From NCBI GenBank assembly GCA_947589435.1, contig CANQBI010000003.1, forward strand, positions 1-55,891: a stretch of DNA of 55,891 bases, in the 5' to 3' direction. The notes below the pieces were generated by a model. The model was not told the origin of the DNA, ran no database searches, and worked only from the letters and a program-made list of their open reading frames with translations. Source of the DNA: an uncultured Bacilli bacterium (GTDB lineage: Bacteria; Bacillota_I; Bacilli_A; RF39; UBA660). The translations under genes and the position numbers were made by a program. Positions 1 to 55,891 of this stretch are shown piece by piece (positions within the stretch are counted from its first letter, which is position 1; every line of letters begins with the position of its first letter).

Positions 1-2
1 TA

Positions 3-191
3 GTTAATATCATTGGTTATTTTATTTTAAAACTAAACCCAATTAATAATGAAAAAATAGTTAGTATTATCTTTATTTTTGTTATTTATATTATAATGGG
101 TATCTTAACTTATAAACCTCCAAGAACTGATATATTCTTTGATCCAATGCAAGAAAAATTTGGTATTAATGATTATTTAATAAAAAATTAA
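3..191 (+). CDS. 3' end of a membrane protein, possibly DUF6512-like (truncated by window edge)
   Basis: My translation: open frame from position 3 to TAA at 189-191, ...IVSIIFIFVIYIIMGILTYKPPRTDIFFDPMQEKFGINDYLIKN*. A hydrophobic helix is followed by a YxPP..F.DP motif. The family name is from memory. Confidence 0.5.
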   Translation, partial: VNIIGYFILKLNPINNEKIVSIIFIFVIYIIMGILTYKPPRTDIFFDPMQEKFGINDYLIKN

Positions 192-207
192 GTTATATAA
201 AAATTAT

Positions 208-232
208 TCAAGGTCCCAAGTTGGGACCTTGA
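208..232. repeat. Perfect palindrome TCAAGGTCCCAA-G-TTGGGACCTTGA (CAA-N-TTG family)
   Basis: 12-bp arms with a 1-nt centre; near-identical copy at 4519-4541; lies between convergent genes. Confidence 0.9.
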
Positions 233-245
233 TTTAATTAATTTA

Positions 246-1421
246 TTAACTAACTATCCTATCCGATATTATAAATGGATTACTTTCTGTTCCTTCTCCT
301 GATATGCTTATCTCGGATATTAGATAAAAGACTGGACGAACAGCATCCACACTGCCACCGAAAGGTAAGGAAGTAGTTAGACTCCCTTCTGAGCGCACAA
401 AAAATACATCATCATTATCGATTCCCCTCGACATAGTCCATTCATAATCTTTGCCAGAAAAAGTAGATAAGCCATTTCTTATAAATAACCAGTTTGTTAA
501 ATTCTTATATTCATTTGGACCTGCATTTATATAATCGCTTTGATACATTAATCCTATTTTATGATTATTATTAGATAACGTTTGCTTTTCCTCTGAACTA
601 CCATCCCTCGCCGTAGATCCGCCTACATACCATTTTGGATTACTTATAATACTTTTGTCACCAATAGTTACTGATGCACCTGTCAAAAAAGTTGATTCTA
701 AATATTCAAGTACTTTTGATCCCTCCCAACTTGTACAAGTATAACAAGTACTCCAACCTTGATTATCATTACTTGACGTTGCTTTGATTATCTTTAATTG
801 ATCTTTTACGAGTCCTAAATTTGTATTTACATTTTCTGTTGTTATTCCTATTATTCTATACATGTATGTATTTTTATCAGCTAAACATATATCTTTATTT
901 TCAGTACCAAAACATATGAAGTTATTTATTTTATTACTTGTTACATCACTTTGAGTTCCTACATATCTTAAGAGTTCATCACCTTCATATGCTGTTTTTA
1001 AATATTGTTCTGATGTTGTTTGCTTCATTAATTTTAACACTGTACTTTTTCTCGCAAATTTAAGTGTACAATAGATTGTTCTGTCTGTTGAAATTGTTGC
1101 CTTATTTCCCTCTATATTAAATTGTAATATATCTGTTGTTGGTGTTATTTGATTTCCATTTACATCTTCACATTCACTTCCATAATACTCAAATATATCT
1201 TTATCAGGCCATTTTATTCTTGTGGTATCTTCATCCCACCCAAAACTATCATTTTGTACTTTTATAGCGATTTGCTTACTATCTTTTAAATTTTCTACAA
1301 TTTGAATATTTTCTAATACTTTATTATTTGAATTATTTAATTCTTTTACATAATTATATAATTCATATACTACTCCAATTGTAAATATTACTATTAATAT
1401 ATTTAATACTTTTCTATTCAT
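246..1421 (-). CDS. Membrane-anchored surface protein with a C-terminal DUF6273/C-type-lectin-like domain and a DGR-like variable end
   Basis: 391 aa. N-terminal TM helix, Cys-containing module (WP...EC.D..G...IYCTL.FA), then NNFICFG..YRIIG..KIGLMY.SDY..NWL..EWTMS..VRPVFYL..G.GT..NPF. Paralog of 29550-30665. Confidence 0.75.
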   Translation of the reverse strand: MNRKVLNILIVIFTIGVVYELYNYVKELNNSNNKVLENIQIVENLKDSKQIAIKVQNDSFGWDEDTTRIKWPDKDIFEYYGSECEDVNGNQITPTTDILQFNIEGNKATISTDRTIYCTLKFARKSTVLKLMKQTTSEQYLKTAYEGDELLRYVGTQSDVTSNKINNFICFGTENKDICLADKNTYMYRIIGITTENVNTNLGLVKDQLKIIKATSSNDNQGWSTCYTCTSWEGSKVLEYLESTFLTGASVTIGDKSIISNPKWYVGGSTARDGSSEEKQTLSNNNHKIGLMYQSDYINAGPNEYKNLTNWLFIRNGLSTFSGKDYEWTMSRGIDNDDVFFVRSEGSLTTSLPFGGSVDAVRPVFYLISEISISGEGTESNPFIISDRIVS

Positions 1422-1432
1422 TTTTAATTCTC

Positions 1433-2971
1433 CTAACTCACCTTATCAAAGTATGCATAACAAGTATTCTTACCAGTTGTTGTATATGTAAATCCTTTTG
1501 TTTCATCATATATTATATCTGTTGTAACATTATCTAAATTATCACATTCATAACTAGACATTGTATATCCTTTAGGTATTCTTCCATCTGCAATATATGT
1601 TTTATTATTTTTTATTGTAACTATACTTCCTGTTTCTGATTCTATATAAGTTGTTATTCTTATATCTCCATCTTTTATTTCATATGGTGTTAAATTAAAA
1701 CTATAGTATATTCTGCACACCACTTGATAGGGTTTATCTTCCGAAACATTTATTGTTACTCTTCCATCATCATTTATATAATAATCCGGGTAATTAACTG
1801 TACTACTTTCTTTAGGTATACAATTACTTTTACTTTTATCAAGTTTATAATTATTTTTAACATCTAATGGTGGGATATTATATAAAATATATTGACCGAG
1901 ATTAAAATGGTCTTCAATATAATACATTACATTTATGTCTGAAGTTTTACTTATGCTTGATGTGTCTCCAGTTGTAGAACTAGGTCTTTTGTATAATGCT
2001 GTTTTTTCGATTATAAAGGGATTCTCTTCTGTACCACTTCCGTTTATCTTCACATTACTTCTTAAATACATTACAGGTCTTATTAAATATTTATTGGTAA
2101 CAGACGTATAACTTACATTACCAGATGACGATATATACCAAGAATAATTAATATTATATCTTGACATTGTCCATTCATTACCACTTGAATCACTTGGATA
2201 ATTAGTGTCATTATTGCTTATATGTAACCAATTACCAGTTTTACAACTACTTCCAGAATAACAATTGGCATCATTTCCCATTGCTAAATAATAATCACTT
2301 AAATACATTAAACTAACCTTAGAATTAACGACATTTTCTCCCCAATTTTTCTTTTCATTTTCTAACAAAGTTGTTCCAGTATATGATGAAATACTAATTA
2401 AGTCGCCATAATCATATGCATAATCGGCAATTCCAATCAGCCAATTATTATCTTGTAAATAAGAGTAATCGCTACTTTTTAGAAAATAACTTTTTTTTAA
2501 TCCAATATATAGAGAAGAATTATTCCAAGTTACATCAGATGAACGATTCCAAGAATATGATATATCTAATGCCTCTTTTTTAATTATTTTTAATTCTTGG
2601 GTTTTTGTATCTATTCCTATTATACGATACATATATTTATCTTGATTTTCTATACACTCATTCTTATCTTTTGTTCCAAAACAAATATAATTATTTACGC
2701 TACTTCCTTGGTATCTTCTTAACCTATCATTTCTTACTTGCATATTTTCTCGTGTTTCTAAACCACTATTTTCTTGTGATTCCAAATATTCTTCTATGTC
2801 TTGTGTAGAAAAATTTCCTACTTTGGAAGTAAATATAGGTACTGGTTCCATCTCATAATTATAATAAGCATGAGTATTTCTTAAACAAATAAATAAGACC
2901 ATAACAAAAAAACATATTATTAGATATATTACTTTTATATTTAAGAATTTTTTTAATCTTTCCTTTATCAT
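1433..2971 (-). CDS. Secreted surface protein: SipW-like signal (THA-YYNYE), DUF6273-like domain, C-terminal Cys module
   Basis: 512 aa, RBS AAGAGG. N-terminal block shared with 30681-31500 and 53199-55260; C-terminal module shared with 30681-31289 (NC.P..QVVCR.YY..NTCY.YF). Confidence 0.75.
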   Translation of the reverse strand: MIKERLKKFLNIKVIYLIICFFVMVLFICLRNTHAYYNYEMEPVPIFTSKVGNFSTQDIEEYLESQENSGLETRENMQVRNDRLRRYQGSSVNNYICFGTKDKNECIENQDKYMYRIIGIDTKTQELKIIKKEALDISYSWNRSSDVTWNNSSLYIGLKKSYFLKSSDYSYLQDNNWLIGIADYAYDYGDLISISSYTGTTLLENEKKNWGENVVNSKVSLMYLSDYYLAMGNDANCYSGSSCKTGNWLHISNNDTNYPSDSSGNEWTMSRYNINYSWYISSSGNVSYTSVTNKYLIRPVMYLRSNVKINGSGTEENPFIIEKTALYKRPSSTTGDTSSISKTSDINVMYYIEDHFNLGQYILYNIPPLDVKNNYKLDKSKSNCIPKESSTVNYPDYYINDDGRVTINVSEDKPYQVVCRIYYSFNLTPYEIKDGDIRITTYIESETGSIVTIKNNKTYIADGRIPKGYTMSSYECDNLDNVTTDIIYDETKGFTYTTTGKNTCYAYFDKVS

Positions 2972-3051
2972 ATCAAACCTCTTATGTTTAAAATACCGAT
3001 ATAATATTTTATAATTTTAATTATAATAGGTATTTTTTATTAAAGGTCGAG

Positions 3052-3070
3052 ATAGGCAAAATTTACCTAT
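3052..3070. promoter_or_regulatory. Candidate operator palindrome ATAGGCAAA-A-TTTACCTAT
   Basis: 9-bp arms with 1 mismatch, between the divergent surface-protein locus and the XRE gene. Confidence 0.4.
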
Positions 3071-3127
3071 AAGTTTAATTATAAATTTTTGCTATAGTAT
3101 AATTTCAAAATGAAGTGGTACTAGACT

Positions 3128-3352
3128 ATGAATAGATTAAAAGAATTAAGAGAGGATAGAGATTTATATCAAAAAGATATGGCTAAATACTTAAATGTTG
3201 ACCAATCTAATTATAGTAAATATGAATTAGAAAAGATTAACATACCAGTTATCATATTAAAAAAATTAGCCGACTACTATGACACGAGTATCGACTATAT
3301 ACTATATAGAACTGATGAAAGAAAGCCATATAAGAAATCAATAGTTAAATAA
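3128..3352 (+). CDS. XRE-family HTH transcriptional regulator
   Basis: 74 aa, NRLKELRED..L.QKDMAKYLNVDQSNYSKYE...LADYYDTSIDYIL, a typical HTH_3 sequence. Confidence 0.93.
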   Translation: MNRLKELREDRDLYQKDMAKYLNVDQSNYSKYELEKINIPVIILKKLADYYDTSIDYILYRTDERKPYKKSIVK

Positions 3353-3359
3353 TTATATG

Positions 3360-4274
3360 TTATTTAATACTTTTTACGTTGTCTATTAAACTTTTTATAA
3401 CAAATTCATCTTCTAACTTATTAATACTAAAAGTTTTATTCCCTAAATGATTTAAAGATGAACCACAATGATAGATTATTTTATTATCTAGTATTATATA
3501 TCTATCATGAAAAGTATCATTATATTTAACTTCTAAATTATTATATTGTTTATTATATTTTTCAATATCAATATTTTTTAATAATCCATTACTTTTACAT
3601 ATTAATAATACTTTTACTTTTATATCTCTTATCATATCTAAAATACTTTTATCAGCATAATTATCTATTATAACAATACTTCCTTTAGCTTCTTTTAAAA
3701 TATCTACTATTTTAGAATAAGCATCATATATTTGACCATTAAAATAGATTTCATTTACTTTTTTGGTTTCTTTAAAACTATCAAAAGATTCTTTTAATAC
3801 TTTGATATCTTCTGTATTTTTACTTATATTTTCAGCATTAATATACACTTGATTATTTATATGCTTTTGTTCCATTAAGTCATTAGATATATACTTTCTC
3901 ATTAAAACAAAAGCACCCATAATAGCTACACTAACTCGAGATGCAACTTCTGTTCTTAAAATCGTAGCAAGCATTGCAACTCCCTCCTCAGTAAAAACTC
4001 TTATATTATATCTTCTTCCTCCATAATTATCATTTATATAACTTGGATTTTTAATTTGAAACTTTAAATTTTCTTTTTCTTCTTGGGTTAATAAAAAGCA
4101 AAATCTTTCTGGAAATTTATTTATATTTCTACTTACAGCCAAATTAATAGATTTAGTTCCATTTTTACATTGATATAATTCTGCTAAATCGCTATCAAGC
4201 ATTACTTGAACTCCTCTTATATTGTAAATTTTACTAGTTATTTCATTTTCTTTTACAACTAAATTATTCATCAA
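3360..4274 (-). CDS. ORF6N (KilA-N-like) DNA-binding domain protein with a C-terminal PLD-like domain
   Basis: IYNIRGVQVMLDSDLAELY..RNINKFPERFCFLLT.EE..GGRRY..FTEEGVAMLA at the N-terminus; HDRYIILD..YH.GSSLN.LG.K.F at the C-terminus; RBS AGGAGG. Confidence 0.88.
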   Translation of the reverse strand: MMNNLVVKENEITSKIYNIRGVQVMLDSDLAELYQCKNGTKSINLAVSRNINKFPERFCFLLTQEEKENLKFQIKNPSYINDNYGGRRYNIRVFTEEGVAMLATILRTEVASRVSVAIMGAFVLMRKYISNDLMEQKHINNQVYINAENISKNTEDIKVLKESFDSFKETKKVNEIYFNGQIYDAYSKIVDILKEAKGSIVIIDNYADKSILDMIRDIKVKVLLICKSNGLLKNIDIEKYNKQYNNLEVKYNDTFHDRYIILDNKIIYHCGSSLNHLGNKTFSINKLEDEFVIKSLIDNVKSIK

Positions 4275-4298
4275 TCTTTCCTCCTATCTTTTTTGTTC

Positions 4299-4329
4299 AA
4301 CTTGAGGTCGAAATTTTCGACATCAAGTT
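4299..4329. repeat. 31-bp palindrome AACTTGAGGTCGAAA-T-TTTCGACATCAAGTT
   Basis: 15-bp arms with 1 mismatch, just upstream of the ORF6N RBS. Confidence 0.88.
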
Positions 4330-4518
4330 TAAAAATTAATAACTTAATAAAATATAAGCATTAATATCTAGAACTTATTTTTAATTGTTACTGATATATC
4401 AAGTATATTACACGAACTAATATTTGTCAATAACTTTTTGTAACATTTTTGTGAATAACAACTTATTTGCCTTTTATGGTCACAAATTGGAACCGCAATT
4501 TATCATATTAACTTTTTT

Positions 4519-4541
4519 TAAGGTCCCAAATTGGGACCTTA
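4519..4541. repeat. Perfect palindrome TAAGGTCCCAA-A-TTGGGACCTTA
   Basis: 11-bp arms; sister of 208-232. Confidence 0.9.
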
Positions 4542-4592
4542 GAAATTATGAAATGTTTTAATTATCTATAAAATTGTATTTATTTAATTTCC

Positions 4593-4623
4593 AACTTGAG
4601 GTTTCAAATTGAAACCTCAAGTT
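4593..4623. repeat. Perfect 31-bp palindrome AACTTGAGGTTTCAA-A-TTGAAACCTCAAGTT
   Basis: 15-bp perfect arms; identical to 4782-4812 except for the central base. Confidence 0.92.
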
Positions 4624-4781
4624 TTGTTTTTTAATTTAAAATTGTTTATTTTAGTCAAAAAATTTCTCAAAATTTCACATTAAATATTTATTAAAATTGC
4701 CCGCAAAGTCCCATTTCACCTTATAAATCATGTTTTATATTTTTTTTATTATCTGTTACAAATTAAAATTTAGAATTCATT

Positions 4782-4812
4782 AACTTGAGGTTTCAATTTG
4801 AAACCTCAAGTT
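4782..4812. repeat. Perfect 31-bp palindrome AACTTGAGGTTTCAA-T-TTGAAACCTCAAGTT
   Basis: 15-bp perfect arms. Confidence 0.92.
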
Positions 4813-4833
4813 TTATTTTTCATCTTAATTTAT

Positions 4834-4862
4834 TTTTTTGGTCGCAAATTGCGACCAAAAAA
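4834..4862. repeat. Perfect palindrome TTTTTTGGTCGCAA-A-TTGCGACCAAAAAA
   Basis: 14-bp arms with the CAA-N-TTG centre. Confidence 0.88.
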
Positions 4863-4905
4863 CTTCTTTTAAATCATTAAAAAATAACAATAGAATTGTC
4901 TATTG

Positions 4906-5127
4906 CTATTTTAAAGTATCAATAACTGAACTAATAATTCCTACTGTATTAATAGCTTCATTTAATTTATCAGTAGGTCTTTCTTTATACATTTCTTTCA
5001 TATCTTTTAAGAACTTTTTATAATAAGCTGGATCTCTATTTAAATATTTAACTTCCCAAGTGTTTTCGTCAAAATATCTTTTAAATTTTTTATCTTCTTT
5101 TAATTTTTGTTGGAGAAAGTATTCCAT
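4906..5127 (-). CDS. YlbE-like protein
   Basis: 73 aa, F..EN.W..KYLNRDP.....F....K..YK....DK. Directly follows a YlbD-like gene, as in Bacillus. Confidence 0.7.
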   Translation of the reverse strand: MEYFLQQKLKEDKKFKRYFDENTWEVKYLNRDPAYYKKFLKDMKEMYKERPTDKLNEAINTVGIISSVIDTLK

Positions 5128-5128
5128 A

Positions 5129-5485
5129 TTAATCCTCGAAAAACTTATTTAAAGGTCTAGGCTCAACAGGACCTTTAATAGCATTTTCTATATTAGTTGT
5201 TCCTTTAGCGGTTAAATCTTCGACTACTCCTAAAGCTTTTTGAGCAGTATTAATATGTTTTTGAATTTCATCTAAATTAATATTTTTCATAATATCCGTT
5301 ATTTTACCAGGATTAATACTGGGGGTTATTTTTCTTTCATAAGGCTTCCACGCTTCTTCAGAAGAACCATATACATCATATATTTCATATAATGATTGTA
5401 ATGTTACTTCATTATTTCTGATATACTCAGTAAGTTCAGGTTTAGTTCTTAAAAATTCTTTAAATTCTTCTTTTTTACTCATCAT
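5129..5485 (-). CDS. YlbD-like putative spore coat protein
   Basis: 118 aa, KKEEFKEFLRTKPEL...TLQSLYEIYDVYG....W...N.DEIQKHI..AQ.ALG. Confidence 0.72.
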   Translation of the reverse strand: MMSKKEEFKEFLRTKPELTEYIRNNEVTLQSLYEIYDVYGSSEEAWKPYERKITPSINPGKITDIMKNINLDEIQKHINTAQKALGVVEDLTAKGTTNIENAIKGPVEPRPLNKFFED

Positions 5486-5522
5486 ATCACCTAATAAATA
5501 ATATGATGAATATTCTTAATTA

Positions 5523-8006
5523 TTAAATTTTAAAGTCTTTAGCAAAGTCCGCAAAAGAGACTTGTTTTTCTTCTTTTACTTCCTTAACTTCTTCTTTCTC
5601 GGATAGTTTCTCGGTTATTTTTTGCAACTCATTTTTTAAATCATATTTATCAATATGACCTTTAGTTATACTACTACCATTACTATTTACATCCATAATT
5701 GGTATTTCACTTGATTTAACTTCTTTTATTTCACTATCACTCTTAATTAAGATAATATCTCTACTACCTGTTATATAAGCATTTAAAATATTATAAGTAA
5801 CGGTTTTATTTTTCTTTAAAAGCATATTACCTTTTTTAGCTCTACTTAAAGATTTTAATTCTTCTAATTTTACCCTTTTAGCGGTATTATTTTTGGTAAA
5901 TACACTTAAATATTCAGCATTTTGATTAAATGTTAAACCATTAACTAAGGTATCATTACTTAAATTTATGGCTTTTACCCCACTTGCTTTTAACCCAACA
6001 ACTGGTATCTCTTTATTTTCATATCTTAAGTAATAACCATTTTCCGTGACAAGTAAAACTTCATCTTGGCTCTTTGTTACACTTACAAGTTCATCCCCAT
6101 CTTTTAGTTTTATAGCGGTTAAAGCTTTACTAAATCTCGTAACAACTAAATCTTTCATACAAATTTGTTTTGTCATACCAAGTTTCGTAAATAAAGTTAA
6201 ATAAGTATCACTTTCTAAGATAAATGAAGCAATTACTTTTTCATTTTCTTCCATTTTAACTAGGTTATTAACATGTTTACCAAGTTCTTTCCATTTAGTT
6301 TCAAATACTTTGTGAACAGGTATAAATAGGTAATTACCTAAACTTGTAAATAAAACTAAATTATCTAAGGTTGTAGTTTCAAAAATATTCGTAACATAAT
6401 CACCTGGTTTTAAAGTTGTTTCATTATCACTTGAGGCATAAGACTTCGAAGATACTCTTTTGACATATCCTTCATTAGTTACCACGACAATAACATTTTC
6501 TTTTGGTATCATCGTCGTCATATCAATTTTTATATCTTCAATTTCGGAGACAATTTCCGTTTTTCTTTCGGTTGCATATTCTTTTTTAACTAATTTTAAT
6601 TCTTTTTTCATGACATACTTTAAGACTTCTTCATCGCTTAAAATCGCTTTTAAGCCTTCGATTAGTTTATTTAAAGAAGCCATTTCTTCTTCTAAAGCCA
6701 CCACATCGGTATTAGTTAAACGATATAATTGTAAATTAACAATAGCTTTCGCTTGTTCTAAAGTAAAAGTAAATTCTTTAACTAAGTTATTTTCCGCATC
6801 ACTTTTATTTTTACTTTTTCTAATAACTTTAATAACTTCATCTAATATTGAAATACAATTAATAAGACCTTCCACTATTTCGAGTCTTCTTAACTTAGTT
6901 TTTAAATCAAACTCGGTTCTTCTTAAAATAACTTCTCTTTGATGGGCAATATAAGCATCTAAAATTTCTAAAATACCTAAAGTTTTGGGAGCCCTATTAA
7001 CAATAGCCACCATATTATAGTTATAAGATATTTGTAAATCGGTATTTTTAAGTAAATAATTAATAATTAAATCACTATTGGCTCCACTTTTTAAATCGAT
7101 AACAACTCTTAAACCTTCCCTGTCTGATTCATCACGAACTTCCGAAATTCCTTCAAGTTTTTTATCAATTCTTAAAGCATCAATTTTCATAACTAGTTGG
7201 GCTTTATTAACTTCAAATGGAAGTTCGGTAATAATTATTTTTTCTTTACCTTTTTCTTTTTTGATTTCATATTTTGATTTAACAACAACTCTTCCTCTTC
7301 CGCATTTAAAGGCTTCTTTAATTCCATCGGAACCCATAACAATACCACCAGTTGGAAAATCAGGTCCTTTAACAATATCTAAAATAGTATCTAAGTGGCA
7401 ATTAGGGGAATCAATTCTTTTAATCGTAGCATCGATAATTTCGCCAAGATTATGTGGCGGTATATTCGTAGCGTACCCGGCACTTATACCCATCGTACCA
7501 TTTACTAAAAGGTTCGGAAATTTAGCAGGTAAAACCGTGGGTTCTAAAAGACGATCATCAAAGTTGGGAGCCCATTTAACCGTATCTTTTTCTAAATCTT
7601 TTAAAAGTTCATTACTAATTTTAGCAAGCCTTGCTTCGGTATAACGATAAGCGGCAGCTGGATCACCATCCATGGAACCATTATTACCTTTCATGTCAAT
7701 TAAAGGCGCATTTTGTTTCCACCATTGACTCATTCTAACCATGGCATCATATACCGAAGAGTCCCCATGTGGATGGTATTTACCTAAAACATCTCCAACT
7801 GTGGCCGCACTTTTTAAATATTTTTTATCATAAGTATTCCCAGCATCAAACATCGCATATAAAATTCTTCTTTGCACGGGTTTAAGGCCATCCCGAACAT
7901 CAGGTATGGCTCTATCTTGAATAATTTCTTTCGCATAAGAAGAAAAGGCCTCGCCCATTATTTCTTCTAAAGCATAATCTTCAATTCTTTTTAAAACATC
8001 TTCCAT
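5523..8006 (-). CDS. parC: DNA topoisomerase IV subunit A
   Basis: 827 aa; [53 protein letters not shown]; C-terminal beta-pinwheel repeats; follows parE. Confidence 0.93.
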
Positions 8007-8009
8007 AAA

Positions 8010-9920
8010 CTACCCCTCTACCCGATAATCATCTTCCATAGTAAAGATGATATTTTCTTCAATCCACTCTTTACGAGGTTCAACTTTATCGCCCATTAAA
8101 ACATTAACTCTTTTTTCCGCTAAAGAGGCATCATATATATTTACTCTTACTAAAGTTCTCGTATCGGGATTCATCGTCGTATCCCAAAGTTCATCAGGAT
8201 TCATTTCTCCTAAACCTTTATTTCTAGATATATCTGGTTTACCTTGGTTTTCACTTACAATTTTAAATCTCTCATCATCACTATAAGCATAAAAATGTTT
8301 CTTACCATAATCGATTTTATATAAAGGAGGTTTCGCAATATAAAGTTTACCCGCCTCGATTAAAGGACGCATAAAACGATAAAAGAAAGTTAGCAATAAT
8401 ATTTGAATATGCGAACCGTCAACATCGGCATCGGTCATAATAATTACTTTATCATAATTAGAATCCTCAGCCACAAAATCACTACCAAGACCCGCTCCAA
8501 TAGTATGAATAATCGTATTAATTTCTTCATTTTTTAATATTTCGGCTTCACTACTTTTTTCCGCATTTATTACTTTTCCTCTTAAAGGTAAAATAGCTTG
8601 GAATTTACGATCTCTGCCACTTTTCGCACTACCACCCGCTGAATCTCCTTCTACTAAGAATAATTCATTTATCTTCGGATTTTTACTCGTGGCTTGCGCA
8701 AGTTTTCCGGATAATATCTTTTCAACTTTATTTTTACCTTTACCATTCCTTGCATCTTCTCTAGCTTTTCTTGCGGCTTCTCTTGCCACTTTACTTCTAG
8801 AGGCTTTATCGACTATATTTAAGGCAATATCTTTATTTTCTTCTAAAAAGAATTTAATATTTTCATAAGTTACACTTTCGGTGATGCTTCTTGCTTCTGG
8901 GGTGCCTAGTTTTCCTTTAGTTTGCCCTTCAAATTGAAGTAATCCTTCGGGTATTCTTAAATTAATAACAACACTTAAACCTTCTCTTACATCACTACCA
9001 TCAAAAGTATTATCTTTTCCCTTAAATAAGTTATTCATTTTAACATAATCATTAAAGGCTTTGGTAATACCCGTTTTAAATCCGACTTCGTGCGTACCGC
9101 CATCACTTGTTTTAACGTTATTTACGAAGGAAATGATATTTTCATTATAAGTATCGGTATATTGCATCGCAATATTTACTTCAATATTATTTTTGGTTCC
9201 ACTAAAGTTTAAGACTTTATGTAAAGTATTTTTGCCTTCATTCATGTATTCAACGAAGTTTGTAAGTCCCGCTTCATAATGGTACTTAACTTCTCTTTTA
9301 CTATCTTCATCAATAACTTCAATTGTAACATTCGGAATTAAAAAGGCACTTTCTTGCATTCTTTCACAAATTGTCGTATACGAAAAATTACAATTTTTAA
9401 AGATGCTATAATCCGGTAAAAACGTAACAACAGTTCCTGTTTTATTGGTAGTTCCTACCGTTTTTAATTCTTCCTCAACTACGCCCCCATCTTTAAAACG
9501 AATGTTAGAAATTTTACCATCCCGGTAAATTAAAACATCCATTCTCTCACTTAAAGCATTAACAACAGAAGCTCCAACTCCGTGAAGACCGCCACTTACT
9601 TTGTAGTTCCCTTCTTCAAATTTACCACCGGCATGTAAAATGGTATAGATAACCTCAGGAGTTGATTTTCCACTTTCATGCATCCCAATAGGAACTCCTC
9701 TTCCATTATCCGCAATGGTAACGGAACCATCTTTATGTAAAACAATTTTTATATAATCACCATAACCATTGATAATTTCATCAATTGAGTTATCAACAAT
9801 TTCCCATATTAAATGATGAAGTCCTCTTTTATCCGTACTTCCAATATACATTCCCGGTCTTTTTCTGACCGCTTCTAAACCTTCTAAAATTTTGATTGAT
9901 GTTTCATCATATTTTGCCAT
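8010..9920 (-). CDS. parE: DNA topoisomerase IV subunit B
   Basis: 636 aa; EAVRKRPGMYIGSTDKRGLHHL, VEGDSAGGSAK, IMTDADVDG; C-terminal VEPRKEWIEENI.F of Bacilli ParE type. Confidence 0.93.
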   Translation of the reverse strand: MAKYDETSIKILEGLEAVRKRPGMYIGSTDKRGLHHLIWEIVDNSIDEIINGYGDYIKIVLHKDGSVTIADNGRGVPIGMHESGKSTPEVIYTILHAGGKFEEGNYKVSGGLHGVGASVVNALSERMDVLIYRDGKISNIRFKDGGVVEEELKTVGTTNKTGTVVTFLPDYSIFKNCNFSYTTICERMQESAFLIPNVTIEVIDEDSKREVKYHYEAGLTNFVEYMNEGKNTLHKVLNFSGTKNNIEVNIAMQYTDTYNENIISFVNNVKTSDGGTHEVGFKTGITKAFNDYVKMNNLFKGKDNTFDGSDVREGLSVVINLRIPEGLLQFEGQTKGKLGTPEARSITESVTYENIKFFLEENKDIALNIVDKASRSKVAREAARKAREDARNGKGKNKVEKILSGKLAQATSKNPKINELFLVEGDSAGGSAKSGRDRKFQAILPLRGKVINAEKSSEAEILKNEEINTIIHTIGAGLGSDFVAEDSNYDKVIIMTDADVDGSHIQILLLTFFYRFMRPLIEAGKLYIAKPPLYKIDYGKKHFYAYSDDERFKIVSENQGKPDISRNKGLGEMNPDELWDTTMNPDTRTLVRVNIYDASLAEKRVNVLMGDKVEPRKEWIEENIIFTMEDDYRVEG

Positions 9921-9976
9921 ATCTTTTATTCACCATTTTAATTGTATCACAAGAAAGTTAGGCTTTTCAACTTTCC

Positions 9977-11023
9977 TTAGACATTTTTTGACGGAACACT
10001 TATTTTTTCAGTAGCAACTCTTTTTTTCGGAAACCGAAATAGACAGTAAAAAATAGCACTTATTATAACTAAGAAATAGAAATTAAAACATCTAAGCATA
10101 AGCATACCAGACAGGGCAAGAGTACTTCCATAAAGAATCTCATTAACGACTAAAGTTAAACCTTCATTAACCATAACACCTCCCGGTGTAGGCATTAAAT
10201 CACTACCAAAGCAGACACAAACTTGGAAAGCCATTACGACAAAGACAGAATGTTCATTTAAACCAAAGGCTCTATAAACGGTGTAACTCGCAAGTAAGAA
10301 TAAAATTCTTTGCGCAATCATTAAAAGAAGAGACTCTACTAAAATCATTTTATTCTCTTTAGTTAAAGAAGCACACTTTTGATAATTTAATAAAGCATCA
10401 GCCAATTTTTCTTTTAATTCTTCTTTATTTTTTATAAATTTAATATGATCAATAAGAAAATTCGCTATTTTTAAAAACAAATTACTCATTTTCTTAGAAT
10501 AAATGGCTCCCGCAAAAAAGAAAGATACAAAGATAGCCGTTCCATAGCCTAAACATACTAAAACTTGATAAAAGGTATTTAAAGTTAAAACCGTACCCCC
10601 ATAGAAAATAAATAAAATAGTGGCCACGATTAATAAAGCAATTCTATTCATCATCGAATTAAATAAAACTACGACACTACTTACTTCATAAGGAACATTA
10701 TCTTTTTTCATTTCGAGCATTTGAATAGGTTGCCCTCCAATATAACTTGGCGTAATAGAGGAAAAATAAATCTCCGTAAACATAAAACCCAAAGCATCAA
10801 AAAATTTAACATTATATTTAAAATGATGTAAAATCCTTTTTAAAAAGAAACTTCCAATAAAGACATACCCTACCATACATAAAAATGTTAAAAACACAAA
10901 AAGAGAGTTAGTATTTCTAAAGGAAGCAACAAGCAAATTAAAATCACATCCTCTTAATACAAAAAAATAAGTGAGAATGACTAATGTTATAAATAAAATA
11001 CTTGATAAAACATACTTCTTCAT
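9977..11023 (-). CDS. Lysylphosphatidylglycerol synthase TM-domain (flippase-like) protein
   Basis: 348 aa multi-TM; YFSSITPSYIGGQP and PTPGG..V.E motifs. Confidence 0.85.
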   Translation of the reverse strand: MKKYVLSSILFITLVILTYFFVLRGCDFNLLVASFRNTNSLFVFLTFLCMVGYVFIGSFFLKRILHHFKYNVKFFDALGFMFTEIYFSSITPSYIGGQPIQMLEMKKDNVPYEVSSVVVLFNSMMNRIALLIVATILFIFYGGTVLTLNTFYQVLVCLGYGTAIFVSFFFAGAIYSKKMSNLFLKIANFLIDHIKFIKNKEELKEKLADALLNYQKCASLTKENKMILVESLLLMIAQRILFLLASYTVYRAFGLNEHSVFVVMAFQVCVCFGSDLMPTPGGVMVNEGLTLVVNEILYGSTLALSGMLMLRCFNFYFLVIISAIFYCLFRFPKKRVATEKISVPSKNV

Positions 11024-11108
11024 AAATATCCCTTCTTTAAGTATAACATAAAATATTTTTTAGAAAAGATATTTTAATTTTTTATTAACACACTTGTAAC
11101 ATTAAAAT

Positions 11109-11139
11109 AAAAAAAATAACTATTCTGATAAAATAGTTA
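11109..11139 (-). terminator. Intrinsic terminator
   Basis: Stem TAACTATT/AATAGTTA (11117-11124 and 11132-11139) followed by T8 on the minus strand. Confidence 0.75.
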
Positions 11140-11401
11140 CCTTAGTTTAAATAACTTCTCCGCGTAATTTAAAATTACTCTCCATAATTTTAAATATTAA
11201 CTAAATATTATCAGTATTTAGTGCAGATAGCTTATCTTTAGAGTTTTCTTTCTCTTAAAACAATTGTCTTTACTTAGCGTAGATAAGATTATTATTACAT
11301 AATTTATTTACTAATTAAATATATCTTTCACACATAGCAACATTACTACAAAACATAATAACTTCTAACTATGACTACTAAATATATTATCTTTACTAAG
11401 T
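11109..11401 (-). ncRNA. Candidate stand-alone RNA of about 290 nt, class unknown
   Basis: Bounded by a consensus sigmaA promoter and an intrinsic terminator; the only ORF I noticed is 13 codons with a weak RBS. Confidence 0.45.
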
Positions 11402-11407
11402 AATTTT

Positions 11408-11436
11408 ATTATAGTATTAATTATTTATTTTGTCAA
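11408..11436 (-). promoter_or_regulatory. Consensus sigmaA promoter TTGACA-N17-TATAAT
   Basis: Exact match: -35 at 11436-11431, -10 at 11413-11408. Confidence 0.85.
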
Positions 11437-11461
11437 TATATGCAATGAAAAAAAGAACCAA

Positions 11462-12022
11462 TTAGGCTCTTCCCGCATATTTTCCATCTTTAGTAGTAAC
11501 TAAGATTTTTTCACCTTCATTAATAAATAAAGGCACCTTTATAACTTTACCAGTTTCAAGTTTTGCATCTTTTTGGGCATTAGTAGCGGTATTTCCTTTA
11601 ACAGCTTCCGTAGTTTCTACAACTTCATACTCAATTTTTTCTGGTAAAGTAATCCCAATTATTTCACCTTCATAGAAATCGATAGAAATATCAATACCTT
11701 CTTTAATAAAATCGGCATCGTCTCCTAAAATCTTTTTAGGTACTTCGATTTGTTCATAAGTTTCATTATTCATAAATACTAAGTCATCACCACTAGCATA
11801 TAAATATTGAACTTTACTTTTATCGATATGCGCTCTCGTTATTTTAATGTTGGTATTAAATGTTTGTTCCACAATCGAACCAGTTCTTAAATTTTTTAAT
11901 TTAATTCTAACAAAAGCAGGGCCTTTACCTGGTTTTACATGTTGGAATTCTTGAATTAAACATAAGTTACCATCAATAATAACAGTCATACCGTTTTTGA
12001 TATCATTAATATTAATGTTCAT
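11462..12022 (-). CDS. efp: Elongation factor P
   Basis: 186 aa; FQHVKPGKGPAFVR.K.KNL.TG and KGNTAT...K.A.LETG motifs. Confidence 0.98.
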   Translation of the reverse strand: MNININDIKNGMTVIIDGNLCLIQEFQHVKPGKGPAFVRIKLKNLRTGSIVEQTFNTNIKITRAHIDKSKVQYLYASGDDLVFMNNETYEQIEVPKKILGDDADFIKEGIDISIDFYEGEIIGITLPEKIEYEVVETTEAVKGNTATNAQKDAKLETGKVIKVPLFINEGEKILVTTKDGKYAGRA

Positions 12023-12042
12023 TTAAACTCCTCTTTTCTAAA

Positions 12043-12207
12043 TTATTTCTTTTCTTTTGCAACAACGTTTTTACGACATTTAGGACAATATTTTTTAACT
12101 TCTAAACGTTCAGGATTGTTCTTTTTATTTTTACTTGTTGGACGTAATTCCATACCGCATTCAGTACAACGCATAGTAACATAATTACGGTTTTCATTCT
12201 TAGCCAT
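12043..12207 (-). CDS. rpmG: 50S ribosomal protein L33 (Zn-binding form)
   Basis: Not in the ORF track. My translation: [54 protein letters not shown]; RBS GGAGG. Confidence 0.96.
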
Positions 12208-12249
12208 AATAGAGACCTCCTCACCTAACCACCATATTATACCAAATTT

Positions 12250-14187
12250 TTACTCTTTTTCAAATAGAAAGTTCATAATACTTTGCGAAATATAGCGAGT
12301 TATATATACTTTACTATAATTATATTCTTTTAAAACATAAATATTGGGGGCTAAAACTACGACACTATACTTGGGATTATCATAAGGAGCAAAACCCACA
12401 AAGGCGATGGAAGTTGTTTTGGTATCCATCACACCATCGTTGTTCGTATCGATAAATGTTTCACTTGTTCCCGTTTTACCGGCCGGATTATATTCACTTT
12501 TAATATAACTTCTGGCTGTCCCACTAGTGGTAGCTAAATGCATGGCCTCTTTTAATCTTTCTAAATAAACATTATCTAGACTAACATTATTTAAAACGGT
12601 ATAATCATTTTGGAAAATAGTAGTATTTTCATTTTTAATTTCTTTCATAAGTTGCGGTTTTCTTCTTACTCCACTACTGGCAATGGTATTAACATATTGA
12701 AATAATTCCATTGGGGTATACGTGTCATATTGGCCAATACTTAAATTAAGAAGCAAATCACTCGAGGTTAAAGCCCCTTTAATACCTGTTTTTTCGTTAG
12801 GTAAATCTATTCCCGTTAGATTTCCTAAACCATATTCTTTATACATATCCCGGAATTTATTAAAATCATTTTCACTTGTATTTAAAGTCATATTATATTT
12901 ATATTCTTGATTAGTAAGACCTATCGCTATTTTAAATTGGTAATAATTACTACTTTTACTTATCGCCGTTAAATCATTTACTTTACCTAAATTTTTATAA
13001 CTACATTTAATCGGTACTTGATAGAGTTTAATACACCCATCTTGCACACTGGTTCCAATATCAATAACGCCATATTTATAACCCGTGCTAATCGTTGCCA
13101 TTTTAACAACACTTCCCACGGTAAAAGAAGAATTAATTAAATTAGTATTCACACTTTTAAAAGTTTCATCTTCTAAAGAGATTAACTTTTGCCCACTTAA
13201 AGCAATAATTTCGCCCGTATTAGGGTCTCCCACAATACTATAACTTTCACTAAAATAATCGGTATTCTTTCTTTTTTTACCCAAAATAATATTTTCTCTT
13301 AAAATACTTTCTAATTTAAGTTCAACATCGATATCAATCGATAAGACTAAATCATTACCATTCTTAGCTTCTTTTATTACTTTTAATGTATTATCGCTAT
13401 TAACTTCGTATAATTCTTTTTCCCCTTTTAAATAATCTTCATATTCTTTTTCTAAATAACTTAAACCGACTATATCATTTAAATTATACCCTTTTTTTAA
13501 ATATTCTTCTTTTTCTTCTTCGGGAATTCTGCCAATGGACCCAAATAAGTCTTTTAGGGTATCTCCATAATTATAAACTCTTTCCCAAGTAAGTTCCGTA
13601 CTTACCCCTTCAATATTTTTATCTACTAAAGTACTATATTCTAAGTCACTAATATTTTTGGAAATTATCTTTTTTGCATAAGAATAACCTTTGTTCATTA
13701 AATCATAAATAGTCGCGGTCTTCTTCTCTATTTCCTCTAAATTATTAATATCTTCCTCTTTAACTCTTTCTAATTTTAAATTTTCAATATCTTTACTGGT
13801 AATTTTGCGCATCTTTAACTTTTCGTACTCTTCTTCAGTTATTAAATCATCCCCATTATTATGCGTAAGTAACCAATATTTCTTTAAGACATTTTCATTA
13901 ATGGATATATTGATAATTTCTGCGAGTTCCCTTGCTATTTCTAATTCTTTTTGGACAGTTACACCCTTTAATTTGGTATAAAATAAAGTTTTAACTCCCA
14001 TGTTATCCACTAAAACTTTACCATTCCTATCTAAAATTCTTCCTCTTGGAGCACTTTCCCCATAAACATAATTTATCGTTTTATTTTCCAATTTTTTTAA
14101 ACTTTCTTCATGATTATTTAAATTTAAATAAACCATTCTTCCTAAAAGGATTAAAAAGATAATTGTTATTCCTAAATATTTTTTCAT
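12250..14187 (-). CDS. Class B penicillin-binding protein (transpeptidase)
   Basis: APRGRILDRNG dimerisation domain; GSVVK (SxxK), SSN and GKTGT motifs. Probable start is MKKYLG at 14187; the track start is 14217. Confidence 0.92.
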   Translation of the reverse strand: MKKYLGITIIFLILLGRMVYLNLNNHEESLKKLENKTINYVYGESAPRGRILDRNGKVLVDNMGVKTLFYTKLKGVTVQKELEIARELAEIINISINENVLKKYWLLTHNNGDDLITEEEYEKLKMRKITSKDIENLKLERVKEEDINNLEEIEKKTATIYDLMNKGYSYAKKIISKNISDLEYSTLVDKNIEGVSTELTWERVYNYGDTLKDLFGSIGRIPEEEKEEYLKKGYNLNDIVGLSYLEKEYEDYLKGEKELYEVNSDNTLKVIKEAKNGNDLVLSIDIDVELKLESILRENIILGKKRKNTDYFSESYSIVGDPNTGEIIALSGQKLISLEDETFKSVNTNLINSSFTVGSVVKMATISTGYKYGVIDIGTSVQDGCIKLYQVPIKCSYKNLGKVNDLTAISKSSNYYQFKIAIGLTNQEYKYNMTLNTSENDFNKFRDMYKEYGLGNLTGIDLPNEKTGIKGALTSSDLLLNLSIGQYDTYTPMELFQYVNTIASSGVRRKPQLMKEIKNENTTIFQNDYTVLNNVSLDNVYLERLKEAMHLATTSGTARSYIKSEYNPAGKTGTSETFIDTNNDGVMDTKTTSIAFVGFAPYDNPKYSVVVLAPNIYVLKEYNYSKVYITRYISQSIMNFLFEKE

Positions 14188-14271
14188 AAAATCCACCATT
14201 ATTAGTATGGTAAACAAGATATAATGTATTCATTTTTAAATAAATACATAAAATATAACAGGTGAATAATT

Positions 14272-14532
14272 ATGTTTAATATAATAGAAAGATATATAAG
14301 TAAAATAACTAAAGAAGATGTTAATAATTTTGCTATTTCTAAAAATATTACTTTATCGGAAAGTGAACTGGACTTTACTTATGAATTTTTAAAAAAGAAT
14401 GCTCTAGAGGCTTTAAAGAATCCTCGTCTTTTTGATATAAATCGTTATCAAAATCATTACACAAAAGAAAACTTTAACAAAATCGTTAAAGTTTATGAAG
14501 AATATAGTTCCCTTTACAGTCGTTATTTATAA
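14272..14532 (+). CDS. DUF2624/YqfT-like protein
   Basis: 86 aa, I..IT.ED...FA....I.L...E. Convergent with nfo, as yqfT-nfo(yqfS) is in Bacillus. Confidence 0.6.
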   Translation: MFNIIERYISKITKEDVNNFAISKNITLSESELDFTYEFLKKNALEALKNPRLFDINRYQNHYTKENFNKIVKVYEEYSSLYSRYL

Positions 14533-15425
14533 TATTCTCGGACTTCTTCAATTAAATTAGGATTAAACTCTCCCTTTTTAATCATTGCAATTTCTTGTTT
14601 ATAAGGAGGATAAACTAATTCTTTTTCATTATCATTTTTACTTATATAAGGTGTTTCTAAAATTTTAGGAACATCTTTTAATTTTTCATTATTTATTATT
14701 TTGATTAAATTATCAAAACCAATAGTCCCATACCCAATGTTAGCATGACGATCTTTATGCGTTCCTCTTTCATTTTTACTATCATTTACATGAATACATT
14801 TTATTTTATCTAAGGGAATTATTTTCGCAAAACTATCTAAAAATAAATCAAAGTTACTCATATCATATCCGGCATCATTTAAATGGCAAGTATCAAGACA
14901 AACACCAATATTGGAAGATTTAACGCCATCTAAAATGGTTTTAACTTCTTCAATCGTTTTTCCACATTCACTACCTTTTCCTGCCATCGTTTCTAAAATA
15001 ATCATACATTTATCATCATCACTAATAATGTAATTTAAAGCCTCAATTATATTGTTTATACCCTTTTCAGTGGTATATTTAACACTACTTCCCGGATGTA
15101 AAACAATATATTTAATTCCTAATTCTTCACATCTTCTAATTTCATTTTTTAAAAAACTAATCGAAAAATTCCAAGCATCTTCTTTTTCTTTATTGGCTAA
15201 ATTAACAATATAAGGAGCATGACAAATCACATTATCCATACTAATATTATTTTCTTGCATTAATTTTTTGGCCTCACTCGTTAAATTACTATCTATTTTA
15301 CTTCTAAAAGTATTTTGGGGAGCTCCGGTATATAACATAAAGGCATTGGCTCCATAACTTAAAGCCTCTTTTAAACTTCCTAATATTTGGGTGCTTCCAA
15401 ATCTTACATGACTACCTATTATCAC
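14523..15425 (-). CDS. nfo: Endonuclease IV
   Basis: IGSHV, HAPYIVNL, VLHPGS, LETMAGKGSECG, CLDTCH, H.NDSK, DRHANIG.G.IG motifs. Confidence 0.97.
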   Translation of the reverse strand: MIIGSHVRFGSTQILGSLKEALSYGANAFMLYTGAPQNTFRSKIDSNLTSEAKKLMQENNISMDNVICHAPYIVNLANKEKEDAWNFSISFLKNEIRRCEELGIKYIVLHPGSSVKYTTEKGINNIIEALNYIISDDDKCMIILETMAGKGSECGKTIEEVKTILDGVKSSNIGVCLDTCHLNDAGYDMSNFDLFLDSFAKIIPLDKIKCIHVNDSKNERGTHKDRHANIGYGTIGFDNLIKIINNEKLKDVPKILETPYISKNDNEKELVYPPYKQEIAMIKKGEFNPNLIEEVREYYK

Positions 15426-15494
15426 TTTATCACTGCTTTCTTACTTAATTATAAACTTTTTTATATATTTTGTAAAAAGAAAAAAGTTAGTAAA

Positions 15495-16028
15495 CTAATT
15501 TTTACTAACTTGGAATAATTCAACATCAACACTTGTTTCTTGACCAAATAAGTCAATAATGATGTTAAGACGATTATTTTCCGTATCAATATTATCAACT
15601 TTACCCATCATTCCTTTGAATGGTCCATCAACAATACTTACAGAGTCACCAACATGTAGGTCATCTTCGACATTAACTCTACTCATTCCCATATTAACTA
15701 GAATACGGTCAATTTCTTGAGGAAGTAATGGTGTTGGCTTAGCCCCTTTACCACTAGAACCAATAAATCCGGTAACTCCTGGGGTATTTCTTACGATATA
15801 CCAAGCTTCATCAGACATAATCATTTCGACTAAAATGTAGCCAGGAAACATTTTTTTAACTTTTTCTTTCTTGACACCATCTTTAACTTCTACTTCTTTA
15901 GTTTCGGGAATAACAATACGGAAAATATAATCTTGCATTCCCATTGATTCTATTTTAGCCTCTAATTTTTCTTTAACTTTACTTTCGTGTCCGGAATAAG
16001 TATTAACTACATACCATTCTTTTTCCAT
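15495..16028 (-). CDS. nusG: Transcription termination/antitermination factor NusG
   Basis: WYVVNTYSGHE.KVK, FPGYILVEM, VRNTPGVTGF, KOW motif DGPF. Confidence 0.98.
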   Translation of the reverse strand: MEKEWYVVNTYSGHESKVKEKLEAKIESMGMQDYIFRIVIPETKEVEVKDGVKKEKVKKMFPGYILVEMIMSDEAWYIVRNTPGVTGFIGSSGKGAKPTPLLPQEIDRILVNMGMSRVNVEDDLHVGDSVSIVDGPFKGMMGKVDNIDTENNRLNIIIDLFGQETSVDVELFQVSKN

Positions 16029-16318
16029 TAATTAAACAACCCCTTTATAAATGCTAGTATTAAATTTAAAACTTCAAAGAATGCCACTAAAACAACACAG
16101 AAAACAACAGTCGCAATTGTATATTTTAAGATTTCTTTAGCTGTAGGCCATTTAACAAGTTTCATTTCTTTTTTAATGCCTTTAGCTAAACCTTCTTTTT
16201 TTACCTTTTCTGTTTTCTTCTTTTTGTCTACTTTTTTACTTTCTGTCTTTTTAACTTTTTTTACATCTTTTTCCTTTTTTTCTTTTGCATCTTTTTTTGC
16301 TTTAACTTCTTTAGCCAT
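16028..16318 (-). CDS. secE: Preprotein translocase SecE
   Basis: EMKLVKWPT.KE followed by one TM helix; directly upstream of nusG. Confidence 0.95.
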   Translation of the reverse strand: MAKEVKAKKDAKEKKEKDVKKVKKTESKKVDKKKKTEKVKKEGLAKGIKKEMKLVKWPTAKEILKYTIATVVFCVVLVAFFEVLNLILAFIKGLFN

Positions 16319-16407
16319 TTTAACCTCCTAAAAATTTTTTCAATTAAAAAACACTTTCGTGTTCATTAATAATATACCATATCTTGCTATTTTATGCAAG
16401 GCCTATC

Positions 16408-16632
16408 TTAACGATTTCTTCCTTGTTGCTTATTTTCATAATGAAGATGTGCTAAAACATCATATTGAGGATCATTCATAATATTACGGATAGAATTAAT
16501 ATAATTAATAACTTGATCTTTATAAGCAAAACAAGCTGGACTATTAACCATTTCTATCGCCTCTTCTTCGCTTCTTCCTAATGCAATTAAATATTCCTTT
16601 AATTCTTCATTAGTAAGTTCTTTTCCTGCCAT
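16408..16632 (-). CDS. Small hypothetical protein (paralog of 16698-16913)
   Basis: 74 aa, RBS GGGAG; shared motif NEE...L...GRSE..A.....SP....YK......N..R...NDP..DVL..L. Confidence 0.75.
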   Translation of the reverse strand: MAGKELTNEELKEYLIALGRSEEEAIEMVNSPACFAYKDQVINYINSIRNIMNDPQYDVLAHLHYENKQQGRNR

Positions 16633-16697
16633 ATATAACTTCTCCCTTCGAGGAGCATATTTTAATCTAGGAATACTTAAATGTCAATAATTATGGC

Positions 16698-16913
16698 TTA
16701 AAATGGTTTTCTTTTAATTTCCTTAGGATTATTTTGTAAATAAGTTAAAACATCTAAGGTTGGGTCATTCTTCTTTACTCTTACATTATTTACAAATTCT
16801 TCAATTATACTTTTATAATTAACTCCTGAAGGACTTGCTAGTATTTTTCTTGCCTTTGCTTCACTTCTTCCAAATAACATTAGAAAAGCTACGGCTTCTT
16901 CATTAGATATCAC
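16698..16913 (-). CDS. Small hypothetical protein (paralog of 16408-16632)
   Basis: 71 aa, GTG start, same motif. Confidence 0.7.
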   Translation of the reverse strand: MISNEEAVAFLMLFGRSEAKARKILASPSGVNYKSIIEEFVNNVRVKKNDPTLDVLTYLQNNPKEIKRKPF

Positions 16914-16971
16914 AATTTCACTTCCTTTGCGTGAGTATGTATTTTAATCATTAAACGTTAAAAAGTCAATC

Positions 16972-18279
16972 CTAAAATGGCATTTTCATTTTCCCATTAC
17001 TCATACTTTTCATCATATTTTTCATCATTTCAAATTGTTTTAAAAGGCGATTAACTTCTTCAACACTCCGGCCACTTCCTTTAGCAATTCTTTGTTTTCT
17101 TGTAGCTTTTAATACTTCCGGATGTCTTCTTTCATATGGTGTCATAGATAATATGATGGCTTCAATGTGAGCCATATCTTTAGGATCAATCGAAATATTA
17201 TTTAAACCCATACTTCTGGCTTGCGGAAGCATTTTAATAATATTTTCTAAAGGCCCTAATCTTCTTATTTGTTTAAATGTGGTAAGGAAATCTTCTAAGT
17301 CAAAAGTTCCTTTTTGCATTTTTCTCGCTTGTTCTTTAGCTTCATCTTCGGAAACTATTCCTTCAACTTTTTCGGCAATCGATAGGATGTCGCCCATATC
17401 TAATATTCTTTCCGCCATTCTTTCCGGATAGAATTCACTTAAACCATCCATTTTTTCGGAGTCTCCGACAAATTTAATTGGCACATTGGTAAGATGTCTT
17501 AAAGATAGGGCTACTCCACCTTTGGTATCCCCATCCATTTTTGTTAAAATACAACCTGTTAAACTTAAGGCATCATTAAATCCCGTAATAACATTAATGG
17601 CATCTTGTCCCATCATGGCATCAATAACTAAAATAATTTCATTTAATTTAACATTTGATGAAATATTTTTTAACTCTTCCATTAAGTCTTCATCAATTTG
17701 CAAACGACCAGCTGTATCTACAATAACATAATCTAAGTTATTATCTTTCGCATAACTTATCCCATCATTCACAATTTCTAAGACATCTTTTTTATCTTCT
17801 TTAAAGATGGGTATATTTAAAGAGTTCGCTATATCTTCAAGTTGTTTTATCGCTGCCGGACGATAAATATCCCCCGCAATTAAAAGAGGTTTCCGGTTAT
17901 ATTTTTTTCTTAAAAGATTAGCAAGTTTTCCTGCTGTAGTTGTTTTACCACTACCTTGAAGACCACATAACATAATAACTTCAAATTTTTCCTTAGTATC
18001 TAGAGGAACATAATCTCCTCCAAGTAATGATACTAATTCATCTTTGACAATTTTTATAAATACTTCATCTGGCTTTAGGCTTTTTTCCACTTCCATACCT
18101 AAAGCTTTTTCTTTAACGGAGGCCACAAACTCTTTCACAACCATATAGTTAACATCAGCTTCTAGTAAAGCAAGACGAATTTCTTTCATGGCATCATTAA
18201 TATTATCTTCAGTTATTTTACCTAAACCTCTAATATTTTTAATAGCCTTACTTAATCTATCTCCCATATATTCAAACAT
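16972..18279 (-). CDS. ffh: Signal recognition particle protein
   Basis: ALLEADV, GLQGSGKTT, DTAGR, TKMDGD; Met-rich M domain with R..RIAKGSG. Confidence 0.98.
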   Translation of the reverse strand: MFEYMGDRLSKAIKNIRGLGKITEDNINDAMKEIRLALLEADVNYMVVKEFVASVKEKALGMEVEKSLKPDEVFIKIVKDELVSLLGGDYVPLDTKEKFEVIMLCGLQGSGKTTTAGKLANLLRKKYNRKPLLIAGDIYRPAAIKQLEDIANSLNIPIFKEDKKDVLEIVNDGISYAKDNNLDYVIVDTAGRLQIDEDLMEELKNISSNVKLNEIILVIDAMMGQDAINVITGFNDALSLTGCILTKMDGDTKGGVALSLRHLTNVPIKFVGDSEKMDGLSEFYPERMAERILDMGDILSIAEKVEGIVSEDEAKEQARKMQKGTFDLEDFLTTFKQIRRLGPLENIIKMLPQARSMGLNNISIDPKDMAHIEAIILSMTPYERRHPEVLKATRKQRIAKGSGRSVEEVNRLLKQFEMMKNMMKSMSNGKMKMPF

Positions 18280-18281
18280 AA

Positions 18282-18584
18282 TTATTCTCCTTTTAGTATT
18301 TCTTCGATACCCTTTTTTACTTTATTAATATCCTCTAATTTTAGTAAATTATTTAATTTTTCATTCTTTTCATATATTTTTAAAGCACTTTCATATTTAT
18401 CTAATTTCTTTTCCACATTTTTAATAATAACTCCTACTCTTGATTTAGAAATATGTTTTAAATCGGCAATTTCTTGCATGGTCATATCATTACCATAGTA
18501 ATTATCAAATACTTCTTTATTATTATCATTTAGTAAATCTTTATATATTAAATATAAAGCATTATAATATAAAAACTTTTCCAT
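18282..18584 (-). CDS. ylxM: YlxM/UPF0122-like HTH protein
   Basis: YKDLL...YYGND.T.QEIAD...ISK..V; sits between ftsY and ffh. Confidence 0.8.
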   Translation of the reverse strand: MEKFLYYNALYLIYKDLLNDNNKEVFDNYYGNDMTMQEIADLKHISKSRVGVIIKNVEKKLDKYESALKIYEKNEKLNNLLKLEDINKVKKGIEEILKGE

Positions 18585-19576
18585 TATACCATATCCTTAA
18601 ATAAACCATATATATAATTTTCAATATCAAATGGTTTTAAATCGGTCATTTTTTCTCCTAAACCAATGAATTTAACCGGTAAATTAACTTCTTCTTTGAT
18701 GGCTAAAACAATTCCCCCTTTAGCAGTGCCATCTAATTTAGTTAAAACGATTCCTGTAATATTGGTAATTTCTTTGAATGCTTTGGCTTGCATGATGCCA
18801 TTTTGACCTGTCGCCGCATCAATTACAAGTAATGTTTCTTGCGGAGCCCCTTCAATATGGGTACTAATAACTTTATTAATTTTCTCAAGTTCTTTCATTA
18901 AATTAACTTTGTTTTGAAGTCTTCCCGCCGTATCAATTAAAACAATATCCACATCTTTTTCTTTGGCTTCCACTAGTCCATCATAAATAACACTGGCAGG
19001 GTCGCTTCCCTCTTTTCCATAGAATAAAGAGTTAGTTCTTTTTGCCCAAATTTCTAGTTGATTAACAGCCCCTGCTCTAAAGGTATCACCCGCAATTAAC
19101 ATAACTTTTTTGCCTTCTTCGCCATATTTATGAGCAAGTTTCGCAATAGTAGTGGTTTTACCAACGCCATTTACTCCGACCATTAAAATAACCGTTGGAC
19201 CATTGTCATTCATTTTAATTTTATCGGATAAACTTTCTCCTTCCACATATATTATTAATAACTCATCCACAATAACTTCTTTTAAATAAGCGGTATCGGT
19301 AATATTTTCATGTTTAACTCTATCTCTTAATTTATCCATAAATTTCATCACCGTATTAACCCCAATATCGGCCATAATTAAAATACTTTCTAATTCTTCA
19401 AAATACTCTTCTGATACTTTGGTATATTTAATTCCTAAAATATTTAATTTGGAAACAAATTCTTCTCTCGTCTTTTTTAAACCTTCTTCATAATTTTTTA
19501 TTTCTTCTTTTTCTTCTTTATCTACAACTTCTTCTTTTTTACTAACTAAATTTTTTAATTTATTAAATAAACCCAT
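18584..19576 (-). CDS. ftsY: SRP docking protein FtsY
   Basis: GVNGVGKTTTIAKLA, DTAGRLQNK.NLM.EL, TKLDGTAKGG. Probable start is MGLFNKL at 19576 (RBS GAGGTG); the track start is 19612. Confidence 0.97.
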   Translation of the reverse strand: MGLFNKLKNLVSKKEEVVDKEEKEEIKNYEEGLKKTREEFVSKLNILGIKYTKVSEEYFEELESILIMADIGVNTVMKFMDKLRDRVKHENITDTAYLKEVIVDELLIIYVEGESLSDKIKMNDNGPTVILMVGVNGVGKTTTIAKLAHKYGEEGKKVMLIAGDTFRAGAVNQLEIWAKRTNSLFYGKEGSDPASVIYDGLVEAKEKDVDIVLIDTAGRLQNKVNLMKELEKINKVISTHIEGAPQETLLVIDAATGQNGIMQAKAFKEITNITGIVLTKLDGTAKGGIVLAIKEEVNLPVKFIGLGEKMTDLKPFDIENYIYGLFKDMV

Positions 19577-19713
19577 AAATATCACCTCTTTAATCATATC
19601 AAAATTTGACATTATTTAAAACTGTTTTTACATAAATAGTAGACATTTTTCTTAAATTAGGGTATAATTATTAGCAGTTAAAGAACTTTTTTATTTTAAG
19701 AAAGAGGGAAATT

Positions 19714-21390
19714 ATGAAAGAAAATATAGCGACTTCCATCGTTAGTTTAGGCGGTCTTGGTGAAGTCGGAAAAAATATGTATGTTATTACTCATGATGAT
19801 GAGATAATTATAATTGATGCGGGGGTAATGTTTCCGGAAGTAGGCTTACTAGGTGTCGATTATGTTATTCAAGACATTACTTATTTAAAACAAAATGAAA
19901 ATAAAATAAAAGCTTTATTTATAACCCATGGACATGAAGACCATATTGGAGGTATTCCATTTTTACTTAATCAAGTAAAGATACCGGTTATTTATGCCCC
20001 TAAGATTGCTAATGATTTAATTGTTAAAAAGCTAGAGGAAAGAGGCATTAATTATTCAAATTTAGAAATAATTACCAAAGATTTAGTGGTTAAATTTAAA
20101 CATTTTGAAGTGGAATTTGTAAACACTACCCACTCTATTCCCGATAGTTATGCCATCGTGGTACATACACCAAATGGAGTAATATTTGAAACTGGTGACT
20201 TTAAATTTGACTTAACCCCAATCGGACCCATGGCAGACATTCATAAAATGGCCGAACTTGGTAAAAAAGGAGTTACTCTCCTTTTAAGTGACTCCACTAA
20301 TGCTTTATCCACGGGATTTTCCAATAGTGAATCTGTTGTTGATGAAACATTAAATGATATCATTGGACGTCATGTCGGAAGAGTAATCATTGCGACATTT
20401 GCCTCAAATATTTACCGGGTTAAGCATATAGTGGAAACTTGTAAAAAATATAACCGGAAAATAATTGTCTTTGGAAGAAGTATGGAAGCCTCAATTGAAC
20501 TTGCTTTAAACAACCATTTAATTTCCGATAAATCTATCTTTATTGATAATAATGGAGCTAAAAGTTTAAAAAGAAATGAAATTTGTATTTTATGTACCGG
20601 AAGTCAAGGCGAACCACTCGCAGCTCTATCCAGAATTGCTAATGGAACTCATAAGCAAATATCTTTGCTTCCTGATGATTTAGTTATTTTCTCATCAAGC
20701 CCAATTCCTGGTAATGCCGAAAGTATTAATAGAATTATCAACAAAATCTACTTAAAAGGCGTTAAAGTATTTACTAATTCCGAATTTAGTGATATTCATA
20801 CTTCAGGACATGCTAAATTAGAAGAATTAAAATGGATGCTAAGAATTATTAAACCAAAATACTTTATGCCAATGCATGGTGAATTTAGAATGTTAAAACA
20901 ACATGCTAATATTGCCAAACTTTGTGATATACCCGAAGAAAATACTTTCATTTGTAGTAATGGTGATGTCTTACTTCTAAAAGATGGCGTTGTTACAAGA
21001 GGAGGAACTGTTCCATCTGGAGATATCTATGTTGATGGTTCAAGAGTTGGTGATGTTGGAAGTGTGGTTATTAAAGATCGTAAATTAATGAGTCAAGATG
21101 GTATTTTAATTACTATTTTAAATATAAATACTTTAACTAGAAAATTATTAATTAAACCAAATGTTACGGCGAGAGGCTTTGTTCTTGTTAATGAAAATCA
21201 AGAACTAATGAATAAAATTGAACATAAAATTGGCGAAATAGTTAATAATTTCTTAAAGACATCTTTATATAATTATACCGATTTAAAAAATCAAATTATT
21301 TTAGAATTATTACCTTACATTAATGAATTAACTGGAAGAAGGCCAATAATCCTTCCTGTTATAATGGAAGTTAACAAAAAAGAAGATTAA
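19714..21390 (+). CDS. rnj: Ribonuclease J
   Basis: LGGLGEVGKN, HGHEDHIG, HSIPD, GDFKFD, GSQGEP, H.SGH motifs. Confidence 0.97.
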   Translation: MKENIATSIVSLGGLGEVGKNMYVITHDDEIIIIDAGVMFPEVGLLGVDYVIQDITYLKQNENKIKALFITHGHEDHIGGIPFLLNQVKIPVIYAPKIANDLIVKKLEERGINYSNLEIITKDLVVKFKHFEVEFVNTTHSIPDSYAIVVHTPNGVIFETGDFKFDLTPIGPMADIHKMAELGKKGVTLLLSDSTNALSTGFSNSESVVDETLNDIIGRHVGRVIIATFASNIYRVKHIVETCKKYNRKIIVFGRSMEASIELALNNHLISDKSIFIDNNGAKSLKRNEICILCTGSQGEPLAALSRIANGTHKQISLLPDDLVIFSSSPIPGNAESINRIINKIYLKGVKVFTNSEFSDIHTSGHAKLEELKWMLRIIKPKYFMPMHGEFRMLKQHANIAKLCDIPEENTFICSNGDVLLLKDGVVTRGGTVPSGDIYVDGSRVGDVGSVVIKDRKLMSQDGILITILNINTLTRKLLIKPNVTARGFVLVNENQELMNKIEHKIGEIVNNFLKTSLYNYTDLKNQIILELLPYINELTGRRPIILPVIMEVNKKED

Positions 21391-21409
21391 AACCCGTTAA
21401 GGGTTTTTT
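21389..21409. terminator. Bidirectional intrinsic terminator between rnj and rny
   Basis: AAAACCC-GTTAA-GGGTTTTTT. Confidence 0.7.
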
Positions 21410-21428
21410 ACTTGTTAAAAAAGAAGCC

Positions 21429-22982
21429 TTATTTGGCTTCTTCTTGCGCTCTTGTTTCTCTTATAACTGTAACTTTGATAGTTCCTGGATATTGCATTTC
21501 CTCTTCAATTTTTTCTTTCATTTCCCTGGCTATCCGATAACTATCAGCATCATCAATTTCACCTGGTTTAACCATAACTCTTATTTCTCTTCCAGCTTGC
21601 ATTGCATAAGCTTTTTCAACACCTTCAAAAGAATTCCCTATTTCTTCTAATTGTTCTAAACGCTTAATGTAATTTTCCACTGAGTCATTACGAGCTCCTG
21701 GTCTTGCAGCAGATAAAGTATCCGCAACACTAACCAATACGGCAATAATTGATTTAGGATCTCTATCACCATGATGGGATGTAATGGCATCAATTACCAC
21801 TTCATTTTCATGATATTTCTTAGCAACTTGTTCCCCGATTTCCACATGGCTACCTTCTACTTCAAAATCAATGGCTTTGCCAATATCATGAAGTAAACCA
21901 GCTCTTTTAGCAAGGGTAATATTTTCACCTAACTCGGAAGCCATTAAACCACAAAGGTTAGCAACTTCAATAGAATGTTGTAAGGCATTTTGCCCATAAC
22001 TAGTTCTAAAATTAAGTTTACCAACTAAGTTAATTAATTCAACATCCATTTTCGCAATACCTAAATCCGTAATTGCTTTATTACCTAGTTCAGTAATTTT
22101 ATTGTTAATATCTCTGCAAGTCTTATCATAGACTTCTTCGATTCTACTTGGATGAATCCGACCATCTTTAATTAAAGTTTCAATTGTTTGTTTTGCAATT
22201 TCTCTTCTTAAAGGGTCAAAGGAAGATATAACAATAGCCTCTGGAGTATCATCAATAATTAAATCAACACCAGTTACGGATTCAAAAGTTCTTATATTTC
22301 TTCCTTCTCTTCCGATTAGTCTTCCTTTCATTTCATCATTTGGTAAATCAATAGTTGAGACAGTTTGCACTCCAACTACATCATCAGCATAACGTTCCAT
22401 ACTGTTAACAATAAGTTGTTTTGCTTTGTCATTGGCAGTTATTTTTGCCTTTTCTTCTTCATCTCTAATATACTCAGAGATTTCTAAAGCCATATCTGAT
22501 TCAACTCTAGCCATAATTAAATCATGGGCTTTTTCTTTGCTTAAACCAGAAATTTTTTCTAGTTCTTCAACTTCTTCTTTTAGGATTTTGTCCATCTTAT
22601 CTTCTTTTTCTTGTAAACTTTGACTTCTAACTAATAAATTGTTTTCTTTTTCTTCTAATGCCATATCTTTCTTTTGAAGCATTTCTTCTCTTTTATCTAA
22701 GTTGTTTTCTCTACTGATAAGGCGGTCTTCACTTTCTTTAATTTCTTTTTTTCTTTCTTTAATTTCTTCATTAGTTTGTTGTTTTAATTTATATGATTCT
22801 TCTTTTAACTCTAAAAGAGAATCTCTCTTATGTTTATCAGCCTCTTTTTTAGCATCTTCTAGTAGTTTATTAGCATTTCTTTCGGCACTTACCCCTTTGA
22901 AATGATTAACTAAAATAACTAAAAAGATTCCAATACCAATTCCAAGAAATAGAAATAAGATGATAACGGCTATATTATCCAT
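21429..22982 (-). CDS. rny: Ribonuclease Y
   Basis: N-terminal TM, coiled coil, KH domain (KGRLIGREGRNIR), HD domain (GLLHDIGKA). Confidence 0.97.
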   Translation of the reverse strand: MDNIAVIILFLFLGIGIGIFLVILVNHFKGVSAERNANKLLEDAKKEADKHKRDSLLELKEESYKLKQQTNEEIKERKKEIKESEDRLISRENNLDKREEMLQKKDMALEEKENNLLVRSQSLQEKEDKMDKILKEEVEELEKISGLSKEKAHDLIMARVESDMALEISEYIRDEEEKAKITANDKAKQLIVNSMERYADDVVGVQTVSTIDLPNDEMKGRLIGREGRNIRTFESVTGVDLIIDDTPEAIVISSFDPLRREIAKQTIETLIKDGRIHPSRIEEVYDKTCRDINNKITELGNKAITDLGIAKMDVELINLVGKLNFRTSYGQNALQHSIEVANLCGLMASELGENITLAKRAGLLHDIGKAIDFEVEGSHVEIGEQVAKKYHENEVVIDAITSHHGDRDPKSIIAVLVSVADTLSAARPGARNDSVENYIKRLEQLEEIGNSFEGVEKAYAMQAGREIRVMVKPGEIDDADSYRIAREMKEKIEEEMQYPGTIKVTVIRETRAQEEAK

Positions 22983-23257
22983 TCTCTCACTCCATTTCTA
23001 ATTTTTTTACAGAAAATTTATAAAATATAATAAATATAATTATAATTATCCATAATCTAATTATAATCTTAAATGGTCATTTTATCAAGGCAAAAAGTTT
23101 AATAAATAACTATTATTTAAATTTATTTTATTTTTAATTAATATTTTCTATTTCTTTAACCTTTAATTATGGTTCATTTACAAGTTTTAAATTTCAACCG
23201 ATGACAAATTGTCACCAATTCATTTTTTATTTTTTAGATTTCAAATTTATTGATTTC

Positions 23258-23282
23258 AGATGGTGACAAATTGTCACCATCT
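23258..23282. repeat. Perfect palindrome AGATGGTGACAA-A-TTGTCACCATCT (CAA-N-TTG family)
   Basis: 12-bp arms; a shorter sister, TGACAA-A-TTGTCA, is at 23202-23214. Confidence 0.88.
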
Positions 23283-23374
23283 TAATTTTTATCTCTCTTT
23301 TAATAAATTTATTATATGCAAATTTTTAATTATTGCGAACAAAAGTATTTTAAAACTTTTTTTAAAAAGAAGAT

Positions 23375-24412
23375 TTATTCTTCTTCATCTTCTTTTTCTT
23401 CTGGTTTATTAAACCCATAATGTTCATAAATTTTATCTTCAATTTCTTTGGCAATATCCGGATTTTCTCTTAAGAACATTTTAACATTCTCTTTTCCTTG
23501 ACCAATCTTTTCTTCTTTATAAGCATACCAAGCACCACTTTTTTCAATGATACCTATTTCACTACCAATATCCACAAGTTCTCCTTCATGGCTAATTCCT
23601 TCACCATACATGATATCAACACCAGCAGTTTTAAATGGTGGGGCTACTTTGTTTTTAACAACTTTAATATTGGTTCTGTTACCTACAACTTGGTCGCCTT
23701 GTTTAATTTGTTCTCCTCTTCTAATGTCTAATCTTACTGTTGAGTAGAACTTTAAGGCTCTTCCACCAGGAGTAGTTTCGGGATTACCAAATAACACTCC
23801 CACTTTTTCTCTTAATTGGTTAATAAATATGGCGGTCGTATTAGTTTTGTTTAAAGTACCAGATAATTTTCTCAAGGCTTGGGACATAAGTCTTGCTTGA
23901 AGACCAACATGACTATCACCCATCTCACCATCTATTTCCGCTTGCGGTACTAAAGCCGCAACAGAGTCAATAACAACTAAATCAATAGCTTCACTTTTAA
24001 CTAAGGCATCACAAATTTCTAAGGCTTGTTCACCTGTATCTGGTTGACTTAATAAAAGTTCATTAATGTCAACTCCTAAACTTTTAGCATAAACAGGGTC
24101 AAGAGCATGTTCTGCATCAATAAAGGCTGCTCTTCCTCCAGCTTTTTGCGCTTCCGCTATCGCTTGAAGAGCAATGGTAGTTTTACCTGATGATTCAGGT
24201 CCATAAATTTCAATTATTCTTCCTTTAGGAAAACCACCAACTCCTAAAGCAATGTCTAAAGCAATGGAACCTGATGAAGTAACATCAATTTTAATGTGTT
24301 CATCGCCACCTAATTTCATTATGGCTCCGGCTCCAAATTGCTTTTCAATATCTTTTAAAACTTGTTCTAAAGCTTTATCCGTATTTTTTGAATCTTTTTC
24401 TCTTGCTTTCAT
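23375..24412 (-). CDS. recA: Recombinase A
   Basis: [35 protein letters not shown] motifs. Confidence 0.99.
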
Positions 24413-24442
24413 TATTTCTCCTCTACACTCTCTGATAACTAA

Positions 24443-24471
24443 ATTTTACTCTAGTTTTTTGGTAATGTCAA
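24443..24471 (-). promoter_or_regulatory. recA sigmaA promoter TTGACA-N17-TAAAAT
   Basis: -35 at 24471-24466, -10 at 24448-24443. Confidence 0.8.
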
Positions 24472-24479
24472 GAGAAAAT

Positions 24480-24493
24480 CGAACTTTTGTTTA
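24480..24493. promoter_or_regulatory. Possible LexA (Cheo) box CGAAC-TTTT-GTTTA
   Basis: One core mismatch to GAAC-N4-GTTC; just upstream of the recA -35. Confidence 0.5.
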
Positions 24494-24575
24494 ATTTTTT
24501 GAAAAATTTTAAAAAAATTGCTCCGGTCGACACCGTTTGACAAATTTCGCACTTTAGTAGTGCTATAATACGTCC

Positions 24576-24735
24576 TCGAAGTGGATTTATGGGTACTTAT
24601 CCCTTTTAATACAACCCTTTTATTTTATATAGAAAACACCAAATTTCTATTTTATTCTTTTTAAGAATTTATAATACCTCCTTTAAATCCACTTCAAAAA
24701 TAAATGATGAGATTGTTTTTTCTCATCATTTTTCT
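24576..24735 (+). ncRNA. Candidate structured small RNA
   Basis: Extended -10 TGCTATAAT (24561-24569); 12-bp closing stem (24578-24589 with 24684-24695); terminator hairpin 24702-24731 followed by a T-run. Confidence 0.4.
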
Positions 24736-25619
24736 TTTTCTTCGCGGTAGTTATTACCAAGTAGTTCAATATCATATGTTAAATATTTAATTCTTTCCAT
24801 AATTCTTTTGGCTTTAACCGCATCTTCTCTTTCTTTAGTTAAACTTAGAGTTTGCATTAATTCATCCATATTTAAATTAGATGTAAAGAAAGTCGTTAAG
24901 CCTTTATTCATTCGAGTTTGCAAGATAGTCCCAATTATTTCATCACGGCCCCACTCAGTTACTTTTTCCGCTCCAATGTCATCTAGAAGAAGGATATCGG
25001 CATTTTCCAAAACATTAAGATTATCTCCTACGGCATTTAAGTTTTCTTTTAATTTACGTAAAAGTTCCGGAACATAGACAATTTCGACTCTTACTTTATA
25101 TTTAAGTTTAATTTCATTTAATAAAGCGGCGATTAAAAAAGTTTTACCCGTACCAAAATTACCATGTAAGTAAAGTCCTTTATTAAAGCCATAGGGATTA
25201 TAATTATCATAAAAGTTTTTTAACCATTTAATGATTTCCGTTCTATTTTTGGTGATTTTAATATCTTTTAACCGAGCATTTTCAATTAATTTTTCACTTG
25301 TACTTTTATTATTTATTTCCTTTTGCGCCTCTTTTTGATATTTACAAGGCCTATAAGAAAAAGACAAGCTACTTTCACTCTCTATGGGAAAATACACATA
25401 CCCATTTACTTTATTTTGGCATTCATATAAACCTTTACATTTTTGACAATGCGAAAGTTCTTCTAAAGTATCATTTAATTTGACAACATTTTTCTTAGCT
25501 TCTTCTTCACTAATTTTAATCTTTTTAACTAAACCTTTAAACTTTTCATCTTGCATCGCTTTTAAATATTCTTTTTCTTGATTTTTACTAACCTTTTTAG
25601 TATCGACTTTTATTTCCAT
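24726..25619 (-). CDS. dnaI: Primosomal protein DnaI (helicase loader)
   Basis: N-terminal Cys cluster, GLYLHGNFGTGKT, LLLDDIGAE...W.RD, R.MERI; follows dnaB. Confidence 0.93.
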   Translation of the reverse strand: MEIKVDTKKVSKNQEKEYLKAMQDEKFKGLVKKIKISEEEAKKNVVKLNDTLEELSHCQKCKGLYECQNKVNGYVYFPIESESSLSFSYRPCKYQKEAQKEINNKSTSEKLIENARLKDIKITKNRTEIIKWLKNFYDNYNPYGFNKGLYLHGNFGTGKTFLIAALLNEIKLKYKVRVEIVYVPELLRKLKENLNAVGDNLNVLENADILLLDDIGAEKVTEWGRDEIIGTILQTRMNKGLTTFFTSNLNMDELMQTLSLTKEREDAVKAKRIMERIKYLTYDIELLGNNYREEKEK

Positions 25620-25620
25620 C

Positions 25621-26898
25621 TTAATTAAACTCCTTTAATAAATCTTTTAATTCGGCTTCCTCTTCCGCATTCAAACTTTCATCTTCAATTTTTTGATTAA
25701 ACCAAATTGGGGTTTTAACAACTTCGGTATTCTTAATGCTTTGGGGTGTTTTTTTCAAACTCCTTTGATGTTCTTTTTCGGCAAATTCCATCGCTTCTTT
25801 CGCCGTTTTTAAATTAGCCCTTTTCCATTGGGAAGCAATCGTTTCTACATAAGCCGAGGTAAGTTTATTATTATTTTTTCTTAAGACATAATCAATTAAG
25901 ACATTCACAACGGCAGGTGGTAGTTCTAAATCAATAATAAGATGTTCTAAAAGTTTTAAATCTCTTCCTGTTGGTTTTACATTATGATATTTATGTCTTA
26001 AAAAATCATAAGGGGAAGTATTTTCAAAGACCGCAATGATTCTTCCTCTTTTAGAATTATCTCCGAGAGGATTTTTTAAATAATCCGGTTGCGTACGATA
26101 AACTAAAGTAGGCAAAGATCCTGTTTTAAATTGATAATCTTTTCTCGCTAATATTCTTAACCCATTTTTATCAATTGCCCCATATTCATTTAAACAGCCT
26201 CTTATAAGTTCAATCATTTTTAAAGTATCAATATTATAAATAAAAGCTAAATTATCAATTAATTCTCGCGTCTTTTTATTAAATGTTTTCTCACTTATTA
26301 AACCCTTAGGAATACTTGATATTATCTCATCATAATTAATCCTGGAAGATGATACAATACTATTTTTATGCACATCAACTAAATCGGTATTTAAATTAAA
26401 CTTAGAAGTATCATATACTTCATCAATCTTTTTCGTAATTTCTGTATATTCTTTTAAATCAATCTTCGGCATTTTATATAAATTTTTTAGTTCATTATAT
26501 TCTTTTTCTCCCACATTATTATAAAGAACTATATTTAAGATAGGATGATTAAAAAACTCACTTGGCGTTAAAGGCGAATATAACTCATATAAATAATCAT
26601 TAACACTACCCTCTTTAACATAGCACTTCAAAAGGCCAAAGGCTTCCAAAGATTCTCTTGCTATTTTTATTTTACTAATATCACTTTTTAAACTCACCAT
26701 TAAATGATGATGAATTAAATCTTTACTCATGATATTATTAATATTTAAATCATTCCATAAAGTAAAATATAAAGATACCCCTAAAGAACCAATTAAAGGT
26801 TCATATAAACTCATTATAACTAACCAATCTTTATCCGATAATATACTTTTATTAACGACAATATAACGATCTGCTGGTAAAAGAGTAACATTATTCAT
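25621..26898 (-). CDS. dnaB: Replication initiation/membrane attachment protein DnaB (Bacillus type, DnaD domains)
   Basis: LYEPLIGS....LY..L, LEAFGLLK.Y, ELYSPL....FF, VVNVLIDYV, YVETIAS.W; operon with dnaI. Confidence 0.88.
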   Translation of the reverse strand: MNNVTLLPADRYIVVNKSILSDKDWLVIMSLYEPLIGSLGVSLYFTLWNDLNINNIMSKDLIHHHLMVSLKSDISKIKIARESLEAFGLLKCYVKEGSVNDYLYELYSPLTPSEFFNHPILNIVLYNNVGEKEYNELKNLYKMPKIDLKEYTEITKKIDEVYDTSKFNLNTDLVDVHKNSIVSSSRINYDEIISSIPKGLISEKTFNKKTRELIDNLAFIYNIDTLKMIELIRGCLNEYGAIDKNGLRILARKDYQFKTGSLPTLVYRTQPDYLKNPLGDNSKRGRIIAVFENTSPYDFLRHKYHNVKPTGRDLKLLEHLIIDLELPPAVVNVLIDYVLRKNNNKLTSAYVETIASQWKRANLKTAKEAMEFAEKEHQRSLKKTPQSIKNTEVVKTPIWFNQKIEDESLNAEEEAELKDLLKEFN

Positions 26899-26950
26899 GA
26901 GTATCTTCCTTTCTTATATTTATTATATATTTATTGCCAATCAAAAACAA

Positions 26951-26979
26951 TCATAAATTTTTTTCTTTAGGCATACATA
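26951..26979 (+). promoter_or_regulatory. Possible sigmaE-type sporulation promoter TCATAAA-N14-CATACATA
   Basis: Matches the B. subtilis sigmaE consensus (T/G)HATAXX-N14-CATACAHT at all but the last base. Confidence 0.4.
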
Positions 26980-27057
26980 CTATCTAAAGAAATTTTTTTG
27001 GCATAAATTATAGTGGGATAGCATATTGCATCATTTGAAAACGAAAGGAGTATTCTT

Positions 27058-27549
27058 ATGAAATTAAATCGTTTTTTAATTATCTTCATTTGTTTTATTT
27101 CTATCCTTTTTATGAGCGTAGGTTATTCCTCTTTTGCTGAAGACCTCTTAATTGGAGGCAATGCCGAAATTGTCGGAAAGTGGAACATCAAAATTACGAG
27201 TGTTGAAGTTACTTATGCCTCTGCTGGTTTAAATGTTGATACCCCCACTTTTACGGATACCACTTTTGATTTTTCCCTTAAGTTAAATAAACCTGGTGAT
27301 AAAGTAATCTATACTATTACAATTCAAAATGCCGGAACCATTGATGCCATTTTACAAAGTTTAGTCTTTAATGAAGAAATTGGCGGTTCTGAAGCCATTA
27401 GTTATACCGTCAGTAAAACCCCAACAGATTTAAATGCGGGTGATACGACAACTTTAGAACTTACCATTACTTATAATGAAAGCACGGAAGAATTACCTAA
27501 AGTTTTAACTAAAAGTTTAACAGGAACCATTACTTATGCCCAAAAATAA
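27058..27549 (+). CDS. Secreted TasA/CalY-like putative SipW substrate (fibre subunit)
   Basis: 163 aa; signal ending MSVGYSSF..L.IGG.A.I...W.I.IT; beta-rich body; directly upstream of a SipW-type peptidase. Confidence 0.6.
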   Translation: MKLNRFLIIFICFISILFMSVGYSSFAEDLLIGGNAEIVGKWNIKITSVEVTYASAGLNVDTPTFTDTTFDFSLKLNKPGDKVIYTITIQNAGTIDAILQSLVFNEEIGGSEAISYTVSKTPTDLNAGDTTTLELTITYNESTEELPKVLTKSLTGTITYAQK

Positions 27550-27557
27550 GGTCATTT

Positions 27558-28616
27558 ATGAAAAAAACTATCTTTATTTACTTTATTCTTATTATCCTTC
27601 TTATTATTTTTCATCTTTTTTATTATTCTCTCTTAATTAAATTTATTATTCCTCTTTTATCCCTTATATATCTTATTTATAATTATCTTAATTATAAAAA
27701 TATTATGACTTTTAAAAATAAATATTATCTTCCTCTTATTATTCTAATTTCTTTATTATTTTTAAACTTTTATTTCGAAATTGGTCTTTTTTATGGGTAT
27801 ACTCTTAATCCTTTAAAGCATCTTTTAACTAACATCATAGATAGTATTATCCCTCTTATTAGTATCGAATTATTAAGACATAATCTAATAAAGAATCAAA
27901 AGAACAAGCCCTTTATTATTACTCTTTTAATTATTTTTTTAGAACTTAACTATCATACTCTTTTCACTCTTAATCTAAAAAGAGATTTATATACTTATTT
28001 TTGTTCCGAAGTTATTCCTTTAATCTTATCCAACTTTCTTTTTACTTATTTAACTATTCATTTTCATTATACATATTCCATTATTTTAAATATATTAGAT
28101 AAATTAATTATTTATTTTGTTCCGTTTCTTCCAAAGACTAATTGGTACTTAATTGGCACCAGTAGTCTAATTAAAATAAGCTTATGCTTTATAATATTCC
28201 AATATATTTTCAATAAAAAACATAAAGTTAATATCTTTCCATCTTTTCTTACCATCATAATGGTAATATTACTCACTCTTTTTACTTTAGGTATGTTTAA
28301 GTATGAAGCTATTGTTATTCTTTCTAATAGTATGTATCCCACACTTGAAAAGGGAGATATAGTAATTTATGACAAAGATATTCAAAATGTCCATGAAAAA
28401 GACATAATTGTTTTTGAAACTAAAGATAAAACTATTATCCACCGCGTAGTTAAAAAAATTAATAATTCTTATTTAACTAAAGGTGATAATAACAATGTCA
28501 TTGATAATTATAAAGTAGATAAAAAAGACATTAAAGGTGTCTACAAATTTTCCTTAAAATACTTAGGAGTTCCAGCAGTTTATTTAGAAGAATTTTTAAA
28601 TAAAGGAGGGACATAA
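27558..28616 (+). CDS. Signal peptidase I, SipW/S26B type, with a long polytopic N-terminal region
   Basis: C-terminal SNSMYPTL..GDIV...IIHRV...TKGDNN...D motifs (Ser-His type); about 230 aa of upstream TM helices. Confidence 0.85.
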   Translation: MKKTIFIYFILIILLIIFHLFYYSLLIKFIIPLLSLIYLIYNYLNYKNIMTFKNKYYLPLIILISLLFLNFYFEIGLFYGYTLNPLKHLLTNIIDSIIPLISIELLRHNLIKNQKNKPFIITLLIIFLELNYHTLFTLNLKRDLYTYFCSEVIPLILSNFLFTYLTIHFHYTYSIILNILDKLIIYFVPFLPKTNWYLIGTSSLIKISLCFIIFQYIFNKKHKVNIFPSFLTIIMVILLTLFTLGMFKYEAIVILSNSMYPTLEKGDIVIYDKDIQNVHEKDIIVFETKDKTIIHRVVKKINNSYLTKGDNNNVIDNYKVDKKDIKGVYKFSLKYLGVPAVYLEEFLNKGGT

Positions 28617-28618
28617 CT

Positions 28619-29482
28619 TTGAAAAAAACTTTATTATTTACGATTTTTTCTTTTATTTTAATTATCATCGGTTTAGTAATTCTTATTCTTGCATTCTTTA
28701 AACCAAACAATCTTCATAATTTAGATATTCAAAATAAATCTTCTTATGAAGTTACATATAATGATAATAATTATTTTTCTAATAATATTATTCCCGAAAA
28801 CAATTATTATATTACTTCTTTAATTAAAGATATTAATATTAATTATGATATTTTAATTAATAACTTAAAACAAAATAACTATACTTATAAAATAAATATT
28901 AAATTACAATCTAATTATGAAAATAATCCAATCTTTGAAAAAGAATATCCCCTAAAAAATAATAATTTAACAAACAATATTAATGAACAAATAGTTATTG
29001 ATTATAATTATTATTTAAATTATATTAATAATTTTGAAAGTAATCTTAATCTTAAAACAGACTCTTCTCTTTTAATAGAACTAAACATAATAGATAATGA
29101 TACTACTCTAAATTATCTTAATATTACTATTCCTTTAAAAGAAAAAGTTATCTTTATCGAAGAAAATGATAATTTTAACAAACAAGAAAGTAATAATTTT
29201 AATCATAATTATTTTACTATTTCCATAATTCTTATTACTTCCGGTATTTTTATTAATCTTTATTTTAATAAAAGTAATAACTTTAAAAGAATTATCAAAG
29301 AATATAAAAGTTTAATTATTAAAATACTAGATAATCCTAATATAAATAATTATGAAGTTATTAATATAACCTCAATTGAAGATTTAATTAAAATATCTTT
29401 ATCTAATGATTTAAATATTTTAAATTATAATAATAAATATTTTATAATTAAAGAAAATATTATGTATTTATATACTAAATAA
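28619..29482 (+). CDS. DUF5305-like membrane protein
   Basis: Two TM helices flanking an extracellular domain; cytoplasmic tail RIIKEYKSLIIK...SIEDLIKIS..L...IL. The family name is from memory of SipW gene clusters. Confidence 0.55.
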   Translation: MKKTLLFTIFSFILIIIGLVILILAFFKPNNLHNLDIQNKSSYEVTYNDNNYFSNNIIPENNYYITSLIKDININYDILINNLKQNNYTYKINIKLQSNYENNPIFEKEYPLKNNNLTNNINEQIVIDYNYYLNYINNFESNLNLKTDSSLLIELNIIDNDTTLNYLNITIPLKEKVIFIEENDNFNKQESNNFNHNYFTISIILITSGIFINLYFNKSNNFKRIIKEYKSLIIKILDNPNINNYEVINITSIEDLIKISLSNDLNILNYNNKYFIIKENIMYLYTK

Positions 29483-29507
29483 GTTACTAGCATTTAGTAA
29501 CTTATTT
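29477..29507. terminator. Bidirectional terminator
   Basis: AAATAAGTTACTA-GCATT-TAGTAACTTATTT between convergent operons. Confidence 0.8.
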
Positions 29508-29549
29508 TAATTCTTTAACAAATTTCATTCTCTATAATTAACAATGATA

Positions 29550-30665
29550 TTATGCATTATTCTTAGTTGTGATAATGTATGGATGGTCTTTTGTTCCTTC
29601 TCCTGTTAAGTTTACCCCGGATTGTAGATAGAAGACTGGGCGAATCCATTCTCCGTAGTACTCCCACATTGTAAAACGTCCTCCATCATCAATCAACCAA
29701 CTATATTGACTTTCAGTCACAGACATAGTGAGTTCGTAATAATGAAAATCATCATATTTTTGATATAACCAATTACTAGTATCTTGACTCCCAGAATTTT
29801 TATAATCTGTATAATACATTAAGCCTATTTTAAAATCAGAGGAAAAATTTGTTTTTAATTCTGATGATACATCACTATCATGTGGTGTAACGTACCATTT
29901 ATGATTACTTATAATTGATTCCCAATAATTACCATTATTTTGATTAAGAATAGAATTTATAAATGTTGTATTTAGTTCTGTTTTGCACGGTGAAGTTTCA
30001 AATTGTTTAGACATATAACAATTATATGAAGATATTATTTCAGTTTTAATAATTTTTATTTGATCTTTTTTTAATCCAACTAAATCATCATTTGCACTTG
30101 TTATTCCTATTATCCTATACATATAGGTATTTGGCGTTCCTGTGCATGTGCTTTCTACTGTTGTTCCAAAACATATATAGTTATTTAATACTTGTGTATT
30201 TGTTCCTTTAAATCTATACATTCCATCTACGGCACTTGTACTGTTAAAGGTACCTCCACCTTTCTTTGTTAAATGGTCTAATGCTGGTTCTCCTTTAGCA
30301 AAGTACAGAGTACAATATATACTATTTTTTGTATCTATTGTGGCATGATAAGTTGATAAATCAAAATGCAGTATATTTGTATAATCTATTTCTTTTCCAT
30401 CACTATCTGTACATTCTGCTCCAACAAAACCATGAGTTGTTGGACTTGGCCATGTATCTCTATTATCAGATTCATGCCATTCTTCTCCTTCATTATCTTG
30501 TACCCATATGGCTATTGATTTATCATTACTTAATGTATTATTAGTTTGTATTTTTTCTATCTTATTTGGTTTGATATTTAAAGTTCTTATGATGTTATAA
30601 CTTTCTCCTAATATTAAAACTCCTACTATAATTATGATTATTGTTAATATTTTATCTTTCTTCAT
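29550..30665 (-). CDS. Membrane-anchored surface protein with a C-terminal DUF6273/CLec-like domain and a DGR-like variable end
   Basis: 371 aa; same architecture as 246-1421. Confidence 0.75.
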   Translation of the reverse strand: MKKDKILTIIIIIVGVLILGESYNIIRTLNIKPNKIEKIQTNNTLSNDKSIAIWVQDNEGEEWHESDNRDTWPSPTTHGFVGAECTDSDGKEIDYTNILHFDLSTYHATIDTKNSIYCTLYFAKGEPALDHLTKKGGGTFNSTSAVDGMYRFKGTNTQVLNNYICFGTTVESTCTGTPNTYMYRIIGITSANDDLVGLKKDQIKIIKTEIISSYNCYMSKQFETSPCKTELNTTFINSILNQNNGNYWESIISNHKWYVTPHDSDVSSELKTNFSSDFKIGLMYYTDYKNSGSQDTSNWLYQKYDDFHYYELTMSVTESQYSWLIDDGGRFTMWEYYGEWIRPVFYLQSGVNLTGEGTKDHPYIITTKNNA

Positions 30666-30680
30666 TTTATTTTCTCCCTT

Positions 30681-31500
30681 CTATTTACTAAAGTATCCAT
30701 AACAAGTATTTGGTCCAGTTGTATCTATATGAAAGCCATTAGTATCATGAGTAAATGTTGTACTTGCTTTTTTACTTTTACACTCATACGTTATCATAGA
30801 ATAACCATCAGGAACTTGATTATATAATTTATATGTTTTATCATTATATTTTCTATCTCCTGTACTATCTTCTATATAAGCATAAATAATAACATCGGAT
30901 AATTTATCTCTGTCATAATAAAGTCGACATACTACTTGTGTTGGTTTAGTTTCTTCTGTATATTCTATATGGACAGTTCCATCTTCTTTTATAGTGTAAT
31001 TTTCATAAGTTGCATCTCCACCTTCTGCTGGATAACAATTTGATTTATCCCCATTTATTTGATATCCACTGGCGGGTACATATTTACTCTCTTTATATTT
31101 ATCAGCATTATCAGGCATTTGGGTATAAAAGATTATATTTACATCGGTATTCTTATCTATTGGACCTTGTTTAACACTTTCTCCTTCTCCAGCAAAGTTT
31201 CCAACTTTACTTGTAAATATAGGTACTGGTTCCATTTCATAATTATAATAAGCATGAGTTTTATTAATTGCTACATTTATTAATAACAATACAAAAAATA
31301 CTAATACGAATATTCCTAATATTAGTTCTTTATGTTTTAATTTTTCTTTTATATTATTAAGTTTATCTTTTAAATTATTAAATGGTATGAATACTAAAGA
31401 TATTAGGGTATTACAATAACCCCCCCCCGATTTGGGAAATTAGAACTACTAATATAGTTAATCCTACATATAGTACTAAATTTTTATTCTCTTTCTTCAT
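30681..31500 (-). CDS. Secreted surface protein frameshifted at a G9 tract (272 aa if G8)
   Basis: ATG at 31500 with RBS GAGG reads MKKENKNLVLYVGLTILVVLISQIGGGLL* (stop 31413-31411). Removing one G joins it without stops to the track ORF 30681-31289. Confidence 0.75.
31420..31428 (-). repeat. G9 homopolymer (slippage site)
   Basis: Nine C on the plus strand in AT-rich sequence; same context as 55156-55164. Confidence 0.9.
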
Positions 31501-31610
31501 ACTCTTTTACCTCTTTTATATTATTAATTATTTAACTTATTTTTATACCAATGTTGTAAATACCGAATACCTAATACAAATAAAAAAATATTCTTCTACC
31601 TTACATTTAA

Positions 31611-31646
31611 ATAATATCTCAAAACATGCCATAAGTCAATATCTCA
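31611..31646 (-). promoter_or_regulatory. sigmaA promoter TTGACT-N17-TATTAT overlapped by two TGAGATATT direct repeats
   Basis: -35 at 31639-31634, -10 at 31616-31611; repeats at 31613-31621 and 31638-31646; same layout at 55376-55411. Confidence 0.75.
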
Positions 31647-31668
31647 TAGAGTATATTTTACAAGTCTA

Positions 31669-32544
31669 CTAGCCTTTTATTTCTTTAACAAAGACTGGTT
31701 GTCTTAAATTATTACTTTTAGTTCTTTCTATATATTTAACTTCACATTTTAATTTTAGATTAATAATATTTTCATCATTTTCTTTTTTAATTATTTTTTC
31801 TTTTTTTATTTTTTTATATAAAGGACTCTTCTTGGCTATATTTACTTTACCAACTAAAGGATGTTTAGTGGTATTATCTCCTAGTAATAAAGTTATGACA
31901 TAATTTTCTTCTTTTTCTATATAACCAATAATATAAAAAGTTTCGTACTTATAATTTTTAATTTTTAGCCAATAATCACATCTCGTATTTATTAAATAAG
32001 GACTTGTTTTTAGTTTGGCAATAATACCTTCTAAATTTTCTTTTTTTACCATTTTATATAAATCCTTACCATGTTCATCAATATATTTAGTTTTGATAAA
32101 GACATCACTATCTTTATATTTTTCTAAATATTTTTTTCTTTCCTCTAAAGGAAGTTTAGTTAAATCTTTATCTTCATATAAAATATCAAAGGCCATAAAA
32201 GTAATGGGATTGTTTAGTGAAGCCTCTTTTATTTTAGTTTTATTTTTTAAATGAGTTCTTTCTTGTAATTTGGAAAATGATGGTTTACCATTTTGAAAAC
32301 TTACAATCTCGCCATCAAAGATAACTTTATTTTTGACTATCTTTTTTAAACTTTCTAATTCGGGATACAAATAAGTTATATCTATTAAATTACGACTTTT
32401 GATAATTACTTCTTTAGGACTTACAAAAATTAGAGAACGATAACCATCAAATTTTATTTCAAAAAGATAATCTTTGGAATTAAAAGGTTTGGGTATTTCT
32501 CTTAATAACATAGGCCCCCAATTTTTATTTTGCCATATATTCAT
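31669..32544 (-). CDS. ATP-dependent DNA ligase (LigD ligase domain only)
   Basis: FEIKFDGYR, IFDGEI, AFDILY, EGIIAK..S.Y....R...W.KIK, LRQPVF; no polymerase or PE domain. Confidence 0.9.
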   Translation of the reverse strand: MNIWQNKNWGPMLLREIPKPFNSKDYLFEIKFDGYRSLIFVSPKEVIIKSRNLIDITYLYPELESLKKIVKNKVIFDGEIVSFQNGKPSFSKLQERTHLKNKTKIKEASLNNPITFMAFDILYEDKDLTKLPLEERKKYLEKYKDSDVFIKTKYIDEHGKDLYKMVKKENLEGIIAKLKTSPYLINTRCDYWLKIKNYKYETFYIIGYIEKEENYVITLLLGDNTTKHPLVGKVNIAKKSPLYKKIKKEKIIKKENDENIINLKLKCEVKYIERTKSNNLRQPVFVKEIKG

Positions 32545-33290
32545 TTTTTCTTTTTCAAACTCTTTTCTAAGGCTTCCATTAAATCATTAATTTGAATTTT
32601 ATCTTTTTTAGTCGTACCTTTAATACTTTTACCATTTAGTTTAGCCTCAATGGCTTTTCTAATATTATTTTGATATTCATCTTCATACTTTTGGGGTTCA
32701 AATTTACCACTTAAATCGTTGATTAACTTAATGGCTAAATCCAGTTCTTTTTCTTTTACTTCACCCGTTTTATTTTCATCGGGAGTCATTACTTCTTCTT
32801 CAAAAAACAAGGTAGTCATCACTATTCCAAAGGGTGCAAATCTTAAAATACAATAGTAGAATTTACTGCCAATAACTGTTTTGGCTAAAGCTACTTTTTT
32901 CACCTTTTTTAAAGCCTCACAAAACAAATCATAAGCTTTACTTGTCCCATTATATTTTAAAATATAACTTTTTTCAAAATAGATAGGATCAATATCTTTC
33001 ACATCAATAAAAGAAACAATTTCAATTTCTTTTTCTTGTTCGGGTTTTAATTTATCAAGTTCACTTTTATCAAAAGTTAAATATTTATCATTTTCATATT
33101 CATAACCTTTAATAATATCTTTATCTTTTACTTCTTCCTTACAATGCGGACAATATTTAACATAGTTAATTCTCGTTAAACATTTTTTATGAAGTTGGTT
33201 AAAAGAAGTATCATTATCTCTAATTAAAGGATTCATAATAACCGGAATATTTACTAAACCAAAAGAAATATTGCTATGAACATTAGGCAT
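32541..33290 (-). CDS. ku: Ku protein (NHEJ)
   Basis: ISFGLVNIPV, F.QLH..C..RI.Y...CP.C...V...DIIKGYEY, IDPIYFEKSY, F.P..Y.DEY. Probable start 33290; the track start is 33353. Confidence 0.95.
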   Translation of the reverse strand: MPNVHSNISFGLVNIPVIMNPLIRDNDTSFNQLHKKCLTRINYVKYCPHCKEEVKDKDIIKGYEYENDKYLTFDKSELDKLKPEQEKEIEIVSFIDVKDIDPIYFEKSYILKYNGTSKAYDLFCEALKKVKKVALAKTVIGSKFYYCILRFAPFGIVMTTLFFEEEVMTPDENKTGEVKEKELDLAIKLINDLSGKFEPQKYEDEYQNNIRKAIEAKLNGKSIKGTTKKDKIQINDLMEALEKSLKKKK

Positions 33291-33375
33291 AAACATCACC
33301 ATTTTTAGGATAATCTTTTTAAAAATTTTTATACAAAATTTAAAATTAAACATAAATTAAAAAAGGAGGAATGTT

Positions 33376-34296
33376 ATGGATTTTGATTATCATTTTGGAA
33401 ATGATTATTACAAATATTGTGGGGATACGGGAATAAAAAGTACCATTTATAAAATTTTAGCACCAGAACAAAGTCAAGATGAACAACCAGGGATGGAATA
33501 TTTAATGGACCCTTTGCCAATTTTTGACAATCCAAATTATAAAGGAAGTGGCAAATTAAAAGATAAAGTGGCTATCATTACAGGTGGTGACAGTGGTCTT
33601 GGCCGTACTTGTGCTATTTTTATGGTGAAAGAAGGCGCCAAAGTAGTAATTCCATATAAAGATGAAGATAAGGATGCCATGGATACAAAAAAATATATTG
33701 AATCTTTAAATGGCGAATGTCTTTTATTAAAAGGCGATTTAAGAAATAAAGAATTTGCGAAAGAAATTGTCGATAGTACTTTAAAACGCTTTGGGAAAAT
33801 AAATATTTTAGTTAATAATGCTGGTGTTCAGTATCAACAAGATGATTTAACAAAAATAACTGAAGAACAATTTGAAGAAACAATGAAAGTTAATATTTAT
33901 GGGATGTTTTATTTAACAAAAGAAGTCCTACCACATTTACATAGTAAAGATAGTATTATTAATTTAAGTAGCATTACCACCTTTTATGGAGACCCTCAAC
34001 TAATTGATTATGTTACCACTAAAGGAGCTATTGTTGGTTTTACAAGAAGTCTCGCTCGAAATCTCGCTTTAAAAAATATAAGAGTAAACGCTATTGCTCC
34101 TGGATTTTTCTGGACGCCTTTACAACCTGCTTGTTGGGTTAAAGAAAAAATACCTTCTTTAGGTAGTGATGCCGCAATGGCAAGAGGAGCTATGCCTTAT
34201 GAACTTGGACCTACTTTTATTTATCTTGCTAGTGATGATTCTAGTTATATGACAGGTCAAGTGTTACATGTTAATGGTGGTCAAATTATGGGTTAA
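33376..34296 (+). CDS. SDR oxidoreductase, YdaD/YhxD general-stress type
   Basis: Q.EQPG.E..M.P.P....PNYKGSGKL..K.AIITGGDSG; Y.TTK catalytic motif. Confidence 0.9.
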   Translation: MDFDYHFGNDYYKYCGDTGIKSTIYKILAPEQSQDEQPGMEYLMDPLPIFDNPNYKGSGKLKDKVAIITGGDSGLGRTCAIFMVKEGAKVVIPYKDEDKDAMDTKKYIESLNGECLLLKGDLRNKEFAKEIVDSTLKRFGKINILVNNAGVQYQQDDLTKITEEQFEETMKVNIYGMFYLTKEVLPHLHSKDSIINLSSITTFYGDPQLIDYVTTKGAIVGFTRSLARNLALKNIRVNAIAPGFFWTPLQPACWVKEKIPSLGSDAAMARGAMPYELGPTFIYLASDDSSYMTGQVLHVNGGQIMG

Positions 34297-34324
34297 AAAA
34301 AAAATCGCATGTTTTGCGATTTTT
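34296..34324. terminator. Bidirectional terminator
   Basis: AAAATCGCA-TGTTT-TGCGATTTT with A and T tails. Confidence 0.8.
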
Positions 34325-34330
34325 ATTTGC

Positions 34331-35074
34331 TTAATTTCTCGCTGCCCCATCTACAGATAAAATAACACCCGTAATATAACTAGCCATATCACTTGCTAAA
34401 AATAGAAAAGCATTGGCAATATCTCGAGGTTCCCCAATTCTTCCTAAAGGTATTGTTTTAATTAAAGGGGAAATCATTTCTTCCGGAAGACTAGCCACCA
34501 TATCGGTTTTCGTAATTCCAGGAGCTACGGCATTAACTCTTATGTTAAATGGCGCTAGTTCTCTTGCTAAAGATTTAGTTAAACCATTCACCGCGAATTT
34601 AGAAGCTGGGTACCCTACTCCTGATGGTTGACCATAAATGCTAACCATCGAACTTGTATTTAAAATAACTCCTTCTTTTTGTTCTTTCATATAAGGAACA
34701 ACACTTTTTATAATATTAAACATCGCATTAACATTTAAATCCATAATACCCTTAAATTCTTCATATGTTGTATCTTCAATTTTTTTATTTGCACTCATCC
34801 CGGCATTATTAATTAAAACATCAATTCTTCCATATTTAGTATAAATATCTTTTATCGTCTTCTCTACTTCTTCTGAGTTATTTAAATTAGGATAATACCC
34901 ATCCACATTATAACCTAAATTCTTTATTTCTTCTTTGGCCTTCTCAACTGATTCTTCTTTAGAACCAAATAAAATCACTTTACTTCTTTTTTCTAAAAAA
35001 GCTTTAACAGTTTCTAAACCAATCCCTCTTGTACCTCCAGTTACTATAACTACTTTACCTTCTAAATCTTTCAT
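34331..35074 (-). CDS. FabG-like SDR oxidoreductase
   Basis: TGGTRGIG, NNAG, YPASK, NAVAPG motifs; substrate not determinable from sequence. Confidence 0.9.
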   Translation of the reverse strand: MKDLEGKVVIVTGGTRGIGLETVKAFLEKRSKVILFGSKEESVEKAKEEIKNLGYNVDGYYPNLNNSEEVEKTIKDIYTKYGRIDVLINNAGMSANKKIEDTTYEEFKGIMDLNVNAMFNIIKSVVPYMKEQKEGVILNTSSMVSIYGQPSGVGYPASKFAVNGLTKSLARELAPFNIRVNAVAPGITKTDMVASLPEEMISPLIKTIPLGRIGEPRDIANAFLFLASDMASYITGVILSVDGAARN

Positions 35075-35077
35075 AAT

Positions 35078-35785
35078 TTACTTCCTTTCAAAAATATAAT
35101 TATCTACATATCTCTTTATATATTTTATATCATTTTTATTTTTTGTTGTCCATCCTAAAATAAGATTATTTTCTTTTAATTTACTAATTTTTTTATTATC
35201 AACATTAGTAATTTTACATGAATAAAAATCAGGTTTACTTAACTTACTTAAATAAATTCTTATGTTAAACAAAAGATAAGATAAAAATCCTTTATAACTT
35301 AAAAGTTGCCCTCTTATAATATGAGGATAATGTTTTTTTAAATAATAAACACTTTTAAAACGAAAACTTTTTAAAGCATACTCACCTTCATAATTTCTTA
35401 AGTTTTTAACTACTTCTTCTTCAAGCAATCCCACTCTTTTATCACATTTAAGTTCAATAATTAAAGGAACCTTACCATTAACTAGCTTTAAAACTTCTTC
35501 TAAAAGAGGAATACTCTCTAAATAATTTGGATATTTATAATTCTTTAACTCTTCATAAGTTAAATTTTTAATTTTCTTTTTACTGTTAAATAATCTTTTT
35601 AAATTATTATCATGGAATACGATAACTTTATTATCTTTGGTTAAGTGAACATCTAACTCGATTGGGTACCCACTTTTAAGAGCATTCTTAAAAGATGATA
35701 AAGTATTTTCATAAATACCCTTATCATTATTATATAAACCCCGATGAGCAATTTCTTTATTTTTTAAAAAACTATAATCTTTCAT
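35078..35785 (-). CDS. Glycerophosphodiester phosphodiesterase
   Basis: IAHRG...ENTL.SF..A, IELDVHLTKD..VIVFHD, IELK motifs. Confidence 0.93.
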   Translation of the reverse strand: MKDYSFLKNKEIAHRGLYNNDKGIYENTLSSFKNALKSGYPIELDVHLTKDNKVIVFHDNNLKRLFNSKKKIKNLTYEELKNYKYPNYLESIPLLEEVLKLVNGKVPLIIELKCDKRVGLLEEEVVKNLRNYEGEYALKSFRFKSVYYLKKHYPHIIRGQLLSYKGFLSYLLFNIRIYLSKLSKPDFYSCKITNVDNKKISKLKENNLILGWTTKNKNDIKYIKRYVDNYIFERK

Positions 35786-35861
35786 AATTACATCCTATAT
35801 CCAAAACACTTGGGAAAACTGTTTTATATTCTTCTCGGATTTGTTCAATTTTTTTAGTCAT
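35772..35861 (-). CDS. Possible 29-aa small ORF
   Basis: Strong RBS AAGGAGTG followed by MTKKIEQIREEYKTVFPSVLDIGCNYERL*, overlapping the GDPD start. Confidence 0.3.
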   Translation of the reverse strand: MTKKIEQIREEYKTVFPSVLDIGCNYERL

Positions 35862-36036
35862 TAAACTCACTCCTTACAAATTATTATATTAGAGGTCTTA
35901 ATTTTTGGCAAGTTTATCACAGCCAATTTATGGCAAAACTCATTTTTACCCCATAAATACGGCATTTCTTTAAAAATGCATGTAAGTATAATAAATTTTA
36001 CTTTTACCAAACTAATTACTAGGAAGGAGGATAAAG

Positions 36037-36774
36037 ATGAATAAAAAGTTATTAATGATTTTTACATTACTAACCATTTTATTAGTACCATTTATGAGTG
36101 CTCATGCGGAAAGTTATACAATTCATAATCAAGATGAATTAAAAAGTGCTCTACAAAATAATGATATCGATACCATTATTTTAGGGGAAGATATTGAAAC
36201 AACCGAAAAAATTAATATAACCAGAAATGTAACTATTGATGGTGCTAACCACACTATTAAATATGTTGGAACATTCGGAGCCAATGGAAGTAAAAATAAC
36301 ACAGTATGGGGCGGAATCTATGTTTTACAATTCTATAAAACTACTGGTACTTTAAAAGACATCAAATTAACTGGAGGAAATGCTGGTCTATTAATTAATG
36401 GATCTAATGTAACCTTTGTTGGTAATATCGATGTTTCTGGTAATGGTTTTGGTGGTATTGAACTTGGACAAGGTAGTGGAGTTACCGAAAAGAATACTCT
36501 AGCCTTAGAAAATGCCACAATTACTAATACTTCAGAAACAGAAGATCATCCATCAATTTGGGTTCCAGATGATTCTGAAGCAGCCGAAATGATTATTGAC
36601 GGTGAAAGTAAACAAATTGATCCAGGTCATGAACTTACAATGACCGAAGTTAATGAATTATTTGGTATAAATATTCCTCAAACTTATGATAACATTAATT
36701 TAATAATGACATTTTTTACCCTATCTTTAGTAAGTATAGTTATGGGAGTTAAATTATATAAGAAAGAATTTTAA
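36037..36774 (+). CDS. Secreted or wall-anchored protein, beta-helix-like
   Basis: Signal peptide (AHA-ES); ITRNVTIDG..H and G-rich beta repeats; C-terminal PQTYD, TM helix and KK tail. Confidence 0.65.
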   Translation: MNKKLLMIFTLLTILLVPFMSAHAESYTIHNQDELKSALQNNDIDTIILGEDIETTEKINITRNVTIDGANHTIKYVGTFGANGSKNNTVWGGIYVLQFYKTTGTLKDIKLTGGNAGLLINGSNVTFVGNIDVSGNGFGGIELGQGSGVTEKNTLALENATITNTSETEDHPSIWVPDDSEAAEMIIDGESKQIDPGHELTMTEVNELFGINIPQTYDNINLIMTFFTLSLVSIVMGVKLYKKEF

Positions 36775-36895
36775 TTAATATTTTATTAGAGAATTTGTGA
36801 ATAACAAGTTCTCTTTTTTAGTATCTAAAAAAGGATACCATAAACGGTAACCTTTAATATTAACTTATCTTTTAATAATTCCATTAGATAAGATT

Positions 36896-37237
36896 CTAAC
36901 GAACAATTTTCTTAGCGCCCTTTACCCAATTTCTCATGCCTTCGCATTGAACATAATTAGAAACGGCATTTCTAATACTTACATCTAAGTAAGCATCTAA
37001 ACTATCAGCATTAGTATTAGTAATATCATAACTATTAACAATTTCAAAGAAACGTAAATTAGCTTCAGAAACTAAATCATCAAAACTAACTCCTAATCCT
37101 TTAAATTCATTGGCGATACCATAAATACGACTGATATTTGCAAAATATAATAAATCTCTTGCTACAGCATCTCCAGTTTTACGATATTCTACTAAACATT
37201 TAAATGCTTCTTCTTCATTTAAACATGCTTTTCCCAT
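36896..37237 (-). CDS. Sigma-70-family region 2-only protein
   Basis: 113 aa: GD..ARD.L...N...IY.IA..F.G.GV..DDLVSE.N.......V..YD......AY....IRN; ends before regions 3 and 4. Confidence 0.65.
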   Translation of the reverse strand: MGKACLNEEEAFKCLVEYRKTGDAVARDLLYFANISRIYGIANEFKGLGVSFDDLVSEANLRFFEIVNSYDITNTNADSLDAYLDVSIRNAVSNYVQCEGMRNWVKGAKKIVR

Positions 37238-37346
37238 TATTTTTTCCCCCTTTTTTTAAGTTAGGTAATACTTTAACACATTTTTATTAATTTTTCAAGT
37301 ATTTTTGCTACTATACGTGTTATAATAGTAATGTTTAGGTGATTTT

Positions 37347-38642
37347 ATGAGGCAAAATTGGCTTTACAATCTAGTATTTATTGTTATTTTAGGATTAATT
37401 ATCTTTTTAGGATTAAGTGAAAAGTATCAACTAAATGAGGATAAAATCCAAGAATTTTCGGGAAAAATTACCGAAATTGATAATAATAAAACGATTATAA
37501 CTAATGAATATAATCAAAGTTATACTTTAAAAAAGAAGATAAAAGAAGATGTAGGTACCCTTATAAAAGGAAAGTGTGTTCAAAATAATGATGTTTGTGA
37601 AGTAATTAGTTATGAAGTTTTTAAAGAAGATGTTCCTAAATACAAGGGAATATTTAAAGATTATTATAATGAAGCCTTAGATACTTTAAAAAATATGACT
37701 ATCGAAGATAAAATAAAACAAGTACTTCTTCCCCATTACAATAATAATTTAAGTGATTATAATTATGGTGGTTTTGTTTTCTTTGAAAAAGATTTTCAAA
37801 ATAAAACTAAGGATGAAGTTATTAAGATGATTAAAAATCTCCAAGATAACGTTAAAATACCTCTTTTAATTGCTGCTGATGAAGAAGGAGGAACCGTTAC
37901 CAGAATAAGTAGTAATAAAAATTTAGTTAGTGAATATTTTAAATCACCCCAAAGTTTATATAAAGAAGGGGGATTTAATAAAATAAAGGAAGATGTTTTA
38001 AGTAAATCTAATATTTTAGAGAGCCTTGGTATTAATTTAAATTTAGCCCCGGTAGTTGATGTTTCGACTAACCCAAATGACTACATTTATAAAAGAACTT
38101 TAGGACTTGATACCGCTAAAGTGACAGAATATGCTAAAGTAGTTATTGAAACTAGTAAGAATACGAGTGTCTCATATACTTTAAAACATTTTCCCGGATA
38201 TGGTAATAATACCGATACCCATAAAGGAATATCGATTGATAATAAAAGTTATGAAGAAATATTGAGTGTGGACATTCCGCCATTTGAATCTGGCATAAAA
38301 GCGGGAGCGGAAGCCATTATGTTTAGTCATAATATTATTAAATGTTTAGATGAAAATAATCCGGCTTCTCTATCTAAAGAAGTTCATAATCTACTTACTA
38401 ATAATTTAAATTTTACGGGTGTTATTATAACTGATGATTTAAATATGGATGCTTTAAAAGATATAGAAAATAAAGAAGTTTTAGCTTTAATGGCCGGGAA
38501 TGATTTACTTATTACATCAAATCCGGAAGAAAGTTATCAAAATATTTTAGATAGTATTAATAATAAAATAATTAGTGAGTATGATTTAAATAATAAAGTT
38601 TTAAAAATACTTTCATGGAAATATTCTAAAGGTTTATTTTAG
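37347..38642 (+). CDS. GH3 beta-N-acetylhexosaminidase (NagZ-like), membrane-anchored
   Basis: IAADEEGGTV.R, NLAPVVD, LKHFPGYG...D.H, IITDDL.M motifs; N-terminal TM helix. Confidence 0.9.
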   Translation: MRQNWLYNLVFIVILGLIIFLGLSEKYQLNEDKIQEFSGKITEIDNNKTIITNEYNQSYTLKKKIKEDVGTLIKGKCVQNNDVCEVISYEVFKEDVPKYKGIFKDYYNEALDTLKNMTIEDKIKQVLLPHYNNNLSDYNYGGFVFFEKDFQNKTKDEVIKMIKNLQDNVKIPLLIAADEEGGTVTRISSNKNLVSEYFKSPQSLYKEGGFNKIKEDVLSKSNILESLGINLNLAPVVDVSTNPNDYIYKRTLGLDTAKVTEYAKVVIETSKNTSVSYTLKHFPGYGNNTDTHKGISIDNKSYEEILSVDIPPFESGIKAGAEAIMFSHNIIKCLDENNPASLSKEVHNLLTNNLNFTGVIITDDLNMDALKDIENKEVLALMAGNDLLITSNPEESYQNILDSINNKIISEYDLNNKVLKILSWKYSKGLF

Positions 38643-38685
38643 AATATTTTTTTTAACTCCTAAATACAATTTATTAGGAGAAATT

Positions 38686-39150
38686 ATGAAACAATTTATA
38701 AAAAAGATTTTTTATTTGTTTTTACCTTTATTTTTAGGCTCTATTGTAGGTCTTTTAATATCCTCATCGATTGATTATGGCGTCCTTTTAAAGCCAAAAT
38801 TTTCCCCACCAGGATATTTATTTCCCATTGTTTGGAGTATTCTCTATCTAATACTGGGCATATCTTATTACTTTTTTAAAGAAAATAATAAAGATACTTT
38901 AGAAGAAGATATTGCCTACTTTCTCTCTTTAGGAGTTAATCTTTTATGGAGTGTTTTCTTCTTTGTTCTAAAATGGCGGGGATTTACCGTTTTATGGACC
39001 TTATTCTTACTCATTATGGTAAGTTACTTATTATATCGTTTTTATCTAAAATATAAATTATCTTTTTACTTAAATATCCCTTATCTTATTTGGATATTTT
39101 ATGCCACCTACCTTACTTTAGGGGTTTACTTCTTAAATCAAGGCATGTAA
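38686..39150 (+). CDS. TspO/MBR family protein
   Basis: L.KP.FSPP.YLFPIVW.ILY, N.LWS.FFF, PYL.W..YATYL motifs. Confidence 0.93.
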   Translation: MKQFIKKIFYLFLPLFLGSIVGLLISSSIDYGVLLKPKFSPPGYLFPIVWSILYLILGISYYFFKENNKDTLEEDIAYFLSLGVNLLWSVFFFVLKWRGFTVLWTLFLLIMVSYLLYRFYLKYKLSFYLNIPYLIWIFYATYLTLGVYFLNQGM

Positions 39151-39174
39151 AAAGCATCATCAAGATGCTTTTTT
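39149..39174. terminator. Bidirectional terminator
   Basis: AAAAGCATC-ATCAA-GATGCTTTTTT. Confidence 0.8.
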
Positions 39175-39857
39175 TAACGGTCATTACTATTAAAAAGTAA
39201 TATTAATCTTAAAATTTCTAAAACGCTGGTAAGAACACTAGCCACATATGTTAAAGCAGCGGAAGTTAGCATTTTTTTAACTCCAGTAGCTTCCTCACTA
39301 CTTCCTAGTTTTAACTTTTCGATTTCGCATCTTGCTCTTTTACTTGCATCAAATTCGACTGGTAAAGTAATAAGTTGAAATAATAAACCTATAGAAATTA
39401 AAGCAATACCTAAAATGAATACTTTAAAATAAGATGTAAGAATCCCAATAATAATAACTATCCATGAAAATGAAGAAACTAAATTAACAACGGGCACTAA
39501 AGCACTTCTAATTCTCATAAAGGTATAATTTTCTTTATCTTGAATAGCATGACCACATTCATGAGCCGCTACGGCCATCGCCGCAATAGACTCCCCTTTA
39601 AAAATATCTGTCGAAAGTTTAACTACTTTTCTAGTTGAATCATAATGGTCCGTTAAATTACCTTGAGTTTCGACAACATAAATATCATCTAAGCCATTGG
39701 CATCTAATATTTTTCTCGCTACTTCAAAACCCGATAATTTCTTTTTATTATTAATCTTTTTATATTTACTATAACTAGCATTAATATTTAATTGAGCACA
39801 AAGAGGGATTAAAAAGATAATAATATATAAAATAATATCTATTCCATATAAACTCAT
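39174..39857 (-). CDS. Membrane zinc metallopeptidase (YugP-like)
   Basis: LTDHYD, AVAAHECGHAIQ, TLPVEFDAS.RA, AALTYVA motifs. Confidence 0.93.
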   Translation of the reverse strand: MSLYGIDIILYIIIFLIPLCAQLNINASYSKYKKINNKKKLSGFEVARKILDANGLDDIYVVETQGNLTDHYDSTRKVVKLSTDIFKGESIAAMAVAAHECGHAIQDKENYTFMRIRSALVPVVNLVSSFSWIVIIIGILTSYFKVFILGIALISIGLLFQLITLPVEFDASKRARCEIEKLKLGSSEEATGVKKMLTSAALTYVASVLTSVLEILRLILLFNSNDR

Positions 39858-41242
39858 TTCTTCACCTCAAATACTGTTCCTTCTCTTGTATCTTTTAAAA
39901 TAATACCTTTACTTTCTAATTCATTTCTTATTTCATCTGCTAAAGCATAATCTTTATTTTTCTTTGCTTCATTTCTTTTGGCAATCATTTCTTTTATATA
40001 ATCTTCATCTATATCTATTTTAACCTCTTTAGTTAAATCTAAACTTAAAACTTCATCAAAATTACTAATTAATTTATATTTAGTTGAATCATTTAAATCA
40101 CTTTTTAAAACTTCATAGACTATTGATAAAGCATTCGCAGTATTTAAATCATCACTTAAAGTTTCTTTAAACTTATTATTATATAAATCATAGCCGTCAC
40201 TTTCGATATTACCTTCTTTATTTAAAGATAATACTTTACTTTTTAATTTTTTATAAGCATTCTCGGCGCCATCTAGGGAAGCATAAGAAAAAGTTAATTG
40301 TTTGCGGTAATGACTTTGCAAGCACATAAAACGATAACTTAAAGGATTATAACCTTTTTCTATAAGTGTACTAACCGTTAAAGTATCACCTTTACTTTTA
40401 CTCATTTTCCCACTTTCATCATTTAAGTGTTCCCCGTGAACCCAATACTTACACCAAGGATGTCCTAAATAACTTTCCGATTGGGCAATTTCATTGGTAT
40501 GGTGCGGAAACTTATTATCAACACCCCCACAGTGAATGTCTAAATATTCCCCAAGATATTTGATACTGATTCCGGAACATTCAATATGCCAACCCGGATA
40601 ACCTAAACCAAAAGGACTTTCCCATTTTAATTCTTGACTATCAAATTTACTTTTGGTAAACCATAAAACAAAATCATTTTTATTTTTTTTATTTTCATCA
40701 ACAATAACTGTATCTCTTACGCCGCCGATTAAATCATCTACCTCTTGATTAGTTAAAGTATAATAATTATCTAATTTAGAAGTATCAAAATAAATATTTC
40801 CGCCCGCTTCATAAGCATAATCTTTTTTAAGTAAGGTTTCGATTATTTCGATATACATGGGAATATTCTCGGTCGCCGGACTAATAATCTCCGGTTTTTT
40901 AATATTTAAATATTCAAAATCTTTAAAGAAAGCCTCGGTATAAAACTTAGCAATATCTAAAACAGTTTTATGTTCTTCTTTAGCACTTTTAACCATTTTA
41001 TCATCACCGGTATCGGCATCACTAGATAAGTGTCCCACATCGGTAATATTCATACATCTTTTAACTTTATAACCTAAGTAATTTAAAGTTTTCTCTAATA
41101 TATCTTCCATAATATAACTTCTTAAATTACCAATATGGGCATAATGATAAACCGTGGGTCCACAGGTATACATAGTTACCAAGTCTTTATTCCAAGGAAT
41201 AAATTCTTCAATTTTACGAGTTATTGAATTATATAAATTCAT
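39854..41242 (-). CDS. cysS: Cysteine--tRNA ligase
   Basis: CGPTVY..AHIGN, GYPGWHIECS, HCGGVD..FPHH.NE, KMSKS motifs. Confidence 0.98.
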   Translation of the reverse strand: MNLYNSITRKIEEFIPWNKDLVTMYTCGPTVYHYAHIGNLRSYIMEDILEKTLNYLGYKVKRCMNITDVGHLSSDADTGDDKMVKSAKEEHKTVLDIAKFYTEAFFKDFEYLNIKKPEIISPATENIPMYIEIIETLLKKDYAYEAGGNIYFDTSKLDNYYTLTNQEVDDLIGGVRDTVIVDENKKNKNDFVLWFTKSKFDSQELKWESPFGLGYPGWHIECSGISIKYLGEYLDIHCGGVDNKFPHHTNEIAQSESYLGHPWCKYWVHGEHLNDESGKMSKSKGDTLTVSTLIEKGYNPLSYRFMCLQSHYRKQLTFSYASLDGAENAYKKLKSKVLSLNKEGNIESDGYDLYNNKFKETLSDDLNTANALSIVYEVLKSDLNDSTKYKLISNFDEVLSLDLTKEVKIDIDEDYIKEMIAKRNEAKKNKDYALADEIRNELESKGIILKDTREGTVFEVKK

Positions 41243-41254
41243 AAAACGCCTCCT

Positions 41255-42673
41255 TTAAGATAATCTTTTTAAAACTTTCTCTTTACCAATTAAATATATT
41301 TCATCAGGTAGTTCTGGTCCATGTTCAATACCACTTATTTTGATTCTAATTGGCATATATAATAGTTTTCCTTTAACTCCGGTTTTTTCTTTAACGCGTG
41401 TTATAACTTCCGCAATCGCATCGACCGTCCAATCACTTAAATTTTCAAGCTCTTCTTTATATGTTTTAATAACTACTGGAATATTTTCATCACTTTGTAA
41501 GAACTCTTCATTTTCTTTACTAATATTTATTTCATCATTAAAGAATATGCCAACTAAATCATTTATTTCCTTACCATATGATAAATGGTCCTTATAAATT
41601 AAAAGTAATCTATCAACCCATTCCGGACTTTTATCAGATACATCTAAACTTAAGAAAGGACGCACAAATTTTAAATAATCTTCATCACTTAAATTATTAA
41701 TGTATTTATGATTAAACCATTGTAATTTTTTAATATCATAAGTGGCGGGGCTTTTACTAATTCTTGTCATATCAAAATCTTTAATTAATTCATCCATCGT
41801 AAACACTTCTTTATTTTCTTTGGGACTCCATCCAAGTAAAACTAAATAGTTAACAATGGCACTAGGTAAGTATCCTTCATTATAAAGGTCCATGAATGAA
41901 GCATCACCATTTCTTTTCGAAAGTTTATTGCCATCACTGCCTAAAACCATTGGCACATGAATGTAAGTTGGAGCTTCCCAGCCAAAAGCTTCATATAACA
42001 AATTATATTTTGGTGTTTGCGATAAATATTCATTACCTCTTATAACATGAGTAACATGCATTAAATGGTCATCAATAACATTAGCAAAATTATAAGTAGG
42101 ATAACCATCACTTTTAAGTAAAATTTGGTCTTCTAAAACACTGTTTTCCACTCTAACATCGCCATAAACAACATCATGAACAACTGATACTCCTTCTTTA
42201 GGCATCTTTTGTCTAATAACATATTTTTCCCCATTTTTTAATTTTTCTTCAATTTCTTCTTTAGATAAATGCGAACATCTTCCATCATACATAAATGGTT
42301 TATGTTTTTTATCGGCAATTTCGCGCATTAAAGATAAGGTTTCTTCCGTACAAAAACAATAATAAGCTACACCCTTCTCGACTAATTCTTCCGCATACTT
42401 TTTATATAAATCTAATCTTTCACTTTGAATGTAAGGCCCATATTCTCCTTCATTATTTGGCCCTTCATCTATTTTCATATCACAAAGATTAAGAGTATTA
42501 TAGATAAAATCTATGGCTCCTTCTACTTTTCTATTTTGATCAGTATCTTCTATTCTTAAAATAAATTCTCCCCCATCATGTTTGGCTACTAAATATTCAA
42601 AAATAGCTGTTCTTAAATTACCAATATGCATAAATCCCGTTGGAGATGGAGCAAATCTAGTTCGAGAACCCAT
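41255..42673 (-). CDS. gltX: Glutamate--tRNA ligase
   Basis: RFAPSPTG.MHIGN, LRIEDTD, YNFANVIDD, KLSKR motifs. Confidence 0.98.
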   Translation of the reverse strand: MGSRTRFAPSPTGFMHIGNLRTAIFEYLVAKHDGGEFILRIEDTDQNRKVEGAIDFIYNTLNLCDMKIDEGPNNEGEYGPYIQSERLDLYKKYAEELVEKGVAYYCFCTEETLSLMREIADKKHKPFMYDGRCSHLSKEEIEEKLKNGEKYVIRQKMPKEGVSVVHDVVYGDVRVENSVLEDQILLKSDGYPTYNFANVIDDHLMHVTHVIRGNEYLSQTPKYNLLYEAFGWEAPTYIHVPMVLGSDGNKLSKRNGDASFMDLYNEGYLPSAIVNYLVLLGWSPKENKEVFTMDELIKDFDMTRISKSPATYDIKKLQWFNHKYINNLSDEDYLKFVRPFLSLDVSDKSPEWVDRLLLIYKDHLSYGKEINDLVGIFFNDEINISKENEEFLQSDENIPVVIKTYKEELENLSDWTVDAIAEVITRVKEKTGVKGKLLYMPIRIKISGIEHGPELPDEIYLIGKEKVLKRLS

Positions 42674-42762
42674 AATATCACTTCCTTAATGAATATTTTA
42701 TCATATTATTGCTTCTTTTTCACTATATTAAAAGAAAAAAGAAACTATTTTTAGCTTCTTTT

Positions 42763-44247
42763 CTATTTAACTTTTCTTAAAACTTCTTCTAACTCTGCTG
42801 CTTCAATATCTTCCCCATTTTTACTTTCGGTATAAGACATTAATAAATCAACACCCGTTATTGGTTTAACTTCCTTAGAAGGAATCTTTTCTTTAATTTC
42901 AATTTTTCTTCCAATGCATACACTTAATAATCGATTAACCTCTTTAGTTAAGTAATAGATGTACATTTCTTTATCCCGATTATCTTTTTTTAAGGATTTA
43001 ATTCTTCTAAGGGCTTCTTTAAACATTTCGATAACTTCTTTTAAATTATTATCCTCGTTTAAGACCTCTCTTACTAATAAGACATCTTCTTCCGTATATT
43101 CACTACTTAAAATTCTCCCCATTGGTACAGATATTTTAAGTTGGGCTAAAAGAGAACTACTACTTATAAGTTTAACAATATCAACATCTATACCATAACA
43201 ATTATTAGCAATCGCCGCCATTTCAATATTAATTCCGTACTCAATAGCATTATTATTTAATAAAATACTACTAACAACTTTGGCTTTTTCCTTACTTTCA
43301 CTTTCGGTTAATATTTGCATGGCCGTTATATTATCTCCTTTAAAAATAAGCATTTGATAAAACAAAACTCTCTTCACCATATCAATGTCTAAATTCTTAG
43401 GGGCATCAAGTAAAATTTGCGATGCTAATACATCGATTCCCTTATTTTCAAATTGAGCTGATGTTAAAGCCCAATAAATAATTTGAGCAATTTCTTTAGT
43501 ATTACTTCTTAAAATAAGTTCTACTTTATTATCATCTATTTTTTCCTTACCTTTAATTAGATAAATTAAATAATCGTATAAGACATTTACTTTAAAATCT
43601 TCTTTAACGGAAGCAAGTATTTTAGTAGCTTTCATAACTTCATCTTTATTTTCATCGTTTAGATAATCAAATAAGAGTTTAATGCCAAATGGAGCTTTGC
43701 TATTTTGAGATGACATAATAATTTTCACATATTCTAAAACATTAGGTAATGGAAAATCTAAGAAAGATAGATAAACCTCTCTTACTTCCGATGTATTTTT
43801 ACATTTTAAAATTATTTCCGCATAAAGACTTTTATCTTTTAACTTACTCATGGCATAAATATTTTCAATATAATTTATATATTCAGCACTTGGACATCTC
43901 GTTATATAATAAGCCCCTTCTAAAGAAGTCTTTTCTTTAATAAATCTATCATCAGTTAAATGTTTACATAGATAAAAGCCATATTTGGGAGAGTCTTTAA
44001 TGATATCAATGCTTTCCATCATTTCATTTAAAATATCTAAAGTTAAATCTTTACCACTCATTTTTAAAACATATTCCGTAGCATAGGCTAAAGCATTTTT
44101 ATTTTTAACTTCCATTAAATAATTTAAAACTCTTTCATCTACTTTAAGTAATCTTTCAATATCTTTATCCGAAAAATAGATATTTGATTCACTTTCATTT
44201 ATCTTCTTAATTCTTTCTAAAAATTTCAAAAATTTATCTTTTTGCAT
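42763..44247 (-). CDS. Hypothetical helical-repeat protein (divergent paralog 3)
   Basis: 494 aa; recurring ..I(L/I)..(C/S/A).......I...L helices. Confidence 0.7.
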   Translation of the reverse strand: MQKDKFLKFLERIKKINESESNIYFSDKDIERLLKVDERVLNYLMEVKNKNALAYATEYVLKMSGKDLTLDILNEMMESIDIIKDSPKYGFYLCKHLTDDRFIKEKTSLEGAYYITRCPSAEYINYIENIYAMSKLKDKSLYAEIILKCKNTSEVREVYLSFLDFPLPNVLEYVKIIMSSQNSKAPFGIKLLFDYLNDENKDEVMKATKILASVKEDFKVNVLYDYLIYLIKGKEKIDDNKVELILRSNTKEIAQIIYWALTSAQFENKGIDVLASQILLDAPKNLDIDMVKRVLFYQMLIFKGDNITAMQILTESESKEKAKVVSSILLNNNAIEYGINIEMAAIANNCYGIDVDIVKLISSSSLLAQLKISVPMGRILSSEYTEEDVLLVREVLNEDNNLKEVIEMFKEALRRIKSLKKDNRDKEMYIYYLTKEVNRLLSVCIGRKIEIKEKIPSKEVKPITGVDLLMSYTESKNGEDIEAAELEEVLRKVK

Positions 44248-45742
44248 TCTTATCTCTCTTTTCTAATATTTTTCTTAAATTTTTATTAGCTATACTTAAA
44301 TCAGGCTCTTTTTCTTCTTCAAAAATAATTGTTGTATTAATAATACCTTTTAAAATATTATTAATAATTTTTTCAGTTTTCTTTAAATGTTCTGGTAAAG
44401 TTAATTTATATAAAGAAGCTATACCCTCAATAAATTCTTTTTTATCTTCTTCATTTTGATAAGCATTCCAAATCAGAAATTCATCAAATTCTTCTTCCTC
44501 TAAAGCAATTATTCTTGCTAAAGGAAGAGCCACTCCTATATTATTTAATTTAGGATTCATTGCTAAATTAGCAATTAAATTAATTTCGACATCTGTATAT
44601 ACTCTATTTATTAAAGCCATAAAGGCTAAAGAAGTTTCATTTATTCTATCAAAAATCGCTAAATTATTTAAAGTATTAGCAATTTTTGTGGCTTTCTTTT
44701 CAGTTTCTGATTCATTAACAATCATGCTAGAGCCAATCCGTAAATCGGATTTAAAGCCCTTAAAACTTTCTTGAATTAACCTAGGTTGATATTCTTTTCT
44801 GGAATCACTAAATACTCCGGCCATAACTTCGGATTCATTATTTTTAATATAAGCCTCATTGTTTAAGACCATCGTTATATATTTACCATTAAATTTATGT
44901 CTAGCACTCATAATTAAATTTATATTATCTAAAGAAATAGGTAATTTTTGTTTCAAATTATGTTTAATATAAGCAAATAAATTATTTAAAATATCATCAT
45001 CTTTAGTCATTAAGAAATACTTACAGGAATCAATTGCATAAGGAATTACTTCAACATCCAAATCATTAAATAAATAGTATATACAACTAAGTTGTTCATA
45101 AGTTTTACATTTAGTAAGCATTTCAATAACTACTTTAGTATATCCTGTTTTTAGTAGATTCTCATCTTCCGCAATTTCTGTAATGGCATCTAAAATATCT
45201 TCATCTACTATTCTTTTCATAACCTTAGAAGCTTCTAAAAATATTGGCATAAATTCTTGTTCTTCTAAAGTTTCAATACTCGAAAACATATCATAAATTT
45301 TTAAAGCTTGGATTTTATATTTACAACCTAATATAATATCACTTGCTAAATCTTTATAAGGAATAAAGTTATTTTCATATATTTTATAAATATAATCGAT
45401 TTGAAATTCTTTAGTAGCTTTTAAAGTTTTATTTAGACACTCAATTTTTTCTGAGACTTCCATCTTTCTACTAAATATAATGTCATGATAAGAAAAATTA
45501 TCCAAATCTTTTCTATTTTCTAATATTTCAATTAGCATTAATATTAATTCATCGTTCACATTAATTTTAACATCAATAAAATCTCTTAAATCACCGATTA
45601 ATGTTACTAATACTTTATCATCTTTAACTCTAGATAATCTTTCTAATACTTCTTCACTGTAATTATCTAAAATTTTTTTATACTTAACTCTATTTCCCAA
45701 TTCTTTTATTCTATCTAATAAACTATTTTTTAACTCTTCCAT
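44234..45742 (-). CDS. Hypothetical helical-repeat protein (paralog 2)
   Basis: 502 aa; shares blocks such as LPISLDN.NLI..ARHKFNGKY and GVALPLARIIALEEEEFD with 45753-47204. Confidence 0.75.
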   Translation of the reverse strand: MEELKNSLLDRIKELGNRVKYKKILDNYSEEVLERLSRVKDDKVLVTLIGDLRDFIDVKINVNDELILMLIEILENRKDLDNFSYHDIIFSRKMEVSEKIECLNKTLKATKEFQIDYIYKIYENNFIPYKDLASDIILGCKYKIQALKIYDMFSSIETLEEQEFMPIFLEASKVMKRIVDEDILDAITEIAEDENLLKTGYTKVVIEMLTKCKTYEQLSCIYYLFNDLDVEVIPYAIDSCKYFLMTKDDDILNNLFAYIKHNLKQKLPISLDNINLIMSARHKFNGKYITMVLNNEAYIKNNESEVMAGVFSDSRKEYQPRLIQESFKGFKSDLRIGSSMIVNESETEKKATKIANTLNNLAIFDRINETSLAFMALINRVYTDVEINLIANLAMNPKLNNIGVALPLARIIALEEEEFDEFLIWNAYQNEEDKKEFIEGIASLYKLTLPEHLKKTEKIINNILKGIINTTIIFEEEKEPDLSIANKNLRKILEKRDKNAKR

Positions 45743-45752
45743 AAAACCTCCC

Positions 45753-47204
45753 TTATCTTCTTTTTAATACTTTTTCTTCTTTTCCTTTAAAATCAAATGG
45801 TATATTAATTTCTTTTAAAATATTATTAATAATTTTTTGAGCTTTTATTTTATTGTCCGATATTGTACAACTATTTAAACTTACAAGACCAAACATTAAA
45901 GCTTTTGCCGTTTCTTCATTTTGATAAGCATTCCAAATTATCAAACGGTCAAATTCTTCTTCCTCTAAAGCAATTATTCTTGCTAAAGGTAGAGCTACTC
46001 CTATTTTATTTAGAATTGTATTTTTAGCTAAATCCGCAATTAAATTAATTTCAACATCAGTATATACTCTATTTATTAATGCGGCAAAAACTAAGGAATT
46101 ATCATTTATTTCCTCATATTTAACCAAACTATTTAAAATTGCTGTAATAGTTAAAGCCTTTTTTCTAGTTTCCGCTTCATTAACAAGCATACTAGCTCCT
46201 ACAAATAATTCGGGAGTAAGTCCATGTAAATTATTTTTAATTAAAAAAGCTTGATATTCTTTTCTAGAATCACTTAAAATTCCTGCTACAGTGGTCTCTT
46301 CTTTGGCCTCAACCAAAGCATCATTAGTTAAAGCTTCAGTAGCATACTTTCCATTAAATTTATGCCTAGCATTTATAATTAAATTTACATTATCTAAAGA
46401 AATAGGTAATTTATTGCTTAAAGCATAACAAATATAATCATATAAATTTTTTAAACTAGTTTTATCTTTAGTTAATAAGAAATATTTACAAGCTTCCATA
46501 GCGTATGGAATATGTTCCATATCTACTTTTTTATTCGTATCATCAAAAATACTAGCAATATAAATTACTTGGTCATAATTTTTACATTTCGTAATTAAAT
46601 TGGCTACTACCGTAACACAGCCACTTTCGAGTAAATTTTTATTATCAAGTATTTCTTCCATTCTAAATAAGATTTCTTTATCTACTACTTTAGTCATTAA
46701 TTTAGCTACTTCAATAAAGGTAGGATTATATTCATTTCCCTCTTTACATCTATGAATAACAGCATAAATTTCATCAGCTTGGATTTTACAAGTAGAAGTA
46801 AGAATAAGATTAATAGCTAAATCCCTATAAAGATTATCTTCGGCATAAAGATAATAGATATTTTCTTCTTGATATCTTGTTTTCGCTTTAAGCATACCAT
46901 TTAGACATTCTAATTTATCTTTAAAATCCAGTTCCCCATAAATTATATTACCATATAAGGAATCTATTTTTCCTTTTTGACAAATTATATCTATAATTAT
47001 AAGTAATAATTCCTCGTTTATATCTACTCCTAAATCATTAATATCTAGAAAATTATTTAATATTAATCTTAAATTATTATCATTTTTAACTAATAAAAGT
47101 TTTTCTAAAACATCTTTACCACAAATATCTAAAATCTTAATATATTTTTCTCCATTTTCTATTTCTTTTATTCTTTCTAATAAATTATTCTTTAATTCTT
47201 CCAT
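45753..47204 (-). CDS. Hypothetical helical-repeat protein (paralog 1)
   Basis: 483 aa; MEELKN.LL.RIKE start shared with paralog 2. Confidence 0.75.
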   Translation of the reverse strand: MEELKNNLLERIKEIENGEKYIKILDICGKDVLEKLLLVKNDNNLRLILNNFLDINDLGVDINEELLLIIIDIICQKGKIDSLYGNIIYGELDFKDKLECLNGMLKAKTRYQEENIYYLYAEDNLYRDLAINLILTSTCKIQADEIYAVIHRCKEGNEYNPTFIEVAKLMTKVVDKEILFRMEEILDNKNLLESGCVTVVANLITKCKNYDQVIYIASIFDDTNKKVDMEHIPYAMEACKYFLLTKDKTSLKNLYDYICYALSNKLPISLDNVNLIINARHKFNGKYATEALTNDALVEAKEETTVAGILSDSRKEYQAFLIKNNLHGLTPELFVGASMLVNEAETRKKALTITAILNSLVKYEEINDNSLVFAALINRVYTDVEINLIADLAKNTILNKIGVALPLARIIALEEEEFDRLIIWNAYQNEETAKALMFGLVSLNSCTISDNKIKAQKIINNILKEINIPFDFKGKEEKVLKRR

Positions 47205-47251
47205 AAATCCTCCTAGTCAAGTATTTATTATAACTATTTTTTATATCTAAA

Positions 47252-49402
47252 TCAATTATTTTTTAAACTTAAAGATACTTTTCCTTTTTCTAAGTTAATA
47301 TCTAGAACATAAACTTTAATAATATCCCCCACACTTAATATTTCGCTTGGATGTTTAATATATTTATCACTCATTTTAGAGATATGAACTAAACCATCAT
47401 TTTTAATACCAATATCAATGAAGGCTCCAAAGTCAACAACATTTCTAACTGTACCTTCTAACTCCATTCCTTTTCTTAAATCTTCAATATGTAAAACATC
47501 ACTTTTTAAAATTGGTTTAGGAAGTTCATCTCTTGGGTCTCTAGTGGGACTTATTAAAGATGAAATAATATCTTCAAGAGTATATGTAGATATATCTAAC
47601 ATTTGAGAAATTTTAGCTATATCAATACCTTCAAGAGCTTTCTTAATTTCTTCCGTTCCAATTAAACTTAAATCAATATTTAAGTGTTTTAATAACTTTA
47701 AAGTAGCATCATAACTTTCCGGGTGAATACTGGTTATATCAAGAAGATTATCGCCATTATTAATTCTTAAAAACCCAATAGCTTGTTCATAAGTTTTGGC
47801 GTTTATTATTTTCTTTTTTAATAGTTCTTCTCTATTTTTAAAACTACCCATACTCTCCCGATAGGCAATTATTTTATTAATAGCACTTTTAGTTAAACCG
47901 GAAATATATTTTAAAATGGAAGGTGAAGCGGTATTTAAATTAACTCCGACACTATTAACAACTTTTTCCACCACAAAGTTTAAACTTTCTTTTAGTTTTT
48001 TATCGGCGACATCATGTTGATATAAACCAACACCAATACTTTCCGGGTCAATTTTAACTAGTTCGGATAAAGGATCTTCAAGTCTTCTTCCTATAGAAAT
48101 AGCACTTCTCTCTTCAACGTGTAAATTAGGAAACTCCTCGATAGCTAAAGGAGAAGCGGAATAAACGGAAGCTCCAGCTTCACTAACAATAATGTACTCG
48201 ACTTTTCTTTTTGACTCTTTTATAACCTCAGCGACAAAACTTTCGGATTCTCTTGATGCTGTTCCATTACCAATCGCAATAATATCAATATTATATTTAT
48301 CGATTAAATCAAGCATAATTTTCTTGGATTTTTCGACTTCATTTTTAGGTTCATGCGGATAAATAACCGCAATATCTAAAACTTTACCTGTTTTATCTAA
48401 AACCGCTAATTTACAACCCGTTCTGTATGCCGGATCAAAACCTAAAACACATTTATCTTTAATTGGCGGTTGCATAAGTAAATGTTCTAAATTATCACTA
48501 AAGTTATTAATGGCCACATCCTCGGCTTTTTCTTTTAATTCACTTCTAATATCTCTTTCAATAGATGGGGCAATTAATCTTTTATAACTATCCAATATAG
48601 CTTCTTTAATTAAAGTAGTTATTTCAACTTTATTTTTATCTTTAATAATTTTTTCTTCTAAAAAATTAATTATTTCTTCTTTAGGAGCGGAAATACTTAC
48701 ACTAAGAACACCTTCACTTTCACCTCTATTAATGGCAAGGACTCGGTACATTTTAATCCATTTAATATTTTCTTTAAAATCGTAATATATCTCATAAGTT
48801 TTATTTTCATCAACACTATCTTTTTTCTTTTTACTTACCAATTCTCCTTTTTGAAAAGTAATGTTTCGAATAAATTTCCGGTAATAAGAATTATCCGATA
48901 TGTATTCGGCAATTATATATTTAGCCCCTTCTAAAGCTTCATCCACACTTTTTACTTTACCATTAACAAATTTTTGGGCCACATTTTTAATACTGCCATT
49001 TATATTAAAACTCATAAGCATCTTAGCAAGAGGTTCTAATCCATTATTAATAGCCTCTGTTGCTTTAGTCTTTTTCTTTTCTTTAAAAGGACGATAGATA
49101 TCTTCAATTTCAACTAGTTTTTCACAAGCATCAATCTTTTTTATTAAATCATCATTAAGTAAACCTTTTTCTTCGATTAATTTTTTAACTTCTTCTTTTC
49201 TTTTATTTAGATTTACCCCATAAGTATACTCAACTTCAATTTGTCTTATTTGCACTTCATCTAAATTACCCGTAACTTCTTTCCGGTAACGCGCAATAAA
49301 AGGAATGGTATTTCCTTCTTCCAATAACTTTAAAGTACTTTTAATACTTTTTTCAGGTACATTTAAACTATTACTTAAATTATTAATTATTTTATCATTC
49401 AT
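47252..49402 (-). CDS. tex: Tex family RNA-binding transcriptional accessory protein
   Basis: NTIPFIARYRKE.TG.LDEV, GFDPAYRTGCK, IGNGTASRE, GASVYSAS; C-terminal S1 domain. Confidence 0.96.
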   Translation of the reverse strand: MNDKIINNLSNSLNVPEKSIKSTLKLLEEGNTIPFIARYRKEVTGNLDEVQIRQIEVEYTYGVNLNKRKEEVKKLIEEKGLLNDDLIKKIDACEKLVEIEDIYRPFKEKKKTKATEAINNGLEPLAKMLMSFNINGSIKNVAQKFVNGKVKSVDEALEGAKYIIAEYISDNSYYRKFIRNITFQKGELVSKKKKDSVDENKTYEIYYDFKENIKWIKMYRVLAINRGESEGVLSVSISAPKEEIINFLEEKIIKDKNKVEITTLIKEAILDSYKRLIAPSIERDIRSELKEKAEDVAINNFSDNLEHLLMQPPIKDKCVLGFDPAYRTGCKLAVLDKTGKVLDIAVIYPHEPKNEVEKSKKIMLDLIDKYNIDIIAIGNGTASRESESFVAEVIKESKRKVEYIIVSEAGASVYSASPLAIEEFPNLHVEERSAISIGRRLEDPLSELVKIDPESIGVGLYQHDVADKKLKESLNFVVEKVVNSVGVNLNTASPSILKYISGLTKSAINKIIAYRESMGSFKNREELLKKKIINAKTYEQAIGFLRINNGDNLLDITSIHPESYDATLKLLKHLNIDLSLIGTEEIKKALEGIDIAKISQMLDISTYTLEDIISSLISPTRDPRDELPKPILKSDVLHIEDLRKGMELEGTVRNVVDFGAFIDIGIKNDGLVHISKMSDKYIKHPSEILSVGDIIKVYVLDINLEKGKVSLSLKNN

Positions 49403-51599
49403 ACATTCTTACTCTTTCTATTATTTCTTCTACTTCTTTTTCGTTTTCTTCTAAAAGTTCCAAACGAAAATTCTTAATTCCCATTTTCTTTAATGATGGA
49501 ATATCTTTAATTAAATCAATTTTTTTATAATCCATAATAACTGTACTATGAGTTAAAGGATTATTTATTAATTTATATTTTTCTTTGTTCCTGTCTTTTA
49601 AATAATAATTATGCCTACCATCACATACATGACAAATCTTATCTTTATTTACTATGGTATTTAAAGGACAATATTTCATAATCATAAGTTCAATATTCCC
49701 ATAAATTACAACTTCGACATTTAAATTATTTTTGTCATTCAACATAATATTCTTAATATTATCCATATCATTTTCAACCGATAAAGTAATCGTATTTGCA
49801 TATTTACTTAAATAATCTAATGTATAATGATTTGTAACATTTAAAGGATAGTCACCATAATTATGAGGATATTTATCTAAACTAGCATAATCCGTAACTA
49901 AAAGTCTTTTATAATTATAATTATGATGCATATTATCTCTAGGTACACGATAAATTAAATCATCACTCATAAGTTTAGGATCATCCACAATAATATTTTT
50001 AATATTTAATTTTTGACAAGTTAAAAGTTGTTCTTTAGTTCTAACGTGAACACTTATGCCTTCACTCATTTTCTTAACTATTTTTTCTTTTTTAAATTCT
50101 TTTTCTTTAAAATCTATTTTCTTATTTTCTCTTAGTTCTTTTAAATTATCTAATACTTCTTTTCTTAAACGATTAATAACCCCAATAGGAATAAAAATAT
50201 TATCATCTACATCGATATTTAACTCATCAATTACAAATGGAGTATCACCCACTTTTTCTAAAGCCTCTTTAATTCTTTCTTCCGTTACCGGAGCACTTTT
50301 AGCTTTTTCTACTAAAACTTCACTAACTAGTTCTATTTCATTTTCCTTATCCCTAACTTTTATTTTTAAAGGTTCATTAACTTTAACTCTTACCTCCATT
50401 TTAATGGGAATCTTTTTAATTATTTCTTTAGGTAGATTAATTACGGGACTTGTTAACATTACTTCATCTTTATCTTTTAAATTCATAAAATTATCTAAGT
50501 AAACAACATCACCTTTCTTGCCCATATTAATTAAATTATCTTTTTTATCATATAAGAAATTAATATTTATTCCGATATTAGCATCTTTAAATCTAACCCC
50601 AGAAAATTGAGGCAAATCACGCGTTAATTTAATCGCTATTTTATGATTGTTAACACTGACGACATCTCCAATTTTAAGGCCCATATGATTAGGACTTTTA
50701 AAGTTCATTAAATCTTTATCTTGATGTAAGAAACCACCCGTATATCCTCTTGTAAAAATACTTTCTAGGTCTTCTAAATCTTCTTTATTAATTTTTAACT
50801 CTTCACCCCGCTCATACTTATCAATTAAAGTTCGATATATTTTGGTGGTATAAGCAACATATAAAGGAGACTTCATCCTTCCTTCAATTTTAAAACACAA
50901 GATATTACTATCTAATAATTTTTTAAAGTTATCTATTGAAGATAAATCTTTAGGACTTAATAAATAATCCCCATCCGTTTTTACCCTTTTATCATCTTCA
51001 TAAAGTTCATAAGGAAGCCTGCACATTCCGGCACATTCGCCTCGGTTTCCACTTCTTCCGAGTAGGCGAGATGAAAATAAACACTGTCCACTATAAGAGA
51101 TACACAAAGAGCCATGAATAAATACTTCTTTTTCTAAATCAGTCTCAATATCATTTATATAATCTAGAGGTAGTTCTCTTGCAAACACTACTCTTTTAAC
51201 ACCAAGATTTTTTAAGAAATTTAAAGACTCGGCAGAATGATTATGCATTTGGGTAGAGGCATGTATTTCTAAATTCGGAAACATTTGATGAGTTAGATTA
51301 ATAAGACCCACATCTTGCATAATTAAAGCATCTACACCAATCTTATGAAGATATCTTATATAGTCAACTACCTCATCAATTTCATTTTCATAAACCAAAG
51401 TATTAACTGTTACATATATTTTAACATTATATAAATGGCATAATTTAGTAGCTTCTTCTAACTCTTCATAAGAAAAATTAGAAGCAAATGCCCTTGCCCC
51501 AAATTTTTTGCCTCCTAAATAGACAGCATCAGCCCCATAATTTATGGCACTAATTAAACTTTCCATGGTGCCTACAGGCACTAATAACTCATGCTTCAT
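49395..51599 (-). CDS. U32 family protein (RlhA-like rRNA hydroxylase) with a DUF3656-type extension
   Basis: ELL.P.G, GADAVYLGG..FGAR, HASTQM, EVF.HG.LC.SYSGQC..S....RSGNRG.CA..CR, KIEGRMK. Probable start 51599; the track start is 51623. Confidence 0.9.
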   Translation of the reverse strand: MKHELLVPVGTMESLISAINYGADAVYLGGKKFGARAFASNFSYEELEEATKLCHLYNVKIYVTVNTLVYENEIDEVVDYIRYLHKIGVDALIMQDVGLINLTHQMFPNLEIHASTQMHNHSAESLNFLKNLGVKRVVFARELPLDYINDIETDLEKEVFIHGSLCISYSGQCLFSSRLLGRSGNRGECAGMCRLPYELYEDDKRVKTDGDYLLSPKDLSSIDNFKKLLDSNILCFKIEGRMKSPLYVAYTTKIYRTLIDKYERGEELKINKEDLEDLESIFTRGYTGGFLHQDKDLMNFKSPNHMGLKIGDVVSVNNHKIAIKLTRDLPQFSGVRFKDANIGININFLYDKKDNLINMGKKGDVVYLDNFMNLKDKDEVMLTSPVINLPKEIIKKIPIKMEVRVKVNEPLKIKVRDKENEIELVSEVLVEKAKSAPVTEERIKEALEKVGDTPFVIDELNIDVDDNIFIPIGVINRLRKEVLDNLKELRENKKIDFKEKEFKKEKIVKKMSEGISVHVRTKEQLLTCQKLNIKNIIVDDPKLMSDDLIYRVPRDNMHHNYNYKRLLVTDYASLDKYPHNYGDYPLNVTNHYTLDYLSKYANTITLSVENDMDNIKNIMLNDKNNLNVEVVIYGNIELMIMKYCPLNTIVNKDKICHVCDGRHNYYLKDRNKEKYKLINNPLTHSTVIMDYKKIDLIKDIPSLKKMGIKNFRLELLEENEKEVEEIIERVRMYE

Positions 51600-52245
51600 A
51601 ATTAAATTTACTCCAAACTTCACCCGTAGGTAATAATTTAAATTCCATTATTTCATCTTTTACGGGATGTTTAAATTTTAGGTGATAGGCAAATAAACAA
51701 ACCGGTACTTTTTCTTTTAAACCATATAAATTATCCCCATATAAAGGATGATTACGATGGGCAAATTGTAATCTTATTTGATGATGGCGACCCGTAATTA
51801 AATTTACTTTAACTAAACTTAAATCATCCTTATAATCTAATACTTCATAATCAAGAATAGCTTTTTTACCTTCTTGTTTATTACTGATAACACTTATTTC
51901 ATCTTTTCTTAAAATATAATCTTCCATGATGCCAAACTTTGGTAATTTACCATGACATACCAAAAGATATTCTTTCATCATTTCATGATTAGATATCATT
52001 TTAGACATTCTACTGGCGGCTTTACTAGTTCTCGCAAAAACCATAATACCCCCGACAGGTCTATCTAGTCTATGGACAAGACCAATATAAACATTACCGG
52101 GTTTATGATATTCTTCTTTGATATAATCTTTTACCATCGTAAGTAAATCCAAATCTTTGGTATAATCACTTTGGCATAAAACATTAGGCTCTTTCTCGAC
52201 TACAATAATATGATTATCTTCATATAAAACATTTAATTTAGTCAT
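51589..52245 (-). CDS. RluA-family pseudouridine synthase
   Basis: VHRLDRPVGG, TGR.HQIR, HPLYGD.LYG motifs. Confidence 0.95.
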   Translation of the reverse strand: MTKLNVLYEDNHIIVVEKEPNVLCQSDYTKDLDLLTMVKDYIKEEYHKPGNVYIGLVHRLDRPVGGIMVFARTSKAASRMSKMISNHEMMKEYLLVCHGKLPKFGIMEDYILRKDEISVISNKQEGKKAILDYEVLDYKDDLSLVKVNLITGRHHQIRLQFAHRNHPLYGDNLYGLKEKVPVCLFAYHLKFKHPVKDEIMEFKLLPTGEVWSKFNYEA

Positions 52246-53089
52246 TAGTAACCCTTCCTGTTATCCCACAAGATAAATAAAGAGAAGAATCTTTTATTGG
52301 TAAAACTAAATCATCTACTAAAATATTTTTAGAAGGAAAATTAATTTTTAAAATGTTTTCTAAAGATACAGCTGGTAAATTAGCTGAATATGTATTTACA
52401 ATAAAGAATAAAAAGTTAGTCTCTAAGATTTCCTTACATAACTTAATTAAATTTTCTAAATCTTTGGCAATATCCCAAACCTCTCCATTAGCGCCCCTTC
52501 CATAACTAGGAGGATCCATAATAATGGCATCATACTTATTGCCTCTTCTTATTTCTCTTTTAACAAATTTTAAGACATCATCGACTAAGTATCTTACAGG
52601 TTTATCTTCTAAATGATTTAATTTAACATTTTCTTTAGCCCAATCAATCATTCCTCTAGAAGAGTCTACATGCACAACACTAGCTCCTTCTTTTAAAGAG
52701 GCAATCGTGGCCCCTCCCGTATAAGCAAATAAATTCAAGACTTTAATTTCTTTTTTGCTATTTCTTATTTTTTCTCTAATATAATCCCAATTACAAGCTT
52801 GCTCAGGAAATAATCCGGTATGTTTAAAACCCATTTCTTTAATTAAAAACTTTAAATCTTGATAACTTACCACCCAAGATTCTTTAATTTTATTTTTATT
52901 TTCCCAGTGTCCTCCACCAGTATTACTCCGGTAATATATGGCATCAACATTTTCCTTCTCTAAATCTCCTAAATCCCAAGTAACTACAGGATCTGGTCTT
53001 AATAAAAGAGTATCATGCCAACGTTCAAGCTTCATTCCTTTACTTGTTTTAATAATTTCATAATCTTGCCATTTATCACTTACTAACAT
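52238..53089 (-). CDS. Class I SAM-dependent methyltransferase (RlmI/RlmK-like)
   Basis: KHTGLFPEQ..NW, VLNLFAYTGG, D.S..MI.W...N, I.MDPPSYG motifs. Confidence 0.88.
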   Translation of the reverse strand: MLVSDKWQDYEIIKTSKGMKLERWHDTLLLRPDPVVTWDLGDLEKENVDAIYYRSNTGGGHWENKNKIKESWVVSYQDLKFLIKEMGFKHTGLFPEQACNWDYIREKIRNSKKEIKVLNLFAYTGGATIASLKEGASVVHVDSSRGMIDWAKENVKLNHLEDKPVRYLVDDVLKFVKREIRRGNKYDAIIMDPPSYGRGANGEVWDIAKDLENLIKLCKEILETNFLFFIVNTYSANLPAVSLENILKINFPSKNILVDDLVLPIKDSSLYLSCGITGRVTND

Positions 53090-53124
53090 AATAATTCACC
53101 TAATCTAATTATAATTTAAGAAAA

Positions 53125-53146
53125 AAGAATTGACAACTCAATTCTT
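53125..53146 (-). terminator. Intrinsic terminator of the surface-protein gene
   Basis: AAGAATTGA-CAAC-TCAATTCTT with a T-run on the minus strand. Confidence 0.75.
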
Positions 53147-53198
53147 AATATTTTTATTTTCAAATTAAAGTATACTTTAGTACTTCTTACTTATTTTA

Positions 53199-55260
53199 TC
53201 AAGCACTTATTATAAATGGATTACTTTCGGTGCCACTTCCAGTTAATGTTATATCCGGTATTAGATAAAAGACTGGGCGAACCGCATACCCAGAGGCCAC
53301 ACTAACCCAGTCCAAGGTGCCGCTCGTACCCACACGCCACGCATAGTATTCGCCATAATAGTCGCCATACCTAGTCATTGTCCATTCGTAGGTACTATAA
53401 TATGTTGTACTACTACTTGTTCCATGTGTTATATGTAACCAACTATCATTATTATATGGCGACGATGTATTATATGTGTTTTTAGAATTATAAAAATCAC
53501 TCGCATACATTAATCCTATTTTATGATTTTCTGATAGACTTATTTTGTCTGTTTCAGTTTTTGATGACCATGGATATGAATAATTATATCCTATATACCA
53601 TTTTGGATTACTTATTAAATTGCTCCAACTTCCTCCCATATCATTAATTGTTTTTAAAAAACCATTTGTTCCGTTATTTAAATATATTCTTACTGTATTA
53701 CTTCCATTATCCCAATCGATATCCGAACTATAATCTACTGCCCATGCTATGGCTTTTACACTACTATTTTCTTTTACTGGCGTTGCCTTTATTACTTTTA
53801 ACATCCCTGCTTTTAATCCTAGAGTACTTTCTTCTGTTCCGTCGGTTACTCCGATTATTCTATACATATATTTATCCGGATTACTGGTACATTCTTCTTT
53901 ATTATCTGTTCCAAAACAGATATAGTTATTTATTCTTCCTGCATCCACATCTTCATATGTTCCTATATATCTTAATAATACATCATCATTTTCTGCTTTT
54001 TTTAAATAATCTTCACTTGTTGTGGATTGTAACTTATCTATTGCTGGTTTAGGTTCCTCTGGAACTATAATAAATGGTTTATCTTCACTTCCTTTACCTG
54101 ATATCTCAATATTTGATGTTAGATAGAAGACTGGGCGAAACGCAAACGAACTAGTCGGCCAAACTTTTTGCAAGTTGCCAAACGGAGCTATATACCATAC
54201 ATTTAAATAACCACCAAAATCACTGCCATTTCGAGTCATCGTCCATTCATATGAATAAACCATATCACCACATTTTTGGGAACCACTACTTAACCCATGA
54301 CATATATTTAACCAACTATTTGTATTTTGTTCATATGTCCATGAATTGTAATAATCACTCGCATACATTAATCCTATTGGATATCCTTTTGGATTGTAAA
54401 AATCATTTGTTATTATCTTTTTCTCATTTGTTATCCCAGTATTATTAAAATAGTCAAGAGTAGCATCACCCTTGTACCATTGTTGTATTGTTATTTTACT
54501 CTTCCATATTGAATCTATTGTACTATAGAAATCATTATTTAAATAGTATCTTAATATTGCTCCAGATGATGAAATTGTGTTTCCATAATCCCATGGTTCA
54601 TTGGACGTATAATTGCCTGCCCATTGCAGTGTATTTACATCACCATTGTCTTCCTTTAATGATGTTGCTTTGATTACTTTTAATTGTCCTTTTTGTAAAC
54701 CTATATTTTCATCTGCTTTGTCTGTTATTCCTATGATTCTATACATATATTTATCTGGATTACTTGTACATTCTTCTTCATTATCTGTTCCAAAACAGAT
54801 ATAGTTATTTAATTTTCCATCATTTACATCTTCATATGTTCCTACATATCTTAATAATACATCATCGTTTTCTGCTTTTTTTAAATATTCTTCATCTGTT
54901 GTTGATTGTAATGCCTCTAATGGAGGTTTAGACTCCTGTTTAACAAAGTTTCCTACTTTAGAAGTAAATATAGGTACTGGTTCCATTTCATAATTATAGA
55001 ATGCATGAGTTGCACTTATTATTCTAAATAAAGATATAACAAAAAGACCGAGAATGATATAACTTATTTCTCGTTTATATTTTTCTTTTACATTTTTTAA
55101 TTTATCTTTAAAGTTAGATGGTATGAATACTACAGATATTAGGGTGTTACAATAACCCCCCCCCGATGCTACTTATTAGAACTACTAAACTAAATATAAT
55201 TAGTTTTAATATTTTCTTTCTATCAATATGTTTATTATTTAAAATATTATCCTCTACCAT
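53199..55260 (-). CDS. Secreted surface protein with two tandem DUF6273/CLec-like domains, frameshifted at G9 (686 aa if G8)
   Basis: ATG at 55260 with RBS GAGGAG reads ...LVVLISSIGGGLL* (stop 55149-55147). Removing one G gives an open frame into the track ORF 53199-54986. Confidence 0.78.
53262..53390 (-). repeat. DGR-like variable repeat (C-terminal)
   Basis: 53271-53339 is 44/69 G+C; the variable codons end in C or T around fixed GCG TGG, GTG, ACG, GGC, TTG and GCG GTT CGC CCA. Confidence 0.65.
54120..54250 (-). repeat. DGR-like variable repeat (internal domain)
   Basis: 54129-54197 is 33/69 G+C and collinear, without gaps, with 53271-53339. Confidence 0.55.
55156..55164 (-). repeat. G9 homopolymer (slippage site)
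   Basis: Nine C on the plus strand; same context as 31420-31428. Confidence 0.9.
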
Positions 55261-55375
55261 TTTACTTCTCCTCATATGTTTTAAATACCGAATATTAATT
55301 CTATTAATAATATGGCATATAATTTTATTTTATATACCATATTATTAATGTCGCTACTTGGTATGTTACAATAAA

Positions 55376-55411
55376 ATAATATCTCAAAATAAGTTGTAAG
55401 TCAATATCTCA
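55376..55411 (-). promoter_or_regulatory. sigmaA promoter TTGACT-N17-TATTAT with two TGAGATATT direct repeats
   Basis: -35 at 55404-55399, -10 at 55381-55376; repeats at 55378-55386 and 55403-55411. Confidence 0.75.
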
Positions 55412-55445
55412 CAAATAAATTTTAAAAATAAGTAGAATAAAAAGT

Positions 55446-55618
55446 TAAATTCTCGAAAGTCAGAAATAAGAGAATTTAGTTTTGTAATATAAATTGATTG
55501 TAGGCAATAATATGATAGGCTTATTAGCAAGTGGCTTATTATTGAGCTGCTTGCAAGCCGTAGTCATCATATTATTGGGTTCCTACTGTCAATTTATATT
55601 TACAAATTTACTTTTTTT
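55446..55618 (+). ncRNA. Candidate structured RNA: short hairpin, 126-nt rod, U-tail
   Basis: Nested stems spanning 55481-55606 with G-U pairs on the plus strand; 9-bp hairpin 55446-55454 with 55470-55478. Confidence 0.5.
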
Positions 55619-55891
55619 GATAAAATATATTCATATTTAATGTTGTTTTATATAGTGAGAATTTACTTCTTAAAATTTTTTTAAATATTAATTTTCACTA
55701 CTTTTTTGTATACATTTTTATTATTTAATTCTCGCTTTTTTTACTGTTATCCTTTTATTTTCCTATTTTTTTTGTTTTTATAATGTGAATTTACTTACGG
55801 AAATTTACTTTTTGGGTTCTTAAACATTAAGGAGTGATGAAAGAAAAATCATCATTCTTTTTTGATGTAAAATTTAGTGCAAAAAAATAGA

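Follow-up and report, generated by a model that had tools for sequence, protein, structure and literature searches.

Why should four dispersed stretches of an AT-rich chromosome from an uncultured Bacilli bacterium carry the same 20-bp block near the ends of paralogous domains, written in codons that the genome seldom uses and adjoined by segments rich in G+C? A first-pass annotation of the DNA analyzed here (hereafter the window, 55,891 nucleotides in length) ascribed the block to a diversity-generating retroelement (DGR; a reverse-transcriptase system by which the tips of proteins are rewritten) acting in trans on several genes. The features on which this question turns are listed below.

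246..1421, minus strand: gene A, encoding a 391-aa membrane-anchored protein with a DUF6273-like domain
321..344 (RPVFYL = 321-338), minus strand: IMH-type block, copy A; exact 20-mer match; GCT GTT CGT CCA GTC TTT TAT CTA
339..431, minus strand: VR-equivalent segment of copy A, 31 codons (EWTM to RPVFYL)
1433..2971, minus strand: ORF of a fifth paralog, 512 aa, with a fully decayed end
27558..29482, plus strand: S26/SipW-like signal peptidase (27558-28616) and DUF5305 gene adjoining gene B
29550..30665, minus strand: gene B, encoding a 371-aa paralog
29625..29648, minus strand: IMH-type block, copy B; canonical CGC CCA GTC TTC TAT CTA
29643..29723, minus strand: VR-equivalent segment of copy B, 27 codons
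53199..55275, minus strand: gene C, with two tandem domains, C1 and C2; 595-aa ORF from 54986, or 691 aa from 55275 if its poly-G tract is G8
53262..53285, minus strand: IMH, copy C2; GCG GTT CGC CCA GTC TTT TAT CTA
53265..53372 (copy 53262-53375), minus strand: variable repeat C2, TR-homologous from AGGTATGG to TAT
54120..54143, minus strand: IMH, internal copy C1; GCG TTT CGC CCA GTC TTC TAT CTA
54138..54236 (copy 54120-54236), minus strand: eroded variable repeat C1, 33 codons

A Block of Rare Codons in Four Paralogous Domains

The 20-mer TAGATARAAGACTGGRCGAA has exactly four plus-strand matches (at 321, 29625, 53262, and 54120; 0 expected), with no further match in the window when 2 mismatches are tolerated and none in 100 dinucleotide-preserving shuffles. 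On the minus strand each copy reads TT CGY CCA GTC TTY TAT CTA, or (x)RPVFYL, and lies ~20-24 codons ahead of the end of a ~280-aa domain. Among the other 39 ORFs of the window, CGC and CGT supply only 2.7% and 10.8% of Arg codons (AGA, 73%), while GTC accounts for 9.8% of Val, CTA for 7.5% of Leu, and TTC for 12% of Phe codons; the preferences of the genome are AGA (73%), GTT/GTA, TTT (88%), and TTA (70%). The segments adjoining the block contain 53.6, 46.4, 63.8, and 47.8% G+C, versus 27.7% for the window, and the C2 stretch (53251-53389) is the highest-GC 69-nt stretch of all. In 20-codon windows, GC3 peaks at 0.70 in C2, 0.55 in B, 0.45 in C1, and 0.35 in A, against a background of 0.176 +/- 0.089 (maximum 0.50); the G+C excess beside the block sits at synonymous sites. 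The first-pass figures for the number of copies, the uncommon CGC/CGT and GTC codons, and the adjoining G+C content (54, 47, 64, and 48%) are all reproduced by these counts. Its statement that the segment of A is 2 codons longer than those of the C copies has to be withdrawn, since the codons from the conserved EWTM/ELTM to RPVFYL number 31 in A, 27 in B, 33 in C1, and 32 in C2; the lengths do differ. A DNA alignment of the four copies (indels, 65% identity) excludes a DGR with a single template repeat (TR) but not a DGR as such, the indels and low identity being attributable to multiple TRs and decay.

Template Repeats and Reverse Transcriptases in Sister Genomes

In sister rabbit-gut Bacilli MAGs with 87-92% DNA identity to the window, the family adjoins canonical DGR cassettes composed of a DGR-type RT, an Avd-like gene, and 1-4 TRs. 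In locus L012, for example, a target and its neighboring TR are accompanied by an Avd-like ORF (bAvd, E 2e-6) as well as by an RT (RVT_1, E 4e-18) with the motifs IGNMTSQ...YVRYMDD, and arrangements of this type recur in L041, L045, L095, and L084-L102. The best PDB match of the sister RT is a 328-aa RT (8ub7, E 1e-22), with group II RTs following at 4e-9. The Avd-like ORF of the sister loci (105-128 aa) overlaps the RT start and scores 28.5 bits against bAvd, below the 40-bit cut-off; L084-L102 have weak precomputed bAvd matches, and no PDB sequence match to the ORF was obtained. Each MAG has one type of cassette, at a conserved site beside HIGH_NTase1 and miaA in a block with transglutaminase, rpsT, and spoIIP genes; orphan TR units adjoin remote targets (L064, L065), and the targets are adhesin-like.

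The TR units, recognized by the signature GGTAATCTTGATAT...TAGGGAAGATAGAAGACAAAGATTAT, are 105-111 nt long, and all 11 of the 11 TRs end in GCGGTTCGYCCAG[C/A]CTTCTAT[A/G]AC, the IMH*. The ends of the variable repeats (VRs), ~45 copies including the four in the window, read GCGGTTCGYCCAGTCTTCTATCTW, CCAGTCTTCTATCTN, or GCGGTTCGYCCAGTCTTCTATCTN, such that a fixed difference (GTC..CTW in VRs vs. G[C/A]C..[A/G]AC in TRs) sets the two apart. In the related genomes the block is the 3' limit of TR-VR homology, and nearly all differences within cis TR/VR pairs fall on adenines of the TR; in the L045 pair, mismatches occupy 18/37 A sites vs. 3/68 others. Judged by this anatomy, and by its location in relatives, where a DGR-clade RT adjoins it together with an Avd-like gene, the 20-bp block is the IMH of a DGR at the ends of paralogous, putative surface-protein domains, as the first-pass annotation had supposed. 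The number of TR units per cassette likewise agrees with its expectation of more than one template; literature searches on this point gave no usable match. One TR-like unit, carried by L098 and L102, is poorer in adenines and lacks 1 nt of its IMH*; since it does not improve the fit to C2 (14/83 non-A mismatches, with gaps besides), it was kept out of the TR set. A GC-rich inverted repeat (ATCGCCCAAGGCGGC...) directly follows the stop codon in ~16 related targets, mostly those classed below as live-like, and is absent after A, B, C1, and C2; such a repeat lies downstream of the IMH in about one third of DGRs (PMC5758913).

Window Copies With and Without a Template Signature

A template beside an RT and avd, which the first pass had proposed to look for, is thus present in close relatives, though not in the window: an RT regex and Pfam (run on 47 of the 48 ORFs of >=100 aa) found no RT, Pfam on the same ORFs found no Avd, the TR flank motifs are absent, and a repeat search of the 55.9 kb returned no TR, only the four known copies and other family motifs. 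No contig bearing the RT homologs P0121, P0122, P0123, P0126, and P0138 came from the samples of the window strain (ERZ27249413, ERZ27059787, and ERZ27249407). Most contigs of the RT homologs break at or inside a TR unit, and L090 begins in the post-TR hairpin. With RT, Avd, and TR all absent from the window, a live DGR in this organism is something that we infer; an RT and TR would still be present in this genome, homing would be occurring now, and the products would be ligand-binding surface proteins.

Copy C2 bears an adenine signature. Compared with the heterologous TR of L065, it is mismatched at 23/37 A sites and 6/50 non-A sites (z = 7.7, Fisher p = 1e-6), third-position A occurs in only 1/30 of its codons, and the first 18 nt of its IMH are the sequence GCGGTTCGCCCAG.CTT shared by the TRs and VRs of related loci. 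As this best TR belongs to another species and still leaves 6/50 non-adenine mismatches, no cognate TR is assigned to C2. The signal of C1 against the L016 TR is weak (21/32 A sites and 20/52 non-A sites; z = 4.3, p = 0.014), and its non-A changes are mostly GC to AT. The body of A (321-431) has no TR signal (24/50 non-A mismatches to the best TR; z = 0.9 vs. codon shuffles), nor does that of B, for which gaps are needed (z = -0.6 vs. codon shuffles). Copy A retains 3/4 of the diagnostic rare codon choices, and third-position A in its segment stands at 6/30 vs. ~13 expected; the segment may be either a relic VR or the target of an unseen TR. The N-terminal part of gene B is 87% identical to L019 at the DNA level. 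In the fifth paralog, the corresponding IRPVMYL (~2063-2080) is AGA CCT GTA ATG TAT TTA, all common codons, and the N-terminus carries the signal-like motif THAYYNYEMEPVPIF; the domain of this paralog was absent from the earlier list of four.

Taken together, one of the four copies looks recently rewritten, while the others look like decaying former targets. The concentration of mismatches at template adenines predicted in the first pass therefore holds for C2, holds weakly for C1, and fails for A and B. Its proposal that one DGR diversifies several genes in trans fares similarly: C2, by its adenine signature, and C1, TR-derived but eroded, speak for it, whereas diversification of all four copies is not borne out because A and B have no detectable TR-derived body.

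Codon Constraint and Decay Across the Family

Ninety-two unique copies of the domain, from the window and seven MAGs, were compared. In the motif, CGY is used in 68/74 copies (AGA in none), GTC in 58/74, TTC in 57/74, and CTW in 61/74. Over the 30 codons that precede the motif, third-position A drops to 12%, compared with 44% in the remainder of these genes; T3 does not change. By similarity to TRs, 19 copies are live-like, 25 intermediate, and 48 without TR signal, and the number of canonical IMH codons (of 4) averages 3.79, 3.76, and 2.75, respectively (Spearman -0.60, p = 2e-10). At least 12-19 loci were sampled per genome; with only 80/339 family loci sampled, the MAGs hold 3-5 live-like and 1-8 intermediate copies each, and in two of the seven (033_45 and 015_74) none of the sampled loci is live-like.

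The alternative with the most in its favor, which we nevertheless consider unlikely, is that the DGR has been lost here and that the four blocks are inherited remnants decaying neutrally. This would accord with the missing RT and TR in the window, the graded loss of TR similarity in C1, A, and B together with the GC-to-AT bias in C1, the two MAGs without a live-like copy, the OFF state of both phase switches (described below), and the identity of VRs between assemblies. On the last point, gene C with both its VRs shows 0 mismatches over 5195 nt (100% identity) to a second assembly, L105, and three other ENA contigs encode the very same protein A, such that no population-level VR variation was seen in this material, which consists of consensus sequences of low-coverage assemblies; the identity of gene C gives no sign of ongoing diversification. 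A purely fossil state is nonetheless hard to reconcile with C2, which is as TR-like as the cis VRs of genomes with intact cassettes (12% non-A mismatch, to a foreign TR, vs. 4-10% in cis) and has all but lost third-position A, or with the intact cassettes of sister species so close in DNA identity.

Far less probable is an anchor for recombination, whereby RecA-dependent gene conversion would swap the tips of paralogs in the manner of cassette-type antigenic variation. The many paralogs scattered over the genome, the conserved sequence on either side of their hypervariable segment, and a recA gene in the window are what such a process would call for, but the variable bodies are not common to paralogs, the differences track TR adenines and not mosaic blocks, and the sole extra copies of the segment are the AAY-rich non-coding TRs beside the RT. 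Still less credit can be given to protein constraint alone, with RPVFYL as an invariant structural strand and the DNA itself without a role. The peptide [AS]VRPVFYL is indeed nearly invariant (106 of the 120 homologs listed, at 30-55% identity), yet the rare synonymous codons kept across 74 copies go beyond selection on protein, the equally conserved EWTM(T/S)R is free at synonymous sites, the same DNA recurs in non-coding TR units, and codon canonicality declines with TR similarity. Least plausible of all is a cluster of rare codons maintained for translation or mRNA reasons, such as pausing before the last strands or avoidance of T-runs after a GC-rich stretch, for although the rare codons are concentrated at one place and GTC TTC TAT CTA does avoid the run GTTTTTTATTTA, this would leave unexplained why the pattern is specific to adenines, why non-coding copies exist as TRs, why VRs and TRs differ in a fixed way, and why these codons are lost in copies without TR signal.

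Domain Fold

The structural model of the C2 domain (pLDDT 92.6) finds its best matches in a viral library (BFVD) among DUF6273 proteins (E 6e-7); a PDB fold search with the same model returned only the Lcl C-terminal domain (DUF1566) and C-type lectins, none significant (E >=0.49). Protein C scores 15.4 bits against Pfam DUF6273 (PF19789; E 0.017, residues 498-575), below the 23.5-bit cut-off, and proteins A and B have no PF19789 match, whereas about a dozen of the homologs listed have precomputed ones. The sub-threshold score, the matches in homologs, and the fold match lead us to regard the family as a divergent relative of DUF6273. The model supports a DUF6273/C-type-lectin-like fold whose last strands contain the variable segment, in line with what had been anticipated for such a fold. 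DUF6273, which has been described as CLec-like (PMC10743442), provides published DGR VR sites at its C-termini (PMC11792537; PMC10743442). The family has >260 database homologs, and none of the 120 listed carries a name. The S26/SipW-like peptidase and DUF5305 gene could be processing partners of B, given their adjacency.

Poly-G Tracts

The B operon and gene C each contain a homopolymer tract within a 5' coding region:

30681..31500, minus strand: first gene of the B operon, with a SipW-type signal-like motif and a ~200-aa domain; interrupted by G9, 272 aa with G8
31420..31428, minus strand: poly-G tract (G9, OFF frame) in the 5' coding region of that gene
55156..55164, minus strand: poly-G tract (G9, OFF frame) in the 5' coding region of gene C

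A tract of G8 or G11 restores the 272-aa (B operon) and 691-aa (gene C) ORFs, and the tract of gene C is G9 in the second assembly as well. In related loci, 26 tracts of G8-G11 were counted, every one of them on the strand that encodes the family gene, with lengths that differ between paralogs and species. The tracts have the defining properties of a phase-variable contingency locus and are predicted to act as such. Homopolymer contingency loci include the poly-G switches of Campylobacter, Neisseria, and Haemophilus. As in those systems, the reading frame depends on the length of a G8-G11 tract in the 5' part of the coding sequence; here, by contrast, the switch would gate operons whose products also have DGR variable tips.

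Proposed Mechanism and Implications

Our preferred reading, to which we assign a probability of roughly 85%, is that of a DGR origin and mechanism, with the IMH embedded in the RPVFYL codons, C2 a recent target, C1 an eroding one, and A and B either older targets or targets of an unseen TR. A chromosomal RT and Avd-like protein would copy short template-repeat RNAs, each TR unit having its own -10-like box, an AAY-rich 105-111-nt TR, IMH*, a conserved spacer, and a terminator hairpin. TR adenines would be misread during reverse transcription, and the cDNA would replace the last ~30 codons of IMH-bearing targets, genes far from the cassette included. C2 would have been written recently and C1 in the past, the latter now eroding under AT-biased mutation; A and B, as older former targets or targets of an unseen TR, would have kept their IMH codons, and the paralog at 1433-2971 would have lost everything.

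A DGR target can hence be recognized from raw sequence with neither RT nor TR in view, three signs sufficing in an AT-rich genome (a block of rare codons, a local loss of third-position adenine, and a GC3 spike), and a function can be proposed for a large unannotated protein family of uncultured gut Bacilli. More tentatively, and at somewhat less than even odds, the lineage as a whole may possess one vertically inherited RT-Avd pair that, with up to four independently transcribed TR RNAs and orphan TRs, rewrites many dispersed DUF6273 genes in each genome, with poly-G ON/OFF switching gating each operon and genes that escape rewriting decaying first in the VR body and then in the IMH codons. 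If true, surface variation in this lineage would operate on two layers and over an unusually large repertoire of targets, and the birth and death of DGR targets could be read from the sequences. The natural series that such a family would offer, from live through eroding to dead VRs, would lend itself to studies of the maintenance of the IMH by homing and its loss without homing. It would also reveal how hypermutation and phase variation work together and how a single RT can, by means of TR arrays, handle targets of unequal length.

Relation to Known Systems

DUF6273 domains, remote targets, and degenerate loci have each already been published for DGRs. The system shares with the DGR of Bordetella phage BPP-1 (mtd-avd-TR-brt), the reference system, the [I/L]GxxxSQ motif of its RT, TR/VR differences at TR adenines, a VR in the last strands of a C-type-lectin-like fold, and a VR 3' IMH with a GC-rich start opposite a non-identical IMH* on the TR (PMC5758913); the Avd-like ORF is a candidate counterpart of the BPP-1 accessory protein. 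It differs in being chromosomal and not phage-borne, in having its TRs as separate small units, each equipped with a -10-like box and a terminator, that lie upstream of the accessory genes, in the 1-4 TRs per cassette and the dispersal of targets over the chromosome, in the ~22 additional codons after the IMH, and in the restriction of the GC-rich inverted repeat after the stop codon to some targets. The Treponema denticola TvpA DGR and other remote-target DGRs provide the precedent of one cellular DGR serving several paralogous surface-protein genes far from the RT, and internal VRs with a coding-constrained IMH are known (Wu et al. 2018, PMC5758913). The maximum reported is 7 non-adjacent targets (Wu et al. 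2018, PMC5758913), to be compared with the live-like and intermediate copies per MAG found here among less than a quarter of the family loci, in a DUF6273-type domain.

In Thiohalocapsa PB-PSB1, too, complete and degenerate loci occur together, the RT and TR that diversify targets in trans lie elsewhere, and transposase-like genes are found within the loci, although that organism has nine RT-bearing or degenerate loci and 15 targets linked to NACHT conflict systems, as opposed to one cassette type per MAG (PMC10907252). The DUF6273 targets of Faecalibacterium prophages and the 'tentaclins' resemble the present family in domain type, in the VR at the C-terminal end of DUF6273, and in the C-type-lectin-like fold (PMC11792537; PMC10743442); those are phage receptor-binding proteins with a cis DGR, whereas the proteins here are cellular and anchored in the membrane, their number is hugely expanded, and most have no DGR in cis. 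Of note in the present system are the TR arrays, the many paralogous targets, and the poly-G switch.

The shared block and its protein family

The 20-mer TAGATARAAGACTGGRCGAA, reported by the first-pass annotation at 321, 29625, 53262, and 54120, was recovered at these four positions and nowhere else in the window with up to 2 mismatches allowed, and shuffled window sequence gave no match. All four copies have their coding sense on the minus strand and read (x)RPVFYL close to the end of a ~280-aa repeated domain, in three genes:

246-1421, minus strand, ORF A, one repeated domain with a 20-mer copy
29550-30665, minus strand, ORF B, one repeated domain with a 20-mer copy
53199-54986, minus strand, ORF C, two tandem domains (C1 upstream, C2 terminal)

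The codons of the block had been described as uncommon and the adjoining segments as GC-rich, and both descriptions hold. AGA makes up 73% of the Arg codons in the window's other 39 ORFs (CGC 2.7%, CGT 10.8%), and GTC, TTC, and CTA account for 9.8% of Val, 12% of Phe, and 7.5% of Leu, respectively; the segments of A, B, C2, and C1 contain 53.6, 46.4, 63.8, and 47.8% G+C, compared with 27.7% in the window as a whole, where no other 69-nt stretch is as rich as that of C2. This excess sits at synonymous positions, with third-position G+C (GC3, 20-codon windows) peaking at 0.70 in C2, 0.55 in B, 0.45 in C1, and 0.35 in A against a background of 0.176 +/- 0.089 (maximum <=0.50). The segment of A is not two codons longer, as had been claimed: EWTM-to-RPVFYL counts are 31 codons in A, 27 in B, 33 in C1, and 32 in C2. 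A fifth paralog domain (ORF 1433-2971) reads IRPVMYL, written in common codons.

Protein A has >260 homologs at E <= 0.001; among the 120 matches listed, none is named, RPVFYL occurs 106 times, and [AS]VRPVFYL is almost invariant. The family alignment contains the conserved motifs NNYICFG, YMYRIIGI, QLKIIKA, KIGLMYASDY, NSWL, EWTMTR, AVRPVFYL, and GxGTExxPFII, with the EWTMTR-to-AVRPVFYL segment variable in both length and sequence. Scanning a genome collection gave 339 relatives; all of the top 80 belong to seven "uncultured Bacilli" rabbit-gut MAGs, with up to 19 sampled family loci per MAG. Given that its flanking housekeeping genes share 87-92% DNA identity with two of these seven, the window organism is a congener of those two; the gene content is that of an ordinary chromosome (gyrAB, efp, PBP, nusG, ffh, ftsY, RNases J and Y, recA, Ku + ligase, cysS, gltX, tex, and U32 peptidases).

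Modelled from 86 homologs (pLDDT 92.6), the C2 domain matched DUF6273 proteins and receptor-binding proteins best among viral models (E down to 6e-7); against the PDB no match was significant, the highest-ranking ones being C-type lectins and the C-terminal domain of Legionella Lcl. The Pfam DUF6273 profile scored a sub-threshold 15.4 bits on protein C (cut-off 23.5). DUF6273 with a C-terminal variable repeat (VR) is a published phage target type of diversity-generating retroelements (DGRs), described as C-type-lectin-like (PMC11792537, PMC10743442).

In the set of 92 unique domain copies, Arg of the motif is written CGY in 68/74 and AGA in none, with GTC in 58/74, TTC in 57/74, and CTA or CTT in 61/74. 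Peptide conservation does not suffice to explain this block, because synonymous sites at 30-55% protein identity should randomise toward AGA/GTT/TTT/TTA; in the adjacent EWTM(T/S)R motif, synonymous sites do vary. Third-position A (A3) drops to 12% over the 30 codons preceding the motif, versus 44% elsewhere in the same genes; T3 is unchanged (39% versus 37%), and C3 and G3 rise, a strand- and base-specific signature and not mere GC enrichment.

A DGR in sister genomes

A regular expression for the DGR-type reverse transcriptase (RT) motif found GNMTSQ...Y[V/I]RYMDD in three related loci (L012, L041, and L045), where a family member lies a few kb upstream of it. L012 is arranged as follows:

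10001-11209, target gene
~11395-11505, template repeat (TR)
between the TR and the Avd-like ORF, PD-(D/E)XK transposase-like gene, then a TR-less remnant unit, then a 93-aa ORF
13521-13907, ORF resembling the accessory protein Avd (Pfam bAvd, E 2e-6, below cut-off)
13891-15015, RT (Pfam RVT_1, E 4e-18)

Among solved structures, this RT is closest to a 328-aa RT (entries 8ub7-8ube, E 1e-22), the bRT of Bordetella phage; its match to group II intron RTs is much poorer (4e-9). The RT/Avd block recurs beside HIGH_NTase1-miaA-transglutaminase-rpsT-spoIIP on contigs of several studies, which makes the element a chromosomal one, maintained vertically. This site, with its transglutaminase-core gene, lies downstream of the RT in L084-L102 and L012, where a small ORF of 95-101 aa overlaps the RT stop in every case.

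The related loci yielded eleven TR units: L045 has four, L041 and L095 have two each, and L012, L016, L064, and L065 have a single one. In each unit a TATAAT box precedes a conserved GGTAATCTTGATAT; the other parts are a TR that measures 105-111 nt, starts AGGTATGG, is 31-37% A, and abounds in AAC/AAT codons; a TR end of the form GCGGTTCGYCCAG[C/A]CTTCTAT[A/G]AC; TAGGGAAGATAGAAGACAAAGATTAT, 100% conserved in ten MAG-derived units and carrying 2-3 substitutions in the two of L095; and a hairpin with a T-run. In sister loci and the window alike, VRs end in GCGGTTCGYCCAGTCTTCTATCTN; they have GCGGTTCGYCCAG and CTTCTAT in common with the TRs, which always carry C or A for T and [A/G]AC for CTN. 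These fixed differences match the IMH/IMH* relation of homing blocks described for DGRs (PMC5758913), confirming the suspected IMH, most of which the 20-mer spans. That more than one template is needed also agrees with these sister loci, where several TRs exist with lengths differing by whole codons. The L045 VR departs from a TR of its own locus at 18/37 adenines and 3/68 other bases (one being the IMH/IMH* position), and such cis VR/TR pairs carry the classical DGR pattern. In L064, the TR adjoins the target, with no RT within the 10 kb examined.

TR arrays (L045 2968-7000, four units; L041 11371-12850, two; L012 11373-13024, one plus one TR-less remnant) are interleaved with PD-(D/E)XK transposase-like (PDDEXK_2) genes, each unit having its own TATAAT box and terminator hairpin. 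The TR unit at L098 5-260 and L102 797-1050 is poorer in adenines, contains VR-like codons (TCC, GAC TGG), and lacks 1 nt of its IMH* (CGCCAG); the RT next to it is 97% identical to the L012 RT. This unit may be a template that has degenerated or been back-converted. A conserved GC-rich inverted repeat, ATCGCCCAAGGCGGCA..TGGCGCCTAGGCGAT, lies just past the target stop codon in L012 (11190-11240), L016, L041, L045, L095, and ~11 other loci; its carriers, ~16 related targets, are mostly live-like (as classed below), and it may correspond to the cruciform element of other DGRs. None of the four window copies is followed by it.

Variable repeats in the window and their probable decay

VR bodies, IMH excluded, were compared with the TR set, every TR coming from another species, with codon shuffles as control.

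Mismatches of window copies to TRs (copy; TR adenines; other bases; z; Fisher p)
C2; 23/37; 6/50; 7.7; 1e-6
C1; 21/32; 20/52; 4.3; 0.014
A; 19/30; 24/50; 0.9; 0.14
B; 17/32; 24/49; -0.6; 0.45

Despite the foreign origin of all TRs, C2, with A at 1/30 third positions, is by this pattern a genuine VR. C1 aligns without gaps and has TR-specific strings (CCG...GGCAACTTG) in common with the L016 TR; its non-adenine changes are mostly G/C to A/T, and it is read as a VR no longer rewritten and eroding under AT pressure. Against the sister-locus TRs, the bodies of A and B cannot be told from codon shuffles and require gaps; the diagnostic IMH codon choices, kept at 3/4 in A and 4/4 in B, are all that remains, and the fifth paralog (ORF 1433-2971) lacks both TR-like body and IMH codons. 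A and B could possibly be served by an unseen TR class; they look like relics. The expected concentration of mismatches at template adenines is found in C2 and not in A or B, which stay at shuffle level. The proposal of one DGR diversifying all four copies in trans is partly supported: it is favored by the block being an IMH, by the multi-template DGR of the lineage, and by C2 as a real VR, and is opposed by the relic-like A and B and by the DGR of the window's own genome not having been seen.

All 92 copies were classed by distance to the best TR.

Family-wide classes (class; copies; A-site mismatch; other mismatch; canonical IMH codons; A3, background ~13/30)
Live-like; 19; 54%; 13%; 3.79/4; 0.6/30
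Intermediate; 25; 63%; 28%; 3.76/4; 2.2/30
No TR signal; 48; 58%; 44%; 2.75/4; 5.5/30

Because this distance tracks both IMH canonicality (Spearman -0.60, p=2e-10) and third-position A (correlation +0.81) over the 92 copies, the gradient supports a birth-and-death picture of DGR targets, in which homing would preserve the IMH codons along with a GC-rich, A3-poor body, and the end of homing would let both decay.

The window itself contains no RT, Avd, or TR, and none of the five RT homologs traced to contigs is from samples holding the window's strain, short-read contigs breaking at TRs. Gene C shows 0 differences over 5195 nt in a second assembly, both VRs included, and protein A is identical on three contigs. 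Present DGR activity in the window's genome is what we infer from C2's state and the intact cassettes in congeners. The sister-genome system, as far as its sequence tells, has the defining parts of a DGR and belongs to an established type, since published DGRs include some with remote targets (PMC5758913), some with loci that act in trans or are degenerate (PMC10907252), and some with targets of the DUF6273 type. Less ordinary, mainly from related loci, would be the tandem and orphan TR units, the many paralogous targets per genome, the visible decay series, and coupling to poly-G tracts.

Poly-G tracts and neighboring genes

Two tracts, uncommon for a 27.7% GC genome, put their ORFs out of frame:

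55156-55164, minus strand (C9 on plus), G9 in the 5' coding region of the gene C operon
31420-31428, minus strand (C9 on plus), G9 in the 5' coding region of the gene upstream of B

As assembled, these ORFs end after 42 and 29 codons, respectively, and G8 or G11 would restore proteins of 691 aa (C) and 272 aa (upstream of B). In ~1 Mb of related loci, 26 G8-G11 tracts occur, always on the family-gene strand and at the matching position, which suggests that operons of DGR targets carry a conserved ON/OFF switch of the slipped-strand type.

A motif THA[YF]YNYEMEPVPIFTSKVGNF, conserved after a hydrophobic helix (1433-2971, 30681-31289, and 54986-55060, minus strand), lies in a region presumably resembling a SipW-type (TasA/camelysin-class) signal peptide. 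Gene B is adjoined by an S26-type signal peptidase (27558-28616) and a DUF5305 gene (28619-29482). Ku and an ATP-dependent DNA ligase-domain protein are encoded side by side immediately upstream of the B operon (31669-33353, minus strand), suggesting a bacterial NHEJ pair.

Other features of the window

An Rfam PGK RNA motif (11201-11294, minus strand; 82.9 bits, gathering score 50.8) lies between efp and an LPG_synthase_TM-family gene, with no phosphoglycerate kinase gene behind it. Three tandem paralogous ORFs of 494, 502, and 483 aa (42763-47204, minus strand) share 71-77% DNA identity over long stretches and have no Pfam match. Lastly, a near-perfect palindrome of ~31 nt, AACTTGAGGTTTCAAATTGAAACCTCAAGTT, occurs in three intergenic copies (4289-4330, 4583-4624, and 4772-4813) between an ORF6N-domain gene and ylbD.

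Follow-up and report, generated by a model that had tools for sequence, protein, structure and literature searches.

The window, that is, the whole stretch of DNA analysed, comprises 55,891 nt from an uncultured Bacilli bacterium (GCA_947589435.1 CANQBI010000003.1:1-55891). On its minus strand it encodes a protein in which an ORF6N DNA-binding domain is joined to a PLD-like domain; the neighbours of the gene are housekeeping genes (parE/parC, ylbD/E). The approximately 630 bp 5' of the gene contain five intact palindromes and a degenerate one at 4478-4494, as proposed in an earlier sequence-only reading of this DNA, which had placed all six correctly. That reading did not include another three copies, which lie far from the gene (206-234, 23200-23216 and 23255-23285). 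The features are as follows, with the strand given where one was assigned.

206-234: dispersed member of the palindrome family, flanked by convergent genes and 3 kb away from the ORF6N gene
3360-4274, minus strand: ORF6N + PLD-like gene, 303-304 aa; likely start, the ATG at 4271
4040-4070, minus strand: decayed family member within the gene, encoding NLKFQIKNPS (aa 69-78) inside the ORF6N domain; about 10 of 15 pairs left
4299-4329: palindrome 1, AACTTGAGGTCGAAATTTTCGACATCAAGTT, 31 nt with one mismatch, in the 5'UTR, with the promoter on one side and the RBS on the other
4402-4430, minus strand: promoter-like site TTGACA-17-TATACT of the ORF6N gene, 11/12 match, conserved in L081 and L001
4478-4494: degenerate family member, GGTCACAAATTGGAACC, without folding; its orthologue in L081 is imperfect too
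4515-4545: palindrome, TTTTTAAGGTCCCAAATTGGGACCTTAGAAA, core 4522-4538 perfect
4593-4623: palindrome, AACTTGAGGTTTCAAATTGAAACCTCAAGTT, perfect, 31 nt
4782-4812: palindrome, reverse complement of the 4593 copy with T as the central base, perfect, 31 nt
4832-4864: palindrome, TTTTTTGGTCGCAAATTGCGACCAAAAAA, with T-run and A-run outer arms and a perfect core, in the form of the in-gene 'frame b' palindromes (FLVxNCDQK)
23200-23285: two dispersed members of the GTGACAAATTGTCAC type, 23200-23216 (one mismatch) and 23255-23285, in the recA-rny intergenic region

The 4593 and 4782 copies are exact reverse complements of each other, so that the central base is their sole difference, and the 4832-4864 copy resembles frame-b palindromes found within genes at the loci L016 and L026. 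The first palindrome had been described as lying beside the RBS; it is situated between the conserved promoter (4430-4402) and the RBS of its own gene, as an operator would be. The readings of the palindromes as codons (NLRSKFSTSS, NLRFQIETSS, NLRFQFETSS and LVANCDQ) were likewise right; they follow from the DNA directly, and two of them are also ORF starts. The resemblance noted between the in-gene segment, NLKFQIKNPS, and the 4593 palindrome amounts to 24 complementary positions out of 31 (77%) over 4040-4070. With up to two mismatches, the core GGTNNCAAWTTGNNACC occurs nine times in the window against 0.7 times expected, a number reached by none of 100 shuffles. As single-stranded DNA, the intact copies fold with -10.5 to -13.8 kcal/mol (z -4.3 to -8.3); no fold is formed by the in-gene copy (hairpin -0.7 kcal/mol, z +0.55) or by the 4478 copy. 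A CRISPR array was considered and rejected, since the stems differ between copies, the copies follow each other at uneven distances of 44-294 nt and relatives share the spacers. Logan contigs of rabbit-gut DNA runs were the only ones found to contain the region, and in them the unitigs break at the palindromes. The apparent joints at palindromes in these contigs result from cross-mapping of paralogues, for example of a frame-b paralogue onto the 4833-4862 copy. No RNA run holding the region was found; the matches were confined to DNA assemblies.

In the product of the gene a long helix (aa 108-149) separates the N-terminal ORF6N domain (aa 14-105) from the C-terminal PLD-like domain. Residues 14-105 match the entire Pfam ORF6N profile (PF10543, KilA-N superfamily; positions 1-86 of 86) with E 3.8e-27 and 94.9 bits against a cutoff of 27.8. 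The match to Pfam MIT_C (PLD-like) is weak and under the cutoff (21 vs 25 bits). The PADLOC PDC-S05 model PDLC04869 covers the whole protein (E 1.1e-88; aa 5-301 on positions 10-301 of 306). In the C-terminal domain a motif HxR-x4-D-x7-GSxxN is found (H255-D-R257-x4-D262-x7-G270-S-S272-L-N274), in which R replaces the K of the PLD motif HxK-x4-D-x6-GSxN. Thirty homologues show no variation at D256, R257, G270, S272 and N274 and almost none at H255 and D262. As the window protein has a single such motif, it would have to form a dimer to act as a PLD nuclease. In the AF2 model (pLDDT 77) residues 71-90 form a low-confidence stretch. With the full-length model Foldseek identified TrmBL2 (E 9e-7), a TrmB-family protein of archaeal chromatin, and with the C-terminal domain PLD1/2, Zucchini, MITD1, SauUSI and PLD3/4 (E 2e-5 to 2e-3), which assigns the domain to the PLD fold. 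A sequence search of the PDB yielded no informative relative and none solved with DNA.

The upstream, dispersed and in-gene segments of the window are members of one family of DNA palindromes whose perfect forms measure 25-33 bp. The consensus is (A)AACTTGAGGTC-R-CAA-W-TTG-Y-GACCTCAAGTT(T); counted from the centre, T-6, A-2, T+2 and A+6 are invariant, and an inner block of 2-3 nt varies freely. One copy is located at the same place in nearly every ORF6N gene of Bacteria, Archaea and phages, whether or not the gene is fused to a PLD-like domain, and phage genes that encode ORF6N only carry it as well. It is intact in about three quarters of the homologues tested. In most of 80 loci the segment that precedes the FTEQG anchor contains a best palindrome stem of 9-21 bp. 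Across 78 homologous loci, drawn from many phyla, the median length of the longest perfect stem is 13 bp in this segment, compared with 4 bp elsewhere in the same genes, and perfect stems of at least 9 bp occur in 57 of 78 palindrome segments but in only 1 of 316 segments elsewhere. From Archaea to Bacteroidota and phages the position does not change; isolates that carry the gene include Chryseobacterium sp. T20, Pedobacter chinensis JDX94 and Epilithonimonas mollis DSM 18016. At least 8 independent loci have two palindromes in tandem and in frame, about 36 nt apart. The in-gene palindrome is an ancestral, family-wide feature, to which the gene of the window, with its decayed copy, is an exception; L025 and others also do without the copy. 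The sequence-only reading had mentioned a variable insert, LRSQFATS or LVANCDQ, at this place in ORF6N proteins. The insert is real and appears in most of the 120 homologues listed. The in-gene segment is indeed linked to the upstream palindromes, and far more generally than had been claimed, yet the direction of the link was reversed: it is the in-gene palindrome that characterizes the family. The searchable literature on ORF6N, on PDC-S05 and on KilA-N, Bro-N or RhuM together with palindromes, and a search with the sequences themselves, disclosed no description of this element, and no Rfam family matched the palindromes.

The in-gene copy is maintained at the level of DNA, not of protein: codons are chosen so as to keep it, and the compensatory changes are strictly Watson-Crick. 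Synonymous recoding predicts 5.9 of 12 pairs, whereas 11.4 are observed, and 95% of the palindromes surpass 99% of their recodings. Stem positions are paired in 88% of cases as compared with 70% in shuffles; double-sided changes are found at 13 of 16 pairs, and G:U is almost absent. Among the mismatches in stems, G:T/T:G (21) is not favoured over A:C/C:A (27). Since G:U is not tolerated above A:C, the constraint is strand-symmetric. The same DNA is read in two frames, as NLRSQIxTSS in 80 and as FLVxNCDQK in 5 cases, and the residues it encodes are the most variable part of the ORF6N domain, changing in coupled pairs. In the AF2 model of the window protein the encoded peptide (aa 69-78) extends from the end of helix 63-70 into a low-confidence coil that ends at the strand 91-93. 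A frameshift-stimulating hairpin was dropped upon inspection: no consistent slippery site or spacer was seen, and each gene is read in one frame.

The family is specifically associated with ORF6N genes. In 1.13 Mb 256 family hits were counted, compared with 1.4 in shuffles, and in metagenome contigs 112 of 128 exact 17-mer cores (88%) lie in an ORF6N gene or at most 333 nt from one. In these loci 77 long odd-centred palindromes lie outside the ORF6N coding sequence, and 54 of them are family members. Of 77 other copies 62 are intergenic, although ORFs make up 79% of the DNA. The non-coding members, free of coding constraint, keep the GGTC.CAA consensus, with GGT, CAA, TTG and ACC as the conserved bases. 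Copies in coding DNA are restricted to one homologous position in ORF6N, Bro-N and RhuM genes. Extragenic copies are mostly found 23-190 nt 5' of start codons, and in one group of prophages and integrative elements a copy occupies a fixed position 55 nt 5' of the domain match. Many ORF6N genes have at least one copy just upstream; most genomes have zero or one extragenic copy, and a few gut Bacilli and Clostridia lineages, that of the window among them, have arrays of 3-11. In the 56 kb of the window there are about 10 copies, six of them in the single intergenic region beside the ORF6N gene and three away from the gene. Tandem paralogues and truncated ORF6N copies are common (L004, L005, L007, L012, L021, L026, L038, L078), and gene fragments end or begin at a palindrome in L038, L078, L079 and L080. 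Some pairs of proteins differ in identity between their N- and C-terminal parts, as do P0053 and P0072 (61% and 92-96%). A role of the palindrome as a recombination hotspot was rejected, as the breakpoint of this pair lies in the conserved FTEQGVAML stretch, off the palindrome. All four promoters seen share one orientation, which bears on the idea of an invertible promoter between palindromes.

The upstream array of the window is orthologous to that of L081, a related MAG, and the comparison of the two reveals how the stems evolve. Of 72 stem pairs in orthologous copies, 58 have not changed, 9 have undergone compensated double changes and only 4 one-sided changes, within an aligned intergenic region that is 76% identical overall. 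The 4515-4545 copy differs from its L081 orthologue by a compensated C:G to A:T change, the orthologue of the 4593-4623 copy reads GGTCAC..GTGACC, with two compensated pairs, and the distant 206-234 copy has an orthologue at L081 13154 that also carries a compensated change. The layout of promoter, leader, palindrome and RBS is conserved in the window and in both L081 paralogues; the leader position occupied in the window by the 4299 copy is taken by a different palindrome in L081 gene 1 and by another in gene 2. L081 contains a 190-nt duplication bearing two palindromes, so that the sole recent array expansion seen was a segmental duplication. Of the three genes in these lineages with the largest arrays, two (window, L081 gene 1) have a decayed in-gene copy, and in the third the copy is imperfect, with 10 of 12 pairs retained. 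In the lineage of the window the in-gene copy has decayed while the upstream array has been kept by compensated substitutions.

Related domains of the superfamily contain palindromes of their own. The type of site follows the branch, GGTCRCAA in ORF6N, CGTGACAA in some Bro-N and GTTGCAAA in RhuM, each at the equivalent position within the gene. No upstream partners of the in-gene palindromes were found in 18 Bro-N-type and 18 RhuM-type loci. As these relatives have only the in-gene copy, the conserved core function cannot require a promoter-proximal site, and the missing partners weaken a reading of the palindrome purely as a promoter operator.

The palindrome may be the cognate symmetric site of the DNA-binding domain of ORF6N proteins (KilA-N superfamily) and a candidate site of autoregulation, a tentative reading to which we give somewhat less than an even chance. 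The ORF6N protein would bind the palindrome as a dimer formed via the long helix. Attached to the 5'UTR copy, to other upstream copies and to an intact in-gene copy, it could repress its own, possibly toxic, gene by acting as a roadblock and/or by looping. Placement of the site in a permissive, loop-coding part of the gene would ensure that binder and site stay together through frequent recombination and transfer. An operator array echoed within the gene was among the alternatives of the sequence-only reading and is the best supported of them, in view of the 5'UTR copy, the placement of copies 23-190 nt before starts and the consensus retained in non-coding DNA; the in-gene-only palindromes of Bro-N and RhuM do not fit it. 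Other observations also count against an operator. A dimer on duplex DNA does not by itself explain the complementarity of inner positions that it does not contact. The inner triplet is self-complementary yet free in sequence, which suggests either that it is read as an extruded hairpin or cruciform or that intrastrand template switching makes the positions without contacts symmetric. Operators do not usually come in arrays of as many as 11 copies whose inner stems differ, and the protein of the window is intact despite the loss of its in-gene copy. Furthermore, conservation of the HxR..D..GSxxN motif points to a catalytic rather than a merely regulatory role.

Alternatively, the palindrome might act as a DNA hairpin or cruciform, either as a point of breakage, recombination or duplication or as a substrate of the fused nuclease; the PLD fusions would then resemble REP/RAYT systems in cutting or copying hairpins and seeding local arrays. 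A stem would be expected to covary in strict Watson-Crick fashion while its inner sequence is free, as is seen here, and the hairpins are stable (-10 to -14 kcal/mol). ORF6N fragments that start or stop at palindromes (L038, L078, L079, L080), the tandem in-frame doublets in at least 8 loci, the 190-nt duplication with two palindromes in L081 and the flanking of ORF6N genes by copies, as REPs flank RAYT genes, point in the same direction. In PLD nucleases the reaction passes through a covalent phosphohistidine intermediate, and BfiI is capable of strand transfer. Nonetheless, we consider this reading rather unlikely. The palindrome also occurs in ORF6N-only, Bro-N and RhuM+Fic proteins, all of which are devoid of a nuclease domain, and dispersal is slight, as seen from the location of most cores of the 17-mer census in or beside ORF6N genes and from the mere three of about 10 copies in the window that lie off the gene. 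Recent growth of an array proceeded by segmental duplication, not by transposition, the mosaic breakpoint examined was not in the palindrome, and the conserved GGT, CAA, TTG and ACC indicate recognition of sequence beyond structure. A function in RNA, with the hairpins as terminators, attenuators or mRNA-stabilising or processing signals in leader and message, is improbable. It would agree with the predicted transcription of the 4299 copy within the 5'UTR, deduced from the promoter-like site, with the location of the 206-234 and L081 13154 copies between convergent genes and with the terminator-like pattern of a G+C-rich stem and T-rich tail in three of six copies. These tails, however, are on the plus strand only, antisense to both flanking genes, and the other copies have no T-tract. 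The T6/A6-armed type has an A-run instead of a U-run 3' of the stem, and most in-gene copies have a tail of at most three U. The lack of any greater tolerance for G:U than for A:C (21 vs 27) and the negative Rfam search argue against RNA as well.

It has also to be considered that the palindromes may for the most part lack a function. The correction of quasipalindromes is well established as a mutational process, and intrastrand template switching might keep perfecting the inverted repeat without selection, with the extragenic copies as by-products of duplication. This would account for complementarity that is perfect even at freely varying positions and for the genes, among them those of the window and L025, that manage without an in-gene copy. 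We assign it only a small probability, as specific bases are conserved across phyla in non-coding copies, the in-gene position is fixed from Archaea to Bacteroidota and phages, comparison of the window with L081 shows better conservation in the stems than in the intergenic DNA around them, and the upstream copies are non-randomly placed. Moreover, the 4040-4070 and 4478-4494 copies decayed when left alone, so that perfection is not automatic. Another proposal of the sequence-only reading, a reservoir of cassettes, holds that extragenic palindromes are converted into the gene, where they alter 2-4 residues of the DNA-binding domain (S..V, S..A, F..E, S..G, C..G) and thereby diversify the specificity of a defence protein. 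The encoded residues are indeed the most variable of the domain and change in coupled pairs, the arrays hold many different inner stems beside the gene, and intergenic copies are identical in form, for both frames, to the in-gene copies that other genomes carry. The in-gene copies, however, are no closer to local than to foreign donors (mean agreement in the inner triplet 1.33 with local and 1.48 with foreign copies, of 3; 1418 of 2000 permutations do as well), and the inner triplet is shared with any local copy in only 7 of 29 cases, which argues against a reservoir. Most genomes offer no or a single extragenic copy as donor, the lineages with the largest arrays have decayed or imperfect in-gene copies, and the modelled peptide at a helix end running into low-confidence coil is not a structured recognition element. 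The proposal is hence very unlikely. Lower still is the probability that the upstream palindromes are relics of deleted ORF6N copies or selfish insertions similar to the Rickettsia palindromic elements (RPEs). Tandem paralogues and truncated copies are common, and extragenic palindromes do occur at the ends of recognisable gene fragments (L038, L078); a relic origin holds for some copies in L038, L078, L079 and L021. For the window it is excluded. A six-frame hmmsearch with a profile of the family detected no vestige of ORF6N coding sequence in the 630 bp, six copies within this length are too dense for six genes of 900 bp, and the array, being orthologous to that of L081 with compensated double changes in its stems, does not consist of relics. 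A selfish in-frame insert is made unlikely by the restriction of coding copies to one homologous position of one superfamily, by the growth of arrays through segmental duplication and by the concentration of the 17-mer cores at ORF6N genes.

A broader and speculative proposal, which we regard as doubtful, combines some of these elements. In ORF6N, the N-terminal domain of RhuM and part of Bro-N, an ancient self-complementary element in a permissive loop-coding segment would be the domain's own recognition or processing site, forming a 'binder plus site' module. Fusion to a PLD nuclease would have spawned local hairpin arrays, with the DNA hairpin or cruciform as the functional form, and palindrome and protein would constitute a new partnership, distinct from REP/RAYT.

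Sites embedded in the gene of their own binder are represented by the ori iterons in gene O of phage lambda and the pac sites in the small-terminase genes of P22 and P1, and intragenic auxiliary operators by lac O2 in lacZ and gal OI in galE. The ORF6N palindrome resembles them as a symmetric site within a coding sequence that might serve as a roadblock or form a loop with an upstream copy. If it is bound by the product of its own gene, as in the preferred reading of a cognate site, site and binder are co-inherited as in lambda ori and pac. In contrast to these single systems, the ORF6N site is found at one codon position throughout the family, covaries, is read in two frames and is a strict palindrome of 25-33 bp, and its binder is predicted. 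With REP/RAYT (REPtrons) it shares short extragenic palindromes, often between convergent genes, that are clustered and flank the gene of a DNA-processing protein. It differs in that there is no HUH/Y1 transposase, the partner being a KilA-N-type domain with or without a PLD-like domain; the copies are few and mostly local instead of hundreds and dispersed, and they are perfect, lack a GTAG/CGTC head and include one inside the gene. Like RPEs, it is palindromic DNA that encodes, in frame, a tolerant region of a protein's surface. RPEs are approximately 100-150 bp long and occur in many unrelated genes of one genus, whereas the ORF6N element comprises 25-33 bp at one position of one protein superfamily across phyla and displays no insertion polymorphism. 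Uptake sequences (USS/DUS) are genome-wide, species-specific and spread over all genes. They too are DNA-level signals laid over coding sequence in several frames and often form inverted-repeat pairs that double as terminators; the ORF6N element, unlike them, tracks one gene family across phyla.

In its layout of N-terminal DNA-binding domain, long helix and PLD-like C-terminal domain, the window protein resembles TrmB-family proteins (TrmB, TrmBL1/Tgr, TrmBL2). These are dimeric DNA binders, and TrmBL1/Tgr binds the palindrome TATCAC-N5-GTGATA. This string is found literally in one branch of the ORF6N palindromes (GGTATCACAAAATGTGATACC), a coincidence that is probably due to chance. The DNA-binding domain of TrmB is a winged helix, that of the window protein an ORF6N/KilA-N fold, and the PLD-like domain of TrmB has no HKD-type motif, which is conserved in the family of the window protein.

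Few modules are as common in phages, integrative elements and defence islands as the ORF6N, Bro-N and RhuM domains, and we know of no DNA target for any of these domains. The conserved in-gene palindrome provides a concrete candidate. It would also give a lead to the regulation or targeting of PDC-S05, a widespread candidate defence nuclease, a representative of which, described with a RhuM domain, lowered the plating of T7 and T5 on E. coli about 1000-fold (bioRxiv 10.1101/2024.09.26.614923). No associated DNA element is described in the PDC-S05 literature. The 'conserved but variable' protein motif (LRSQIVTS / LVTNCD / VAKFAT) is explained as the shadow of a constraint on DNA, which matters for alignments, domain models and selection analyses of the ORF6N, Bro-N and RhuM families. 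The palindrome is a clean natural case in which selection at the nucleic-acid level overrides selection at the protein level, in two reading frames.

Across ORF6N genes, a palindrome within the coding sequence is the rule, and it is not an echo of copies lying upstream. DNA of 80 loci from Bacilli, Clostridia, Bacteroidota, Verrucomicrobia, Proteobacteria, CPR and several archaeal groups, isolate genomes among them, revealed an in-gene palindrome of 25-33 nt with a stem of 9-21 bp in most ORF6N genes. The longest perfect stem in the 45-codon palindrome segment had a median length of 13, versus 4 for segments taken from elsewhere in these genes, and a perfect stem of at least 9 occurred at 57 of 78 loci versus 1 of 316 control segments. 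The palindrome is also present in phages and integrative elements whose ORF6N genes lack the PLD domain. Among the 120 best homologues, the in-gene position reads either NLRSQIVT, NLRFQIET, NLKSQIGT or LRSKFSTSS (type 1), or FLVANCDQK, FLVTDCDQK or FLVKNFDQK (type 2); the variable insert that the sequence-only reading had named (LRSQFATS or LVANCDQ) is thus real and shows up in most of these homologues. Of the palindromes, 80 are centred on codon position 1 (N-L-R-S-Q-I-x-T-S-S) and 5 on codon position 2 (F-L-V-x-N-C-D-Q-K).

The constraint acts on the DNA. In 84 aligned in-gene copies, 88% of the cells were paired versus 70% after shuffling, both-sided changes affected 13 of the 16 stem pairs (260 cells versus 87), and G:U was nearly absent from the stems. 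Synonymous sites join in the compensation, as in AGG..ACC to AAG..ACT and TTG..TCA to TTA..TTA. When each peptide was recoded with the codon usage of its own gene, 5.9 of 12 pairs formed, compared with 11.4 of 12 observed, and for 95% of the palindromes the observed pairing was reached by under 1% of the recodings. Mismatches of the G:T/T:G kind (21) were no commoner than those of the A:C/C:A kind (27), which indicates that wobble is not tolerated and that the constraint is strand-symmetric; an RNA role of the palindromes is improbable. In the AlphaFold2 model of the window protein, the residues that the palindrome encodes (aa 69-78) begin where helix 63-70 ends and pass into aa 71-90, a stretch of low confidence (mean pLDDT 54), mostly coil and followed by strand 91-93, so that this peptide is well suited to tolerate a superimposed DNA signal.

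Some genes contain the palindrome as an in-frame tandem doublet; these doublets were observed in L055 (3924-3990) and in eight further homologous loci (L043, L062, L064, L068, L074, L002, L085, L125), with independent origins in several phyla. Their spacing is usually 36 nt (12 codons), and their inner stems are often alike while the outer stems differ (e.g. LRSQIVTLDNKNLKSQIVTSS). Two related genes (L009 4200-4225, L010 4242-4267) contain, about 35 nt past the family palindrome, an unrelated near-palindrome, AAGGTAAATATTCTAAATTTTTACCTT, which encodes KQGKYSKFLPY and may be due to chance.

The window gene and the palindromes have the following positions.

Features of the window
3360-4274, minus strand: ORF6N + PLD-like gene, likely ATG at 4271, 303-aa product
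4040-4070: in-gene segment encoding NLKFQIKNPS; no DNA hairpin on folding
4299-4329: palindrome with one mismatch, in the 5'UTR directly ahead of the RBS
4478-4494: degenerate palindrome; no DNA hairpin on folding
4515-4545: palindrome
4593-4623 and 4782-4812: perfect 31-mer palindromes, mutual reverse complements
4832-4864: palindrome
206-234: dispersed palindrome between convergent genes
23200-23216 and 23255-23285: dispersed palindromes between recA and rny, both of the GTGACAAATTGTCAC type

The upstream positions given in the sequence-only reading were all borne out, as was its view of the in-gene segment as a decayed copy, which forms no hairpin, unlike the intact copies (-10.5 to -13.8 kcal/mol as DNA). 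The core GGTNNCAAWTTGNNACC occurs nine times in the window with at most two mismatches (0.7 expected), a count that takes in the previously unnoticed copies at 206-234, 23200-23216 and 23255-23285. Some Bro-N genes contain the GTGACAAATTGTCAC type to which the last two belong; the neighbouring genes checked here included no ORF6N, Bro-N or RhuM gene. The top promoter match of the ORF6N gene, TTGACA-17-TATACT at 4430-4402, is kept in relatives and places the 4299 copy in the 5'UTR.

The gene product contains a Pfam ORF6N domain (aa 14-105, E 3.8e-27), matches the PADLOC phage defence candidate PDC-S05 over its full length (E 1.1e-88) and weakly matches PLD-like MIT_C (Pfam) at aa 242-286. Its C-terminal motif H255-D-R257-x4-D262-x7-G270-S-S272-L-N274 varies hardly or not at all among 30 homologues. 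The model (pLDDT 77) has two alpha/beta domains, one N-terminal and one C-terminal, with a 42-residue helix between them; Foldseek found likeness of the C-terminal domain to PLD1/2, Zucchini, MITD1, SauUSI and PLD3/4, and of the whole chain to TrmBL2, an archaeal chromatin protein. One palindrome branch, GGTATCACAAAATGTGATACC (L069, L072, L076, L080; L127-L154), includes TATCAC-N5-GTGATA, to which TrmBL1/Tgr binds in Thermococcales. Despite TrmBL2 being the top structural match, this is probably a coincidence because the DNA-binding domains differ.

The source is an AT-rich gut Bacilli MAG, and the runs with the sequence are rabbit-gut metagenomes. The neighbouring genes are housekeeping genes (YlbD-like, YlbE-like), to which the syntenic contig L081, from GCA_947628485.1, adds topoisomerase IV-type genes. 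A 74-aa XRE-type HTH gene (3128-3352, plus strand), convergent with the ORF6N gene and ending 8 nt from it, keeps this position in L081-L083; it weakly matches HTH_VI, RmrA and capH in PADLOC and may regulate the ORF6N-PLD gene or be its partner. Beside it, the minus-strand ORFs 246-1421 (391 aa) and 1433-2971 (512 aa) drew no match from Pfam, NCBIfam or PADLOC; at the corresponding position L081 carries a 604-aa gene without a Pfam match. Paralogues of the ORF6N-PLD gene in tandem or nearby, or truncated N-terminal copies adjoining it up- or downstream, are frequent, as in L004, L005, L007, L012, L026, L042, L070 and L081. Mosaic proteins also exist: the homologues P0053 and P0072 are 61% identical at the N-terminus and 92-96% over the remainder.

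L081 and the window share DNA_gyraseB- and DNA_topoisoIV-domain genes, ylbD, a 73-aa gene at the ylbE position, the intergenic region, ORF6N and HTH. The L081 region orthologous to the array holds 7 copies, and a second ORF6N paralogue has about 11 in a 900-bp upstream region; both paralogues have a copy at the same leader position. In an aligned region 76% identical overall, the copies occupy orthologous positions, and compensated double changes separate their inner stems, e.g. GGTTTCAA..TTGAAACC versus GGTCACAG..TGTGACC. Among 72 orthologous stem pairs, 58 were unchanged, 9 were compensated and only 4 had one-sided changes. A 190-nt duplication with two palindromes in L081 indicates that arrays grow by segmental duplication. 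On this comparison the window array is maintained and is not a graveyard of gene relics. In L020 (3497-3884), four upstream palindromes recur every 112-122 nt, and a pair of the spacers are alike by eye; they may form a tandem repeat of palindrome plus about 85 nt, in contrast to the irregular spacing in the window.

A rule-based scan (T-6, A-2, T+2 and A+6 required, with a minimum of 10 of 12 pairs and of 3 G:C pairs) of 1.13 Mb of loci yielded 256 copies versus 1.4 in shuffles, 165 in ORF6N-homologous coding DNA and 91 outside. Of the distinct copies outside, 62 of 77 were intergenic, although ORFs make up 79% of the DNA. Rule-free detection assigned to the family 54 of 77 long odd-centred palindromes outside ORF6N coding DNA; these non-coding members retain the GGTC.CAA consensus without coding constraint, and neutral palindromes that perfect themselves are about as improbable an explanation as an RNA role. 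In an unbiased census of the exact 17-mer GGTCGCAAWTTGCGACC in metagenome contigs (n=128), 87 copies lay within ORF6N coding DNA, at profile column 70-73, and 25 within 333 nt of an ORF6N gene, 15 of them upstream, mostly by 23-190 nt; 16 had no detectable ORF6N gene on the same stretch. Copies often sit in the leader or promoter region, and one prophage/integrative-element group has a second copy fixed 55 nt ahead of the domain match, directly after an integrase gene.

Some ORF6N genes adjoin genes of other branches of the same superfamily with their own palindrome at the equivalent place: CAACTGTTGCAAAATTTGCAACAGTT, encoding STVAKFATVQ, in RhuM+Fic proteins and AAACCGTGACAAATTGTCACGGTTT, encoding ETVTNCHGLK, in Bro-N proteins. 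Scans of viral contigs gave about 18 distinct loci of each type, none with an upstream partner, which points to the in-gene copy as what is conserved at the core; by this distribution, upstream copies and arrays represent an elaboration specific to ORF6N. Phage ORFs of 156-283 aa on viral contigs (L297, L303, L320, L323, L341, L347, L373) with AAAGGGTGACAAWTTGTCACCCTTT at aa 95-100 (WIKGDKLSPF) may represent a further branch.

The sequence-only reading had considered a cassette reservoir convertible into the DNA-binding domain, and had proposed comparing in-gene copies with local and foreign upstream ones, a lack of correlation being named as evidence against a local link. In-gene copies were no closer to local than to foreign extragenic copies, whether in the inner triplet (1.33 versus 1.48 of 3; 1418 of 2000 permutations as good) or in the outer arm (3.06 versus 2.80 of 5; 285 of 2000). 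This argues against cassettes, now very improbable, and against the idea that every protein recognises precisely the inner triplet in its own gene. A selfish insert resembling Rickettsia palindromic elements (RPE) is unlikely because coding copies are confined to one homologous position. Relics of deleted ORF6N copies do occur elsewhere, gene fragments starting or ending at a palindrome in L038, L078, L079 and L080, but do not explain the window array, where no coding remnant was detectable; we give relics and RPE-like elements together scarcely any credence.

The comparisons show that the palindrome is a DNA element with sequence specificity and strand symmetry, linked to the gene family and maintained in non-coding copies. 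The literature searched on ORF6N, PDC-S05 and KilA-N/Bro-N/RhuM with palindromes, and on the sequences themselves, yielded no description of it; a PDC-S05 representative protects E. coli from T7, T5 and T4, in a report that does not mention DNA elements (bioRxiv 10.1101/2024.09.26.614923). The closest known cases are cis-sites inside the binder's own gene (lambda ori, pac, lac O2), besides REP elements with RAYT transposases and RPE, whose respective defining tests the ORF6N element fails. On the favoured reading, which stays tentative, the palindrome would be the cognate site of the DNA-binding domain that its gene encodes, with a dimer as the binder and autoregulation as the use. Several features weaken this reading: the inner triplet, free yet self-complementary, suits a hairpin or cruciform more than a duplex, stems are mixed within arrays, and Bro-N and RhuM genes show no copies besides those in the gene. 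A structure-based role in recombination or as a nuclease substrate is rather unlikely. If the palindrome is a cognate site, a dimer of the ORF6N-domain protein would bind it and regulate its own gene, and embedding the site in the gene would let site and binder travel together.

Follow-up and report, generated by a model that had tools for sequence, protein, structure and literature searches.

The question raised by this locus is how a predicted secreted protein can be made when its signal peptide carries no start codon of its own, and whether a run of nine G residues ahead of it decides the outcome. The locus (locus 1) lies on the minus strand of the window, which is the whole 55,891-nucleotide stretch of DNA that was analysed. 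An ATG at 31500 is preceded by an AAGAGG-type ribosome-binding site (RBS), with AAAAGAGGTAAAAGAGT on its 5' side, and the leader frame that starts there reads MKKENKNLVLYVGLTILVVLISQI, followed by GGG GGG GGG and TTA TTG TAA. The codons around the run are CAA ATC GGG GGG GGG TTA TTG TAA, with the stop at 31413-31411. The G9 homopolymer (31420..31428, minus strand; C9 on the plus strand) occupies codons 25-27 of the locus 1 leader and is the switch itself. At this length the leader open reading frame (ORF; 31411..31500, minus strand) encodes a 29-aa hydrophobic peptide, MKKENKNLVLYVGLTILVVLISQIGGGLL, that ends at TAA, and the same 29-aa ORF is also called by gene callers in related contigs, including that of P0115.

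When the run was edited in silico, G8 gave a protein of 272 aa and G11 one of 273 aa, and G7, G9 and G10 gave peptides of 31, 29 and 32 aa, respectively. Run lengths of G(3n+2) are ON and G9 and G10 are OFF, the OFF frames reaching a stop two codons past the run (G9) or five codons past the Gly codons (G10). The fused frame is IGGGYCNTLISLVFIPFNNLKDKLNNIKEKLKHKE-LILGIFVLVFFVLLLINVAINKTHA-YYNYEMEPVP... and enters the listed 202-aa ORF (30681-31289); from the run onward it reads IGGG-YCNTLISLVFIPFNNLKDKLNNIKEKLKHKE-LILGIFVLVFFVLLLINVAINKTHA-YYNYEMEPVPIFTSKVGNF..., and the junction peptide of the fused protein is ...ISQIGGGYCNTLISLVFIPFNNLK. A preliminary description of this DNA had set out the RBS-led ATG, the G9 run, the stop and the entry into the 202-aa ORF with 8 or 11 G to give 272 aa, and it was correct in every detail. 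An interrupted version of the G run for reporter fusions would be GGAGGTGGA.

The G run of locus 1 is far beyond chance. The window has a GC content of 27% (10.8% G and 16.9% C), so that 0.005 G/C runs of nine or more would be expected in 55.9 kb, and two are present. Runs of 6, 7 or 8 G/C are absent from the whole window. The GGG codon is rare (6.9 per 1000), and not a single GGG-GGG pair occurs in the 13,334 codons of the window's other genes. TGA serves as a stop in the window, and the standard bacterial code therefore applies.

Between the run and the cargo lie a linker, YCNTLISLVFIPFNNLKDKLNN (31353..31418, minus strand), which is coding only in the fused frame, and a Sec-type signal peptide without its own start (31251..31352, minus strand) that consists of IKEKLKHKE, a hydrophobic core and THA. 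No in-frame ATG, GTG or TTG occurs between the locus 1 run and the hydrophobic core. The first in-frame candidate start is a TTG at 31289, inside the core, and the only tetramer before the signal peptide that resembles a Shine-Dalgarno (SD) sequence, AGGA, is mis-spaced at about 23 nt upstream of this TTG. With neither a start codon nor a well-placed SD in front of the signal peptide, translation reaches the cargo only by passing through the run, whose length thus governs export; at G9 the cargo is OFF. The preliminary description had stated both that the gene is OFF in this assembly, which follows directly from the sequence, and that export depends on the tract, which is supported by the missing start signals and by the AAT that replaces ATG in comparison with relatives.

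At the signal peptide the cassette genes have AAT ATA AAA GAA where cassette-free relatives read ATG ATA AAA GAA. A search with the fused protein retrieved 66 relatives, most of those read (225-243 aa) starting with their own Met, typically MIKEKLK, and the locus 1 signal peptide is homologous to the MIKEKLK... signal peptides of the cassette-free relatives. Because these relatives keep an ATG ahead of the same signal peptide, the switch module appears, from this comparison, to have been added ahead of an ordinary signal peptide whose start codon was replaced. In the family comparison T, A and Y of THAxY are invariant; cleavage is predicted after THA, giving a predicted mature N-terminus of YYNYEMEPVPIFTSK. 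A lipobox ([LVI][ASTVI][GAS]C) was considered for I-G-G-G-Y-C in the ON frame and rejected: Tyr at -1 misfits, and Cys is changed to Ser in L019.

The linker itself carries the mark of translation in the fused frame. The distance from the run to THA takes nine values (145, 148, 157, 160, 163, 169, 172, 214 and 217 nt) and equals 1 mod 3 in 18 of the 18 loci that extend far enough; were length unconstrained, the chance of nine lengths all being 1 mod 3 would be about (1/3)^8. In addition, the four recurrent polymorphisms in the first 12 linker codons (AAY, YTA, TCW and CCW) are all synonymous, as against 24% expected, and the three non-synonymous linker changes are all singletons. The frame kept over nine lengths and the synonymous pattern together indicate that the linker is translated in the fused frame.

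A natural fused protein also exists. P0004 (270 aa, GCA_947628485.1) is encoded by DNA with G8, and its neighbour P0003 (GCA_947630195.1) has G9 and a separately called 29-aa ORF. An exhaustive HMMER search with P0004 over 1.84 billion representatives found 52 relatives, among which there is no other fused protein, and leader residues 1-41 were unmatched but for one 29-aa peptide, the leader peptide, which matches P0004 residues 1-28. A protein word-index search with the 58-aa leader plus linker returned one 32-aa peptide and missed P0004, so that it is not usable as a census.

Related genomes were screened by an exact-pattern scan for G6+TTATTGTAAYACC across 185,579 species genomes. Twelve true loci were found, all in two rabbit-gut metagenome-assembled genomes (MAGs) named 'uncultured Bacilli bacterium', with five in Lapin-017__bin11 and seven in Lapin-021__bin69; one additional match was due to chance. 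A scan of JGI metagenomes for the run plus flank gave two matches, both chance, on contigs of 41-50% GC. Assemblies in ENA from several samples added seven more copies, for a total of 19 outside the window. In the tally of 21 copies, which includes the window's two and is taken from consensus assemblies, some with low-coverage contigs (3-5x), so that lengths are somewhat uncertain, G8 occurs once (ON), G9 17 times (OFF), G10 twice (OFF) and G11 once (ON). There is exactly one ON copy per MAG, L014 with G8 and L012 with G11, the latter open for 245 codons beyond the run. All G/C runs of seven or more in 100 kb of related DNA are cassette runs.

Length differences are also seen at a single locus. 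The upstream flanks of L011 (G9) and L018 (G10) are 94% identical over 742 nt, and the two are therefore orthologous copies that differ in run length. Another orthologous locus (L008, L020, L021 and L024) has G9 in all four samples examined. The range of 8 to 11 across the 21 copies, together with the natural G8 fused protein P0004 and the coding constraint on the linker, supports the claim of the preliminary description that the run is a frameshift switch. As a side observation, three related contigs or stretches end within about 300 nt of a run (L018 38 nt after it, L015 42 nt and L003 about 300 nt from it); the repeated cassette seems to fragment short-read metagenome assemblies.

An alignment of 20 cassette copies delimits a conserved unit of about 330 nt. 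At its 5' edge lies a promoter-like site, TTGACT-17 nt-TATTAT (31611..31639, minus strand; 10 of 12 matches in a consensus scan), and TATTGACT plus TATTAT is kept in nearly all copies that reach that far; a sigma-70-type promoter function is predicted for this site. Next comes the 5' leader, a conserved stretch of about 110 nt (31501..31610, minus strand), which was delimited in the same alignment and contains the box ATTCGGTATTTACAACAT (31568-31551), conserved in all cassettes, and the RBS AAGAGGT (about 31516-31509), placed by the leader alignment. The order in the cassette is TATTGACT-17 nt-TATTAT, the leader with the box ATTCGGTATTTACAACAT, the RBS, ATG AAG AAA, the hydrophobic leader, ATC and the G run, and the part 3' of the run reads TTATTGTAAYACCYTAATATC...CCA, then ...AAAGATAAA. 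Similarity falls off upstream of the -35 element and, at the other end, within the signal peptide. The box ATTCGGTATTTACAACAT may be a candidate regulator-binding site, judging by its conservation. Rfam searches of the cassette and of the whole window gave no family at the cassette, and RNAalifold on 12 leaders gave no consensus RNA structure. Terminator-like hits at the run were discarded, as they merely reflect CCC...GGG pairing with the run and the CCC is not kept in all copies. Upstream of six cassettes (L003, L006, L009, L014, L015 and L018), about 350 nt are homologous between loci, with 66-84% identity; these flanks may belong to the 3' end of a further repeated gene, or they may point to tandem arrays. 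In the representative library, the 29-aa peptide P0115 is a leader variant that ends in IGGGVL rather than IGGGLL, which fits a T-to-G change that lengthens the run with the frame unchanged.

The repeated nature of the cassette, including a second G9 copy within the window, had been missed by the preliminary description. Only two G/C runs in the window exceed 5; each is G9, and their flanks match, the second reading ATC-G9-TTATTGTAAYACCCTAATATCT as at locus 1. The second leader ORF (55147..55275, minus strand) ends ...LVVLISSIGGGLL, then a stop, with G9 at 55164-55156, and a promoter-like TTGACT/TATTAT lies at about 55403-55376 (minus strand). Its cargo is read in a fused frame, YCNTLISVVFIPSNFKDKL...THAFYNYEMEPVPIFTSKVGNF (53199..55154, minus strand), which is +1-shifted relative to its leader ORF and enters a 595-aa ORF (53199-54986, minus strand) with two DUF6273-like repeats, a weak match (Pfam E = 0.013) below the Pfam cut-off. 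With G8 in silico, this cassette yields about 686 aa. Both window copies being G9, both are OFF, as judged from their reading frames.

A cassette-free paralog of 512 aa (1433..2971, minus strand) works as an internal control. It has its own RBS and ATG, begins MIKERLKK..., shares THAYYNYEMEPVPIFTSKVGNF, and reads MIKERLKKFLNIKVIYLIICFFVMVLFICLRNTHAYYNYEMEPVPIFTSKVGNF.... Its 5' leader (2971-3040) has the TCGGTATTT.AAACATAAGAGGT stretch in common with the cassette leader, with the box slightly changed. A 391-aa NNFICFG...RPVFYL protein follows the 512-aa paralog gene (locus 246-2971, minus strand).

These observations are probably best explained by a slipped-strand phase-variation switch carried on a portable 5' cassette, with G9 as the default OFF state. 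The cassette begins with the predicted sigma-70-type promoter and the leader region of about 110 nt, after which the RBS and ATG open a hydrophobic leader peptide of 24 codons, the last of them ATC. The G run comes next, and then some 20 linker codons that continue in frame through a Sec signal peptide lacking a start codon into the cargo. Replication slippage would alter the length of the run, with G(3n+2) as the ON state. At G8 or G11, ribosomes starting at the leader ATG would reach the signal peptide, and the cargo could be made and exported; at G9 or G10 an early stop would leave only a peptide of 29-32 aa. The cassette promoter is presumably active, and the run changes would be frequent and reversible within the population. 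Phase variation is supported by the anatomy of the cassette, by run lengths that vary among related genomes, by the coding constraint over the junction and by the natural ON allele. Against it stands the striking uniformity of G9, in 17 of the 21 copies and in four samples at one orthologous locus, which could also be a fixed, selected state. A further point against it is that the ON protein would carry two tandem hydrophobic segments, the cargo having a complete signal peptide of its own, which makes its membrane topology ambiguous. The prevalence of G9 is matched in Campylobacter jejuni, where the modal poly-G length is 9 because G8 tracts mostly gain and G10-G11 tracts mostly lose a base (PMC3401435).

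Since G9 is so uniform, a serious alternative is that G9 is itself the working state and that programmed recoding sets a low level of expression instead of a heritable on/off choice, although this is judged unlikely. Recoding could proceed by RNA-polymerase slippage on the C9 template, which gives G8 or G11 mRNAs, or by +1/-2 ribosomal slippage on the GGG codons; by reasoning from the sequence, a +1 slip on the last GGG yields exactly the G8-encoded protein. If this were so, each genome would have 5-7 or more secreted-protein genes behind one common cassette, with expression tuned by slippage efficiency. The prevalence of G9 and its recurrence at the same locus in four separate samples speak for recoding, as do the nearly invariant immediate flanks of the run and the rarity of GGG, which occurs three in a row nowhere else in the window. 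However, the conserved flanks are no specific recoding signal, because the whole cassette is conserved, non-coding parts included. Moreover, G8, G10 and G11 exist at the DNA level, in one case at an orthologous locus, the codon after the run is the common UUA with no adjacent stop or hungry codon, and neither a conserved stimulatory hairpin nor a consensus RNA structure is found. The modal G9 also has a purely mutational explanation in Campylobacter. A tRNA scan of the window for a frameshift-suppressor-like tRNA-Gly showed that no tRNA genes are present there.

It is very improbable that the window's G9 stands for a true G8, miscounted in sequencing or assembly, in an intact gene. Homopolymer lengths are error-prone, and a Bifidobacterium breve study met run lengths unlike those of the deposited genome (PMC9187656). 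On the other hand, both copies in the window are independently G9, a further 15 G9 copies occur in independent SPAdes-style (NODE_...) assemblies from several samples, and a uniform miscount is disfavoured because G8, G10 and G11 are resolved in the same assemblies. Equally hard to credit is a leader that is a free-standing gene for a small membrane protein with a cargo that is decaying or independently translated by re-initiation or from an ATA start, since the conserved 29-aa ORF with its strong RBS and the ATA sitting where relatives have ATG ATA are outweighed by a frame kept over nine linker lengths with synonymous substitutions, by cargo ORFs intact for 245-665 codons, by the lack of a correctly placed SD before the ATA, and by the natural fused allele P0004.

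Behind the locus 1 cassette lie two cargo genes. Cargo gene 1 encodes a mature part of two beta-rich domains (30681..31250, minus strand), and the 202-aa ORF listed for it (30681-31289) starts at an internal TTG. Cargo gene 2 (29550..30665, minus strand; 371 aa) has an N-terminal membrane segment, NNYICFG...RPVFYL motifs and its own RBS, 15 nt past the gene 1 stop, and is probably co-transcribed with gene 1. By analogy with B. breve, the OFF state could plausibly lower expression of the co-transcribed 371-aa gene by polarity, as the preliminary description had suggested. The same two-gene arrangement recurs in L001, L002, L022 and L024. Across loci the cassette precedes three types of cargo, namely the two-domain family of about 200 aa seen at locus 1, proteins with DUF6273-like NNYICFG...RPVFYL repeats, and the 'KPRIDxFYIK' family. 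In all loci that extend far enough the cargo ORFs run on intact over 245-665 codons, and every cargo family also has normal-start relatives, such as P0104.

AlphaFold2 on P0004 with 65 homologs (mean pLDDT 68) placed a helix at 6-24 in the leader and helices at 43-52 and 56-78 in the signal peptide, followed by a low-confidence stretch and then two beta-rich domains. Foldseek against the PDB found nothing below E = 0.08 for the predicted P0004 fold, a profile search of PDB sequences with the cargo family gave nothing meaningful, and for the cargos the hits to DUF6273 and DUF6853, the only ones from Pfam and NCBIfam, were below threshold. No family or fold match in these searches (Pfam, NCBIfam, Foldseek against the PDB, PDB profile search) supports the label 'adhesin', which the preliminary description had given to the downstream protein. 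The products are better described as beta-rich proteins, for which a Sec-type signal peptide whose T-x-A is invariant predicts secretion. Conservation in the cargo family peaks at T-H-A-x-Y...G-N-F around the predicted cleavage site, which suggests a dedicated processing or assembly step.

Convergent to locus 1 on the plus strand lie genes for a DUF11/choice-of-anchor-like secreted protein of 163 aa (27058-27549), a 352-aa membrane protein with a SipW/archaeal-type signal peptidase I domain at its end (27558-28616) and a DUF5305 protein (28619-29482), the SipW-type signal peptidase gene being about 1 kb from locus 1. This cluster (27058-29482) may process or assemble the THA-YYNY family, as a lead only. 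THA-YYNY loosely resembles the TWA-AFND of TasA, again only a lead. The NCBIfam model TIGR04088, for the SipW-cognate signal peptide class of TasA/TapA type, gave no hit at E <= 10 with three N-terminal segments, and because of this the SipW link is kept as a lead.

Directly upstream of the locus 1 cassette is a pair of genes for Ku and an ATP-dependent, LigD-like ligase (31669-33353, minus strand). The ligD-side flank is 93.6% identical over 1 kb to a contig of MAG Lapin-017 (L010, 4318), where the cassette precedes another cargo, a protein of 550 aa. A near-identical flank next to a different cargo suggests cargo exchange at the cassette, with the shared unit possibly serving as a handle for recombination by which cargos are swapped.

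The closest known counterparts are the sortase-pilus G-tract switches of B. breve UCC2003, bbr_0113a/b and bbr_1889a/b (Penno et al. 2022, PMC9187656). In these clusters the Sec signal sits on a small ORF, behind which come a G run and an ORF without SD or start. The reference genome is OFF, a one-base deletion is productive, and genes further downstream are subject to transcriptional polarity (PMC9187656). The likeness extends to the host, a Gram-positive gut commensal, to an upstream ORF with promoter, SD and N-terminal export segment, to the downstream ORF lacking start and SD, to the OFF reference and the productive one-base loss, and to more than one locus per genome. In contrast to B. 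breve, the cargo here keeps a complete signal peptide downstream of the run, and a single conserved cassette precedes unrelated cargos at 5-7 loci or more. The host also differs, with 27% GC here and about 59% in Bifidobacterium. Moreover, no sortase or pilin family was found at the locus with Pfam and NCBIfam, and neither cargo protein ends with an LPXTG-type sorting signal when the translations are inspected by eye.

C. jejuni, like the host here, is a low-GC gut bacterium in which only a particular set of genes contains G/C runs of 8-11, with a mode of G9 (Bayliss et al. 2012, PMC3401435). Its runs lie in surface-related genes, and the ON/OFF state can differ between strains at one locus (PMC3401435). 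In C. jejuni the runs sit in unrelated genes and flanks, whereas here all sit in one conserved promoter-leader-linker cassette; switching rates have been measured in C. jejuni. Neisseria opa genes carry CTCTT repeats in the signal-peptide coding region, and Mycoplasma families of the vlp/vsp type have conserved 5' expression regions. With these the cassette genes would have in common a multi-copy surface family, a repeat-bearing 5' end in each copy, independent switching and a majority of copies OFF; the differences are that the repeat here is a homopolymer, that it lies in an extra leader before the true signal peptide, and that the phylum and the cargo families are unrelated. In keeping with contingency loci, an over-long run lies in the 5' coding region, its length sets the frame, and this length differs between relatives.

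The locus is probably an example of a well-known switch type. Poly-G contingency loci are textbook cases in Campylobacter, Neisseria and Helicobacter and are barely documented in Gram-positive gut commensals, for which the literature searched held no well-studied case other than the pilus genes of B. breve. Here, uncultured Bacilli of very low GC from the rabbit gut have copied one promoter-leader-G-run cassette before several unrelated secreted-protein genes. With normal-start orthologs elsewhere, this lineage offers a clean natural experiment on the acquisition of a phase-variation module and its spread within a genome. Annotation pipelines will label the cassette genes as truncated or split. 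Elsewhere in the window, a PGK RNA motif (RF03040) at 11201-11294 on the minus strand scored 82.9 bits, well above its gathering score, as the only Rfam family found there.

Follow-up and report, generated by a model that had tools for sequence, protein, structure and literature searches.

Gene T of an uncultured Bacilli bacterium encodes two tandem domains, each of which is closed by the motif ...EWTMTR-(variable)-RPVFYL. The first-pass annotation of this locus read the variable stretches as two variable repeats (VRs) and proposed a single protein with two independently diversified binding domains. Asking whether both segments, or only the one at the protein end, are targets of a diversity-generating retroelement (DGR), we analysed the window (the whole stretch of 55,891 nt) together with related contigs and genomes. 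The relevant features of gene T are as follows.

53199..54986, minus strand: target gene T, 595 aa as called (ORF list and translation)
about 54051-54926, minus strand: domain 1 of gene T, DUF6273-like (domain-domain alignment)
53202-54050, minus strand: domain 2 of gene T, DUF6273-like (domain-domain alignment)
53265..53372, minus strand: terminal VR, 23 aa before the stop, 72-nt core at 53271-53342, scaffold intact
53265-53285, minus strand: IMH-like end of the terminal VR, GCGGTTCGCCCAGTCTTTTAT
54123..54233, minus strand: internal VR-like segment, 72-nt core at 54129-54200, read as an eroded, fossil VR
54123-54143, minus strand: IMH-like 3' end of the internal segment, GCGTTTCGCCCAGTCTTCTAT
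55147..55275, minus strand: small upstream ORF of 42 aa, hydrophobic, ending ...IGGGLL before the stop (three-frame translation)

Architecture and relatives of gene T

The two domains of gene T share a 241-nt direct repeat with 85% DNA identity, which confirms the earlier remark that their first ~100 aa are nearly identical. Identities at codon positions 1, 2 and 3 of this repeat are 0.79, 0.91 and 0.76, and beyond it the domains are about 60% identical at the DNA level. Gene T has 1,023 homologs, for several of which PF19789 is precomputed. DUF6273 (PF19789) was matched by 16 of 59 aligned homologs (best E=6.9e-7), while gene T and its domain 2 gave no match to this family at E<=0.01. An AlphaFold2 model of domain 2 reached a mean pLDDT of 92.6. 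A Foldseek search of the PDB with this model gave as its best match the IgA peptidase of Thomasclavelia ramosa (9qa6; E=1e-4, TM 0.48); further C-lectin and Lcl matches were weak (E>0.4 only). Mtd and TvpA, the prototype CLec-fold DGR variable proteins, were not among the PDB matches. Within our preferred reading, to which we assign a probability of about 0.68, gene T codes for a protein at the cell surface, the two tandem domains of which are DUF6273-like and C-type-lectin-like. A single allele of gene T is on record, its cluster having one member. The only other contig, L001 from a metagenome, matches with 100% identity over 5,195 nt; ENA ERZ27059787 is a source of such an identical 5.2-kb contig.

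The small ORF upstream of gene T contains a G9 tract at 55156-55164, detected by a homopolymer scan. With one G fewer, the small ORF would fuse in frame with the open frame leading into gene T, and this open frame holds a second hydrophobic stretch. The same arrangement is seen at 31420-31428 of the window and in two other loci, L014 and L010. It is possible that the G9 tract is an on/off switch or a frameshift site for gene T.

Codon positions, scaffold and template repeat

The proposal of two diversified domains was based on two minus-strand segments of 69 nt each, one at 54129-54197 and one at 53271-53339. These align without gaps and in frame with the gene at 53199..54986, as reported, and our recount reproduced exactly the 11, 14 and 17 identities among 23 codons at positions 1, 2 and 3. 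Taken alone, this asymmetry does not reach significance (chi-square p=0.19; Fisher test of position 3 versus position 1, p=0.13). Across the whole alignment of the two domains, position 3 is the best conserved only in the VR segment.

The same segments stand out in codon usage, independent evidence that the region did not arise by chance. The window has a GC content of 27.7% and a median gene GC3 of 0.18. We scanned all 45 ORFs in 24-codon windows (15,395 windows; mean of 4.2 GC-ending codons, 99th percentile 9), and the top outlier was the terminal segment, with 16/24. The other two of the top three non-overlapping outliers, each with 12/24, were the C-terminus of the paralog at 29550..30665 and the internal segment, the outlier window of which begins exactly at 54197. 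Rare GC-ending codons (GCG, CCG, TCG, CGC, GGC and TTG) are clustered exactly in the VR segments.

A related MAG of rabbit-gut Bacilli contains a noncoding, adenine-rich template repeat (TR) at 3492-3597 of locus L003; it lies downstream of a homologous target gene, at a distance of ~160 nt. A scan of the genome collection with the VR scaffold pattern returned ten VRs in two MAGs and missed this TR because the TR has a C where the pattern demanded a T; it was then detected within the fetched locus. Of the 26 scanned positions that the scaffold pattern leaves as N, 21 are A in the TR, and the 3' end of the TR reads CCCAGCC where VRs read CCCAGTC. Its codons are AAT or AAC exactly where the VRs vary, which supports the earlier suggestion that adenine mutagenesis of AAY codons is the source of the codon-position pattern.

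Ten intact C-terminal VRs define the scaffold; they come from four assemblies, namely the window, the metagenome contig L002 and two MAGs of rabbit-gut Bacilli. Forty-five of their 72 positions are fixed and 27 are variable, almost all of the latter at TR adenines, and all ten VRs lie 23-28 aa from the stop. In a leave-one-out test, the intact VRs kept 41-45 matches among 45-47 fixed positions, compared with 22.4±3.0 in nine homologous segments without remaining scaffold. Live diversification within the family is indicated at the sequence level by the pair P0048 and P0156, which differ in 24 columns in the window of the terminal VR and in 8 elsewhere.

The terminal segment of gene T has the same properties. 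Compared with the relative's TR, which is heterologous, being from another species (as in all TR comparisons for gene T), it keeps 44/49 non-A positions and has 17/22 adenines changed (p=4e-8), so that its differences fall at adenines and its scaffold is intact, with a leave-one-out match of 44/47. Against P0002, the closest homolog, the terminal core is identical at 15, 14 and 22 of 24 codons at positions 1, 2 and 3; 2/47 fixed and 19/25 variable positions differ. The terminal VR most likely represents a freshly written state and probably forms one live variable binding site at the protein end.

We propose that the last ~100 nt of each domain in the gene T family would be the VR of a DGR. The noncoding TR would give a transcript, from which an error-prone reverse transcriptase (RT), misreading adenines, would make cDNA. 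This cDNA would take the place of the VR, anchored at the GC-rich 3' element, which reads GCGGTTCGCCCAG-T-C in VRs and ends in -C-C in the TR. Each rewrite would restore the TR sequence at every non-adenine position and randomise the first two positions of AAY codons. The internal segment would have its origin in a VR of this type, through either a duplication of the domain or recombination between paralogs, and about a quarter of its scaffold positions would since have drifted, mostly toward A/T, as expected from the low GC content of the genome.

The RT and TR that serve gene T presumably lie in another part of the genome and work in trans. In the 55.9-kb window, no TR was found by short-word blastn, by an adenine-tolerant scan with four VR-like queries or by a scaffold scan; these searches returned only paralogs and poly-A tracts. 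The internal segment was considered as the template of the terminal one and was ruled out by the adenine-tolerant scan. The 45 ORFs of the window gave no Pfam match to RVT_1 or Avd, and its six frames held no RT-like ORF with a YxDD motif. No RT was present in the DNA fetched around P0002, P0055, P0093, P0112, P0102, P0084, P0025 and P0012, a set that includes the related contig that bears the TR, or among the called genes of the P0049 contig. Searches with the 3' end of the TR gave nothing in viral contigs or JGI metagenomes, and neither two looser TR patterns nor one VR scaffold pattern matched viral contigs. A relaxed VR/TR pattern returned two more distant VRs, one chance match and no TR from the JGI metagenomes. 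Phage genomes contained no relative of gene T by tblastn; one relative with 28% identity was found in a viral contig, with no RT among the six of its ORFs that were scanned. A rough check with RNA parameters saw no conserved stem of a GC-rich hairpin downstream of the VRs, and Rfam and tRNA scans gave nothing relevant. Since no RT occurs on any related contig examined, the putative DGR assignment draws on the TR/VR signature and not on a complete cassette.

State of the internal segment

The 3' end of the internal segment, GCGTTTCGCCCAGTCTTCTAT, has one mismatch to the VR consensus GCGGTTCGCCCAGTCTTCTAT, and the segment has in common with the TR (...CCCAGCC...) a GC-rich, IMH-like 3' element. 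It keeps 33/45 scaffold-fixed positions, 3.6 SD above the segments without scaffold, and together with its GC3 of 12/24 this points to descent from a TR-type scaffold. Compared with the heterologous TR, 35/49 non-A positions are kept and 13/22 adenines are changed. The mismatches are enriched at adenines (13/22 versus 14/49, p=0.015), and the 14 non-A mismatches mean that changes relative to this TR are not confined to its adenines. Alignment of both segments to a template, which the first-pass annotation had called for, gave a fit for the terminal segment; the internal one is mismatched also at non-A sites. Twelve internal substitutions lie at positions that are invariant in the intact VRs, and 8 of the 12 run from G/C to A/T; in the TR-based count, 11 of the 14 non-A mismatches do so. 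GTA, ATA, CCG, ACT and TTT mark the deviant scaffold sites of the internal segment.

Against P0002, the internal core is identical at 12, 13 and 13 of 24 codons at positions 1, 2 and 3, and 17/47 fixed and 17/25 variable positions differ (p=0.01). The scaffold changes of the two internal segments are mostly at different positions, only 3, 42 and 47 being common to both, which argues against a shared second TR. The first-pass annotation had itself named normal third-position saturation in larger alignments, or variation of the terminal repeat only, as counting against its claim, and the comparison with P0002 gave an outcome of this kind. With the scaffold eroded and this conservation gone, the internal domain shows no present-day sign of independent diversification.

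The asymmetry between the two repeats can be explained in a simpler way. An excess of differences at positions 1 and 2 arises just as well when a static relic is set against an actively rewritten VR as when two rewritten VRs are compared, and the asymmetry therefore cannot separate one live VR from two; it requires diversification of the terminal repeat only. More generally, codon-position asymmetry between two repeats signifies that at least one of them is diversified, not both. As a further part of the preferred reading (about 0.68), the position-3 excess is the residue of a shared scaffold combined with diversification of the terminal copy.

Three paralogs in the window carry segments that correspond to the VR.

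330..401, minus strand: VR-homologous C-terminal segment of paralog p1 (gene 246..1421; direct-repeat family D6)
2072..2143, minus strand: equivalent segment of paralog p2 (gene 1433..2971), no-scaffold control
29634..29705, minus strand: VR-homologous C-terminal segment of paralog p3 (gene 29550..30665), eroded scaffold, 22/45 fixed positions

The p1 segment has kept CGT CCA GTC and the 3' flank and has largely lost the scaffold, with 20/45 fixed positions in an ungapped comparison, a count that indels may lower. The 3' tail of p3 scarcely differs from the tail of the target next to the TR in the related MAG (L003/L013), and the small gene upstream of p3 is conserved; the TR scans of the window found no TR downstream of p3. 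The p2 segment has native AT-rich codons (AGA CCT GTA for RPV), with a GC content of 0.22, a GC3 of 4/24 and 22/49 non-A matches to the TR. The window therefore holds a graded series of an intact terminal VR, a half-eroded internal VR, the largely eroded ends of p1 and p3, and p2 with native codons.

We consider it probable, again at about 0.68, that the internal segment descends from a DGR VR and has gone without rewriting for a long time; the internal VR would now be inactive. Its nearly intact IMH-like end means that it could still be a competent target. Better-kept internal VRs occur in relatives (37/45 in L002; 40/45 in L025, with only 7/22 adenines changed), which signifies that an internal position does not prevent homing. 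Allelic variation was examined in ten 90%-identity clusters. In the seven that have two such domains, neither VR window contained a variable column though alleles differ elsewhere; these distant lineages are thus not being diversified and are uninformative for gene T.

It is unlikely that both segments are live VRs that form two independently variable sites, the internal one being rewritten with a diverged second TR or, on rare occasions, with the TR that serves the terminal one. The internal 3' end that is intact but for one base, the enrichment of TR mismatches at adenines, the excess of differences from P0002 at variable over fixed positions and the well-kept internal VRs of L002 and L025 are all consistent with it, and a gene with several VRs that differ in activity is known from published work (PMC10907252). 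However, any homing event would reset scaffold changes such as the 12 seen here, some of which adjoin the 3' anchor (GTT>TTT, ACC>ACT, GTG>CCG). These changes are mostly unshared with the internal segment of P0002, so that no conserved second TR is indicated, and the internal core lacks position-3 conservation against this homolog. The excess at variable sites is also explicable by relaxed or positive selection on exposed residues. A little less probable still is the fuller version, in which both domains would be live DGR targets on one membrane-anchored protein, possibly switched by the G9 tract, with two hypervariable lectin-like sites.

Alternatively, the internal segment may never have been diversified in place and may have arrived already eroded, by recombination or gene conversion with a decayed paralog, which would make gene T a mosaic. 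The step from 85% DNA identity at the domain starts to about 60% in the remainder, the different N-terminal module of domain 1 in P0002 and the presence of at least three further paralogs with eroded ends in the window all fit such an origin. Yet the junction that follows the internal segment (FYLTSNIEISGKG...PEEPKPAIDKL) has 85% DNA identity to that of P0002, so that the two-domain junction predates the split of the two lineages. We regard this origin as doubtful, slightly more so than either version with two live VRs; it bears on how the segment arose and not on the state in which it is now, and overlaps with the reading of an eroded VR that we prefer. Ordinary paralog divergence combined with chance and local composition, with no retroelement involved, would accord with the non-significant 23-codon count (p=0.19) and with the lack of an RT in any search of the window and related contigs. 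It is nevertheless very improbable given the clustering of GC-ending rare codons exactly in the VR segments against a median gene GC3 of 0.18, the noncoding A-rich TR in a relative, the ten VRs that have 45 invariant nucleotides and differ at TR adenines, and the internal scaffold match far above that of segments without scaffold.

Comparison with known DGR systems

In the preferred reading, the internal segment provides a clear natural example of the fate of a DGR VR once rewriting stops: rare GC-rich codons imposed by the TR drift to the AT-rich composition of the genome, and the reading frame survives. Given the graded states in the window, scaffold erosion might be usable, from sequence alone, as a clock or as an indicator of activity in DGR targets.

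There are published precedents both for several VRs per gene and for DUF6273 as a target of DGRs. Targets of this kind have a C-lectin-like fold, with the VR located at the C-terminal end of the domain (PMC10743442, PMC11792537), and 31 DGRs with several VRs per ORF have been reported (PMC6642488). The gene T family has in common with the DUF6273 targets of gut phages ('tentaclins', Faecalibacterium prophage; PMC10743442, PMC11792537) the domain family, as judged from the homologs that match PF19789, the C-terminal VR and the AAY-type TR/VR signature. Unlike these phage tail proteins, it is a chromosomal, multigene, membrane-anchored family of uncultured Bacilli, the TR of its relative has no adjacent RT, and the domains of gene T itself fall below the Pfam threshold. 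The analysis extends DUF6273-type targets from gut phages to a large family of chromosomal surface proteins in uncultured spore-forming gut Bacilli, the genomes of which hold several remote targets each, with the sole TR found lacking an adjacent RT.

As in Mtd of Bordetella phage BPP-1 and TvpA of Treponema denticola, the VR ends a putative lectin-like domain, the variable codons are AAY in the TR, and a GC-rich 3' element common to TR and VR shows a TR-specific difference, like IMH versus IMH*. In contrast to both, gene T has no nearby Avd or RT and, by the rough check above, no conserved GC-rich hairpin downstream. DGR 4 of Thiohalocapsa PB-PSB1 has three VRs of unequal activity in one target gene, and trans-acting or incomplete DGR loci are described in the same study (PMC10907252). 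Gene T resembles this system in having more than one VR per gene, VRs in unequal states and targets far from RT and TR. The two differ in target domain and bacterial lineage, and whereas all the Thiohalocapsa VRs vary in metagenomes (PMC10907252), the internal VR of gene T, as read from its sequence, appears eroded.

Codon usage at the two domain ends of gene T

Gene T encodes two tandem domains. Each closes with EWTMTR, a variable stretch of about 30 residues and then RPVFYL. The gene and the cores of its two variable segments are located as follows:

53199..54986, minus strand: gene T, 595 aa as called, two tandem domains
54129-54200, within T: internal segment
53271-53342, within T: terminal segment

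As called, T has no start codon upstream of its membrane anchor. The near-identity of the first ~100 aa of the two domains, noted in the first-pass annotation, corresponds to a 241-nt repeat (53825-54065 and 54704-54944) in which the N-terminal ~100 codons are 85% identical in DNA; the rest of the domains are about 60% identical. Together with the different module that starts domain 1 in the closest homolog, this sequence pattern suggests that T is of mosaic origin or has recently undergone gene conversion. A homolog search returned more than 1,000 homologs, the closest 47% identical, with no close alleles of T among them. The Pfam family PF19789 (DUF6273) is carried by some homologs, being matched by 16 of the 59 aligned; T itself falls below the Pfam threshold. 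In published work, DUF6273 is a C-lectin-like target of diversity-generating retroelements (DGRs), in which the variable region (VR) forms the domain's C-terminal end (PMC10743442, PMC11792537). The AlphaFold2 model of domain 2 was confident (pLDDT 92.6), and among solved structures it best matched the Thomasclavelia ramosa IgA peptidase (9qa6, E=1e-4); all that ranked below this were weak C-type-lectin matches.

The W-to-RPV segments (54129-54197 and 53271-53339) align without gaps and in frame with T, and the earlier count of 11, 14 and 17 identities in 23 codons at positions 1, 2 and 3 was reproduced exactly. By itself this asymmetry falls short of significance (chi-square p=0.19; p=0.13 for position 3 versus position 1). 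The stretch is the sole part of the domain–domain alignment in which position 3 is best conserved. Base composition sets the segments apart in a window of 27.7% GC with a median gene GC3 of 0.18. When GC3 was scanned in 24-codon windows across 45 ORFs (15,395 windows; 99th percentile, 9), the top three non-overlapping scores were the terminal segment (16/24), the C-terminus of the paralog p3 (12/24) and the internal segment (12/24), whose peak begins exactly at the W codon, 54197. Both segments use codons rare in this genome (e.g. GCG, CCG, TCG, CGC, GGC and TTG) and have in common the string GCG-NTT-CGC-CCA-GTC-TTY-TAT-CTA. Amino-acid selection is unable to account for such synonymous choices, so a non-native sequence source is needed.

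Template repeat and scaffold in related loci

P0002 (locus L002, 27.6% GC), the closest homolog of T, has two domains with GC3-rich ends on both. Its terminal segment is AAC-rich, and the differences from that of T fall almost entirely at codon positions 1 and 2. Identities between the two terminal cores are 15, 14 and 22 of 24 at positions 1, 2 and 3, which is the DGR signature. A search pattern built from the shared bases matched ten sites in the genome collection. They all belong to two MAGs of uncultured Bacilli from rabbit gut, and each is in frame in a homologous gene whose stop lies 23-28 aa further on. When the fetched loci were then searched for the scaffold carrying adenines at its variable sites, a template repeat (TR) emerged:

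L003 3492-3597 (same sequence at L013 ~11354-11459): TR, noncoding, about 160 nt downstream of the target gene

The TR sequence is GCG TGG AAT GTG AAT CCG GAC GGC AAC TTG AAC AAC AAC AAT GTG ACC AAT ACG AAT GCG GTT CGC CCA GCC. Its 3' end is CAGCC versus CAGTC in every VR, a difference of the IMH/IMH* type. The L003 TR looks orphaned; in the same MAG, the VRs of at least five genes on separate contigs agree with it. Ten intact terminal VRs, drawn from four assemblies, have the same base at 45 of 72 core positions, which form the scaffold; nearly all of the remaining 27 coincide with TR adenines. Diversification within the family is also visible in a pair of near-identical alleles: between P0048 and P0156, 24 differing columns lie in the VR window and 8 outside it.

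The window yielded no TR by short-word blastn, by a scan allowing any mismatch at a candidate-template A or by a scaffold scan, and no RT or Avd by motif scan and Pfam of its ORFs. The 20-kb L003 contig, which stops 1 kb beyond the TR inside a PDDEXK_2 transposase-like gene, had no RT. The DNA retrieved around eight relatives of T, and six scanned ORFs of one viral-contig relative, likewise gave none. The case for a DGR is therefore based on the TR/VR signature, which we consider unambiguous.

State of the two segments

Segments scored against the scaffold, using the TR of another species, not from T's genome
Segment; TR non-A kept; TR A changed; fixed positions kept
Terminal segment of T; 44/49; 17/22 (p=4e-8); 44/47 (leave-one-out)
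Internal segment of T; 35/49; 13/22 (p=0.015); 33/45
Intact VRs; 41-47/49; 10-17/22; 41-45 of 45-47 (leave-one-out)
Nine segments with no scaffold left; 19-27/49; 11-19/22; 22.4±3.0 of 45

At 3.6 SD above the no-scaffold baseline, the internal segment is clearly TR-derived, and its scores place it just as clearly outside the rewritten state. It carries 12 scaffold substitutions, 8 of them G/C to A/T (11 of 14 non-A mismatches when counted against the TR), the bias that drift would be expected to give in this genome. The first-pass annotation had proposed two independently diversified domains. Compared with P0002, the internal core of T shows 12, 13 and 13 identities of 24, the asymmetry being absent; its nucleotide identity of 0.53 is the joint lowest of the gene's segments, its 3' flank being 85% identical. 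Scaffold positions differ at 17/47 in the internal VRs versus 2/47 in the terminal ones. The first-pass annotation had named normal third-position behaviour in larger alignments, or variation of the terminal repeat alone, as refuting its proposal, and within the limits of one ortholog, P0002, this is the outcome. Mismatches between the internal and terminal segments of T fall at 16/25 variable versus 13/47 fixed positions (p=0.003). With a common scaffold whose third positions are fixed, the excess of differences at positions 1 and 2 requires no more than rewriting of the terminal copy. The codon-position pattern shows adenine mutagenesis, which the first-pass annotation had offered as its source, in the past of the segment pair; it does not show two live targets.

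We give a probability of about 0.68 to TR-templated rewriting with a recently rewritten terminal VR and a fossil internal one. Both segments descend from one scaffold with third positions fixed and positions 1 and 2 randomised. A TR transcript would be reverse-transcribed with adenine-specific errors, and the cDNA would replace the VR with GCGGTTCGCCCAG as anchor. The terminal VR would be a recent product of rewriting, which presumably acts in trans, as no machinery lies nearby, and the internal VR would have drifted at about 27% of scaffold positions.

The main alternative, an internal VR kept live through a second TR or rare homing, is unlikely. The IMH-like end of the internal segment of T is almost intact, with one mismatch, and the internal VR of L002 keeps 37/45 fixed positions, better than that of T. 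Locus L025 of another MAG, carrying the two-domain homolog P0025 (VRs compared, 11378-11449 versus 12230-12301), shows a reversed state: the internal VR has 40/45 fixed positions and 7/22 adenines changed, which is close to an unmutated TR copy, and the terminal VR is eroded (32/45). These better-preserved internal VRs make the internal position as such compatible with homing. The scaffold changes of the T and P0002 internal segments lie mostly at different positions, which argues against a conserved second TR, and several of those in T adjoin the 3' anchor, which argues against homing, as homing would have reset them. One allele of T is on record, a second contig carrying T being 100% identical. 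Alleles (>=90% identity) of distant two-domain relatives showed no change in either segment, which indicates no more than that diversification is not going on in those lineages.

Genomic surroundings and known systems

The window is ordinary chromosome (gyrA/gyrB, recA, ffh/ftsY, RNase J/Y, tRNA synthetases, Ku and ligase), and its spore genes identify the host as a spore-forming Firmicute. Paralog p3 (29550..30665, minus strand) has the same 3' tail and upstream small gene as the TR-adjacent target in a related MAG, and by sequence looks like its syntenic counterpart. Its VR is eroded, and only 67 nt (29483-29549) separate it from a convergent gene, so no TR lies there. The Ku and ATP-dependent DNA ligase genes, a bacterial NHEJ pair (31669-33353), are just upstream of the p3 locus.

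A small hydrophobic ORF (55147-55275), ending in IGGGLL, contains a G9 tract (55156-55164). The open frame of the family gene downstream starts directly past the tract, and one G less would fuse the two. The arrangement recurs at 31420-31428 in the window and in two other assemblies (L014 2943-2951, L010 3077-3085), always with nine Gs, and could reflect phase variation, programmed frameshifting or transcriptional slippage. A GC-rich palindromic element (..CCCAAGGCGGCAATATGGCG..) directly follows the stop of two VR-bearing genes of different assemblies (L003 3331-3375, L031 ~2550-2590) and is absent after T. In one relative (L020 1-9985), the small gene and VR-bearing gene pair borders a conjugative-element-like block with a TraG/VirD4-type coupling protein and a lysozyme/M23 peptidase.

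Elsewhere in the window, three paralogous genes of about 480-500 aa stand head to tail (42763-47204; repeats D3, D7 and D8, 71-77% identity) and gave no Pfam match. A ~30-nt perfect palindrome (AACTTGAGGTTTCAA.TTGAAACCTCAAGTT) occurs three times at 4289-4813, within the 850-nt intergenic region that follows an ORF6N-domain gene, and a PGK RNA motif (RF03040) lies at 11201-11294.

Genes with several VRs of unequal activity, and targets far from RT or TR, have already been described (PMC10907252, PMC6642488), and DUF6273 targets are already known from gut phages (PMC10743442, PMC11792537). What is new here is the host group, a chromosomal multigene family that supplies each genome with several remote targets, and a graded erosion series in one window.
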